A model generated the notes under the pieces. The model was not told the origin of the DNA. It did no database searches and worked only from the letters and a program-made list of their open reading frames with translations. From Paraphysomonas bandaiensis (taxonomy: Eukaryota; Protista; Chrysophyceae), in contig CBFFRP010000153.1 in NCBI GenBank assembly GCA_965644295.1, positions 62,001 to 126,000 on the forward strand: a stretch of 64,000 bases of DNA. Direction: 5' to 3'. This document shows, piece by piece, positions 1 through 64,000 of the stretch. Position 1 is the stretch's first letter; every line of letters starts with the position of its first letter. The translations under genes and the position numbers were made by a program.

Positions 1-93
1 TGTGATTACGTGTGGCGTATTAAGCGGTGGATCCGTTGAATATATTTCAAGATAGCTCGTATTGAACAGGTAGAGTTGAGCGGCGGGAGCAAT

Positions 94-3000
94 ATGCTGC
101 AGCCTGCCCCTGCAGACGACTCCGCTGAAGACGACTCGGCGAGTACTGTCGTTGAGGATTATAAATTTCATTTTTCTCGGTGAGTGTGTGTGCATGTGTT
201 GCTGTGTGTCTGTGTGATGCGATGTGGTGTGTCGCAGGTCGAATCTTCTCAGCATGGCTCTGGTTGTGTTCATTGTGGTGCTGATGATACCTCTCGTACT
301 TCAGAACGATACTGACGGCTACTTCTTTGCTGGTGGAGTTCTTGGAGCAGTTTCTTCGGTAATATCGCATACTGTACACTCATATTTCTTATTTGTGTTA
401 GGGTGTCGTCCTGGTGAGTTTTCTGCTGCATCCATCGAGAAGAACTCCGTCCATGTCGCTGCTATCATTCCGCGCCCTGTGCGACATGGGTATAGGATTC
501 AGGTTCATATTCAATAGCTACTTCAATCAGAACCTCTGTGGGGACTCACACTGTGATATCGATGATGGTAAGCTGGTCTGTTTCGTGACCCTTGTGTGAC
601 CTTATTGTTGTCCAGATGAAGTAGGCAGCAACGATGAGCTGTACCGGAACTGCTCCGCACCCTCCGGAATGATTGAGTTTTTCGAACTCGCCTCTGAAGC
701 GTGGTTTTTTTGTCTGGCCTTTGACCTCGCGGTCTCTATCACTAATCCCTTCTCGTCTTTCAGCCAGCGGTAGGCACTGCACTTCGGCATCACAATTGAC
801 TGAACCGTTCTTTGTAGGATGAAGTATTACCATGTTGTGAGCTGGGGGTTTGGACTAGGCATGGCGCTTGTCCTCTCTCTCACACGAGGTCTACATGGGT
901 TTTGGTATGTTGACGAGAGTGTTGACACAACTGCTATATGTTGGATAAAGTCTCGTAAGGATGGTAGGCTAAATTTCCGCACATTCGTGTTCTTGTATAT
1001 TCCACTTGTGGTGGTGTATGTGTATTGTCTGCGGGTTTTAAGCGGTGCCTATTCTCACCTACGTAAGGGTATATCGAAAACTTTTCAGCATCGCGTTAGA
1101 GTTCTTGTCATGAACTCTATCAATATTGGGATTTACATGCTGTACTGGGCAGTTTTGGGTGTTATGTATGCTTTCGCATACGCTTTCTCTGAAAAAAATC
1201 GCATTGTGTCACGGTGGTTCTGGCGCGTCGTTATGTTTATAATATCATCAAAAGGGTTTGCCGACTTGATTGTGTTCATCCTCGTTAGCGACGCTCAAGT
1301 GCCCACAGGTAAGGGTGATACGGAGTCGCTTGATGTGAATGGGGCACTGCGACAGGAGGTACTGCATTATGCCACCACTGGTATACGCGAGTGTGCCGCT
1401 CGAAAGACGGACTCCCCATCTAAAAGGAAACTGGTGCTGCTTATGTCACAGAAAAACATTCCTTTACAAAATATTCTTACTCTGCAACACCTTCTTAGAT
1501 TGGTATTCAGCGGTAGAGACGTAAGTAACAGCACAAACAGCATGGACACGGGAGGAGGCTTGGAGGAGGGATTGGCCCAGCAAATGGACACTGAGCTGCT
1601 CCATGTTGACGACGAAGAAGGAGGGCGCGTTCCAGCTAGACGCATGAAGCCGCGTCGGAGTACTCTTGGGAAGATGCATGCTTTCCCCCAAGGCTACGGA
1701 AAGGACGGTGAATCCCTACCTCAGCCCAATCCCTCCGAAATCTCCGGATGGGAATCAAGCAGAGGAGTTTCTGCGAGTTCTGTTGATCACAGTGAAGATC
1801 GGAACCAATCGTCGGTTGCTTCAAGTCCAACTATCACCTTTGTCGACTGGGTAAAGTCATCTTTTACTGGCAGACTGGACACCGGTAGCACCTCCTCGAG
1901 AAGCGCTACGAAATCTTCCCCAGATAAGTCTATTCGAATGAGTAGTTTATCTTCGCTGGAGTCTGATGTTCCAAATTCTGCACCCGTGAAAGAGGGTTTG
2001 GTCGATGAAGAGACAGGAGAAGACACTCGGCATTCTTCTGGTAGTGTTAGTGTTGACAAAGACAGAGACACTGTTGATGAAGCAGGTGGGTGCTGTGACA
2101 TGCCGTACGCAGTTCTGATAATGTTTTATGTTTTGCAGCATACCAAGATTTCTCTTTCTGGGGCAGGCTATGCTACCAGCTGTCGCATCCGTCCGAGTTG
2201 TGCTCGTGGTTCTCGTTGAACAGGTTAGATATTTTATATTTTGAGGTGCATGTGATGTAATGTGATATATCTGCTCAGTACTCCGGATGTGTCCGTGGAG
2301 TTCGTTGAGTATGAGCCTTATTACTTCAGACAGATCCGCTTATCATCGGGCGTTGAGGACACAGATTATATCACGTGAGTCACGAATTTACAATGCTTTG
2401 TTGTGACGCTGTGTAGATCTTTCATGAAGACCATCAAAGAGCGTTTGACAGAAGGTGGAGCATCTGGCGCGTTCTTCTTTTTCACGAAAGATGAAAAGTT
2501 CATATCGAAGTCGTGCACTCTGGATGAGATCGCTCATATTCGTCGTTCGTCACTTATGCTCTCGCGATACTTTCAAGAAAACCCCGACAGCTTTATAACC
2601 AAGGTAGACTGGACTAATAGTACATGAAGTGCCTTTTCATTGGTATCTTATTTCTTAGATATACGGTGCCTACAAGTTGCATATATATGGAACATCGTTC
2701 TACTTTTTCGTTACAAACAACATATTTCTCAACCCAGATAATGAAGTTATTAACGAAAAGTACGATCTGAAGGGGTCCTGGGTCAAGCGAAACTCCACTC
2801 CTCCTCAGATTGGACAGCGCGTGACCTGCACACATTGCAACCAAAAGTTTACTTTCACTGGTACGAGGAGAAACAAAAAGAAAAGCAAAGGACTGAAATA
2901 CACGTATGTAGATTCCCAACTATTGTTTATTATTGACGCAAATATAGAATTGCCAAACTCAATCCGTCGTCGGTATCTGGAAGATCTATTGAAAAGAGCG

Positions 3001-3966
3001 ATCACAGCGAGTCCAGCCGGTATTTATCTATACCAGTCATGTAATAACATAATAAAGATATGTAGGTGTCCGATGCAAGTTCTTGGCCATCACGAACCAA
3101 ATGTCATTTTAAAGGACAACGATTTGAAATATAAAATCCGGCTGCCTGGTCCAACTGCACGATTTCTTCTGCAACAACTGGAAAAGGACTCAGATCTCCT
3201 GTGCTCGTTTGGGGTGATGGACTATAGCCTCCTCGGTAGTGATATATTACAGTGCATGTTTGAGTACTGATGTTGTATTGTCTACAGTTGGAGTGCACAA
3301 TACGGAGTATGTTGTAGACGATGCTACCGGATTCGACGGAATCCATAAGACAAGCACTGGCAGTTCAACAAACATTGAAAGCAAAGTAATAACGAAGAGC
3401 CGTACGTCTAAAAGCGACAGGAAATCGGAAGAGGAGGTCAAGTCACCGATATTGGCTGCTGCTTCGGGTGGACGCGATAGAAATGAAAGGTGTTTTAGAA
3501 ATGATGACGTGAGGTTGAATGTTGATATTTTGGCAGTGACTCGAGTCTGGCCTGGGTGTCAGAGAGAGCATCTCAAACAACAACTCCGAGGAGCGGAAGA
3601 CTCCATGTATTGTGCTTGCATATCCCCAATAGCAAGTAATTTCTTTCCGTAGGTGAGCCGAATTGTCGGACCTGAGGCCTACTATATGGGCATCGTGGAC
3701 TTTCAACAGCTGTATGACATTGGCAAAAAGGTATAGTTTGAATATCTCAGGGCTCGCAATACGTGCACTGATATAACTGGTATTGGTCAAGGCCGAAAGA
3801 TTCTTTAAGGTGCACGTGAAAGGCAATAGTGGCGAAGGACTATCTTGTATTGAACCAAAGCAATACAGGGCAAGGTAGTTAATTAATTTCTTTAGTTTCA
3901 TTTATAAATGATTTTACCAGGTTTTTGAGGCGGATGGAAGAGCTTCTTGATCTCGAAGATATATGA
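94..3966 (+). CDS. GPCR-PIP kinase fusion (multi-TM receptor-like N-terminus + phosphatidylinositol-phosphate kinase domain), multi-exon
   Basis: Spliced reading MLQPAPADD...FSR|SNLLSMALVV (intron ~180-237). Multiple TM helices with cAMP-receptor-like 'YYHVVSWG' and 'CWIK'. PIPK motifs YEPYYFRQIR, GGASGAFFFFTKDEKF, YDLKGSWVKR, LKDND, GVMDYSLL, YYMGIVDFQQ, GLSCIEPKQY. Stop TGA 3964-3966. An upstream exon cannot be excluded. Confidence 0.9.
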
Positions 3967-4981
3967 GGTGGATGTGTAGCAGATTCACTGCTTTATATTG
4001 CTTAATTATTTAAATATTGTTGTCGAGTTGCTATATTTATAGCACAGAGGAGACGTAGCTGAGTTGTAATTACTTCTCGCTGGCAATTAGAGACTAAATG
4101 CAATTACTGGTCGACTCTTGCAAAGCGGCAAAGTGTTACGATCATTTCTTTCAGTGATTTCTGACATGATGACATTAAGTAATAATATCAGTTCCGTGTT
4201 GGCTTATCGCACAGTCCCTTGCAGGTGTTAAATACGTGTTACCAGTTTGGCTCTGATGCATATTACTTTCAATGAGTTTGAATATAATGAGTGCTGTCTA
4301 GTTAGAATAAAACCCACTCCTACATACGTACGAGTTTTCAAATATTCATCGAAGTAGCTCGTTAGCACTTTTGTTGAGAAAGAAGCAGAGTCACCAATCT
4401 ATGCAAAATACCTTTTAGTAGATTTTATTCTAAATATGCTGTTTTTTGTGTATTAGTTTTGATCAGAGAGTAGTTATGTAGTTATGCCAACTCAAAGTTT
4501 TTATAATACAACATAATATGTGTGCAGACATGTAAAGGTGCCAACTAAATTTAAAGACCTAAAGTATATCTTGAATTTTGAGTATTGGCAAGAAACGTCA
4601 TCAGTACTAACGACGAATGAACTGTTACTATAAACTATCAGCCACTGTATATAAAATTCAATATCTAATTTTAAAAGTACTGAAAATGAGCTTATCAGTA
4701 GTGGCTGGTCAGATTAATGAATATAAATTATTTTGTATGAGCATATATGTAAATTTATTGTTACGGTCGCTGATCAATAATAGTTTGATTAATAAACCCG
4801 ACACTTCTCTTCTTTAATATCAATCAACAAAATCTCATGACAAACCCGGGAATAATCTCCTTCATTGGACCCCCTGTTACTTATCTTTATGTTTTGATTT
4901 TAATAGACAAGTGCGATTAAATGCTTTACGAGCTCAAGTGGTTGCGTATTTGAGAGCAAGAATCAAAGGCCACCGGATGTA

Positions 4982-5436
4982 GTGACAGAATTCCGATATC
5001 ACCGTCCTACTACTCGACGACTTGAGAAATGTACTTCCAACGCACATGAACGCCTGTTCAGCGCAGCTGGACTTGTTATCTCAATGCTACGAAAAAGTAT
5101 GCACCCAACTACACTACTTCATATTATGATGTTGTTTCTGAATATGGCCGGATGCATATTTCAATTAATGTTTAATGAATATGTGGTGATATTAACATAA
5201 GTAATGATCGCTCAGAGAATAAGGAGGAAAATTGTGACTAGCTAAGCAGTAGGTAGTCTTGGTCTGGCTACATAGTGCACTTAATGACTGGTACTAAATA
5301 TAAAATATACGCAATTGTTTACTTTACCATATATATTGCGACGGTATTGTTGTGTCGGTTTAAAAACTCCATCAATATTATTGGAGAGACACGATCTACC
5401 AAATAGGATACAATATTATATCGTTCCCTGACCCTG
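4982..5436 (+). mobile_element. hAT transposon remnant (C-terminal dimerisation domain + right end)
   Basis: ORF 4982-5200 has TSNAHERLFSAAGLVISMLRKSMHP, the hAT dimerisation-domain pattern. It ends in ...gttccctgaccctg, matching the TIR and subterminal sequence of the 16642-17446 element. Left end not found. Confidence 0.7.
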
Positions 5437-6157
5437 ATTAAAACTATGTAATTACATTCTAGTGTTTGCAAACCTATCCTCCTTAATTTTTACATTCTTA
5501 CTGCTTGAAAATTCTAAAAGAATAGCAGAAGAAGTTTTTAAGAGCAAAAGTCAACATAAAGTTTTTTATTACTTTGTCTGTAAGAATCGTAGACAGCAAG
5601 TTTCTGTCTACTGTTTCTTGAAATATTAACTGCACATCACGTTCATACACAATCATATTATGTTGCAAAATGCCCATTCTTTGACTAGATCTCAGAGAGA
5701 ATTTGTCGTTAGACTAGAGATAGATTAATTAATATCGCTTACACGAATTGTGACAAACAACACAATCTCATTTTGCTCCACGCATAATCTCCTACATGTG
5801 TGAACCTCTCGCAACTAAACATATCTTGAAATATCAAACTATTTCAGTTTCTCAATACATTACAGCATTTGTACATTACCATACTTCGCTGTATTCTCGT
5901 ACATTGTCTTCAAGTGCTACACTGCACACTGAATATACTAGAATATAATCTATATTCTAATATATTTGGTTACATACTTACCCATTTTCTCTTTCTTTTT
6001 ATTTTCTTGGGTCACTGCTGCATTTTCACCAACTCTTTGCCATGAACCTTAGTGCAACTCTCAAACTCTCTGCAACTTTCATTCACATCATCAGTCTCAC
6101 TTCTGTTGGACTACTGTAGCACTGCTCAGATTATTGTGAAACAGAAGCTCATCAATA

Positions 6158-6535
6158 TGTAATAACCAGATGGCTGGTGATTTTATGCTATATAAGCTCT
6201 CTATTGTATATGCTTAAGTTTGTACACACTATATGTGCAACATAGGTTGAATATTATTATTGCCATATTTCACGTTAAGATATATGATATATTATGACTA
6301 TATGACAACTAACTCATGCTTATCATTGATACTTATATATCCATTTAAAAGACAAAGAAAGACAGGATTATCAATAATGAAGCATAATGATGAAGATAAT
6401 GATTGATGATATATATATTATTATGTTGTTATTTTATATATATATTTGTGCTTAAGGCTGGAGAAGTTTACTGGATAATTCCGGGTTTGATATCCACGTT
6501 GATAGAAGTGTATTGCCAGATTATCCAGTAATACA
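6158..6535 (+). mobile_element. LTR-like repeat (TGTA...TACA), diverged copy of the solo LTR at 22814-23184
   Basis: Aligns in reverse complement along its whole length to 22814-23184. TG..CA termini. No TSD on this copy. Confidence 0.75.
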
Positions 6536-7356
6536 GTTGTACTTTACGTATTTCATTAGGTACTTATTGTTTATTGAACTGTATTTGGAAGTACGCATAC
6601 AAGGCTTCAACTACAATGAGAGTACTGAATGTATCTTCCCTAACACATTGATGATGAATTAGTTGTGATCAGGCTGAGCTATTAGTAATGTATATGGATG
6701 AAGGTCATTCCTGTAGGCCTTCCTCTGGCCTGGGAATTATATGTATATATTGATTATTGATAATAAGATGCAATTTCTGTACTCTGGAAGTTGCTTGTAG
6801 ATAGTATTATTGTAATTGTAGACATATATTCATTGTTATTCATATATATTATTGATTACTATGGAGGGAGAACCTAAAATGGATGTTCATGACTCTCGTT
6901 TGTTTCATTTAGCTCTGAGAAGGATCAGAGCAATGATTGTTTAAGAACAACAGTCGATATCGAGTGCTGATGAGCAGCGCGTCAGAGATATTGGACTCGT
7001 TATTGTATTAGAAGATGCTGACACCAATAAGAGGGTGTTGCAATTATATGACACAATAATAATTAACATACGTCGCATTACCTTACAATCAATAGTTGTA
7101 ACTGTAAATATATACGGACATGCACGCTCGACTTGGTTCAAACAAATATAATTTAGTAATAAACGAAGGTCTATTTCCCTTGATTACGTGCAATGCAAAC
7201 AGCATATATTTCGAATTAAGTCACACACAGCACGCCTACTATCAGAACGATATACTCGAGAAAAAAGTAGTGAGCTGTATATTTACAACCATCCAGCATT
7301 GTGGCGAATCAACACCACCCATGTAGACTAACTTATTTGGAAACATCTGTAATATT

Positions 7357-8006
7357 TCACTGCATAGCGGATCCTATTCTCATGAATCTTGCACCATCAG
7401 CTGGACTGGACATCATATCTTGAAAACAAATTGTCTGGTGTGGCCATCGCCTTGAACTCAAGATTGTTTCCACTTGGATCCTTAAGAAACCTATATGTAT
7501 ATTACTAAATCATACCATGGAGGCGCTCAAGATACATTGTCAATTGCTCTCCAGGTTCGCCTTCGAATCTTCGGTGGGGTGGAATGATGAAATTAATTTC
7601 ATGGGACTGCAATTTTCTTGCAAGGCTATTAAAATCTTCTTCCGATAATACTAGACCGAAGTGGGGAACCGGAACCTCATCCCCGTCGACCGGGTTGTAA
7701 AAATCTGGACACCTGTAGTTATCACCGACATAGTGACACACGATTTGGTGACCGGAGAAAGAGTAGTCCTGCCATTTATTGCCACTTCGTCGTCCCTCCT
7801 GAAGCTCAAGAATACCGCCATAAAACTGTGGTCATACCTTGTGACTCCGTTCACATATCATTCCGTGATTTTACCTTTCGAGCCGCCACCATATCATGAA
7901 CTGGAATGGCCAAATGAAACGGATTCAGTGAGAGAGATCTTGAGCAGAAGCTACGCAATACACGCACATTACAACGACTAATGGATTGGAGCATGCTCGA
8001 CTTCAT
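7357..8006 (-). CDS. VOC/glyoxalase-bleomycin-resistance family protein with putative mitochondrial presequence, 2 introns
   Basis: Spliced: MKSSMLQSISRCNVRVLRSFCSRSLSLNPFHLAIPVHDMVAARR|FYGGILELQEGRRSGNKWQDYSLSGHQIVCH...VDGDEVPVPHFG...RFEGEPGEQLTM|FLKDPSGNNLEFKA. The PFHLA, PVPHFG and DPSGNxLEFK motifs are typical of bacterial-type VOC proteins. Confidence 0.85.
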
Positions 8007-8063
8007 CGCATATCATATAACACTGCTACAGAATTGCAACCAGCAGGGTCGTAATGCCTTGAA

Positions 8064-8648
8064 CATACCTACATACATACATACATACATACATACATAC
8101 ATACATACAAACATACATACATACATACATACATACATACATACATACATACATACATACATACATACATACAAACATACATACATACATACATACATAC
8201 ATACATACATACATACATACATACATACATACATACATACATACATACATACATACATACATACATACATACATACATACATACATACATACATACATAC
8301 ATACATACATACATACATACATACATACATACATACATACATACATACATACATACATACATACATACATACATACATACATACATACATACATACATAC
8401 ATACATACATACATACATACATACATACATACATACATACATACATACATACATACATACATACATACCTACATACATACCTACATACATACCTACATAC
8501 ATACCTACATACATACCTACATACATACATACATACATACATACATACATACATACATACATACATACATACATACATACATACATACATACATACATAC
8601 ATACATACATACATACATACATACATACATACATACATACATACATAC
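8064..8648. repeat. (TACA)n tetranucleotide microsatellite, ~580 bp, with a few AACA/CCTA variants
   Basis: Directly visible tandem array; it generates the spurious HTYI/MYVC ORFs. Confidence 0.99.
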
Positions 8649-8744
8649 GATACAACCATCCACTCCTGTTTTCGAGCCTTGCAGACAACAATTGACACAA
8701 AGGGGGGAAATTAAATTTTATAATAGGAATATTTGAATCTAGTA

Positions 8745-9062
8745 ATGGCTGACCAAGAACAGTTGAAGCAAGCGCAAAATATCGATTCAGTCACCGACTA
8801 TGTGGAAGATAAAGACGACGCCAATTTACAGAGTGGTTTATCATCGTTAGCAGCCAAAACTGCTGTTACTAGGTAATGCCGTTTAATTTATATGATTTGT
8901 ATATAATTTTTATATAGCACTCCTGACATCAAAATTTCTCGTGATGATATATTACTGATTGCAAATGAACTGGAAGTGTCGAAAGACGAGGCGGAGAAAA
9001 TGCTTAGAAAGTTTTCTGGGGATGTTAAGTCAGCATTATCGTCATTTATTAGTGGAGTATAG
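8745..9062 (+). CDS. HYPK: Huntingtin-interacting protein K (HYPK)-like, 1 intron
   Basis: MADQEQLKQAQNIDSVTDYVEDKD...S|TPDIKISRDDILLIANELEVSKDEAEKMLRKFSGDVKSAL. 'VTDYxE' plus a UBA-like C-terminus. Intron ~8873-8917. Confidence 0.85.
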
Positions 9063-10612
9063 TTTCTTTCTTTATCTTGTCTCTATTATAATCATTGTTG
9101 GGATGAATGGTACACTAGAAAGCTGACCTGCACCGTTGACATGCTCCTGTAGTGTAATGTGTAATCTTTGCAGCAACATTTATCTATATTGGATATAGCC
9201 CACTGTAGTTATCTCTAGATGTCATCTTGCGGCAAAGCTGAATACTATTATAAATTCATCAATATTATCTTGATGAATGGGACAGCTATTAACAAGCTAA
9301 ATAAAACAAGTAATCGTGTATACAAGGTTGTAAAAGAGCACGCTCTCTACAATAGTTTTTTGTAATCACGGGGTGTACGGGGGCAGTATCGTCCCGTGCT
9401 CAAAATTATGAAACGAGGCGAACAATCTGAGTTTATAATTGGGACTAGGGACGATCAGGACTGCGTATCAGTAAATAGATTGTCAATTTCATCAGAAATC
9501 GCAATGGTTGAAAGTTGAAACTGACGGAGGAAAATATAAATGCAATTATAATTGACTCCAGCTTGCTTCAATTAATTGTAGCTTATCCTCGTGCTGCTGA
9601 AACCTAATATCTAGAATGTAATACTGCAAGCTGAAATAGATGCTTCGTGATTAAAGCGAATACAACTGCAAAATCAAAGTTTTGTTTCTTGTTTCTAATC
9701 AATTGCTTTTGTAAGGGAATGTAAATGCACTAAATTAACAGAACAGTAAATCCCAAAACTTTTAAGATTGCTACAATAAATATATATTCCTTCCACAGAA
9801 CACAGAAAAATACTGAGGGAATAGTAACAGCGATGTCTTGAAATGACATGATAAATGTGAAAAATTGCAGTCTTACGAGGCTTCTTGTTGTCGGTGTCAT
9901 CATCGCAACGCTTAACCCCTGATAGTGTAACATGCTCGAATACTGATTTGCAAGACATGACGCCAATGCTGAATGTGCTGGTTGCCACCGCTGCTTATCA
10001 GCTTCAACATTATGTGTGGAATTTGATCTTGAAGTATTGTTGCAAAGTGCTGGTTTAGAAGATAGATCTCTTTCATCGTTACGATGATGATGATATGATC
10101 GTGATAATCTGCTTTTGAAAGTTGACTCCTCATTGTAATTTCCCTAAACTCGTGTAATATAATAAATTTCTTTCGAATTTAAGATAGTGATGTAATTTAT
10201 TCCCGAAATCGAATATTGAAGTCTCATGTCTATATTTGCCCAGTGTTGAGAATCCAATTCAGACAATGGGGATACATGATAAGTTCATCGCCAAGGGAAA
10301 ATATTAAACTAGCACAAAAGTTTTGGAGAAATGAGACACAAAACTACCCATAAGCTGTATGAAACTTATAAGTTTTTTCAGGGGTGTGTGGAGTAGGCCC
10401 AGGAAATTAGTATCATTGGAATGAAATGACGGTTGATTAGATGGTTACAACTGCTAAAGTACAGCTATATATATATAATTATGAATCACTTGCAGTGCAA
10501 TAGTTGAGATTAAGTAGAAAATATTGCCCTTTCCTATTAATAGCGAGCACTTCACATCCTTGACATTGATTAAATAAAGTAGGAAGAACAGCCTCGAAAA
10601 TCGTCAGCTCCT

Positions 10613-11700
10613 TCATGTGCATCGCCAGTCTTCATCTGACACGCCAATCCAACGAAAACGGAGCCATGATTCCAAGTACCAATTGATGGCAGTAGTGGTA
10701 TTCGCAAAATCGTTGTCTTCCATTTCATTTCTATGAGGTATTGTTAAGCTAGAGACGAAATATGAACAGCCACAAACTATGATATAAATGAATCCAGCGC
10801 AAACTCCAACTCCAATCTGCAGAGTTTGGCTTAATCGAGGAGATAGCCAAATAAAATATCCTAAAAGCAACGCAGTACTTGTAATATAGAAATAGTATGT
10901 ACGCGTTTTATGAATCCACCATAATTTGTCCTGCCATGTAACATGGCGACACCACATGTGACGGGCCATACTCGAAAAACGAATATATAAAATTCAGTTC
11001 GACATAGAGTTAAAGTACATTGTTGGTGATGAGCAGTATACCATGCTGTGACTTGCGAGTAATTACCATCACGTCTGAGATACGACAATCCGCGATGTGT
11101 TCTCTGAAACTGGAGCAGCATTCATAGCAGAGCCGGATTTTTACAACTTCGTACGTCGTAATTTTCCTGAAATACGAAAAAAAAAAGTGTTTTCTACAGA
11201 TCAAAAGTAGAGGATTTTAACCAGTGGGAATACCGGAATAGAACCAAATCACCAGCATCAAAAAAGAATAATTGAAGTTGATGGATTCGCAGCTGCTATG
11301 ATGTCCAACCTACTGACCTGCTGACGGGTATCTTAAAACTGGAAGGTATTGAGCATAACATATAGACTATGGGTCGAGCTGAACTTAGTCTTGTAGCTCA
11401 AGGTCGAGAGGAAAGAAACAGTACCTTTCAAAATGTGAAATAAAGACCTCAATCGTGTTATTAAAAATAGAGAACTTAGGAGGGAGGCTTGGTACAGATA
11501 GCAATAGTGCACGCTGGAGATGCCGAAGATATATATGTCTTGCTGTTGCATATTCAAAAAAAGTATAACAAATCCCCTCTTTGCGGCGATATCGATTGCT
11601 GAAGATCTACCGAAACATAGCAGCATAGAGGAGATAGCGATCTGAAACTACCAACTCCAGTGAGACCGAAATAAAAGGAAGGGAAAAGTAAAGAAAACGA
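10613..11700 (-). pseudogene. Fragmented hydrophobic (multi-pass membrane) coding remnant
   Basis: Several overlapping hydrophobic minus-strand ORF pieces in different frames (10613-10969, 10861-11121, 11333-11626) with no clean splice path. Family not recognised. Confidence 0.3.
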
Positions 11701-11923
11701 AGCCTTTTAGAAGTGGTCAGTCATGGAACCTGTTATGCAGTTGCACACATAAGTTATGGTTTACATAGTACAAGATTAACTTCAATAATATTATGTCCAA
11801 CTCTAGCACTGTTAGTCCGGATGATAGTAAATGATATGTGAATCAAACATTTTTACTTACTACTTACCACTATCATCATTATAAGTATCATAGGTAATAT
11901 GAGATACCACTACATAAAGCATA

Positions 11924-12665
11924 ACACCTACTTGACTAGTAAATTCAACAATAGATCCCTTAAGTATTGTTGTTTTGCATAAGCCAGCCACTATATTCCC
12001 TTGTGTGTAGTGAATGTCTGATTATTAGCAATAGGCATGTAAGAGGCAGAACTAATGTAGCAAAACAATTTAACTAACTAGTGCTTAACTCTGATATCCT
12101 ACAACTGAAAGCTGCTTGTACGTCACCGCAAGCACCAAGATGTAACCATTTTCGCTCTATCGACTTTATTTGTTGAGGGCTCACCCCCCCCATAACTTGT
12201 TGAAAAATATAGTATGATAGGCTTGACCCGAGCATATTATTTACACGTAAGCCGCATATAAATAGAAGCAGATACTGTTCTGCCCACTCATAACTACTAA
12301 TATAAGTACCACTTGTGTAGACGTCTTTGGGCATTGAGATGTGCCCACCTCAAGGGTATCCGGGGTATTGGGTTGCCTGATGAAGTCATGCATCCCGGCT
12401 GTTCGCCTTAAGGACAGTGAGCAAAAGTTGTTGCACTTTGGATCTTGCGGTGACGCACAAACAGCTTTCGTAGCGCTAAAGAGTAGGATATCACAGTTAA
12501 GCACTAGTAGTTTTAGTTAAATTGTTTTGCTACATTAGTTCTGCCTCTTACATGCCTATTGCTAATAATCAGACATTCACTACATACAAGGGAACATAGT
12601 GGCTGGCTTATGCAAAACAACAATACTTAGGGATCTATTGTTGAATTTACTAGTCAAGTAGGTGT
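11924..12665 (-). mobile_element. Composite inverted-arm element, copy 1 (long arm 12665->12242, short inverted arm 11924-12158)
   Basis: ~235-bp inverted repeats containing the family core gcttgtgcgtc(a/g)ccgcaagcaccaag shared with 25091, 36741, 41802, 41971, 43308, 49066 and 50006. Confidence 0.85.
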
Positions 12666-12968
12666 AATTTCCTAGTCACATCGAAAATAGTGTAAAAACC
12701 TAGTCAAGGAGATGAAATCTTGTCATTATATAATTGATATTTTCAGTTTACAATGACTAGATTGACTAGCACCTAGCACGACTAGGTGTTTTTAGAATTC
12801 ACCAACTAGCCATCAATTAAATTAATGAATGCAGATATTAAATTTTTATTACTTTTACTAGTTTTTTAAACAAAAGTAGTATGCTAGATGTATTATTATT
12901 TATTCTTGTGTCATTTTGCATAAACTACATCACCGGTCTAACTTTAGCTTTACATCATCCATAATGCT

Positions 12969-14124
12969 CTACGAGTCAAAGAGTTTCTCATCAATTGCGC
13001 TATATATTCCTCGTCGATTGGTGACATCACTCCATTGTGAATAGTATATAGACTTCGACGGAGGCCTCATTCCAGTTGCCCTTAAGAAACAGTATCTCCA
13101 GTACAGATGAGCCGCGACGTATAAGTCTTCACTTAAGGACTTTATCATAGAAGTCATAGTCATTGAGTCGTAATTGAGGTCGTAGAAAAGAGTTTTCCAT
13201 GGTTTACCGTCATTTATAAAGTGGATAACCTGAGGTAGCAAGTATATTACTACGAACTACTTTCATTACTGCATACATGGAGATAATTTTTGCATCATAT
13301 ATCAAGACATGAAGAGTTTCTATCACACGTCTAGATATGGTCATGTATACAGCTACACGGACCTTTATTTTATCCATTCCATACAGGGCCCTATAGTTCT
13401 TATACATTAGATAGTATTGAGCTTCAACATTATACATCCATGGCAGCCGACCACACTTTTCATTATCACTATTTGCCGTAAACCACTCTGGACAGTAGTA
13501 ATTGTTAAGAATTCCCTGGTCGCCCCCCTCAGCAGAACCCATTCTAATACCCCGATCAACTATATATTCAAAGGTGTCGATACTCGGTGTAAGCACCATG
13601 AACCCTGAATTAAAAGTGTCTGGTGGAAAACACTCAGGTGACGCTGCCAATGATGCGTTAGAGTATAGATATAATACATCATCTATAGGCTCAAGAACAA
13701 TGGTATCACTATCCATAAATATAATGCGATCATATTCAACTAACTTCCACGCACTAAACTTTGTACATGTATTCCCCCATCGCTTCATGTCTTGTTGCAA
13801 CCCCTCTGGGTATTGATTTATATCAGGAATACCGGGCTGAAGAGCAGATCTATGTACACATGGAATAGGATCTACCTCAACGATATCCCAGTGTAGCGAT
13901 AACAGGGATCGTTCATCAGTATCAACTTCCGGTGTGACCATAACAACACGTTTCAGCTTCGAGCCGACAACCTTCAAGGATTCTCCAAGGGCAACAGCAC
14001 CATAAGCGTAGCCGGAGTGGTATCCCGTTACGAGGGTAACTATTGCATTCCTCGGCTCGGAAGAAGCGATACTGCTGCATAGAACAAACCCCACAAGAAG
14101 AACAAACACCTCACAGTTAACCAT
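12969..14124 (-). CDS. GT8 glycogenin-like glycosyltransferase with signal peptide, 1 intron
   Basis: Signal peptide, A-x-VTL...YAxGAxALGxSL, TKFxAWxLxEYDRxIFMDSD (DxD), FNSGFMVLTPS, GGDQGILN, LPWMYN; C-terminal exon VIHFINDGKPW. Confidence 0.9.
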
Positions 14125-14611
14125 TATAGAATTAAACACATGGACATCACACGGTGCTCTTAACTATCATCTTCACCTCTAGATCTGGCTGGGCTCGTAG
14201 AGCTGCAATAGCTGCTGCTATACTGTACAGGTAGCTATACCTATACCATATATGCGCACAGAGATGAACTCTCCTCCCTCTGTACATATCATCCGTATAC
14301 ATGACCACAATACGGCGGTATACGACCGTAGTGTGAGTGAAGTGGGAAGTGTGGGGCGGAGGAGTCGGTCCAAGGTCTCTAGGAGATACTCCTCGCTCTG
14401 TGGATACCATCATACCGTATAGCAGTGACAGTATGAGGAAGGGATCACCGATACGAAGTGTGCCACTGGTGACTCCACATGGGTGGTGCATGGGCACACA
14501 CCTATGGACACAAAATGCGCGTATCTTACTTTCATCTACACTGCTCACTGTGTATGGATGATGTCGTGTTGATTATCATTATTATCTTCATAGTGTGATA
14601 GTTATTCGACG

Positions 14612-16160
14612 ATGAGCACAGTGGTTCAACTGGGCAGATCAAACCTCAGCGCATTCTCTCCCACTACACGGGAACGAACTCCGATAATCAGTGAGAGCGA
14701 GGAGGGTGCTGATCGAGATCCCTCGATGTCGAGGTCTCTCTTCATACCTGTTCAAGATGATGATAATGATGCCTCTCCTGTGTCCGACCCCAGCGAACAG
14801 ATCACTTTGAGGACGCTCTTTGTTGGAGAGTTAAGTAGAGAGTGCACTGAGGGTGACTTGCTTGCTCTGTTCTCTCAGTGTGGGGGTGTAGAGGATGTGC
14901 GACTGAAGTACGCGAAAATAACGAAACATCCTCTCGGGTATGGTTTCGTAGAGATGTCTACAGTAAAAGCAGCAGAGATTTGCAAGGAACGCTTAAATGG
15001 TGTGACATTACATGGCAAAGCTATATCCGTTGGGTCTGCTAGTCGCAACAAAAAACTCTTTGTAGGAAATATTGCTCGGGGTTGTGGGTTGAATGAAATT
15101 CTAAGCTTGTTTGAGGAATATGGGGAAATTAATTCAACACAATCTTACTTGGGGTTGTCAGAAAATGGCAGTACTTATGCTGTGGTGGAGTTTTTGCGAC
15201 GTGAAGATGCAGAATCAGCACGGGAGCGTCTACATGGTTTCTGCATTCGTAACTGCACGATGTTTGTAAACTGGGAGCAGTCGATGAGTTCTCGTCACAA
15301 GCTGTCGCCGAAGAAACGAATCTCAACCCCAGACTCAGAGTATACGGAGTTTCCATACTTTAGTGTTCATGTATCTTTCCAGTGTACTCTGGTAAGTGTC
15401 CATGAACACCATACATTTTGTTAAGTGTATGATATTGTGATCATTTACTCTCTAATATATATATCTGATTTTCTCAGCCAGCTATGGATGTTGACGAGAA
15501 GATGCTATATCGTGCCTACAAAAAATTCGGCATAATAACAACAGTAACAATCAAAAGTATCTTTAAAGACTCAAGAACTCGTCGACAGAGTGGATTCGGA
15601 TTTCTTCACTTTGAAACTATTGAGGGAGCTCGCAATGCTGTCTACAGTGGAGGCAGACAAACTATTGATGGCGTTCAATTTATTGCAGAATTTAGCAAGC
15701 ATCTTATTCGTCGCGGAGAGATACCTCCTCCTAAATGTGCTCCTTCCATTGATAAGACACTCTCTCCCTCCTCCATGCATATCTCAGAAGTGATGGATTT
15801 TACCCCTACCGCACTTGTCGCTATAAATTTCCCCCAGTATACCTGCTCACAAGTGCAACCGGTGCAATACCCTCCAGATGTGTACAAGCAGAATGCACCT
15901 TATGCATCGTTTTACTATGTGAGTGATATTGTTATATATGTTGTGATCGTTGCTGAAAAAATATTCTCCAGGACATGAGAATTTCTCCTGATCCTATACC
16001 AACGCATGCGCAGGGTCAACACTACGGACAACTATATCCGTATCCTTACTCATCAACAGTGTGGCCCCCTGACTATTCCATTTACCCAACGTATGCATAC
16101 TCTCCCCATTTCTCTTCGCTACAGCCCCAAATGTATCCGCATTGTCATTACAGTGCGTAG
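14612..16160 (+). CDS. RNA-binding protein with three RRM domains and Pro/Tyr-rich tail, 2 introns
   Basis: RNP motifs LFVGEL/GYGFVEM, LFVGNI/YAVVEF, GFGFLHF in ORFs 14612, 15484 and 15975 joined by GT-AG introns. Confidence 0.85.
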
Positions 16161-16641
16161 AGGTTGTGCGCAATAGTTTCTGTGAAAGATTAACTACGGC
16201 GCTACGGCTTTTTGACTGAAAGCTTCAATGTCATGTGTTGGAAGTGATTTCCTACATATACACTGCAGCTCGTTTTGGTAGTATTATTTATTTTTAATTA
16301 GTTCTATACTCTGAACTGTGTGGTTCGCGGATTTTATATTAACCCATCTTATAAGCTCCACCACTGCTTCAAGAACACAATGATCATTTCAACCTAGAAG
16401 TACTAGTAAATAGAATTGTATTTGTTAAATGGACAACGTAATTTAAATTTGTTGAGTATATATCATAAGCTCATAAAGGATGAAAGGCTCGTCGTCGAAT
16501 ATACTACGTGAAATACGCAGATGATAATAAGATCTATGTGAATATACATTCACTCATTCCTTGAAGTTCTTCATACTAATTATTGCTGCTCTGACATTCC
16601 CTAGTAGGCCCTATAAAATTGTTCAGTCAATTAGTTAATAG

Positions 16642-17446
16642 CAGGGATAGGGAACAATATATTGCAATACTATTGTTAGGTAGCGTTCCATCAATAGTAT
16701 TGATGGATTTTTTAAACCGGCCCTACAATACTATTGCAATATATTGCAATATATTGTACAATATATTGCATCATATTAGTATGACTAATCAGTAAGTAAA
16801 CACATCCGTAGTTTTCATTTTTAGTACTTGCCATATTTTATAAGGTCTAAGGTCACTTGATAATCAAACCCACTACTCTTAACTAATTAAAAGTTTCCTC
16901 ATACTCATCCTCTGAGCCATCATCGGTGACATCATCATGACCATATTCATTCAATATTGATTGAAATATGCTTGCATTCAATATTGATTGAAATATGCTT
17001 GTTCGGGACACCTTCGACCGGACTCCAAAAACAGCGGTAGATGTCCCTACTTTTGTATGCACTCATCATTCAGTTGTCTCTTCTTATCACTATAGGATAT
17101 ATATACTATATTAAGAGAAGTACTGTACATACATGTGGAGAGGTGTAGAGTGCTGTTTGAGCTGGCGATACATAAAAAATAGAAAATAACATCAAAAATA
17201 GGCTTTTTTTCTTATTTTCCGGATATTTGTATACAGAGGCGTATATTTTGCACCATACAGTTAAGGATCTTCTCTTATATGACTATCATAATATTGATTG
17301 CAATATATTGCAATAGTATTGTGAGCTCTATTAACAGAAACACTATTGATGGAATATTTGACCAGTCCACCAATCAATATATTTTACAATATATTGCAAT
17401 ATATTGTACAATATATTGCAATACAATATATTGTTCCCTATCCCTG
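16642..17446 (-). mobile_element. Non-autonomous hAT element (805 bp)
   Basis: TIR cagggatagggaacaatatattg / caatatattgttccctatccctg; perfect 8-bp TSD GTTAATAG (16634-41, 17447-54); repeated CAATATATTG subterminal motifs. Confidence 0.92.
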
Positions 17447-17980
17447 GTTAATAGTAGTGGGCGGCTCAATACCGAACAAATTTACCTAGTGCCGGAACAA
17501 AACCCTCCTCATTTTGTGGGAAATTCTAATCATTGCTTCAGTATGTGTGAATCGTAGTCTGGGAAATTTAATCATTGGTTCAAGTATATTTCAACATTTT
17601 ATTTTGCGCGTGACTATTGAAACGAGACCATGCTCTATGCCCTATGCACTGTATGATGTGATTGATTTTAACACTATTTAATCCTACGCTCCAACAGAGG
17701 CACAGCAAAAAGGATTTTTACGCTAATTACGATAAGCAACTTCTTGTTACCATGGCATGATGGTAACACGTATACTTATTCGGACTGTAATAAACAGGTA
17801 CATATCAGTAAATATTAGGAGTAAAATCTCTGAGTTAGAGTACGTAAAATGCTATTCATTACTGTTAGTTACCGGCAGTATATCATACATCGAAGTACCA
17901 CCAGTGTACAGCTATAAAGCTACGGGATTTAATGACATGCTGTAGGTATTATACCACAGGAGCATTCCCATTTAAGAGAT

Positions 17981-20547
17981 TTAGTAAGATCTTCCCCACA
18001 AAACCCATGTGGTTGCCGGCAAGCCGGAAACAAAGCACTTGGTGCCTTCAGGTAGAGGAGGTTGATCGAAAGGTTTGCATAGCGTTTTACCTGCCGCACT
18101 GGTAGCTGTATTTTCTGCCTCACTCTCTCCAGCTAATGCCTCCTCTCGCGACATTTTCTGTAAACACAACTCGGCATCATGACGGGTGTAGATTCAAGTC
18201 ATGCAAAGGGATAGAAAAATAGCCACAGCAACACCATACAGGTGGGTGTACAGCTGCAGGAAGTATACCTTGACTTTCTCCTCCCATTCAGTCTGGTCGC
18301 AGAAAGGGGTCATCACCAGACAGTGGCGGTTCAGTGCTGGGACAAAATCCTTCCATTCCGTCACAGTTACGATTTTCTCGTCCCGTTCCCGCTTCGATTT
18401 ATTGAAAAGATAATGGTGGATGTCGTCCAGCATTACGGTTATTCTCTCACCCATGCCATCAATACCAACGTCCTCCTTGCTCCCTGTGATACTATATATT
18501 AGTAACAATAATAACAATATAAAAGCATTAGTAATGTAACACGTGATGCGAGTAACCAACTATCTAAGGAGGGAAAAAGTGTAGTAAATGCTTACCATTA
18601 TCTCTGCGTACGAGTCGGCACTGTCTGTTTTGCATGTCCCTCTGGCCAACCTCCAATCGAATCGGTACACCCTTTTGCTCCCAATGGTTGAACTTCCAAC
18701 CAGGGGTATAATTCTACATAAGTGGTTAATCGATCAGGATAGTGTGTACTACTTGTAAATTTGCAGTGAAAATGTACTGCGTGGATGGGGAAAAAACAAA
18801 AAGCAAGCACCGCTCTCGAAACAATGGGTGATAATGTGCGGCTTTACCTGACGACTGTCAATTTCAACTCTCACGCCCGCCGCCTTAATCATGCTCTCGA
18901 TATCTCTCGCATATGCTAGCAACTCCGCATACTGAACGTCTTTCTTTGCAATGGGAAGAATAATTACTTGGATTGGGGCCACACGTGGGGGAAGGACAAG
19001 CCCCTTGTCATCGCCATGAACCATAACTGCCACTCCAATTGTGCGAGTAGTTAATCCCCAAGAAGTCTGCCATGGAATAGCACGTTCACCTCCAGTTTCC
19101 GTTTCAAAAGCTATTTTAAACATTTTGCCAAAGTTTTGGCCAAGGTTATGACTAGTACCTCCTTGTATGGCTCTGCCAGACCCATTGATATAAGCCTCCA
19201 CGGTCGTAGTGTGCATACCCCCAGCAAATTTTTCCATTTCCGTTTTATTACCCTTGATCACTGGGACCGCTAGCAGGTTTTCATAGACCTCCCTGTAGAG
19301 TTCCAAGGCAGTGAGGACCCTAGCCTGGGCCTCCTCGTAGGTCGCATGAGCGGTATGTCCTTCTTGCCAGAGAAATTCACGGGAGCGCAAAAATGGAGTG
19401 GCATCTTTGAATTCCCATCGAACCACATTGCACCACTGATTGAGTTCAAGAGGAAGGTCTCGGTGGGAGCGTATCCATTTGGCGAAAAATGGGTACATAA
19501 TCGTCTCACTCGTCGGACGTACAGCGATTGGTTCGGACAGATCATTAGACCCACTCTTCGTCACCCAGGCGACTTCCGGAGCGAATCCTTCCACATGGTC
19601 GCGCTCAGTATTAAGTGCGCGCTCACTGACAAACATCGGGAAGTAGCAATTCTTGACTCCCCATTCTCTAATCCGGTCATCCATATATCTCTGAATAGTC
19701 TCCCATATGAAGTAAGACCACGGTCGGAGAACATAACATCCAGAAACATCACTGTAGTCAATCATTTCACTAAGAGTAATCGTTTGTGTATACCAGGCAG
19801 AAAAATCTTCTTCTTTAGTGACGGAAAGACCAAGTAAAGTCTCTTTCTTCATGTTCTTGTTGCTCTCCTGCTTCGGTTTGCACTCCTGCTTCGGGTTGCT
19901 CTTCTTGGCTGCTGGAGCATGGGATGGAGCTGCTGGAAGAGCAGTAAAATCGATCACAATCGGATCGTGATTAACATGCTGAGCGTACTTTAGCATGTCG
20001 ACTCCAGAGATGGATGTAGACCGATCATGACGCAACGGGTGTGAGTTGACAACTGCCTCGTCGAGTAGACTCTTGTCGATCACAAACTTCACCACTCCTT
20101 CTGTATCATTTATCAAGGCAAATGGGCCAACAGATCCACGTACAACACCAAGTTTTTCCTGAAGTAATGCTTCATCTCCAAAACGAAAATTCGCCCCCGA
20201 AAGGTTCAACTGATTAGCAAATGATTTGAGATTAACTTCCTGGTTCGACTTCACAGTCACCAGATAAATTCCGTGCTTTTTGTCTTTCAAAAATAAATTC
20301 TTAGTGAATGTACCGGGAATCACTCCAACGAGATTGTTCTGTTCTTCAACGGAGGTCACATGGGGATGAGCGTAGGTCGTGGCCTCCACACCAAGCTGTT
20401 GCAACAAGTCTATGGCAGCATTGCCTGCTTCATTAACTATCTCGCACGTAAACGAACTCATTCGACTAAGTCCGACTGCAAAAGTACTTGTAGGCACAGC
20501 GAGAGCTACAGACAGCAACTACCTGACAGGCGAAGGCTTGGAATCAT
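17981..20547 (-). CDS. proS: Prolyl-tRNA synthetase (eukaryote/archaea type) with N-terminal YbaK/ProX editing domain, multi-exon
   Basis: ProX domain ([30 protein letters not shown]); class II core ([40 protein letters not shown]); C-terminus ...VLWGRSY*. The downstream ATG is at 20461; a spliced upstream ATG is at 20547. Confidence 0.95.
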
Positions 20548-22813
20548 GTGTATGCGGCAGCATCCACACACACTGCACATCCGTATAGCATATACACACA
20601 TCCATACAACACAGAAAAACATTCTTGACAACCACAAGAAACATGTGCTGTAGCCCGTTCAGCTGTTTATGTACGGCAGAAGTACTGCTATAGGCGCCTC
20701 TGTTCAGACGCCTCTGGAAAAAACTGTAGGTTTTATGCAAAACCGCGGATCAAGGTCCCAATGAGGTCAGTACAATACGATACAGTGCTGTGTTGTATTA
20801 ACGGCATGTATCCAACTTCATATTAGAGAATAAGCCTCTGTTGAGTACATTGTGTACACATTGGAGACATAGGTGTAACAACACAGTGAAGAGCATTGTG
20901 ATGACAGTGAGAGTGATCTGTGCATTGTGTTGCTAATATTATTATTGGATGGGATGTATATCATGGAACGAATGAAATAATATATCAATTGATAAAATGG
21001 TGCGGAGGTACTAGTTGTGCATTTCAGTATAGAGCAGTCACAGCCCCCTCGACGAATATTGTGGATCGTTTTTTTAAGGTCACAATGAAGTAAGTGCAAT
21101 ATGATATAGTGCTGTGTTATGGTATACATCCAGCTATATGTGAGAGATGTGTGTCAAGTAATCTGCGTAGTGGTTTTCCAGAGGCCTGTGTTAAGTACAT
21201 TGTATAGACATATGAGAGTGCATACAATGCAATGATGTGCATTGTGTTAACGCTTAGAGCGTGTTCAGTAAAGAGCAGTGTGCTGCCTGTGAGGGAATCT
21301 GTATGATGAAGTTGTTCGTTGTTATGTTAACTAACGTTGTTTACTGAAGCAATGATGAAACATTCTTGTCAGATGCTGTTATTACATTCGTGTTTTATTT
21401 TATTTGCAATTGTGTTTACATTTATTGCAACCGGTGGTTTCGAATAGACGTCGTAAATACTTTGTAAAAGCTTAGTGTATACATTATCTTTCACTCTCTG
21501 TTCGTTGCTCCTAGATATATCTTAGACTATATAGCTATATCCACTAATTTAGATATAGCTTTCTAAGTCATATCCTGCTGTAGTTTTTTTTAATCTAATG
21601 TACCAACCTTCTCACTTTCGTTTTCCAAATAAAATCCACATCGTAACCACCACATAGCAGGAAAAATTGAACCCCATGGGTACTCCATGTAGATGAGAGC
21701 TACGTTCCCGTACATGAACACTTAGGGCTTGTACGGCAGAATAATTGTCGCCACCTAATTTAACTTTCCTGTAGGCCAGAAATCCTTTGGAAACGATTTA
21801 ATCTCGGCATCAATACATTCAAATAGTAATTGGACCGAACTGTACTAAAAAGGCGAAGCTTTTAGCTTTTATACATATGGAGGAGTGTACTTGTCCTCGC
21901 ATTGATGCCAATAGACAGGCACTTATTGATGATAAGTAGTTGGATAGTAATTCCATTGATCTCGAGATCCGAGAAGGGAGAGAAGCAGCAATGCCAATCA
22001 CATCAACTGACCCGAAAGAATCGAAGGTATGACAGATTATTGAATAAACATTGATTGAATGAATAGTTATTTCGTTCGTACTATTTTAGTCTGGCTAATA
22101 GATCGTATACGTCTTCCGGTCGTCATGGATCCACTTCTGCTATTTTTACTTCTTAGTTTTGTCATGTTTTTACATTATTTTCCGTATTAGCTTGACAAGC
22201 ATGACCGCGCTTTTTTAAATTGCTTCATCTGATTTCTGCAGTGCAAATGAGACTGTGTGAACGAGTGCTAAAGCCATACATGAAGATATCGAGTGGCGAC
22301 ATGTGTCTGTTACCCCACAGTTTAAGAGATGTGTTTCCATAGATTTTATCTAGAATTAGATAAGTTTGTATGCATATTCATTGACAATGGACGGGTATCC
22401 AAAGCACATCGCTCTGCTCTCCTGAGACGGAGAGAGGTATGAAACCAGCTGTAGAATTGCTACTTGGTACTTGCGGCATACCAAAGATAGAAAATAAAAG
22501 TTTAGTAAAATTGAATGTTTAGTACATATCATTATTTTATGTACTACAGTCGTCAACAACAGTACTCTTCAACTAAATGTCATAGTTTGAATAGCTTAAA
22601 ATAATACTTTTAATTGGTTACAAAGAAGTAAAATTTTACAAGCTATGGAGGAGTTTATAGGGCAGATATGTAATAAATCGGACGTATTCTTTGTGCACTT
22701 GTACTCCTTGAGCATGGTTGATTACAGAGTATCATTACACTGGAAAGTGCATTGTTGAGCACATGAGTCATATCGCAGAAAACTACTGATTACTGATATA
22801 CTGATATCATATC

Positions 22814-23184
22814 TGTATTACTGGATAATCTGGCAATACACATCTATCAGCGTGGATATCAAACCCGGAATTCTCCAGTAAACTTCTCCAGCCTTAAAGT
22901 CAATATATATATATAATAAGAACATATATATATATATCATCCATCATCATTATCATCATTATGTCTCATTATTGATAATCATGTCTTTCTTTGTCTTTTG
23001 AATGGTTATGTAAATATCAATGATAAGCAGGAATTGTCATAGTCATAATATATCATATATCTTAGTGTGAGTTATGGTAATAATAATAATATTCAAACTA
23101 TGTTTGCACAGATAGTATGTACAAACATAAGCATATACAATAGAGAGCTTGTAGAATAGAATAACCTGATAGCTGGTTATTACA
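22814..23184 (-). mobile_element. Solo LTR (371 bp) with 4-bp TSD
   Basis: TGTA...TACA termini; TSD TATC at 22810-13 and 23185-88; homologous to 6158-6535. Strand is given relative to that copy. Confidence 0.85.
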
Positions 23185-23404
23185 TATCGACACAAGAACA
23201 CTGCTACACTGAGAGCGCGTATACTGGTCAGGACGGTACCTGCGACGTGTTATAGCTATCAACTGCTATTTAAGCCTTAACTAATAAACGCCGACGAACT
23301 ACTACACACATGAGAAAGAGTTTTTTTCTTTCGAATGTCTGGTCATATTATAATAATTAATAAAAATGAACAGTCTAGACACAATGTCCAGCTAGATACA
23401 ACTC

Positions 23405-23750
23405 TTAACGTGCCCTCTGTCTCATCTTCCTGCGCTTGCGGCGGAGACGCCTCATTCTTTTCTTGCGCCATTTTGCACGCATACCACCGTTAACATCTAG
23501 CAGGAGAGTAACAGTGTCAGCTTCCTCCACAACATCAGAGAGGTCACCCACGGAAAGAGGCTTAGTTCCACACACCAAACGCTGCATATCTGTGATAGTG
23601 TAACAGCGAGCAATATATACAGAAGGAAGACTCACCGGCTGGGATGAACTCCACATCTTCAATCTGATTCTTCAGGTCGGAGACTGTGGCACCCTCTTCC
23701 ACCGACACCACGAAGGTGCGGTCCAATGATCGGACGAATATCTGTGGCAT
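23405..23750 (-). CDS. RPL41: Ubiquitin-like domain fused to ribosomal protein eL41 (eS32), 1 intron
   Basis: MPQIFVRSLDRTFVVSV...DLKNQIEDVEFIPA|DMQRLVCGTKPL...LLLDVNGG followed directly by the 25-aa MRAKWRKKRMRRLRRKRRKMRQRAR. Intron 23590-23635 keeps the frame. Confidence 0.93.
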
Positions 23751-23974
23751 CAAAAATACGCTTTCTGGTTGCTCAAAACCTCTAGGCGAGCAGACAGCAG
23801 AAATAGAAAATAACAAGAATATTTGATCTGCTGATATGAATTGTTCTCAATGATGATCACCTTTGTACACTCCTTTACCCATGTTTTAGTTGCGTATCTT
23901 GAATAGTCTCAATTCTAGGTAATTTTTTCAGTCTAATTTGCAAGAAATTTCGATACTTTCTTGTGGGCGAGTTC

Positions 23975-23985
23975 CAGCCAATCAC
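23975..23985. promoter_or_regulatory. CCAAT-box in the short divergent promoter between Ubl-eL41 and bZIP
   Basis: cagccaatcac matches the NF-Y consensus context, ~125 bp upstream of the bZIP ATG. Confidence 0.35.
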
Positions 23986-24106
23986 AGTGTGCCAGCGCAA
24001 TTGACCACATAGATAAAATTTAATTTATTTTATTAGGGTGAGCAGCACTTCATAAGAGTCAGCCACTCGAGCCGGATATCTCTCGATTTCAATCACCTTT
24101 AGCTAC

Positions 24107-24982
24107 ATGACGGACATAGATTTTCCATTTGAAGATAATTTATTGGATTTGTTTGAGTCGTTTCCGGAATGCTGTTTCGATAGCTCCTTGACCACTGAGA
24201 GCTGTAGTGGGTGCGGGTCAGATGGCGAAACATCAACATCATCTGAGTCCGTTACCAGTAGTTTACAGCAGAACTGCTATGCGCATTCAGATAAAGTACA
24301 TTCTCAAATACCACATTTTCCTGAGATCCATCCTCGGGATGAATGGAATGGCCATTCACAGCAAGTGGACTTGAACCGCTTACAATTGCCGGAAAAATCA
24401 TCAACCCTCCTAATACACTCAACAGCAAGCCATGATAGTAAAAGAGTTAAGCGAGAAGAGAGACTTATCAAAAACCGAGAATCGGCGAATAAATCTCGTT
24501 TGAAACGGAAAAATGAGAAAGCAGAAATGGAGGAAGCAATCGCAGATCTACAGAGGCGAGTGAAGGAACTTGAGTTGGAGAACTGTGCTCTGCTTGCCGA
24601 TAACAAATCTTTGAATAGTCAAAACATATTTTTGCGAAGTCTATTAAGTGATCGCGAGAAAGAACTCGTAAAAAGTAAGGAGCATTCGTTCAGGGGAGCC
24701 GTTTCTGGAATGAGTGTTATGTGTCTCGTGTGTGCGTGTAGCTTCTTCAACGACTGGGCTCCTTCTGCGCTCCAGCTTCAGTCCTTATATAAGCCGCACA
24801 GAACGCCTGGTCGTGTCTTGTTATCGGTGGACGAGTATCCTACAGTGAGTCAAACAACTTACTTCGAGAGTGTGGTTGAGTCAAACCCCAGGGCTATGTT
24901 TCATGTTTGCTTGTTGGTGCTCGCGGCATTGTGCTATTATTTTTATGTGTCAAGAAATAAAAAACGCTGTGTTTTACCCTAA
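24107..24982 (+). CDS. bZIP transcription factor with two C-terminal hydrophobic segments
   Basis: Basic region KREERLIKNRESANKSRLKRK plus leucine zipper; hydrophobic AVSGMSVMCLVCACSFF and MFHVCLLVLAALCYYFYV. Confidence 0.9.
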   Translation: MTDIDFPFEDNLLDLFESFPECCFDSSLTTESCSGCGSDGETSTSSESVTSSLQQNCYAHSDKVHSQIPHFPEIHPRDEWNGHSQQVDLNRLQLPEKSSTLLIHSTASHDSKRVKREERLIKNRESANKSRLKRKNEKAEMEEAIADLQRRVKELELENCALLADNKSLNSQNIFLRSLLSDREKELVKSKEHSFRGAVSGMSVMCLVCACSFFNDWAPSALQLQSLYKPHRTPGRVLLSVDEYPTVSQTTYFESVVESNPRAMFHVCLLVLAALCYYFYVSRNKKRCVLP

Positions 24983-25090
24983 TATCTAGTATTGTGACGT
25001 TATTAATATTTAGTGAACCCATTAAATAAGTATAATTTCCAGTTATTCTTGAAGTTTAAGAGATACTTGTAGCATTTTTCTCACGTAAGC

Positions 25091-25191
25091 GAAGTCTGTT
25101 TATTATTAGAAATAGGCGTTTAAGCGTCAGTGCGTAACTCTGATATCGTACTATTTAACGCTATTAAAGCTGCGTGTGCGTCACCGCAAGT
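25091..25191. repeat. Lone truncated arm of the inverted-arm family
   Basis: gtctg..ttattagaaataggcg...taactctgatatc.tactatttaacgcta..aaagctgc.tgtgcgtcaccgcaag matches the arm consensus. Confidence 0.75.
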
Positions 25192-25245
25192 ACGATATAT
25201 ATTTTATATATAAATACACGAGAAAGATCATTTATTCTCAGAATA

Positions 25246-28200
25246 TATTGACTAAAGACCATTTTCAGATGATTAAGATCGTTGTAAGAGAAGTTTAAGT
25301 TAGTCAAACTAGATAGATTACTTTATTATGATTGTATACACAATTGTGTGTGTTGTCATGTAGCACATGTCAACAACATGATAAATTATTTCGTTCATGT
25401 TAACCACTGCTCAACTTCCGTATCTTGAATCGTCATGATATAATACTTCAGTTTCACAGTTATAGCTATATAGCACCTTTTGACTATTGACTACGTATTA
25501 CTGTTTTTCACATTGTATTTAACGTATTCTACAGTACTATCTTAGAGAACCATACGTATTCCAACACTCCTCCTCAATGTAGAAACGAGTAATCGTCATT
25601 ATACTGCAGCTATATATATCATCTAGTCATCTTAGGATAAAACGGATGTGAAAATCTTCATAAAGATACTGTGAACATCACACTTCGCTGTAACACAGTT
25701 ATGTGGGATTCTTACCCACTAAAAACACACCCTTAACCTTTCTTGAACCGCTTCTTCTGATTCTTCTCAACTTCATTTGAAATGCTCCTCTTTTCCCCTG
25801 TGATAGTTTCTTCATGGAGTTTAAAGAGCTTTGTAGATAACGCTTTTGTAAATATGTCGGCCGCCATATCCTTAGTCGATACATGAATCAATCTGGCTGT
25901 AGGAAACCTTCCATTTACGTGTTCCCGAACCCAGTGGTACTTTATCTGAATATGTTTTGATCTTTTGTGATAGACTGGATTTTCTGACAGATCTTTTGCA
26001 CTCTTGCTGTCCATGAAGAATGGGGTTGGCTTCGTCAATGCGAGTCCTAGCTCTCGTAACACCCCCCGTAGCCACACCAGTTCTTGCATGGCCGCATATT
26101 CAGCCATATACTCGGACTCCATACTGGAAGTTGCAACTGTAGTCTGCAGTTTGGACTGCCATGCGATTGCTCCAGCACATAAGAATACAATATAACCGGT
26201 AGTTGAACGTCTCGTTAGTATATCACCTGCCCAGTCCGCATCACTAAATACATGTAAATCAAACTTACTCCCACTGAATTTGATTCCTTTGCTGGTGGTG
26301 CCTCTCAAATATTTCAATAAATGAATAGCTAAACGACACGATGCGTATGTAGGATTACTGCTGTATCTCGATAGTAATCCGATTGCATAGGCGAGATCTG
26401 GTCTTGTGTGGAGTGCGAGATACAGGATTGCTCCAATAATACTACGATACGGAAATTTTGAGACCCAGTCCTCCTGTTCTGATGTAAGTTCCCGTTCTGC
26501 AGCTAGTAGTTCTTGTGCATTTGATGGCAACGGAGCTTCCTTATTCTTTCTACTGTTTCCCATGACATGGTTGAATTTCTGAATCACTTTCTCCGCATAC
26601 TGTGATTGATCTAGTTTGAACCAGTCTTCGCCTCTCGTGATTCGAATATTTAGGAAACTTTGGCACTCTCCCATGTCCCTCATTTCAAACGTTTGGCAGA
26701 ACTTGTTCTTGACAAAAACAAGGAATTCAAAATCCACAGATGCGATTATGATGTCATCTACATACAGGAGTAATAACGTAAGTTTGCCTTGGTGCCAACG
26801 ATAATATAAGCAGGTATCTAACACGCATGATCTAAACTGCATTGACTTTATGAATTTATCGATGTGGCGATTCCACTGACGCGGTGAGGCTCGTAAACCA
26901 TATAGTGCTTTGATGAGTTTAAAACACCATCCATTGCTGAGCTCCTCATCTGGAGGTGGGTACATGTAGACATCTTCATCTAAATTTGCATAACAAAATG
27001 CAGAACTGACATCAAGCTGGTGTACATGCATATGGAACATAAAAGCAATTGCAATCACGAGCCTGATAGTTATCCCTTTGACAACCGGTGCAAATGTAGA
27101 TGGCTCCTCCTCAGTTTTCTCCTGAAGATTTCCTAGTGCGACTAGTCGAGCTTTATACTTCTGTATGTTGCCTAGTATGTCACGCTTGAGTTTGTGAACA
27201 TACTTACATCTGATTAATTTGACCCCAGATGGTCGACGTACTATCTTCAAAACGCCTCTTCGTAAAAGAGCTTTCTTCTCTATTCGTCTGGCTGTTCTCC
27301 ATTCTTCCGCTTGAGGGGACCTCTCCGCCTCTAGAAAACTGTTCGGTTCATGGACGTGTTTATTCTCAGTACTCTCCTCTGAATCCATGACATGTACATC
27401 GGCATCCATTACCTCTATCATGTTAATTTCTCCTAACACTGAAGCATTAGCTAGCCTCCTCCGTAAACGCTTACGTTTCTCTGCATCCCTTTTAGATACT
27501 CTCTGTAGGGTATTAGTACTGTTAGAATTTATAGTATCAGTATATTCAGGTACTCCCTGTTTTACTGCTCGATCAGGTTCTCCCTGAGCTGCATCTGCAT
27601 CAAGTACTCCTTGAGTCATATCTTCATCAGGTGCTCCCTGACTAATACCATGGTTAACTAGCTGCTCCTGATGGCTCTCAGGTGCTGGGATAGTGGACGT
27701 ACTCCGTCCATCAGTGGTACTAGAAGCGTCCCTCGTTCCCGTATATCCCGTGTATCCAGGCGTATTCCTTGTCATTACCTGAACATCTTCTATATGTATG
27801 GGTACCTTCTGCTCAATGTGGGTTCTCCCCGCAGTTACAAGTGACCGATAACCAACAATGACACCCTTTCTTTCTACCACTCTGGTGGTCTTGTACAACA
27901 GCCCGTCTTCATCGTCTATGTGAAAAGTCTTCACGAGATGCTGATAATCATTCACCGTCTTTGGTCTAGGTGCTGTTCGTACTCGAAGAGCGTCGATTTC
28001 TGCGTAATATTCTTCGGTGCGGGAAGGTATACTCTCATCTGTGAGTATGTGTACACACGTAATTACCTTATCGGTTGCTGGGAGATACACCTGGTATCCA
28101 ACTTTATCTTCCGAATATCCCACTAGGTATCCAATCTTTGATTTATCGTCCCAGTCCTTTCGCCTGTCCGCCTTAGGTGTCAATATATAAGTTTTGCACC

Positions 28201-30755
28201 CCCATACTCTAAAATATTTCAAACTGGGTGGCTGACCCGTGACATACTCATATGGGGACATGTATCCTCTGTCCGTCCTTGTAGGGAGTCTGATCAGTGT
28301 ATAGCGAGCAGCATGATACGCGTCTAACCAGAATGGAACCGGTAGGCCTGACTGCAACAACATCGCCAACGCCATCTCTGATGCAGTCCTGAATTTTCGC
28401 TCCTCTACTGCATTCATTTCCGGACTATCTGTTGAAGACCAAGTATGTTTGTAGCAGCCTTGTGATCTCAAATAGCTCCTAAGTTCTTGATTTATGAGTT
28501 CTCCAGCTCCATCAGCGTGGTAGTGGTCCACTCTCAGCTTATATTGCCTAATCTCTCCTTCGAACACCTCTCTAAAAAACTGAATCACTTCTTCTTTAGT
28601 ACGCTGGTTTACGCCTTTTACCCAGAACATCCTACTCGGGTGATGAGTTAGTTTGATCACGTAGCGCTCATCACCTCGAGCGGGAGTATTCAGAAATACT
28701 TGCACATCAGCCGATATGTCCGGCTTGACATCCGTATCCTCCTTTGTGTGAAACGAAACTCTCGTAATCTTTGATCTGGCACATATGCTACAGAGACAAG
28801 ATTTTTTTAATGCAGTCTTCGATAGGTGCTTCCTCTGCAGATTTGAGCCCGTGAACAACATCCTTCTATGTGCCTCCGTTAGAGCCCCTTTGTTGAAATG
28901 GCCCATTCTCCTATGCAGCAGTTCCAGCTCGTCCTCACCAGTCCTATCGCTAAGATTTACTTCACAATTACTCGGTGTAGACACATCTGGAAGCTCCAAC
29001 AGCTGCTGAGTTGGAACTGCAGTCATTCCATTTTTCATGGGTCCCTCCAGTACCAGCTCACCGGTATTACAGTCATAAATTTGGATCCCATACCACACCG
29101 TGAATCGATAGCCCATTTCGTTCAGCTTACGTCCGGAGCACAGGCATCGATTGATCTGATCTGAAATTTCTATGTCTCTCCATGCTCCACGGGAACCCAC
29201 ACTTGTGATATGAATCTCTGATCCCTTCTTAGATCCGTTTATCACCTTTGATGTATTCATATGAGTGTCAAGCATGGTCACATCATTCATCAAGAACATT
29301 GATGATGAACAGCATGTATCTATGTATGTATAGTGTTCAGCAGTACCAATCATACAACATGTGTCACTTTTATCATATATATCAACAGCACAGTCATAAA
29401 GCATATTCGCTTCGGACTCCGAGTCAGACTCGGTTCCTCCTCTGCGGATATTCTCGAATGTGAAAACCTTCCCAGATTTCTGGGGTTTCTTGGTCTTTCC
29501 AGTCGAATTTCGGGGACATTCGTTCGCGCGATGGTTTTTGGATTTGCATACTCTGCATCCTGTATATTCCTTACTGCCCGGTCTTTGTCCCTTCGTTTCC
29601 CCCTTTTTCTTCCTACATTGTTCTGTATTATGATTGTGTATTATACCTTTCTTCGAGCAATAAGTGCACTTCCTCTTTGTAGATACTCTCTCTTTCTTTC
29701 GAGGCTTTTCAATATGATTCAGCTCCTCCGTGCTCTTGCGCTTCTTCTCTATGATTTTCCTCCCATACTTGGTGTCGTCGAACTGTTCGATACGTTTGGA
29801 TAGCAATTCATATGGTACATCATCGGGCATTAAATACAGGGCATAATTCAAACCGTCATATTCATCACTGATAATTCCCTCCTTCAGCCTACTAATTTTT
29901 GATTCTTCCGTTACCGTTTGGTTATGCGCCTGAAGTTCACGAAGAAGCAGCTCAAAACGCAGTACATACTCTTTCGCGGTCTCCCCTGGCTTCATCTCGA
30001 ATGATCCAAACTGAGCAAGCAGAGCACTAATCTTGTTTTGTGTTCCCCCTTCAAAACACGATTTAAGAGTGCTAACCATCTCTCTGGCGCTGAACTTATT
30101 AACTCTTCCTTCAGCTGCCTTGAACTCCTTGTGCTTCAGATGAAACTTCTGCAGCGCCTTCGGAGATCGCTTCACCGCCTCTCTGCAGTATGAGTAGGCA
30201 ATTGCATTCGCCTTCCAATACTTGTCCACCGCTTCTTTGTAGGACTTGGTCTCAAGACTATTCAGGGGTTGAATTCCGAAATCCTCTTCCTCTGGTGGCC
30301 TTTCTAGAGCCACCTCACTCTGCTCCTTTCTCATAAGGAACGTCTCAAAGTCTTCGATCCATTGTTCAACGTTGCTCTCGTCGAACCATGGAACATCAGC
30401 TCTATCCTCCTTCTCTCCTCCGCATTCGCTACCATATTGACTAAAGACCATTTTCAGATGATTAAGATCGTTGTAAGAGAAGTTTAAGTTAGTCAAACTA
30501 GATAGATTACTTTATTATGATTGTATACACAATTGTGTGTGTTGTCATGTAGCACATGTCAACAACATGATAAATTATTTCGTTCATGTTAACCACTGCT
30601 CAACTTCCGTATCTTGAATCGTCATGATATAATACTTCAGTTTCACAGTTATAGCTATATAGCACCTTTTGACTATTGACTACGTATTACTGTTTTTCAC
30701 ATTGTATTTAACGTATTCTACAGTACTATCTTAGAGAACCATACGTATTCCAACA
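25246..30755 (-). mobile_element. Full-length Ty1/Copia LTR retrotransposon
   Basis: 321-bp LTRs 25246-25566 and 30435-30755, identical by eye. TSD GAATA. PBS TGGTAGCGAATGCGG (probably tRNA-iMet) abutting the 5' LTR; PPT TGAGGAGGAG. Confidence 0.97.
25733..30451 (-). CDS. Copia Gag-PR-IN-RT-RH polyprotein (single intact ORF)
   Basis: Two Zn knuckles; protease-like YIDTCCS; integrase HRRMGH..CSIC, HADGAGE, NAVEER; RT YKARLVA, QLDVSSAF, LYVDD; RNase H SDADWAGD, KHIQIKYH. First in-frame ATG at 30451. Confidence 0.95.
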   Translation of the reverse strand: MVFSQYGSECGGEKEDRADVPWFDESNVEQWIEDFETFLMRKEQSEVALERPPEEEDFGIQPLNSLETKSYKEAVDKYWKANAIAYSYCREAVKRSPKALQKFHLKHKEFKAAEGRVNKFSAREMVSTLKSCFEGGTQNKISALLAQFGSFEMKPGETAKEYVLRFELLLRELQAHNQTVTEESKISRLKEGIISDEYDGLNYALYLMPDDVPYELLSKRIEQFDDTKYGRKIIEKKRKSTEELNHIEKPRKKERVSTKRKCTYCSKKGIIHNHNTEQCRKKKGETKGQRPGSKEYTGCRVCKSKNHRANECPRNSTGKTKKPQKSGKVFTFENIRRGGTESDSESEANMLYDCAVDIYDKSDTCCMIGTAEHYTYIDTCCSSSMFLMNDVTMLDTHMNTSKVINGSKKGSEIHITSVGSRGAWRDIEISDQINRCLCSGRKLNEMGYRFTVWYGIQIYDCNTGELVLEGPMKNGMTAVPTQQLLELPDVSTPSNCEVNLSDRTGEDELELLHRRMGHFNKGALTEAHRRMLFTGSNLQRKHLSKTALKKSCLCSICARSKITRVSFHTKEDTDVKPDISADVQVFLNTPARGDERYVIKLTHHPSRMFWVKGVNQRTKEEVIQFFREVFEGEIRQYKLRVDHYHADGAGELINQELRSYLRSQGCYKHTWSSTDSPEMNAVEERKFRTASEMALAMLLQSGLPVPFWLDAYHAARYTLIRLPTRTDRGYMSPYEYVTGQPPSLKYFRVWGCKTYILTPKADRRKDWDDKSKIGYLVGYSEDKVGYQVYLPATDKVITCVHILTDESIPSRTEEYYAEIDALRVRTAPRPKTVNDYQHLVKTFHIDDEDGLLYKTTRVVERKGVIVGYRSLVTAGRTHIEQKVPIHIEDVQVMTRNTPGYTGYTGTRDASSTTDGRSTSTIPAPESHQEQLVNHGISQGAPDEDMTQGVLDADAAQGEPDRAVKQGVPEYTDTINSNSTNTLQRVSKRDAEKRKRLRRRLANASVLGEINMIEVMDADVHVMDSEESTENKHVHEPNSFLEAERSPQAEEWRTARRIEKKALLRRGVLKIVRRPSGVKLIRCKYVHKLKRDILGNIQKYKARLVALGNLQEKTEEEPSTFAPVVKGITIRLVIAIAFMFHMHVHQLDVSSAFCYANLDEDVYMYPPPDEELSNGWCFKLIKALYGLRASPRQWNRHIDKFIKSMQFRSCVLDTCLYYRWHQGKLTLLLLYVDDIIIASVDFEFLVFVKNKFCQTFEMRDMGECQSFLNIRITRGEDWFKLDQSQYAEKVIQKFNHVMGNSRKNKEAPLPSNAQELLAAERELTSEQEDWVSKFPYRSIIGAILYLALHTRPDLAYAIGLLSRYSSNPTYASCRLAIHLLKYLRGTTSKGIKFSGSKFDLHVFSDADWAGDILTRRSTTGYIVFLCAGAIAWQSKLQTTVATSSMESEYMAEYAAMQELVWLRGVLRELGLALTKPTPFFMDSKSAKDLSENPVYHKRSKHIQIKYHWVREHVNGRFPTARLIHVSTKDMAADIFTKALSTKLFKLHEETITGEKRSISNEVEKNQKKRFKKG

Positions 30756-31128
30756 GAATAAGTGTCCGTCCCGTTAAATAACTGCCACATAGTATAGACA
30801 TTCTGTATGTACAATATCGCTTTGAGTCATTGTTCTTATCGCTTATGATAATAATATACGGTCTGAATTATCATTAAAAAGTAATTCTTCGACATGGAGT
30901 CACTACACCAGGCTTCATGAGAAACGCTAGATACTACAACACTGATGATGTAGGAACGTAGGAACTTCCAAATAGTACTCATAACTCATAACAACACATA
31001 CTGAAGAAATAACACAAGCAATAATTATCCATACTTTTTCTTGAATCAGATTGTTGTATACTACAACATCCATGATAGATACAAATATGGGAGGTCGCAT
31101 ATGTGGCATGTATGAGAAATCATATTTT

Positions 31129-34041
31129 CTAAATCTCCCTCTGCGCATCAACACTTTTCCACTCCAATGTAAATGCAGATGTCAAAGAGATATTCAAACC
31201 AGAAAAAGTCAATGTTCCCAAAGAAAAATCATGAATAATATCTACTGAACTTGCTGGTCGGCCGTTCACATACAATTCATCCACTCCGCTAAGACATCCT
31301 GGAATCCACATCACTTTGACATCGCTAATTACCCGCGCTTCGGCCACTGGGTACGTTGAGTGCTGTATGACTGCCCGTAGGAAGCCATGATTCCGTGACA
31401 CATGCGCGGAGTATTGGGCCAAGAGGTAATCTGTGACGGGCTCCGGCTGCTCTCCATCATCCCAGTAGAGCTCTCCAGAGGCTACACCATAAGATGATAA
31501 CGCAACAAGTAAGGTGAATGGGGAGATGCGACTGGCTGTCGTCGTCAGAGCAGGCTCCTGCAAAGGAACCACATGCCCTCCATATATATGAACATTGACT
31601 CTTGTTAGTGGGGTAACAATATATTTCCATTCTCCGTCTTCTCTTATCTTGTAGGTCATAGAGCGGGATTCGGGATGGAAGTCGTACCAGAGACCCTGCG
31701 TGAAGTACGCATTCACTGCATTGTGGCCCTGATCAAGCACAGGAGAGACAAGTACGGCTGTTCCGAGCATGAATTGGTTGTCGATACCAAGTGTGACTGA
31801 ATTATTGGGGAAGTTCATCCACAGCGCCCTAACTACCAACGAACCTGGAGAGCACAATGGCAGAAGTTTACTCAAGAGTACATAGTGTGCCACTGACCTT
31901 GTGAGTTTGCTGCGTGAAAGAGCGAGTAGATGTAAGGAAGTAGTTCATACCGCATGCCCAGAGCACACTTCGCTGCTTCTGTTACTGACTCCCATAGATA
32001 TAGCTCTTGTGGTGCCGTTCCGCGAGCACTATGATCCCTCGAAAAAGGGTAAAAGGCTCCCACTTCTATCCATCGTGCGCAAAGTTCCTCATTGCTGTCA
32101 AGCATGAAACCACATATGTCGCTACCTACCATGGGTACACCGAACATACTAAAGTCTAATAAAGAAACAACGGAAGACTTTAGATCGAGCCACGTGGCCG
32201 CTAAGAGAAACATTTAGAACTTTATTCGCCAAATATATATATAATAGGGATAAAAATTACGCACCGTTATCTCCTGTCCACTTGGCAGAGTGACTTCCTG
32301 TCGAAACGAAAGAAGACCGAGATAGGATGAAAGGTCGTCGGGAAGTCAGTTCCAGCACAGCTGCACGCGATGCAATTTGCTCTGTAAGACCATAGAGATT
32401 GTGGACATCATATTCAGATACGTTTCCATAATGTGTGGCTGACATAGCTATAGTAGTGACAGATAAGGAATGCAGCACACCGGAGTGGATGGCATAAGGC
32501 GGAAAATCTAGTAGGTTAGTGGGGTCTTCCTCCTCACACTTTAAGCAGCAGAGACCTTGTATATCGGTGGGGCACCCTGATTTCCTGGTATTGGAGCACA
32601 CTTGGGCCCGACCATTAAGATTGCAGAAGTTAGACACTTCATTCATATCGATCCATAGGCCTGTATACTCCATCACCCGCCACAGGTGAGCAAAATTTAT
32701 ACTTACCATCAAATGGGGCCATGTCGAAAAAGCTGTGCAAATTATCTGTCCAGTACTTCTGCATTGTAACAATTAGTTGACATGCATTAGTCCGTGGACC
32801 GGAACTACCTGAGTATCTGGGTGCAAAAAATCAGGATAATATGTTGGTCCAGGCCATACTTGTCCCATATAAGGATCTCCTAATAAGTCTTTGACAAAGA
32901 GATCTAACTCTATCCCTACGTCCACAATGCAAAGAGCATGTTAGTTGATAAACCATTCCAGATATCCGCCACCACAACCTCTATCGTATGCCGGATAGCC
33001 CTTCTCAACCTTGATGCCAGGGTCCAATATCGGGACATATCGCATTCCTTTTTGATGAAGATGATCGACAAAGTTCGCCACACTATGTTTATTAAACGCC
33101 CTCTTTTCATAGGTGAAGTCTTTATAATCCTGCATGTAATCTATGTCCAACCACTGCGTGTCGAGGGGAATACCTGCATCGTGATACCTTCTCACCACCT
33201 CCTCCACTTGCGCAATACTTTCGTACCCCCATCTACAATTGTGAAACCCGAGCGACCAATAGGGCATCAGGGCGGGGCGACCGACCACGGCAGTATACTG
33301 TTGTGAAACTTTATTTGGGGTTGGCCCCGTAAATACGTAGAGGTCGATCAAACCTCCAATTACCGAAAAATTCAAGGTCTTCTCAGCGAGAGTGACATCC
33401 ATACCATTCGAGTTCATCAGTAGGGCTCCATGAGCATTGCCAGAAGCGAGCTGCCAGTACAATGGGTAGGAGCCGTATAAGTTCACATCCATGTTGGCTG
33501 CAGGTACATCCCTTGCCCACATGGTGAAAGTGCTCCCAGGAGACAATGCCTGATGCAACCGTGTGGATTCCCCGAGACCATAAGTAAGAACACCTTCATC
33601 GAACAGCGAAGAAAAATTAATAAACTGATCCTTGAAAATAAACTCGCTGGAAAAGTGAAACACACAATATTGATCCAACGTGCGAATAATTTTGAAAGAA
33701 AAAGGATAGACGTCGTACTCAAATTTGTATTCAAAACCACCATCTGTGGAAGGTGTAATATGGGGCCGATGTATTACGGATTGAGGAATTTCCCATCTCT
33801 CACTGAATTGGTCTGTAATTTTAACTCGCACATAACTCTCACTTTCAAAATATACCTGCAAGCTCAGATTCTTAATGTGTGCTCCATAGTCCTCTGACTC
33901 GTCTCCAATGAAATAAAGAGTCCCTGAGTAACCACTGGCATCCTTATCAATGCTGGAGAGAGCATACCCGGCGAATCCGTGAGATTTAGGTAGTGCGCAT
34001 GCCAGTATGATGGTAGCAAGGGCCGTCCAAGGTAACATCAT
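31129..34041 (-). CDS. GH31 alpha-glucosidase (secreted/lysosomal type), multi-exon
   Basis: Signal peptide; GFHNCRWGY, WLDIDYM, catalytic GLWIDMNE, RPFILSRS, KWTGDN, GSDICGF, AFYPFSRDH, GELYWDDGE. Confidence 0.93.
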
Positions 34042-34604
34042 AGCGCGTTAACTGCTATTCACTCAGTTGGTTCGGAATTGATTTATAATTATGTGTGGTA
34101 TTTGTGGGGTTGCAACTACGAATTGATGTTGTGATCGTTGCACGACACGGCCATATCCACTTTACCTATATATTTATATACATCTGCATACATGTCACAG
34201 ACATGAGGGTATATCTGCTACAGTATCATATTCGGATATCCCTCGTGATGATGATCTGTATCTTCTATTCTTGATGATGTATACTTCAGGAACACCTAAA
34301 ATCGCTGGTTTTCATTTCGAAACCCGCTTTCTTTACAGGAAACGGGGCTTTACGTAGTTTTTACTTTGCTTCGCTTCAAAAGTTTTTCTAAAAAAACGGA
34401 AGTTGCACTGTTTTCGTCTGACACTGCACTGTGAAGGTATTGTACAGCGCTTTGATGGCCAGTGGCACAAGGACAAGGACTGTGGTTAGTTGACGCAATT
34501 CGCTCCATGTTTATTAAGTTTGATGATTTGATAGTTGATATCACCTATTGAGAGATAGGCATAAGACTCACACCCCTGCTAAGTTGATTAATGTTCCGTT
34601 TCAA

Positions 34605-36022
34605 ATGACTATTTTATCCTGTTATTTAGTAGTAACATCACTTGCGTTCCTTTGTTGTACGTATTGCACAGATGTGGCTCCCAATGCTCGAGATCACGCT
34701 GTTGTCACTTTAATCATGGGTCAAAATTCCGGGTATACAGCTGGTGCACTTGCTTTGGGTCAGTCCCTTTTGGATGTTGGGTCTAAATTGAGTAGAATTG
34801 CCATGGTAACACCAGAAGTGGAGGACTTTAATCGAAACTCATTATCGCGATTGTGGAAAGTTGTTGAAGTGGAGCCAATATATTGTAATCACAAGCTTGA
34901 TCCGTCAATATCTGCGACAGAGTTCGATTTGCAAGGCGAACAGTACGTTGCCGGTAAGGCTATTGATTCAACCGTGTAATCTTAAGTATACGTTGTCTCA
35001 GGAATTACGCGCTGGAAAAGTACTTGTACGAAGTTCGCTGCCTGGCGGTTGACCCAATTCAAGCGAGTTGTGTTTATGGATAGTGACACTATAGTACTAC
35101 ATCCCATTGACGATGTCCTTTTCTCTTTTTCGAATGCATCGCTGGCCGCTGCTCCAGAGACCTTTCCTCCTGATACCTTCAACTCAGGTTTTCTAGTTCT
35201 CAATCCGAGTGAGGAAACCTTCATGAGGCTGTTAGAGCTCAATCAAGTAGTAGGGTCTGCAGAGGGGGGTGATCAGGGGGTGCTAAACAACGGTTTGTGT
35301 CCCCATTGGTACACCGCAGATGCAGGTATTGACAATGTATTTCTTCTGCAATATTTTGCTGAGTTATTTTCTCAGGCGATTTAGAATGTGGAAAGCTACC
35401 TTGGATTTTCAATGTAGAGGCAGCGAACTTTGTTCAGTATCAAACCTTGAGGCGCATGTCGGGGTTGCGTCTTCCAGCAGTTGCACATTTTGTATCAGAT
35501 GGTAAGCCGTGGAAGGTTGTTGCAATGGAGTATCTCAACATCAGCATCCCGGACCATACACAGGCGGAACTGAAAAAGCAAGAGTTTGTACATGTGTTCT
35601 GGCGATTGGAGTTTTTTAAAGCCACTGGGGATACCCCACCCGCTACTTCTTCTTTCGGTCCGGAAGTGGATAAACTTTTCGTTAGAGGGGGTTGGCGGGG
35701 AGGTGCCACAGGTACCATGGGACTTATTGAGAAGTTTGGTTTGTTGCTGCAGAATGATAGGGTTCAAACATCGGTACTGACGAGTGCAGAAAAAAATAAC
35801 CTCATTGTAGAGGACGAGGAATATGCCCCCCAGGTCTTGACAGGGAAGAGGAAACGTCGTATGTCAGAGTACGTCAACCAGAGAAGTGGAAGTAGCCGAT
35901 TTTCTGGAGAAGAAATGAAGAAACATAGAAGGACGCAACCCAAGTGGAATAAACGACACAGCACATCCGCACGACCTATAACTAGGAGACGACGACTAAG
36001 TGCAAGACTTGAGGAATTGTAG
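34605..36022 (+). CDS. GT8 glycogenin-like glycosyltransferase paralog, 2 introns, basic C-terminal tail
   Basis: Signal peptide; AVVTL..GYTAGALALGQSL, TCTKFAAW, FMDSD, FNSGFLVLNPS, GGDQGVLN, HFVSDGKPW; clearly paralogous to 12969-14124. Confidence 0.9.
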
Positions 36023-36740
36023 AGGCTTCAGTGCAGTCAGTTTCTTTCGTATCAGCAAGACAACTGAAAGGCAATAGCAGCACATGTAGTTCTTGTCGTA
36101 TGAGTTGACCAAAAAGCGCTTAGAATTATGAGAGGAGTAAAGCTGGGACCATGTCCTCCTCCAAGAGATTTCCCGCATAATACATGTTGTTGTAGTCTCG
36201 CGCGTGGTCTTCATTTGATCTGTACACCATCGTATGCTTATTATGTTATAGTGTTATAGTATCTCTAGTCGTGACAGGTGTTTAAATGAGTTGAAAATAA
36301 ATTTATCTTTCGTTGCTATCGTTACATGTGGCTGAAGTAGATATATAACATTATGGTAAAAGTCATTATGTTTAAAGGTGCAATACGCTGAAGCGAATAT
36401 GTGCTTGAGACATGTGTAGTGGCATTATTCACAGACCTTCGTTATGTGCACTTAAAACAGTATTGATATTTGGTATATTTGTGATAAATTATAGCAAACC
36501 TATTACGAAGTTAATCAGGGGGACGCCCTTTGGGTTAGGGGTCAGCGATGTGTAAGGAAGTGTCGGAGTTATGTAGATGGGAGGATATAGGATATAGTGT
36601 TCCGAGGGAAGTGAGATGGTGCGAGGTAGAGGGGTAGAAGCTTTAGAGTCTCGGGGTTATACAAAGCACCTCACATAAGATTTAATTTATACTGATTTAA
36701 ATAATTTCACAAGTGTTGTTTGGACTGCATAAATATATTA

Positions 36741-37563
36741 GAAAGTCTGATGATTAATTGCTGGCTCTATACTAGTCTATAGTAGAATACTATTCATACC
36801 ACAGTTTTTGTGCACGAGATGATAGAAATGATATTAAGCTACATCTACAAAAATTCGTTCTATCTGTGCTGCGGTTGGTAGCGAGTTAGTTCACCCTACA
36901 CCTGCCAGCGCCCCGGAACGACTTGTGCATCGTGGGGTGCACCATGGTGCAACCGTTCCGGCTAATGCGTTTAGTCAGGGAGCCTACCTTTGAATAACAC
37001 CACTGTTGTGATGGAGATCGAAAATATGCGCGGCGGAGTCGTGATGCGAGGTGAAATGTTGTGGTATGTGAGGGAGGAGATAAGTTTGGGAATTTTAGGA
37101 GCGTTTGTTGCTGGTGGTTCTTCGTGGTAGGTGTTGCCTTGCGCGAAGATATCTGAGGGTTGAGGATATACTTGGAGGAGGGTGAGTATTGACGGGTTGA
37201 TGGCGGTGGACGTGGGGTCGTGGCGGCTTAGTTCGGTGGAGTCCGTTGTCATCTGCATGCTGGGAAACTAACGTGAGCCGAATATTATACATAGTCAGCA
37301 GTCAGCAGATAAATTGTTCTGCCCACACATGGACAAATGCTTGTGTGGTACAAGGGACATCAATTAGTGTCACTTGTGTAGGGACGTCTTTGGGCCTTGA
37401 CGAATAAACAGGCATCCGGGAATGGGCCCACCTCAAGGGCATCTGGGGTATTGGGCTGCCTACTAGAGCCAAGCATTCGGGCCAGTTCACATTAAGGACA
37501 GAGAGCAAAAAGTGGTCGCACCTTGGTGCTTGCGGCGACGCACAAGCAGCTTTGGTAGCGTCA
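36741..37563 (-). mobile_element. Composite inverted-arm element, copy 2 (long arm 37563->37260, C-rich insert, divergent short arm 36741-36963)
   Basis: The long arm aligns to 42095-42410 in reverse. The short arm has gaaagtctgatgatta and cttgtgcatcg..atggtgcaaccg. Confidence 0.8.
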
Positions 37564-37936
37564 ATTACCACCACACTACACTACTATCTTTAATGATGCG
37601 TGAATGTCCTGTGTCGGAATCAATAATTATTCACGAATGATGTGTTGAATATCAAGTACATAATAATCACAACCACCTCTCAATGAAGTTTTGTTAATTT
37701 TAGCTAACAACGATACAAATAAAACTGCATACACGACACAGCAGTGAAGTGCAGTGGCATAGAAAAGCAACTCCTTCAGGTGACCACTAATAAGCGTTTA
37801 CTACACCACCTCATCGTCCTTCGTTCAGACAATGATTTAATGATTCAACAGCGACCAATAAACAAGAACGAGAAAATTAGAAAAAACTACCATACATACA
37901 GCTGGCAATCATATCAGCTTTTCAAAAACACAATTC

Positions 37937-39353
37937 TCAGTGTTTAAAATGTGTAGCAAGTCTATCAATTGCAGTTTCCAGGGTACCATCGTCGCGAGGG
38001 TAGGCAAGTCGTACGTAGGTGTTTGCCAAATGTCTCTCATCTGGAGTATAGAACGGTGACATTGGAATCGGTCCAACTCCAACCTCTTTCGTCAACCACT
38101 TGCAAAATCTTACGTCAGGTCTCTCAGCTAGAGGGGTCGCAGCTGTGAGGGAGTTGAATTTAGCTGTGTCGATGCCAGCACGTTCATAAAATTGTCCAAA
38201 GTCGGCCACTACGAAATATCCACCCTCGGGTTTGAAGTGTGGGATCCCTACGACAAAAATAAATAAAGACCACAATGTGTCAATCCTTATATGATGTGAA
38301 TTCACCTATTTCTTCCAGCGATCCACAGAGCTTGTCTCTCTTTGTTTGTAGAAATGTGGGAAGCCAATCAAAATAGCCCACTTCTTCTCCGTGAGTGATA
38401 GCGAGCGCTGCTGTCTTTTGTAGCGGAGTGGTGGTAGAAAAGTTAATAATACTATGAAGGGTCTTTACAATATGGGTGAGCTCCGGGGGGGCTATGGAAT
38501 ACCCCACTCTCCAGCCAGTACAGCTAAAGGTTTTCCCTACGGAGTACATAGATATCGTGCGCTCCCACATGCCAGGTTGGGAAGCAATGTGTACGTGGGG
38601 CTTGCCATCGTAAGTCATGTGTTCATATACCTCATCAGAAAGAACCAATAGATCAGGAAACTGTTGCACCACTGCAGCAATGGCGGCAAGTTCCTCTGCA
38701 GTAAATACTTTGCCGAAAGGACTGTGCGGGGTATTGAGAAGCAAAATCTTGGTCTTGTTGGTGAGCGTACGGCGTAAAACATCCAAATCTAAAATAAACT
38801 CGCCTGCCGATGGATACCTAGAAGAGGCACTTTGAGATAACTTTAACGGTACCGATTTTATGTTTATTCCTAGTGTAGCCGCACTTTTAAAGTATGAATC
38901 GAACGCAGGTGTTAGAACCACGACTTCGTCGCCAGGATTACAGAACGCTGCCATTGTTGTGAACAATCCTTCCTGGGCTCCAACAAATGTACATATATTT
39001 TCAGGATTTAAATCACGATGTAGCCTAGATGAATATCTCTCAGCGAGTACTGTCGCAAGGGAGTGCTCTTCACCAGGTTTACAATACTGATTGTTGAGAT
39101 TAGCTGGACGGTCGCCAGCATACACATCACCCTTGCACACTTCACCCAACAATTTCGATAAAAATGATGGTGATCCAAAAGATGGAAAGCCTTGGCCTAA
39201 ATTCATTGCCTCATGCTGGCTGGCGAGGGCTGTGAACTCAGCGAATATGTTGCCTTCCTGAAGCATCTTTTCTAGCTTTTGCGCTGGGCGTATCCGTGAT
39301 GAGAAATATCTTCGCATTATGCTGACGCTAATCCTACTCGGAAGCGGCTTCAT
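37937..39353 (-). CDS. Class I PLP aminotransferase (kynurenine/glutamine transaminase-like), probable mitochondrial presequence, 1 intron
   Basis: NLGQGFP, LNTPHSPFGKVF, SDEVYE, SVGKTFSCTGWRVGY, PEGGYF, YVRLAY. Start ATG ambiguous (39353 or 39317). Confidence 0.92.
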
Positions 39354-39979
39354 CGTATGCTTGGCGAGATCTCTGTGTGCATGTATTGATTCTGCTGTGC
39401 GTCTGGTGCACCACATCTGCACGCTGGTGTACATTATACACAGCTGTATATTCCTACTGCATACCACATACAGCAGGTCTGACAGTGGTGATGAAAAACG
39501 GTGTGTTGTTATATTCTACCAATGAAACATACGGATCAGAAGCTGATTGGTTCACATGGGCAGCGTATCTCTTCATATGTTAGAGTTCATGAAGTGAGAT
39601 GATATCCACATCGTCTCTCAGAAGCCGATAATCTACTTGACTGTCTCCCTCCAATGAAGTGATGCGTGTTCATATATGTATATGATGGTGACTGTTAATA
39701 GAGCTACAGACCCCCTCACATACATACGACACCAACATTGACTTGTGCCGGTTAACTTGTGCCGGTTGCTCAATAGCTATGGCGACCAGCTTATTTATTA
39801 TATTCTAACACTTGCTCCAATTAACTCTGTCACTTGCACTTAAATCGAACCCTTTACTTCTTTAGTTGGGTATAATATTCACTGAGCTTCTCTCCCTCAT
39901 AGATACAAAGTAGCATTCTCTCTTGATGTTGATTGTTCTTCATGTGGAGGAACTTGCTGTGTATTTTGTACTGTATCTT

Positions 39980-40600
39980 GATTTCCTTTAGAAGTGTATA
40001 CATATCTATTGATCATTCTGCTGCTGCCCAATATTAATGGCATCCTCCTCAGTTACATAATATGTGCCACAGTTACAAATTTGCTATCAAATTCGATCAC
40101 AGCAATAAATAGGACGAGCGAAACGTATAAAGCCCAAAGTCATGACCCTGTTTAGCAGCTTTCTCGCATGGAATATGTACTCTTTTATTGTTATTGCAAC
40201 CTTGCCTTCTCGTGAATCCCTCTAGAGTTTATTTAAACATACTCTTTATTTCCGGTGAAGGGATCATTCTCTCCGTGTACTATTCTTAAGATCACTTCGA
40301 TGCCTATTAACGTGTGCCAACGAGTATTTCTGGGGAGGGTCGTAATACAGACCACTTCGGCTGTCGACTTTAAGCACATGAGCCATGTACTGTTCTACAA
40401 CGCATCAGGTGTCGGTAGTATTGGTGATAACTTATCATCGTTGCCACTTTCTACGCAGATGGGGTAATGCTCATCAAGCCAATGGAGAAGAAACCTTGAT
40501 CCTATCTGCATATTGCCTGTGGGTACTCTCAGTCAATCGCATCTGCTTGGTTTGTAGTGCAATCTCATCTCTGAATTCGCTCAGTTCGCTAATATCCATG
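39980..40600 (-). pseudogene. Decayed Crypton-like tyrosine recombinase
   Basis: Frameshifted minus-strand pieces MRLTESTHRQYADRIK, EQYMAHV, KYSLAHVNRHRSDLK, EYIFHARKLL, SKFVTVAHIM, EDAINIGQQQNDQ are collinear with my recollection of stramenopile Crypton YR motifs (T-RQY; S-V--HRSALK; WNL-SR--V--I; DAL-I---K-DQ). Confidence 0.5.
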
Positions 40601-41801
40601 GTGATTGTTGTTTTGCTGTTGCAGTAGGTAAATGCAATTTATTTTGCTCTTGCAGTTGATGGATATTGGTATTATAGATTTGAATGGCGATAGCGCAAAC
40701 GGTAAAAAATGCCGAAATTAGTCTGTTCGTAAAATCGTAATATTCTAGATATCATAGTAAACGGAAGAAGATAATACGCCTTGACGAATATTATTTTCCG
40801 GCCAGTGCGTTTTACGGCCAAAATATTAGTAATAGCGGGGTAGTTTAAGATATTTTTTGCCGAAAAGCTCTCAGTATTCGAGGGGTCAATCCTATTAATT
40901 TCTGATGATATTATGCGTGCTGATCCTATTAGATCGTCAACTTTACTTAGAGGTATATGGCAGATTACTTGTGTACAATTTACAAGCAAACGGAAGCGAT
41001 GGATACCTAAGACCCCATTACCATGTTAGAAGCTATACTTGAAGAAGTGGGACTGTACCTCAGAGATGGGTGTGTGTGGTGGAGCTGGGGTCCGTGATGA
41101 GAGATGGCTTGGGGAGAGTGGGCCATCACAGTTAATAGTTTTTGTCGCTGCTCTGTTTTACTCCTTGTTGGGTAACCGCAGATGTGGTGTCCGTTGGGTG
41201 AAGGGGTTTTTTATAGTGGGTGAGGGAGACGTTGCCCGACTCTGTTCTTGAATCCGTCTGCGGTGTTGAGTTCTGCGATATGATGTGATATATATTGTGC
41301 AATTGAAGTAAGTTAATTGTATGCAATAGGTGAAGTCAACTGATAGGTGTAACGGGTGATTATAGTTACAAAGGAATTAAATTCAGTTACAGATGTGTGA
41401 CTATACAAGATATAGAACTGACTGATGAACATATGATAAACAGATGTTGCTGAGAACAGATGTTTCATCAGATGTTACACAAATATGTAGTGAAGTGTTC
41501 AAAATAATAATTATAATTTCTTACTTGAAATTGCATTGTGTTCAACATAAGTCGAGGTAATACCAAAACCTGGTAAAGCGATTTCACCAGGTTTCATATC
41601 TAAGTATTGAGTTATTATTTTACTGTAATTTGTATCTGAGAGGTTAAAGATAAAGAAAAAGTTGCAATTATAGTTGTTATTAGCAATATTTATTATGATA
41701 ACAAGGTTAAGGTTTACGTTAACTTCAGTGAAATGTCCAATTCTAACATGCGGTTCTTAAACAAGTGAGGGTTACCTTTAAGGGAGGGAGAACCTATACA
41801 A

Positions 41802-41964
41802 GAATGTCTGATTATTACATACGGTCGTGTACAGAAACTAGTTTGATATCTATAGACTAACTAATAACTGGACTTGCTATATACTATATACCACTAGTGG
41901 CGGGCAACCGTCTCGGGACTGCTTGTGCATCGCTGCGAGCAAAATGGTGCAACCGTCCCTACTG
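41802..41964. repeat. Lone divergent short arm of the inverted-arm family, in tandem with copy 3
   Basis: gaatgtctgattatta ... gggactgcttgtgcatcgctgcgagcaaaatggtgcaaccgtccc. Confidence 0.7.
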
Positions 41965-41970
41965 TATATT

Positions 41971-43484
41971 GAAAGTCTTATTATTAGCAATATGCTTTAA
42001 AAACCTGCACCAACTTAGTAGCTAGATGAATGCTAGACAAACTAGTTAGACCTTTACCCATAACTAATCAGCACAAATTCTATTATTCTACTATTTAACG
42101 CTACGGAAGCTGTTTGTGCGTCGCCGCAAGCACCAAGGTGCGACCACTCCCGCTCTGAGTTCTTAAGGTGAACATACCGGATGCTTGACTTCAGCAGGCA
42201 GCCCAATACCCCGGTTACCCTTCAGGTGGGCCTGTCCCAGTTGCCCTTGAGGTGGGCTCATTCCCGGATGCCTGTTTATTCGTCAGGGCCCAAAGACGTC
42301 TACACAAGTGACACTTATATTTTGGTGTCCCTTGTATCACACAAGCATTCGGCTATGAGTGGGCAAAAGAATATCTGCTGACTATGTTTGCGGCTCGCGT
42401 TAGTTTCCCAGAGAGAATCTCTCCGGTACTTATCCGCCAGAACACACGAAAAGGTGCGAATCCGACTTTGTTGAGGGTAACCGTCCCTTGTAGTGAGGTT
42501 AATCGGGGGGTCTACCTTTTTGGGCAACGTGTCTGACATGCTTCTCACCTGCACTCACCCTGACATCATTCACATACGTAAAGATGTCTACCAAGCACAC
42601 CACAGTAAGCTTGACAAACTTCGCACACGCACGCTCCCCCATCCCTGGTTACACACCGCCATATAACAAAACTAGCTAAAGCCGCATGGAATCCAAACAC
42701 CCCTCAGGTTTAACGCTACTGGGCCGGCCACATTACTGCCACACAATTGGCCGACGCATTCGGACGCCAGATATCCAACGCACTTCTCGAACATCCGTTC
42801 CACGCCCTCGAAAAATCCATCACCTCTATCCTGCTCCCCCTATATAATGGGGGGCTCCGCATGCTTCGAAATAGGGGACTCAGACACCACAAAGCAGACA
42901 CAACATCAGTAACACCGGTCACGACACTGACACTCACAGAACGCCAGTCTCAGGTTAATCACACGACACCAAAAATTCTCCAGATACTCAAGGCGACATC
43001 CACCCCTCGAATTCTATCCTCTACAAGAGTCCGAACCCGACAGAGGCAAGCAAAACCACTCCGGAAACAACTCCTCCATTTTGGCCGAAACCCCACCTCG
43101 ACAACCAGCACCATCTCCACCATAGACTTACACTCTCCTCTACATTTCGCCCCATCCACTCCTCACATAACCCATGGTGTGCACAGTCTGTGCATGCGGA
43201 AGCCGTTGTGTGATCATGCCGGGTTTTCCCTTTGGCTCGGTTTCTTCCCATTGCGTAGGATTTGTCCCATACGTATGCCGTCTCGCTCATTTTGTCGAAA
43301 TATTATGTTAAGGACAGAGAGCGAAAAGTGGTCGCACCTTGTTGGTCCTTGCGGTGACGCACAAGCAGCTTTCGTAAAGTAAAAGACTAGGTATCAGAGT
43401 TAAGCACATGTGAGTTAAATTGTTTTGCTACACTAGTTCTGACTCTTACACGCCTACTGCTAACTGCTAATAATCAGACATTCA
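41971..43484 (+). mobile_element. Composite inverted-arm element, copy 3 (long arm 41971-~42426, ORF-tail insert ~42427-43307, inverted short arm 43308-43484)
   Basis: Arms are inverted copies of the family core. The insert encodes LLTCTHPDIIHIR and YWAGHITATQLADAFGRQISNAL, the latter homologous to the copy 4 insert. Confidence 0.85.
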
Positions 43485-43795
43485 TTAAGGGTTTGACATA
43501 TTGCACACTATTAACTCACTTCAGTTGCACAACACGATTAGTCATACAGTAGAGCTAATAAACAGCGGAATAGAAGATGAAATGCGGAATTTTTTACTGT
43601 TTTTCGTCGTCGCTCTTGTCAGTGTAATGAACATTTGCGACAGCAGACGCATATAATTTTCAGTCATTTTAATGAACGCGTATGTTATCTATATTATATA
43701 GTTTTCAGATAAAAGTAATTTAAATTCTACGTGACGTCAATGCTCAGTTATAAATCAATTACTAATGTTATTTACAAAGGACCTGTTCTTTCATT

Positions 43796-46700
43796 TCAAC
43801 TCGAAGATATGACCTGTTCTTTCATTTCAACGTTTTCTCTAGGCCGGTCGCTGTCTTCAAAATGTTGTCCACGATCGATGTGCTGATAATCACTACCAGA
43901 TCCTACATTCGTATACTCGAGGTCAAAGCCCCAAGGTCTTGGGTAATTAGTTCGTGCTCTAGCCCGTTCGATTAGCCACCTTTTGGACAATACAGCTTCA
44001 CTCTGACACTGGTAGCTGAGATGATTATGCATCCGGTGGTACGGGAAGAGTGCATCACAGTCAGGGTGTGGGCAAGATACTAATCTATAGGGGCACAACT
44101 CATCCATATGTTTAATGATATGTCGCGCCGGAATCTTCGCCGAGCAGTCTTCACAAATTATCGGAGTATTCTCCGATTCTGCCTTCTGCAGTATGCTTTC
44201 CCGTGCCAATACAGCGGCGCAGGCTATAGTCTCATGCTCTTGTTGTTTTTCTGCAAGGAAAGTAGCTTTGCAGTAAGGTCGTCTGCAGCTAATCCGCCGC
44301 TTTGGACACTCATGCCTTAAATGGAAGCGCATATCTGCTTTGCGGATACGGTTGTCGCACCCGTTAGGGCATTTTTTTTCTTGAAGTAACGCTCGTCCCC
44401 TCTGTGCAAGCCGAGCGCGCCGAACTTCAAAGGGGCATAGATTCCTCTCGGTGTAAGAAGGAAGCGGTATGGTAATTTGAGGGGTAGATGTGGTGACCGG
44501 ACGCTTGTCCGTAGACAAGCTGTTGTTGGCTGCTATTGTCTCTCGCACAGACAAAGGTAACATCGTAGTAGCCTCAAACCACGGAGTTCGTCTGTCTCCA
44601 AGATAACTCATCCCGCCCCGTATTGCAACGGGGAACCTATGGTCCGATACATCAACTACACGTCTTGAGTGTCCACCGTCCTCGAAAGTCCACCATCCAA
44701 TAAGACCTTCTGCAGTCATATTCGGCTCATTCGCCTTCGCTAGCGCCTCCGCTTTTTTCTCAGCCTCTTGTTGCTTTTCTTTCCGCGATACCGCCTTTTT
44801 CTTAGCGGCATGGCATTCCGCAACATCATGAGATATGCGTAACAGGCATCGCATATCGAGTTTTACCTCTGGCACACTGCGGGTTTTACCCCAGAAGCGC
44901 ATGTCAAGTAGGTAGCCATGCATCGATAAAAAGGGAGCACCCACGCTTTTCATGGGCAGGTTAAATACCTTGTCCTTAACTGTCGCCACCAGCCCTCCGT
45001 CCGAATAAAGCATGACGCGCTTTCTTGGCTCCAAGGCGCACATTACACATACATGTGTCCATTGTTCACGGGGAATGGGTAGCTTGAACGAAGTGGGTCC
45101 ATCCAAAGTTGTTGAGAACCCTATACGCCCTTGCATGTGAGTGCCTGTTTCATCTTCGTCATCTGAGTCGTCTCCCGTCCCCCGCACGGCGTTGGACATG
45201 TTCATGAATATACCGGCACTATCGCTCATGCACAAAGTTTCTGACCCCCTGTACAAATTTACAACACCAGCTGCAATCTCAGAAAATTTGCTTTCGCCTT
45301 GTAGTGATTTATCTAGTTTCATCTTTTTTTCTTTTTTTGCCCGCCTATCCTTCTTCTTCTTGTCCTTCTTACGCTTCCCCTCACTCATGTCACCTTCATC
45401 ATCCCCAACAGTAGAACTCTTTTTCTTGCGTATTTTTTTTTCTCGGATGAGACCAGACTCTATCCGCCACTCATGAATAATCTGTTGGTCATGCTCCAGA
45501 CGAGACACCATTTCTTCCAACGCTATACCCCAATCTTTCCAGCGCTTCGGTCCCCAGTCAAAGTCGTGTACGTTTGTACTCAATAGCTCGTACCCAGGTG
45601 GGATATCTATCATCTCTGCAGTATTCTCTTCGTCATTCACTGTTGCTGACTCATCCGCCCCAATATTGCTATTCCCGTCACTATCTGGCAGGACACATTC
45701 CTGTTCATCATTTCCTTCGACTTCTACAATCTCCTCGCCGGAACTCTGAGACGTTGCGGCGGTGCCCATTCTACTCGTCGTAAGTACGCTTTCCTTATAG
45801 CTAGCGCGGCAAGGTACGCCGTCCACCTCAGGGTGCATATCCACTAACTCGCGGTGGGGTCGATATCCCTTGGCAGTGTCGATCTCCTGAAGGGCAGTTT
45901 TCATTGCAATCAAGTACTGCTGTGCAACCACCATAGTCCTGACTGCACTGTCTTCGTAGCCTTGAATCAGTCCTGCCAGCTGCTGCGTAATTTCCGCCAC
46001 GTTCGACATGACCACTCCCCTACGGCCACCTCCAACTGTTGGTGATCGACCCATTCCTTCCAAGATACCTTTCAGGTCCATAATGCGCCCTCGTATCCGG
46101 CATTCTTCAAATATTCTACTAGTAAACTCCTCACCCAGACGTAACGTTTCTCGCAAATGGGAGCGGGCGCACTCTACCTGCGAAGGCCGGTATATCCAAA
46201 ACTCTGCTGTCCACGGAGGAGGTACGTCATCCTCCTCTACAGCCAGGCGAGTGTCACTCCCATCCATGTACAGACAAGACCTTGGGCGGACAGAGCTATC
46301 TACATCTTCATGCTTCTTGCGATCACGCAAACGAACCATCACTGGACAACCTAAGGCGTGATTCCGACAGGGTACGCGTCTGTTTAGACAGTCTTCTGTT
46401 TCATGTTTGCGAAGCTGCATAAGTGGAACATGCTCACCACACCCAGTGCACTGTACCGGCTCTTTGCGCTCCTTAGATCTGGCTACCAGTTCGTCTTTAC
46501 GCTGCTCAACACTGCATTCAGATCGCAAATGCTGCACCAGTCGGGCTATAGGAATTTCTTCCATACATCCAAGGTGCCTATTGAGGCAATAAACCTTACG
46601 CATCCGGCAATGGTCGAGCCGATGCCGCTTGATATCCTGCATGCGTAACCGCTCCTGACAATCGCTGCACACTTCAAACTCATCCGCTGGTACGGTACGT

Positions 46701-47356
46701 GACTTCACCTCGATATCCCCCAAACCTTCATCGCTCCCTGCTCTGGGACTCCGAAGATCGTCACCTGTGCCATCCTCCATTACAACCCGTGGTGTAGAGG
46801 GCAGGGGGTTGCGGTGGGAGCTGGACATAGACAGTATCAATGACTCCCGTAACTCGCGGGATGCCTCCTTGCGCTTTATGGCAGAGCTGGCCATCGCTCG
46901 TCGGTGCTTAGCTATCTTACATCCAAAGGTAAGGTGTTTCTTCATTTCCCCCTGAGGTAATATCACTCCGCACCCTTGCTCCTGACATTGTACCGTTTTC
47001 TCTCTGCAAAACTTAGACATGTGTCTGCGCAAATCGCGGACTGACATGTTCTCAAAACAGTGCGGACATGAAGTCACCTGGGGTGACATGTAGTCGATGG
47101 AATAGGACTTGTCTGTCTGGGGAACATCCGCAGAGTCTTTGGACACGCTATTTGTCCGGATTGTGGATATAGTGCGGTCGATACTCTTCAGTTTGCGCTG
47201 AAGACTCTCACGGCGCTCGATCTCCGCAAGATTCAACTGAATATATTCCACACTGCTACTACCACTGCCTGGTCCACAGCTCACTGACCGCGACACAGAC
47301 ATTGACTCTGGTACTGCAGCTCGTGAAGATGATTGTGGAGGCCCAGATATAGACAC
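43796..47356 (-). CDS. TRAF-type zinc-finger repeat protein with an interrupted LamG/ConA-like domain
   Basis: Multiple CxxC...HxxxxC TRAF fingers at both ends; LamG-like pieces SCLYMDG..WTAEFWI, WTHVCV, GYLLDMRFW, GLIGWWTFEDG. True start uncertain (ORF opens on GTG; first ATG ~47302). Confidence 0.8.
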   Translation of the reverse strand: MSISGPPQSSSRAAVPESMSVSRSVSCGPGSGSSSVEYIQLNLAEIERRESLQRKLKSIDRTISTIRTNSVSKDSADVPQTDKSYSIDYMSPQVTSCPHCFENMSVRDLRRHMSKFCREKTVQCQEQGCGVILPQGEMKKHLTFGCKIAKHRRAMASSAIKRKEASRELRESLILSMSSSHRNPLPSTPRVVMEDGTGDDLRSPRAGSDEGLGDIEVKSRTVPADEFEVCSDCQERLRMQDIKRHRLDHCRMRKVYCLNRHLGCMEEIPIARLVQHLRSECSVEQRKDELVARSKERKEPVQCTGCGEHVPLMQLRKHETEDCLNRRVPCRNHALGCPVMVRLRDRKKHEDVDSSVRPRSCLYMDGSDTRLAVEEDDVPPPWTAEFWIYRPSQVECARSHLRETLRLGEEFTSRIFEECRIRGRIMDLKGILEGMGRSPTVGGGRRGVVMSNVAEITQQLAGLIQGYEDSAVRTMVVAQQYLIAMKTALQEIDTAKGYRPHRELVDMHPEVDGVPCRASYKESVLTTSRMGTAATSQSSGEEIVEVEGNDEQECVLPDSDGNSNIGADESATVNDEENTAEMIDIPPGYELLSTNVHDFDWGPKRWKDWGIALEEMVSRLEHDQQIIHEWRIESGLIREKKIRKKKSSTVGDDEGDMSEGKRKKDKKKKDRRAKKEKKMKLDKSLQGESKFSEIAAGVVNLYRGSETLCMSDSAGIFMNMSNAVRGTGDDSDDEDETGTHMQGRIGFSTTLDGPTSFKLPIPREQWTHVCVMCALEPRKRVMLYSDGGLVATVKDKVFNLPMKSVGAPFLSMHGYLLDMRFWGKTRSVPEVKLDMRCLLRISHDVAECHAAKKKAVSRKEKQQEAEKKAEALAKANEPNMTAEGLIGWWTFEDGGHSRRVVDVSDHRFPVAIRGGMSYLGDRRTPWFEATTMLPLSVRETIAANNSLSTDKRPVTTSTPQITIPLPSYTERNLCPFEVRRARLAQRGRALLQEKKCPNGCDNRIRKADMRFHLRHECPKRRISCRRPYCKATFLAEKQQEHETIACAAVLARESILQKAESENTPIICEDCSAKIPARHIIKHMDELCPYRLVSCPHPDCDALFPYHRMHNHLSYQCQSEAVLSKRWLIERARARTNYPRPWGFDLEYTNVGSGSDYQHIDRGQHFEDSDRPRENVEMKEQVISSS

Positions 47357-49065
47357 AGACTATAGTAGAAATGACGCGCTCGAGCTACTCATACAGGGCC
47401 GATACCCTACTGACACGCGATCCACCTCATATCCGCATCAGAGAGCATATCACGAATGGTAATGCTGTTTTCTTTTCGTTCTCCTCGTAACGTTGAGACC
47501 GATACATTGATTGGAGTCTACAATACACACACAATACCATATACAACATATAGCTACAGTATACAGTACATGCATACAAGAGGAATACATGCATACTCAT
47601 GTCTGTAGGAATGTGAAACCTGCAGGAAAAAAAGTTTGCCGTTATTATCTACGTACTGCTGTATTCAATGTATTCGTCATGTGGTGCTGTTTTTAGTGCG
47701 TACATGTAAGATTATTAGATCAGTATACAGTACCGGTATACAGTATGTCATGATTAGCAAGTATATCACAAGATTTCAAGCAAGTATACCGGAACTCCTC
47801 ATACAGAGTATGATCAGGCCATTTTCATTCCACTCATTTCAACCGTTTCGGCTTAATACATGGGTTATTTAGGCCAACAGGGTTTTAGGGGTGAGCAAAA
47901 CGCCATTATTAAACCCCTAAATCCCATATCCAGCACCACCCTGCAGGATGACACAGAATGAGAGAACTATTGCCTATCTTAGGCTCTAACAGCAGCCGCT
48001 AAGGTTCCACAGACTTCATATTCATTATCGGCGTGTGAGGCGTAAGGAAGGTACAATATGGTAAGGTTGTGTTACGTGAAATATGTGATAATATTTGCTT
48101 CAGCCAGCTTCCACAGTCGCCGTGAAGATATCCCCGAATCTATTCCAGAGGCATGCTCATGTGGGCTGTGTCCTTTAAAGACGAATATCCGGGGGCTGCA
48201 CTTTCTGCCTCGCCAGGTAAATAAATACGCTCTGTATAACTTTGCTTATGGATATTTCCTGTTGAAAGATGAAGATGATGTAATCGATGATGCAATTATT
48301 TAGAGCGAACGCTTTCTTCAGAAACTTTTATATTCTTCAGACAGAACTTTGATTTTTCTTACACCCTGTATTCACCAATGTTTCGTCATATGGGAAAAGA
48401 TTGAAGACGGGGCAATAGTAGCCAAGGAGCTCCATAATTTAGCTATAAGGCAATTTCTTATTCCTGGCGGCTTTGGGTGGCCTTTCGGTACTCTTTTTCC
48501 TGGACTAACTGGCAGAACAGAAGCTGGTAGCTGTCTGGCTCACAATTTATGTGTGCCGAAAGTGACGCACTTCCATAGAGAACTTTCGGTCATACTTCAA
48601 GCAGGCGAGAGATGAATTGGGTAACCGCCTTCTGGACCGCCTTTCTGACGTCGATGGATCCAAGAACAAGAGGTGGTTAGTGGTTAAACATACTTGGTTA
48701 GCCTCAATGATTGCTCTCATTTCTGTTTGCTGGCATTTTCGAAGCGAAAGTCATGGGAAAAGAGCTGAAGCACTAATATTTGACTGGCGTATTAGAACTT
48801 TCTGTCCATGAGTAGATTTTCTTAAATAACATGTTCGTGTCTCATAACATATTATGATCGTTAGTTTAAGAATACAGTAGTTGAAAACTATAGTACCAAT
48901 GAAATGATATACATTATCTGTTGACTATAAAAGATCTTGTCTACATAAGATATTGGTTGGTAGTTGAGTGCAATTAAAAGCTGTAGTCTAAGGTATTGGA
49001 AATATGGCGGTTAATCGAAGAATACGGAAGTAGTTAACTGTATGATGAGAACTGATGTCATAATA

Positions 49066-50212
49066 GTAGTGACTGTCTGATATTAGCAATTGGCGTGCAA
49101 GAGTCAGAACTAATGTAGCAAAACAATTTAACTAAAACTACTAGTGCTTAACTCTGATATCCTACTATTTAACGCTATGAAAGCTGCTTTGCTCTGCTAA
49201 CTTCAGGATTTTGTGTCTTTAAGGTAAGCAGCCCGGATGGTTGACTATATACCCCGGATGCCCTTGAGGTGGGCCCATTCCCGGATGCCAATTTATTTGT
49301 CAGGTCCCGAAGACGTCTACACAAGTGACACTTATTAACGCCCCTTGTTGTCACAGAAGCATTTGTTGGCTATAATGAGTGGGCAGAACAATATCTGCTG
49401 GCTATATATATTATGCGGCTCACGTTTGTTTCCCGGAGAAATATCCGGACGGGGACTATTACTGAGGCCCAACTGGAAAATGTGTTTGGGGCGCAATACA
49501 ACTGTGCTTTAAACTCGCGAGGACTTCGTACTCTAGAAATAGCAGTTGTCAACAATCTTCACGCTGAAGCCAAAACACTGTTTCAAGACCGTAGTCGTCG
49601 CTACGCTTCCACACCCAACGGACCGCATATAGACTCTCCCCCCCAGAACATGTCAGAAATGCAGCAACACACGATTGAAACGTAGAAACACACGTCGTAA
49701 ACCGCTGGTTCTTCGCTAACTACAGGTGTAACGAAGAGACCTAGGTCATCCCACACGTCTATACCTCTTTCACAATCTGCACAAGTGGAAACGCCAAGGT
49801 GCAGCCTTCGCCATATCCAGACACGATGGCGTCCCCAATCCACCCCCTCGTCCATGTTTCTCAGGCTAGGTACACTCGACACTCAACTCACTAATTTCGA
49901 GTCCTGTGTCTCCACAAAGTTCTACAGCAAGAGACGCCCCCCTGACTGACCACATCTGCACTTTTAGGACTCACGTCCATAGGGACCTTCTCCATCACAT
50001 ACAAGAACAGAAGTGGTCACACCTTGGTGCTTTCGGCGACGCACAAGCAGCTTTCGTAGCGTTATATTATAGTACGGTATGAGAATTTGTACTAGTTATA
50101 GTAAGTTAGTAACAGGTAGAAGTCTATCTAGCTTGATTAGTTTTCATCTAGCTACTTATCTGGTGCTGATTCACGACGCCTATTTCTAATAACAAGACGT
50201 TCATATATGTAG
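49066..50212 (+). mobile_element. Composite inverted-arm element, copy 4 (long arm 49066-~49448, ORF-tail insert, inverted short arm ~50006-50212)
   Basis: Same architecture as copy 3. The insert encodes TGTITEAQLENVFGAQYNCAL. Confidence 0.85.
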
Positions 50213-50443
50213 TACGTAGTACATATTATGTGCCCATTCAGAAAAAGTCAAAGGTTGATATACCTATGCGCAATTGGACTACAAATAACTGCCCTAGGAT
50301 ATGAATAGTATTGATTGGTGATAACGTATAAGTTATAGTGAAGAAAGCACGTTGAATATAAAGGATCTACTGAACGTAAGTGAGCGTAAACCCTGCGAAT
50401 TATCTACTATTTTCAATTGGGCAGAGTTTTAGATATACTCTTT

Positions 50444-51503
50444 TCATCCACACACGGTTTTCCATATATTGCTAGCTGAAGAAATATTCAATCCGTAATT
50501 TAAAAGTAATTGCTCGTGAATTCGAATAGCTTGATTGTACAAAATTCTCTCGGAGCGACATCTCTCATGTAACACACGTAACGTATCTAGAGAGAAAAGT
50601 TTCTCAGGAGCAGGCCTTGTGGTAGAATTAAATATACTTAAGTACTTCTTCTCTACATTATGCGTAACGTGCCGATTACAAGTACTTGATATTTTCATAC
50701 GGAGGTCTAGTGCCAGAAGGACAAACATTGAAGGCATATTCTCAGAAATACCGACAACTGCAATGTCTCTGTTCAAATTCACTAAAGCTCTAGATAGAGT
50801 GACTGGTGTGTTTCGAAACGGTCGTATCATTGTTCGGCTCATTACTGTCTCGTACTCATTGAGCAACAGATTAGGGTCTGTAGAATAGTGTGTCACGGTA
50901 TCCAAGAGAAAATTCATTTCTTCTGTAAAGAATTTGATATTCCTGAGTACACAGAAAGGTGACAATACTATACAAACTCACCAGCAGATATATTTTTAGG
51001 ATCTGAGACTAGCTTGTCAATCCCCATCCACGCGCTTGATTCTTGAATTCGATCTTTAACGTCATATATCAATTTCTTAAAGAATTCATGAAAAAAATAC
51101 AACTGTGATATGAGTTTCTCAACTGGGTCGCGAAACAGAGCAACCAACACAACTCCGCATTGATCTGGTGGGAATATGAAGTGAATGTCATATACATATC
51201 GTACCACGCTTTACAACCTGGATGCAAACAGTGCCGTAGTATACCATCTTTTCCATGTTGAATGTACTGATTTAACACAGGGTGGGTGAACGGGTCTTCT
51301 CCACAAGATGACGCGTTCCACCATTTATAATATGATTTTTTCGGAAACGAATCCCTCAACAACTTTGCAACAGACGACGATGCAACTTTATGAAATTTCA
51401 GAAATACAGGCATTGGGGTACATTCCAACTGAGAGACAACAGCAGAGGATAGAAACCCGCAGACGACAAAACACAGTTGAAAAATATAACCTGGCATCCG
51501 CAT
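50444..51503 (-). CDS. Golgi-type sulfotransferase (Gal-3-O-ST / Sulfotransfer_2-like), 2 introns
   Basis: N-terminal anchor; 5'-PSB motif VFLKFHKVASSSV; 3'-PB motif LFRDPVEKLISQLYF; VVGISE. Confidence 0.8.
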
Positions 51504-51904
51504 AGTTAGTATGATGAATGTAGGGAAGGAGTCTTAGGATGACCTGATCTCACGCTTGAATATCCATATCGGATATCGTACACTTCATCCGGTTCATTCA
51601 AGACTCTTTCACAGCTCTAGAGCTGCACCATGGTGCAGGCTTGAAACAGTCCACACTATAATACACCGTATACCATTGGTATACCCATATACGGTAGACT
51701 GAATGGAGACAAAAAGCAAGTGGGTATGCGGTACACCAGAGAGAATGAACACTCCACTCCACTCCAGCACCGCATATGGTACAATAAGAGCCAACTTAAC
51801 TTATTTATACTGTATCTGTACGATCTTTAATTTATCTGCGTATGTCTGTAGCCAGGATTGAATTTCAAGGCAGATACTCGAAAGATTAAGTCTTGTTCAC
51901 TGAT

Positions 51905-53509
51905 ATGGTATGGTTTGGGAGGGTGTTGGACAGCACCAGTGCAGTGCCTGGACAGAGGCAAGCTGGAGCGAAGTTCGCCCTTCTTGTGCTGACTACGATC
52001 AATTTATTAAATTTTGCAGATAGATATGTCACATCTGCTGTGAAGGAATTAATTAAGAGTGACTTACAGTTGTCGGATGCTGAAACAGCATTACCTACCA
52101 CTGGAATGGTTGTGGTGTATGTCATTTCGGCATGTGTATTCGGAGTTATTGGGGATATGCAGTTAGTAGACAGGAGGTTTATTCTTGCCGTCGCGATTGC
52201 ATTTTGGTCGCTGGCGACTGCTTCGGCAGGGCTTGCTCAAAATTTGGAACAGCTTGTTATATTGCGGTCTCTTGTGGGGGTCGGAGAAGCTGCGTATTCT
52301 ACCATAGCCCCACCGATGATATCCGATTTTTTCCCATCCCGTGATCGTAACATTGCATATAGTATATATTTCCTTGCTATGCCAGTCGGGGGTGCTGTTG
52401 GATTCGGTGTGGGAGCAGTGTTGGGATCAGCCTTTGGCTGGCGCATTGCTCTTTTAGGTGTGGGACTCCCCGGTGTAGTGGCATCAGTGTGTGTGTTGAT
52501 GTGTAATAACCCTGCGCATGGATTGAATGACATTGAATACCTGAATGCCTCTCACAAAGTCCATGGAGTGGAGATTGGTACCCCTAGCGTGTTCTTTGGA
52601 GATATTAAGGAGGGATATGTAAATATGATTTCTACCCCTGATGATGGTTTCGACGGGGAACTTAGCAGCCACTTTCCCCTTCACTCCCAAAATGGTCCAG
52701 CTACAGGAGCAACTCAGTTTCCTCCCCCTAACACAGAGTTAACACGTTCACCGAGATTAAGTTGGTATTACCTTAAAAGAGATGTAACAGAGATATGCCT
52801 AAACAAACTATATGTTACGGCAACTGCTGGTACAGTGGCGAATACATTTGCAGTCGGTGGGCTGGCAGAATGGTTTCCAGCTTACATGACTCGTTTTCAT
52901 GATGTTAGCGTGGGGGAATCAGGACTGGTAGTAGGCATCGCAACAATACTTGGAGGCATTGGTGGATGTATTATTGGAGCAAAAACATCGCAGTATTTAG
53001 ATGGAAAAGTGAAGAGCGCATATTTTAGTGTGCCAGCGGCATACACCGTACCATCGGCCATCTTCCTGTTCCTGTTGCTTAATGCGTCTCCCGAACACAT
53101 GGTCTATTTAGCGTACGCCTTCCTCTTCCTCGCTGAAGTATTTGTGTGGACAAATATGGCGCCAATATCTACAATCGCTATATCATCGATTCATCCGAAA
53201 TTACGGGCCACTTCTTGTGGTCTTTCCATTGTCCTTCAGCACGTCTTGGGCGATATGATATCTCCCCTGATAATAGGAGGAATATCGGACACAACTGGTT
53301 CACTACGTACTGGTCTGCAAGTGTGTTGGATAATGACTCTTGTGTCGGGTGCATTCTGGTGGGCCGGGTACAGATTTTTACCCGCTCTTCGTATGCATTC
53401 AAAACCGAGAACAGTTAGTCAATCGGAGTATTTCGAACGACAGACAACATTTAGAGATATCTTATTTGCAGATGATGCTGAGTTTTGGAAGCCTTGTGCC
53501 ATCACGTAG
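51905..53509 (+). CDS. Spinster-family MFS transporter
   Basis: INLLNFADRY, FWSLAT, RSLVGVGEAAYSTIAPPMISDFFP, HVLGDMISPLIIGGISD; ~12 TM; intronless. Confidence 0.92.
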   Translation: MVWFGRVLDSTSAVPGQRQAGAKFALLVLTTINLLNFADRYVTSAVKELIKSDLQLSDAETALPTTGMVVVYVISACVFGVIGDMQLVDRRFILAVAIAFWSLATASAGLAQNLEQLVILRSLVGVGEAAYSTIAPPMISDFFPSRDRNIAYSIYFLAMPVGGAVGFGVGAVLGSAFGWRIALLGVGLPGVVASVCVLMCNNPAHGLNDIEYLNASHKVHGVEIGTPSVFFGDIKEGYVNMISTPDDGFDGELSSHFPLHSQNGPATGATQFPPPNTELTRSPRLSWYYLKRDVTEICLNKLYVTATAGTVANTFAVGGLAEWFPAYMTRFHDVSVGESGLVVGIATILGGIGGCIIGAKTSQYLDGKVKSAYFSVPAAYTVPSAIFLFLLLNASPEHMVYLAYAFLFLAEVFVWTNMAPISTIAISSIHPKLRATSCGLSIVLQHVLGDMISPLIIGGISDTTGSLRTGLQVCWIMTLVSGAFWWAGYRFLPALRMHSKPRTVSQSEYFERQTTFRDILFADDAEFWKPCAIT

Positions 53510-54321
53510 TTGTCAGTAAATATTGCGAATTTGTATATATTCACGTTCACAAAATATATAAGTTATCGTTCGATAAGTATGTAATATAAATAGAGTTGAC
53601 ACAAGCAGAACAGTTGCTGTGCTTTTAATTTAATTGCATATTTTGGCTTCACATACAGTATATAATATATGTAATCGAAGCGACTACGTGAAACGTTGAT
53701 ACAGTGACACAGCAAAATGGATGATTTATGAAACTATTATGGTACAAGGATGAAGTAGTGCAAGTCAGGGACTGGTAACCATTAATGGTAGTGGCATTAA
53801 TGGCCATTATAATTGCCGGGACTTTTTTAATTAATGCTATTATAATTGCCGGTAACCGGACTACCATTGATGACATGTGTCACGCATACCTGTAGTTACT
53901 GTTATACGTGGAGTTATACGGTGTTATACTGCGGTACTCTAGGTAGCATGCTGTTGTACTTTCATTTTCAGTTTATTTAGTATACATTGCGGTTACTGTA
54001 TTCTTGAAGGGATATAAGTCCCGTATATGTACAAGTATGATACTGTAAACTGTAGATGATTCACAGCAAGATAGAGTGTTGTATGATTTCACTTTCTTTC
54101 TTTACACGTTTTAACGTAATTTAATTCATTCTATACTCGCGGTTTGCTTGTGTTAGGAGGCAGTTTCACCGGTTTGGTGTTCTGGACAGTGTATTCTCGG
54201 TTTGGGAAGCACTTTAAATTAATAAAACGTTGTAAACACGGTCTTTCTCATCAGAAAGATTACAGTATTAATACTTTAGTCGGATAGAAAGAAACATTGT
54301 TTATTTATATTATTGTCGACT

Positions 54322-54960
54322 ATGAGTTCGGAAGAAGAGGTTTCAAAGATTATGGAGTTCCTTCAGCAGCGGTTTGCTGAACAAAATGAACAGTTTGCTC
54401 AACAAAAGCAGCGGTTTGCTGAACAACAAGAGCAGCTGAACAAGCGTTTTGAGTCCATCGATCTTCATTTCGAAATGTTCGAACAAAGATTGCAGCAGTT
54501 GGAGTCTCGACGTTCCTCAAGACGAGCGATTCCAGCTAATTCAGATCTACTTCAGAACAGAACCGATGAGAACTGTATTGTGCAGAATGTTGTCAATGAT
54601 ATGTTGGAATTTGTTGAGCAGCAGGACGTTCAGTCAGAGTCATTCGAGGCTGAGATTTTTGTTGATAATTCTCAAGTTGTTATGCAGCATGTTGCCATTG
54701 ATCCTGAAATGGTAATTCCAAATTCCTTTGGAAAAGAGACTACTGCCAATGATGCTACAGATGTAATCGAGCGCATGTCAGTCGTACCTTTTTCAGTGTT
54801 CAATTATTCGGTGTTTGAATATTCCTTGTTTATGCTGATAAAGCAAGATGCAGCTTGTTACGTTTTTCAGTTTCTTACGTTGAACAAGAGTTTGAGTTTA
54901 TTGCTTTCAAATCTTGTGTTTATTGCGGAGCATGGGCCAGGGCCGCCATTAATTCAGTAA
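54322..54960 (+). CDS. Coiled-coil ORF in the Gag position of the Gypsy element
   Basis: ATG 57 bp after the 5' LTR; heptad repeats QRFAEQNEQFAQQKQRFAEQQEQL; no recognised capsid motif. Confidence 0.55.
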   Translation: MSSEEEVSKIMEFLQQRFAEQNEQFAQQKQRFAEQQEQLNKRFESIDLHFEMFEQRLQQLESRRSSRRAIPANSDLLQNRTDENCIVQNVVNDMLEFVEQQDVQSESFEAEIFVDNSQVVMQHVAIDPEMVIPNSFGKETTANDATDVIERMSVVPFSVFNYSVFEYSLFMLIKQDAACYVFQFLTLNKSLSLLLSNLVFIAEHGPGPPLIQ

Positions 54961-57139
54961 GTTCAATTCCAAATCCAGCAAGTGTCTTTTGTTTCAAAGT
55001 TCATCTTATTATTTATGATGATGCAATATTTATCATGGTTTTATTCATTTTATTTCGGAATGGATTGAGGTTGTTGTGAGCCTTACCGTTGTGATAGGAG
55101 TTACAATATGAGAGTTCTGAGTTTTTGAGAAGTGTGATCCATATTCAATAATGTCTAGTTAAAATTATGCTCAATAGTCCTGTGTGATACTGACTACTAC
55201 GAGAGAATAATTCGGTTTTAAGTTCAATGTATAAGAATGGGTTTCAGTGAATTTATCAAGTTTCAATGAATGACAGTATTGTCTGAGATTGGTAAAAAGT
55301 CTGCAAAGAGTTGTTCAATATCAATGGTATGGTTTCAACATCAATGGCAAGCAATTATTGTTATAGTTTTGCAAGGGTCATGTATGGTTTGGATAAGTTT
55401 TGCAATACTATATGATTCATATACGAAAGTATAATTTCAGAGGAAGTAAACAGTTTTTTAATGAACGCGATTGCCTCTATGTGAACAGAATGTAAATTTT
55501 GATGTTGTAATTTCAGTATGAGGAAAGTATATTTGGAGCAATATGTTTTCAGTGTGCTTTGCATTTTGTATTAAAGAGAATGAATGGACACAGGAAGGAG
55601 TTTGAGATATTCATTGTCTTGTTGATGGTTATAAAATGGTTACTCAGTTTTTTTTTTTGGATCTGCAATGGGATTGAATTTGAATATATGGTATCCATAA
55701 ATGCAACGAATTAACTTGTCTAAATTCATGGTTAGTTGTTGAATGAAAGTTGTTCGAAATTGAAGTTTCTGTTACGTTGAAGTGAATATGGTTCAGTGAT
55801 ACAACATGTCAATGAAATTTTGAAAACTTTGTCGCTGGTATTTTTCAATTGTTCGACTGTATTATGCATCGGGTATGAGATCGATGGTTAAGTGTCAATG
55901 ATATTTGGAGGTATGGTGTTGATAATACTATTGCATGCGAAAGAATTATATATGCTAGTGATGGTTAACTTCGAGACTAAAAATGGGAGTTATTACTTTG
56001 CGAGCTTGTTGTTATTTCAGTTGATATTTCTATTGTTGGATTCTTTTCAATGAGATTGCGTTGAGTGGATCATTCTATTGTTTACAATATTATAATGTTG
56101 TATCTGAGGGAAATCGTTACGTATGGTTACTGAAATATAAGACCAGTGCACTATGTTCGTATATATTCAGAATGAGATGAATGATGTTTTGATTGGGGTG
56201 GTTATTGATTGGTCCGGTGATATTTTCATTAATCAAATATTGTTTCGTTCTAAAATCGAGAGGATGAATTACAATTATTGTACAAAATAAGATATGTCAA
56301 AGTAGAGTTTGGTGCACAAATACATGGATGATGGTGGTTGATTACTTTCAGATTCAGTTGTCAAAATGGGTTGTAAGACACTTACGGTTTCCAGTTGTGT
56401 GTGTCTCTTCTTGCAAAAGGGTGGTACGAGAGATTTGAGTTAATATTATGGATTCAAATTCGGAATAGTGGATTAATTAAGTTTCTTTGTGAACTCGCTT
56501 CTATTGTTTATGATGAATGAAATAAGAGTTTTACAACGTTGTTGTAGTATGTCTGGGTACAACAAGGTTTAAGCTAAGACTTGCTCAACTTGGCTGTTGC
56601 GAGTATTTGGTGGAGTGTTATTCAGTCCTAAGGTTAGTGTCTCTCTGATTCACTTCGGACTTGTATTCACGGAAATTCAATTGTGTCTAATGGCGGGTGA
56701 AATGAACAAGTGTTTGAGTTGAAGCGTATTTCCTACAATTGAATTGCGTGAAGTTTATGATGATCAAATACTTGTGGTTAATGTCATTGAGTGCGGAATC
56801 TATTTACATGACCATTAGTGGCTCTACGTAATTCTCATTTGGTTATATTGGATATATAAGGCAAAGGTTAATCCAAAATCTTATGAGCATTTGAGAATTC
56901 AGTATCTTTTAATTTCACTGTGGTATTCTATTTAACTACAAGTGAATTCTGTAGTTGATGCGAGGATGCAATTTGTCATGTTAAGTTTTTCCCGACTGGA
57001 ACTACAGAGATTGATGTTAAGGCGTTATCCGAGGGCTTATCTTGCTATTGTGTGGATGGGATTAGTTTTTGAATCTACTGCTATTATTGGTCTTCGTGAG
57101 TGCTGGGTTCTATGAGGAGTTTCTATTGAAGTGGTTTGA

Positions 57140-58292
57140 AGTTCGATTTCGAGTGTCATTAACTAATCGTCATGAGTCTAATATGGTCGAGCGATCTCAT
57201 CGAGAGCTGTTGTGATTTCTACAGGGTTTAGTCCACGATGAGAGGTTGCAAGATTCATGGGGGGACATTGAGTGTTACATGTTGATTCAGTTCATTTTGA
57301 ATGATGAAGTCAGTAGTGAGACTGGACTCTCTCCTTTTCAATATGTGTTTGGTACCGTTGATATTCCATATTTTCGTTTGGGTGAACTGACTATGGATGA
57401 ATCTTCTGCTGCGGGTTATGTGTCTATTTTGAATGAGAACTTACAGAAGATTCGAGCGGTTGCCATGGATGTTCAGCGCAAGATCCAAGACAAGCGCAAG
57501 TCTGCCACGCCTGCACATACTTTGAACGAATATCAGCCTGGTGATTTAGTTTTGTTGCGGCTGGATCCAACTCAGCACAAGCCCAATAAATTATACCCTC
57601 GTTTCAAAGGTCCTTACGAAGTGGTATCCACGTATAAGGCTGATGTCACATGCATGCATGTTGTGATGCGTTTTGAAGTTGTGTAGCACATGTCATGGCT
57701 CAAACCGTTCTTTGGTACGCCTGAGCAGGCATATCGTGTTGCGCAAATTGATTTTAACCAGTATACTGTGGTTGCTGTGATTGCATACCGAGGAGATCCG
57801 GAGGTTCGTTCTCGAATGGAATTCCAAGTTCAGTTTGAGGATGGTTCGTTATTATGGCTTCCATGGTCACAGGATATTGCTTCCACCTCGCAATTTCAGT
57901 CGTTCTGTGAGCAGAAACCTCAATTGTTCCCTCTGTTGTTTTCTGCTGCTATGGCAAAATCTGAACGTGCACGTTTGAAACGTATACCTATCGAAGGGGT
58001 GTCACCTGGTCAAACAATTTATGTAGATTTGCGTGCATGGGGTTCAGATTTCTATGATGAACTTAATCTGCCGAATTGTTATACAACGATGTATGTTGTC
58101 GAATGTTCTTATGTGCGGTGGGTTGGCCGTCGCCAGTTACGTATAGACCTCTATTGCCCTTTGTTTCAATCTACATATGAATGGAGTGCCTATGACGTTC
58201 ACTGCTATGGTCGAGTCACGGAATTTGATCCTTCTACTAAGGTATTGGTGGATGCTGCATTCTGCCAACAATATCCTACTATTCTTCTCTAA
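57140..58292 (+). pseudogene. Gypsy integrase C-terminal half + chromodomain, with stops
   Basis: HESNMVERSHRELL*, TGLSPFQYVFG, YQPGDLVLL..KLYPRFKGPYEV (GPY/F), stop at 57684-86, then chromodomain YTVVAVIAYRGDP..MEFQVQFEDGSLLWLPW. Confidence 0.85.
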
Positions 58293-58953
58293 TTGTTGAT
58301 TACTTTTATTTATTTAATATTTATTTCATGATTATATCACATATATATATTATAACATTCATACTATTATTCATACTTATTATTATATAATATTGCTCTA
58401 CGTATGTTTATTACTTTTATTTCATGAATTGGATATTTATTTGCTAATGCTTGGAATGACGCTATATTGGCTGATACAAGTGTTACTTCTATCTATCCCA
58501 GATATGTATTCCTATTTCTTTTCTCTAGCTGGAGGGAGAAGGGGTAGTGTCACGCATACCTGTAGTTACTGTTATACGTGGAGTTATACGGTGTTATACT
58601 GCGGTACTCTAGGTAGCATGCTGTTGTACTTTCATTTTCAGTTTATTTAGTATACATTGCGGTTACTGTATTCTTGAAGGGATATAAGTCCCGTATATGT
58701 ACAAGTATGATACTGTAAACTGTAGATGATTCACAGCAAGATAGAGTGTTGTATGATTTCACTTTCTTTCTTTACACGTTTTAACGTAATTTAATTCATT
58801 CTATACTCGCGGTTTGCTTGTGTTAGGAGGCAGTTTCACCGGTTTGGTGTTCTGGACAGTGTATTCTCGGTTTGGGAAGCACTTTAAATTAATAAAACGT
58901 TGTAAACACGGTCTTTCTCATCAGAAAGATTACACATGTACTGCTATATATTG

Positions 58954-60540
58954 CAGGGCTAGGAAACGATATATTGAATTGCAATACATTGTACAATATA
59001 TTGATTGGCCGACCGGCCAAAAATCCCATCAATATTGTTTCTGTTCAAGTGGCTCACAATATATTGCAATCAATATTACGATACGAGATGTGGGAACTCG
59101 CTGTAGAGAAGAGAAAGGGTAAAAATCATGAAAAAAATCGTGAAAAAGTGTCTTTTATGTTTAATTCCATAACTTTTTCATTTCAGCAATCGAGGTAGCC
59201 AGACGTAATAATGCACAACACATATGCCACTCTGGGACTTCAAAAAGGCCTTTGACTCCATTACACCTACTCTAATGAGACTAGCATGGGCACGGCTCGG
59301 AGTTCCCGATGCTGTGGTTGAATGGTTTGGTGACTTAGACGCTGGGGGCCTCACATTCCCATGGACACCGTTCATGGCGAATAACATCGAGCCACGTTCG
59401 CTGGCAGACCATTTAGCTACCGACGGACACTTCCTTGCACAATTCGTACTGGGAGTTGAGGCCGCGAGAGGTATCACACAGGGGGGCACCGAATCCACAT
59501 CCTTCTTACATGGCTAGACCTAGATCTTAGAGCAATCTGTCTTACACCAGCACCGCTACTCCTACCGACCCCGAACTCAGGGAAAAAAGTCTCCTTCGCG
59601 GATGACATCACCACCATAGATACGTCTATCACTCAGGCCCAGGAAGAGACAACTGAACGATGAATGCATACAAAAGTAGAGATATCTACCGCTGTTTTTG
59701 GAGTCCGGTTGAAGGGGAACCAAACAAGCACGAATGCAAAGTCTGTGGGCGCATACGAGTGCAGAAGATATCGAATGGCTACAAAAACTTGAAGAACCAC
59801 ACATCGCCACATGTATTATGGTGAGTGGGAAGATTCCATGAAGAAGTATTTACGGGTGTTGTTTGCACCAATGGTACCATGGATGCTGTTGTTTTCCAAC
59901 CTTCGGACAAAGCAAAAGCATTTTTGAGTGGGTAGAGTTGTTAATGCTGATAATGTTTGCATTATTGTTGAGTTCTGCATTGGGGACAACTGCGCTACAA
60001 ACAGAAAGCTGGCAAACGATTCCGGTAATACCTTTGTTTGAGTGAAATCGTCGTCTGTTATAACTTTTCAATAGTATATAGGTGTGCCCCTAGTTGGATG
60101 TGCATCTCATCGACTTAACCTTGCGGTCAATGAACTCCTCGGTAGCAAAGAGAAGCGAAATAAGGAAGGAGTTGTGACAAGACCTGACCAAGGCATTAGA
60201 CCTCTCATTCAGCACGTAGACCTACTCATGGGGAACTGTAAGCAGCCTAATAATTAATTTTGGATGAATATGGTGATGTTGACGTCAGCGATGATGGCTC
60301 AGAGGATGAGAACGAGGTGGATTTTTATTAGCTATAAGTAGTTGTGGGTTTGGTTGCCATATGATCTTAATGACTAATACTAAAAATGGAATCTACAGAT
60401 GTGTTTACTTACTGATTAGTCATACTAATATATTGCAATATATTGTAATTGTATTGTTGAGCCTGTTCAAAATCTCCATCAATAGTACTGTTGGAACGCT
60501 ATCTAACAATAATATTGCAATATATTGTTTCCTAGCCCTG
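58954..60540 (+). mobile_element. hAT element with transposase remnant and nested LINE RT fragment
   Basis: TIRs cagggctaggaaac / gtttcctagccctg; subterminal regions homologous to 16642-17446. Transposase pieces VEFCIGDNCATNRKLA and GVPLVGCASHRLNLAV at ~59960-60240. TSD not matched. Confidence 0.85.
59185..59815 (+). pseudogene. Non-LTR (LINE-type) reverse transcriptase fragment
   Basis: WDFKKAFDS, AWARLGVP, RGITQG, then frameshifted VSFADDIT: LINE RT motifs 3-5. Confidence 0.8.
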
Positions 60541-60818
60541 AGATCAATACTAAATAATTGAAATAATTGAAATTGAGACAGCAAGTAATAATTGCAATTA
60601 TAATTGACTACAACCTTCGTCACTTAATTGACACGCAGCCCTGCTATTCCTATACAAGTAACAACCCTCACATGCACATGTGATCATGCTTAAGATATTA
60701 TTACTTCGAAATAACGACAGTGCAGGTACTATATATATATTATTTTGCTATACAATATATTGCACAGAAATTCAGTATAAAATGTTGGCAAATATATATA
60801 AATTATCATTGCTTGCCC

Positions 60819-63800
60819 TCAATCAAAAATCGGATGATCGGGCGACATGTCGTATTTCCTTAGCATTTCCAGAGCCACAACGCGATAGTGATCATTGGAA
60901 ATGCAATCAGAATTAAACACTTGGCGGCAAGCATACATTTCTGCACACCAAAATGCTCGACCAAAAGTAAATTGGCTATACTTGCTGATCGAATACTCAG
61001 CCATCTCCATTCTGAAAAATGACAACGGTAGCTTCGTGCCACATGATGTAACACATTCTCCCCAAGTATTCACTCTATTATTTAACCTCACCATCTTCAT
61101 CAAGAGCGTTTCCTTCAGGACAATCAAGCACGGTATTCCCACCGAAAATTGCTCCAGCTTTACCAACAACGCCGCAGTGTGCTGCCTCATGCGATGGGCT
61201 AGTCCACCACCCCTGTCAAAATGTAGATATACATCATTCGCTAATATTGCCAGACAAGAAAACGCCGTCATAAATGTACAAACAATTCCAATAGGACTAA
61301 CATCATTACGTTGGGAAAATTTATGAGCAGAGAATACTAGTAGAGTGGAACATTTTCTTCGAAGTGCAATATCAGGAGATAAGAAATGCTTCGTAAAAAC
61401 GGCAAGGATGCCGTTCAATGCATGTCGATACATTTCCCCATAGTGACCTTGCTGCGTATTCTCCAGAAGAGTTAGGTTATTCTTAGCCAGTGAAAATTTA
61501 CAACCCAGCGTATTGATAACTATCTTTAGCTCCAAACACCACACCTTGTACAATGCAGTACCAGATCCCCTATTCGATAAAGCTGCCGCATTATCACTCA
61601 TCAGAACCTCAGCTGATGCAACATCCCCTCCAAGAAAATCAACCCAGGCGCGAGAATTCCACAACTCAAACTGAAGTAGTCTCGAGTCCTCAATTTGACA
61701 CATATGTCCACAATAGAGATCAACCCGAGCTGCGTCAAAGTCAGCCACTGATGCGCTCTTAAAAGCGGAGTGATAATGAAACTTCGCTTTGGCTACTGCT
61801 TCAATGACACTAGAATCCTCGCATAAGGTAATGGCATCAGTCATGGACTTAGATGAAGCAGTGATGTTGCCATTGCACATCTGAATCGTCGACTGCAAAG
61901 CCAGGGCAGCTATATACTCTGAATTCTTTCTTTTTTTTAGCAGTAAAACAGCATGCGCTATATAAGCAGAAGCAGAAGTGATATCACCACGCATCAAACA
62001 CACTTCTGCTTGGGCACAATACAACGCAGCAAAGGTCTTTGTATGGTGCTCTGCTATATTGCGGCGGCTACAGCCAATCGACCAAGGAACATAATTGATG
62101 CCCGGGCCGCCAATATGTCTAGCCAATAAGAACAAATTATTACTCATCGCAAATCTCCGGCGTCTAAACACGCAAAGTGATATTATAAGAGCTTACAGAA
62201 TACGCGTGAAACACACCTGAACTCAAGCAGACTTAGTTCGCTGAGGTATATCATCAAGAGATATCTTGATATGGCTTGACATTGAATCCGTATATGACCC
62301 TTCATCTCACTCGCAACAAGGTAGCGCTTTGTTACAAATACGGACTCAAATTGGGCGTAGTTGTGCAACGATAGAGAACATCGCCTCTTATTAGGGCTGT
62401 GATAGTACTGTTTCAGTACATCAGCCACGGATGCGCATCCCGTTGCAATGCCAACAAGGTGTTCATAGTACTCGTAGGAATCAGCTAGTAAATTATTGCT
62501 ACCAGTTTGATGAGCGGCCTTTTCGGCATATAAAATTTCCTTGGTTCGATCATCAGTATGCGCGAAATGAAATGCTAAATATGTTATCACATGATCAGAA
62601 AATTTAGACGGCCATCGTAGATAATGTTCTTCTATTGCGCGAGCTATACATGAATGAATCGACTTTTTCTGACTGTCAAGCATGAGAAGACAGACATACT
62701 CTCTAATGCACTTGTCTGAAAAAGTATAAGTAGCCGTGCTATTGCTGCGATTCCCAGAAGCTGAACTATTCAAGTAAGGCACAACGCCATAGGTTTTCCT
62801 CACAAGACGCCTGGAAGTGAGTTCAGACATGTGTATGAGAAGATTATCCGCAATGGAAAAAAAATCCATGTTTTGTAGCACCTCATCCACCAGATCCACA
62901 CAGAACTTCGTCCCGCAGATTGCAGCAACTTTCAAAACGACTTGACTTTCGGCACTGAGGCCGTCAACTGCAGCCTGTGCAACTTTGTTGATTCCTCCTC
63001 CATCGCTATCTTGCGACTTGCCTATTGTTGACCGGAGGTCATGAACAAGTTTAACTACAGACCCTGGGACACCATTGTCACTGTTTCTGAGTATATTTAA
63101 GATCGAACCCTCAGAAACTGCGTTAGGTGCCTCAGAAATTAACTTTGGGCCCAAAATCGTCTCAATCGCTACTCGGATGTCGCGGGCACTAAAGTGCTTT
63201 AGCAAAATTACATTGCATAGCTTCTTTAGGTCATTAATTGACACCACGTGGCCACTGTCGACAATAGAATCTGCTCGCATGTACGACATCCTTCGTGTGG
63301 ACTCCTTTGGACGCATCGTACCAATGAAGCACCCTGACTTGATTCTCTTCATCATGCGCAAAAGCACTCTGTAAGAATCTTTGTCACACCACTGTAAGTC
63401 TTCTATTATAAGTGTTCTACTAGAGCTCGTATTAACGGTTTCGCTTAAAACAAATTCTAACAGTGCTGTCAGGTATAATTCATTCTCTGATTTCGTGATC
63501 ATCTCACTTTCACTTTCGGGCAACGTACCAATGCTTAATATCAAAGGAATGATTGCACTGATGTGCTTCGAATCGATAACGTTTTCATCACAAGCTGGCT
63601 TTTCCGTACATCTAACAGTATCACATTCATATGGATCTACTTCCTCGATCTGGGGACAGCTCATTGACAGGTTATTATTCCTTTGCCTCCATGCAAACTT
63701 GACAGTATCGGGACATTTTGGCTTTTGCTTCAACACAAACCAGACGTCTGCATAACTTGTTTTCGAATGTAAAGACAGTACTTCCACAAGTTTATCGTTA

Positions 63801-64000
63801 CAATCGTCAGTGAAGCTCATAATACTATCACTGGTGTGTGCAGATGAGTTTGTATCCACATGAAATAGTTCTCGCAAAATGTGCAAAACCGTTTCGTATG
63901 AATCTCCCATACTCGCCAAATGACAGCATATTACTGGTGTGTTACGTAAAAGCGCGTCTTCGATATCGACGATATACTTTACTAGTGTCGTCTTACCGAA
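60819..64000 (-). CDS. STAND-class (AAA_16/sAC-like) P-loop ATPase with C-terminal helical/TPR-like region, 5'-partial
   Basis: Walker A end GKTTLV at the window edge; Walker B LIIEDLQWCD; VDGLS..QVVLKVAAICG.F; Y.F....IREY; H..IA; LAFHF. Intron near 62160-62216. Confidence 0.8.

Follow-up and report, generated by a model that had tools for sequence, protein, structure and literature searches.

The window, which denotes the whole 64,000-nucleotide stretch of DNA that was analysed (contig C153, positions 62001-126000), belongs to a eukaryotic genome assembly of 62.5 Mb in 669 contigs. It is rich in transposons, carrying LTR elements with identical LTRs together with many families of inverted and direct repeats, and more than 150 matches to reverse transcriptases (RTs) were found across the genome. 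Parts of the stretch are also contained in runs from marine and seawater metagenomes. In the original prediction, four regions of the window were considered to be insertions of one retroelement-like family with one layout, consisting of a long arm with a tail, a hairpin core and a GC-rich block, then a truncated ORF tail and, finally, an inverted short arm. Sequence comparison confirmed that tail, core and GC-rich block recur in the four regions. The motifs are thus shared but the layout is not uniform, since the long arm of copy 2 carries no tail, that of copy 4 has no core, and the repeat of copy 1 runs about 90 nt into unique flanking DNA. Copy 3 was resolved into the following parts, given in window coordinates.

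41796-41960, minus strand: end of the LINE1 3' UTR, last ~165 nt, with a type-a module; LINE 3' end at ~41802; 87% identity to LINE1 3' ends
41951-41960, no strand: left copy of the SINE target-site duplication (TSD), 10 bp, AACCGTCCCT on the plus strand
41961-42478, minus strand: SINE-like retroposon, full-length, ~508 nt plus a ~10-nt tail extension; 5' end at 42478, 3' end at 41971/41961; the earlier "long arm"
42479-42488, no strand: right copy of the SINE TSD, 10 bp, matching the left copy
42479-42535, minus strand: LINE1 segment C, from the last part of the ORF into the 3' UTR; 89-95% identity to LINE1
42536-43177, plus strand: LINE1 segment B (~642 bp from the tail of the ORF), its orientation reversed in place with respect to A and C; codes for the YWAGHITATQLADAF stretch and the knuckle half H-x4-C
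43178-43186: 9-nt filler between segments B and A
43187-43286, minus strand: LINE1 segment A, with the C-x2-C half of the knuckle; 90% identity to LINE1; the LINE is 5'-truncated at ~43286
43310-43488, plus strand: type-c 3' module (core and tail), 5'-truncated; the earlier "short arm"

The long arm of copy 3 is a discrete, SINE-like, non-autonomous retroposon that is putatively LINE-dependent. A genome search with window positions 41971-42478 (minus strand) as query yielded, among 3242 first-look candidates, at least 40 copies spanning positions 1/2-508 at 92-94% identity, and when the whole of copy 3 served as query, positions 1-507 alone matched many places at 93-94%. The ends of the element are sharp. 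Five copies that were read start with CCCTCAACAAAGTCGGA and end with ...TAATAATAAGACTTTCAATAT, and TSDs of 10-12 bp were present at four of the five sites checked, with sequences that differ among the four copies (AGGGACGGTT, ACTATCGCTT, ACCACACAAGC and GAGC.ACAAAAC); at the fifth site, in locus L025, at most 4-5 matching nucleotides can be taken as a TSD. ACAAGGGAC was considered as a sequence-specific target site and rejected, since no consensus emerged when the TSDs of five copies of the SINE and about ten of the LINEs were compared. The long arm had been thought to stop at ...gttagtttccc and to lack TSDs, but in copy 3 it continues for another 68 nt until the true 5' end (42478) and is bounded by the 10-bp TSD at 41951-41960 and 42479-42488. 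Moreover, contigs from three other sequencing runs join position 41950 to 42479, skipping 528 nt, with 10 letters that fit both sides, and this joint is the SINE-free form of the LINE 3' UTR.

The longest ORF in the 508-nt element is at most 66 aa, and the element is non-coding. Rfam searches yielded nothing credible, either for positions 41750-43550 at E values up to 10, where tRNA, 5S, 7SL, hammerhead and HDV-like ribozyme were all absent, or for the whole window at gathering scores, where there was again no ribozyme. ARAGORN found no tRNA in the 508-nt element, and neither program recognised a Pol III promoter or a head derived from tRNA, 5S or 7SL in it. The 508-nt RNA also folds no better than shuffled sequence (z = -1.35). 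We use the label SINE on the basis of architecture alone; the lack of a Pol III-type head is compatible with a SINE head of a novel kind, or with use of another polymerase, either of which may apply here. A putative discrete SINE RNA, of about 510 nt, would begin at CCCTCAACAAAG. Towards the 3' end, SINE positions 323-508 are 73% identical to the LINE2 3' UTR over 199 nt, and the GC-rich body is joined to tails of at least two types, b and c, the latter in copies 1 and 4.

The SINE of copy 3 lies within a LINE. This LINE is read on the minus strand, starting at ~43286 and reaching its 3' end at ~41802, and carries the SINE in its 3' UTR in the same orientation; once the SINE is taken out, the terminal 3' UTR stretch (41796-41960) is continuous with segment C. 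What had been listed as a lone short arm at 41802 is therefore the 3' end, and module, of LINE1 itself. Positions 555-1207 of the copy 3 query match at least 30 genomic places at 86-88% identity, where they lie in the middle of an ORF, and in at least 30 genomic copies segment B is oriented opposite to the copy 3 arrangement and forms one continuous ORF with A and C. The inversion in copy 3 cost ~26 nt and ~12 nt at its breakpoints, one of which splits the CCHC knuckle. At the C/B junction the end of the 3' segment is joined to the 5'-most end of the inverted upstream segment, with a gap of ~12 nt, and the directly oriented segment A follows the inverted B; no clear TSD surrounds 41802-43484. 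Because a contig from another run (X3) spans 43148-43261, across the B/A junction, with 0 differences, this junction is probably genuine, and the inversion is probably not an assembly error. The type-c module at the right end is head-to-head with the truncated LINE, with a 23-nt filler between them. With only ~74-78% identity to the left arm, it represents another subfamily, and no genomic matches cross the copy 3 junction.

A single full-length LINE1 copy was read. It extends over ~9.4 kb of contig C426, from position 3857 of locus L047 to ~7228 of locus L034, and its 5' end consists of tandem monomers of ~160 nt. In one long open frame Pfam identified a SET domain, an Exo_endo_phos (APE) endonuclease (E 3e-9) and RVT_1 (E 2e-19), with the APE domain upstream of the RT and the SET domain directly in front of the APE endonuclease; no GIY-YIG or tyrosine recombinase domain was found in this frame. 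Intact copies also carry a complete C-terminal CCHC knuckle, C-x2-C-x8-H-x4-C, and at locus L031 (6532-7314) an ORF with the entire knuckle continues into the LLTCTHP..IR and YWTGHITATQLADAF stretches. The suspicion that LLTCTHP..IR marks the end of such a knuckle was correct, as it constitutes the second half, and the protein tails of copies 3 and 4, rightly taken to be homologous, are both LINE C-termini. LINE1 has no LTRs, is truncated to varying extents at its 5' end and generates variable TSDs, of 9-14 bp at no fewer than seven loci and in one case of 32 bp, as expected of an APE-type non-LTR retrotransposon. Copies are 99% identical over kilobases, with scattered truncation points, and LINE1 is a young, active lineage. 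Together with LINE1, the genome contains the LINE lineages a2 and LINE2, and the non-coding SINE-like family of ~508 nt with several tail subfamilies.

These families have a 3' module in common. Fourteen modules from LINE1, a2, LINE2 and the SINE subfamilies were aligned, and they exhibit a conserved core, a variable AT-rich spacer, which defines types a, a2, b and c, and a conserved terminal motif. The module ends with the TAATAATMAGACWTTC motif followed by 4-10 variable nucleotides, and the tail motif CTAATAATMAGACWTTC occurs, in exact form, 703 times genome-wide versus 0 in a reversed control. The consensus fold of the module is a branched stem-loop core, with an outer stem around small hairpins. 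Covariation in the outer stem was observed directly, with four pairs remaining paired through changes on both sides, each in 2-5 of 11 sequences. The type-b spacer is common to the 508-nt SINE and LINE2, and core and tail are also common to LINE1. Judged by sequence, SINE and LINE families with a shared stem-loop core and TAATAATMAGACWTTC tail constitute the classic shared-tail arrangement. The short arm had been correctly predicted to be the 3' end of 5'-truncated non-LTR elements. Of the two options offered for the long arm, a partner RNA of fixed length with the 3' end of the LINE stood, in the form of the SINE-like element, but an inverted LINE 5' terminus did not, given the tandem monomers at the full-length 5' end.

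The LINE reverse transcriptase would recognise the 3' module and would copy any RNA bearing it. Copying would occur at nicked DNA by target-primed reverse transcription, a process that would truncate copies at the 5' end, create 9-14-bp TSDs and leave 5' junctions with microhomology or filler. Both the recognition of the module by the RT and the identity of the LINE that drives the SINE are matters that we infer from the sequences. In all likelihood the LINE and SINE families of this genome form a partnership of the "stringent" type.

The remaining composites of the window, and one lone module, are made up as follows.

11920-12668, no strand: copy 1 composite (inverted flank, mini element, spacer, SINE, flank)
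25091-25193, minus strand: lone module, 5'-truncated within the core hairpin
36741-37250, minus strand: copy 2, left; 5'-truncated LINE of type a2 (a related subfamily), 3' UTR and last ~290 nt of the ORF
37251-37567, plus strand: copy 2, right; SINE positions 68-387, without a recognisable tail
49066-49450, minus strand: copy 4, left; SINE lacking the hairpin core and everything 5' of about position 50, tail of type c
49451-50208, plus strand: copy 4, right; 5'-truncated LINE2 with ORF tail RTGTITEAQLENVF... and a type-b module, the module type of the 508-nt SINE

Copy 1 begins at its left end with an inverted copy of ~90 nt of unique flank, followed by a mini element on the minus strand (12011-12179), in which a 21-nt SINE head is fused to a type-c module, a spacer of ~70 nt, a plus-strand SINE (~12255-12583, from about position 85 to the tail) and then the unique flank itself. 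The flank stretch occurs genome-wide only at its two places in the arms. Over the outer ~200 nt the arms are 97-98% identical, and over the inner ~80 nt about 80%. As the arms remain alike into unique flank but have diverged over their inner 80 nt, they are not a pair of transposon termini; copy 1 results from a local event, either an inverted duplication or a repair.

In copies 2 and 4 the SINE matches end where the LINE matches begin, and no second genomic occurrence of either junction was found, which does not bear out propagation of the composites as units; they are not a propagating family. A SINE head was looked for beyond the LINE tail in copies 2 and 4 and was absent, and simple nesting, which would place a SINE head there, was rejected for both. 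No convincing TSD could be found around any composite, the candidates being 5-7 nt long and offset from the ends. Three of the four SINE breakpoints fall at SINE positions 50-85, which counts against the independent insertions favoured below. Within one copy, the tail types of the two arms differ.

We conclude, with a probability of about 0.8, that the four supposed insertions are patchworks of a SINE-like element and truncated LINE copies that share its 3' end, and that they reflect an ordinary SINE/LINE partnership. Independent events stacked in the same neutral DNA would give the appearance of a long arm, an ORF tail and an inverted short arm. In copy 3 the long arm arose by SINE insertion into the LINE 3' UTR; copies 2 and 4, like the right-hand end of copy 3, are probably adjacent LINE and SINE insertions from which the intervening DNA has been lost; and local rearrangements contributed as well, copy 3 with a segment inverted in place and copy 1 with an inverted duplication that takes in unique flank. 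Each part corresponds to a standard LINE or SINE insertion, contrary to the claim that the family fits no standard architecture.

Nesting was also found at other genomic loci. The inverted module lying directly before the full-length LINE1 in contig C426 represents the 3' portion of an antisense SINE that is older than the insertion. The remainder of this SINE lies after LINE1 and a second LINE-tailed piece, and an 11-bp TSD (ACAGCCCGGAT) flanks the insert as a whole. Hence, what could pass for the inverted terminus of a LINE with terminal inverted repeats, as proposed originally, is a SINE split by insertion. At locus L008 a SINE is interrupted near its position 68 by an antisense LINE1 with the TSD AGTTTCCCA, and this insertion point falls in the region of the formerly claimed "stop" of the long arm. 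Further antisense nestings with TSDs are present at loci L007 and L033. Because a host SINE carries its module 3'-terminally, any LINE that enters its body in antisense orientation leaves an outward-facing module pair around the LINE ORF tail.

The orientation of adjacent modules was compared in a small sample, of which the loci outside the window had been chosen by LINE1 or SINE matches. Within the window 4 pairs are outward, 0 inward and 1 tandem, an outward count (4 of 5 pairs) that exceeds chance expectation, although this excess was picked post hoc and is due in part to nesting. At the sampled loci outside the window, 7 adjacent pairs are outward, 6 inward and 15 tandem, and the pairs less than 3 kb apart among the first 100 exact tails include 1 outward, 0 inward and 10 tandem. 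A genome-wide head-to-head bias is absent from the sampled pairs.

The best surviving alternative, although an unlikely one, is that double target-primed reverse transcription ("two-template twin priming") produced copies 2 and 4 as well as the right-hand end of copy 3. Both DNA 3' ends at a staggered break would prime on separate module-bearing RNAs, those of a SINE and a LINE, and the two cDNAs would join by microhomology to produce a head-to-head chimera with its tails outward. Such a process would fit the direct adjoining of two 5'-truncated elements in copies 2 and 4, the missing SINE head past the LINE tail, a possible microhomology of 4-5 nt at copy 4 (read against LINE1), the short filler at copy 3, and the 4 outward versus 0 inward pairs of the window; moreover, the left junction of the copy 3 inversion has twin-priming geometry, which suggests that template switching may occur in the family. 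However, no composite is flanked by a convincing TSD, and the process requires a SINE tail, but the SINE of copy 2 has no recognisable one. Outside the window outward and inward pairs are nearly balanced (7 versus 6), only 1 of the 11 close exact-tail pairs is outward, and the other head-to-head cases are nested insertions with TSDs. Although this is unlikely, a module-requiring RT may sometimes prime both ends of a staggered break on two RNAs and yield head-to-head chimeras as a regular by-product. This mechanism, put forward in the original prediction, is unnecessary for the long arm of copy 3 and unproven for the other cases. For the direct head-to-head junctions, adjacent insertion with loss of DNA is more likely than double target-primed synthesis. 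We infer this route for the three junctions, whereas the identities of their parts, the TSDs and nestings and the uniqueness of the junctions were read directly.

That the composites and the inversion are mis-joined repeat copies, and thus artefacts of assembly, is very improbable. Short-read contigs do break throughout the repeats, where the depth is thousands-fold, but the X3 contig crosses the inversion junction between B and A without a difference, albeit with only ~30 nt on one side, the unique flanks are matched at 100% in three runs, and the SINE TSD and the continuity of the LINE across the SINE are mutually consistent. The weakest reading, that of a single mobile element with terminal inverted repeats, whether a retroelement of a new type or a TIR transposon or MITE, with the ORF tail internal, draws on the recurrence of inverted arms around a variable insert four times in 64 kb and on the 97-98% identity of the copy 1 arms, but it is largely refuted, given that the arms of a single copy come from different subfamilies, the junctions of copies 2 and 4 are unique in the genome, the long arm is mobile alone with its own TSD, the copy 1 identity runs on into unique flank, no inverted terminus is present within the TSD of the full-length LINE, and the coding partner has APE and RT domains and no transposase.

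Stringent LINE/SINE pairs with a common 3' tail include UnaL2/UnaSINE1 of the eel and the tRNA SINEs that depend on CR1 or L2, and work on such pairs has reportedly come from Ohshima, Kajikawa and Okada. The partnership described here resembles pairs of the UnaL2/UnaSINE1 type in having a short non-coding retroposon, of which the 3' ~190 nt are homologous to the 3' UTR of a partner LINE, a 3' stem-loop with a short terminal repeat-like tail in place of poly(A), variable TSDs, 5' truncation, and LINE-derived tails swapped on one body. It differs in that the 508-nt SINE is long and carries no detected tRNA, 5S or 7SL head, and in that the partner LINE has a SET domain before the APE domain; the dependence on a LINE is putative here. 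A conserved body with exchangeable LINE-derived tails is also characteristic of CORE-SINEs, V-SINEs and Deu-SINEs, and the occurrence of one GC-rich body with tail types b and c recalls these in layout.

Twin priming of L1 is said to have been described by Ostertag and Kazazian in 2001. The geometry of the C/B junction in copy 3 is like that of L1 twin-priming inversions but, unlike these, the directly oriented segment A follows the inverted B, which amounts overall to a segment inverted in place between two breakpoints. To our knowledge, head-to-head composites from two different RNAs have not been described for L1, nor has two-template twin priming. An affinity to Penelope-like elements, with their inverted pLTRs, or to DIRS elements had also been suggested. 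The likeness, of inverted termini around an RT-related ORF, is superficial, since the ORF here encodes APE and RVT_1 and the elements have a C-terminal CCHC knuckle, TSDs and arms that are separate elements, and neither GIY-YIG, tyrosine recombinase nor a hammerhead or other ribozyme was found.

A new retroelement architecture is thus not supported, and a LINE/SINE partnership with a structured shared 3' end, and with nested and rearranged copies, is very probably sufficient. A puzzling repeat architecture is thereby resolved into known biology, a LINE and a SINE that uses its machinery, stacked in the neutral DNA of a compact genome. For annotation, the analysis provides a high-copy retroposon of ~508 nt with defined ends and at least three LINE lineages with their tail types, and the conserved 3' stem-loop is a candidate RT recognition site. 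Of more specialist interest are a SINE with no recognisable Pol III-type head and a LINE in which a SET (histone-methyltransferase-like) domain directly precedes the endonuclease. The LINE has only distant relatives in the PDB (R2, L1 ORF2p), and the closest of the named database proteins, annotated as "jockey-like", shows 29% identity. One fragment of the LINE protein is filed in the database under a marine bacterial MAG.

The LINE1 element, an active APE-type LINE, carries a SET domain immediately upstream of its APE endonuclease, and the two are encoded within one shared open frame on contig C426, in the locus L047:

L047:7404-7718, SET domain (Pfam E 3e-9; ELLVNYG..YW motif)
L047:7917-8663, APE endonuclease

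Copies of the SET-APE stretch comprise three that are identical, two short near-identical fragments and five that are diverged (70-84%). The stretch is therefore a part of the LINE1 lineage. To our knowledge, no LINE with a SET domain has been described, and a literature search for such an element found no report.

Directly after the full-length LINE1, and within the same TSD, lies a further piece of about 900 nt (L034:7230-8131), in which tandem monomers of about 120 nt lead into the final 189 nt of the LINE1 3' UTR. The piece represents one of two things: a non-autonomous element with a LINE tail, or a 3' transduction. A 780-aa NCBI protein (P0001) showed 100% identity to the LINE1 RT-region query across the aligned half; its source is labelled as a marine 'Nitrospiraceae bacterium' metagenome-assembled genome (MAG), and it probably represents eukaryotic DNA that was binned into a bacterial MAG.

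Pieces of the SINE family, which shares its 3' module with the LINEs, are also found in head-to-tail arrays, and internally deleted 'mini' SINEs are present in which a 5' head of 21 or about 120 nt is joined straight to the 3' module:

contig C69:5048-7139, array with a 681-nt period
contig C19:215287-215388, array with tails 85 nt apart
L019:38-746, array
L019:591-854, mini SINE
window 12011-12179, mini SINE

Of the 11 pairs of tails that lie close together, 10 are in tandem, which together with the arrays suggests that existing tails are favoured insertion sites.

The LINE 3' end near 41802 in the window is bordered directly on its left by another high-copy repeat (41181-41750), which has thousands-fold contig depth and a common variant lacking about 170 nt (41547->41718). 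Other repeats in the window are as follows:

25245-30733, LTR retrotransposon, terminal repeat spacing 5189 nt
53877-58846, LTR retrotransposon, terminal repeat spacing 4670 nt
6191-6558 and 22791-23153, distant inverted pair
16635-17446 and 58954-60547, distant inverted pair
7911-8500, long tandem array, period 8 nt, reported as 77 overlapping register copies

In each LTR retrotransposon the direct terminal repeats show 100% identity along 300 nt or more, and both elements are very recent insertions. The two inverted pairs show 81-92% identity and their repeat families are unrelated to the SINE/LINE module.
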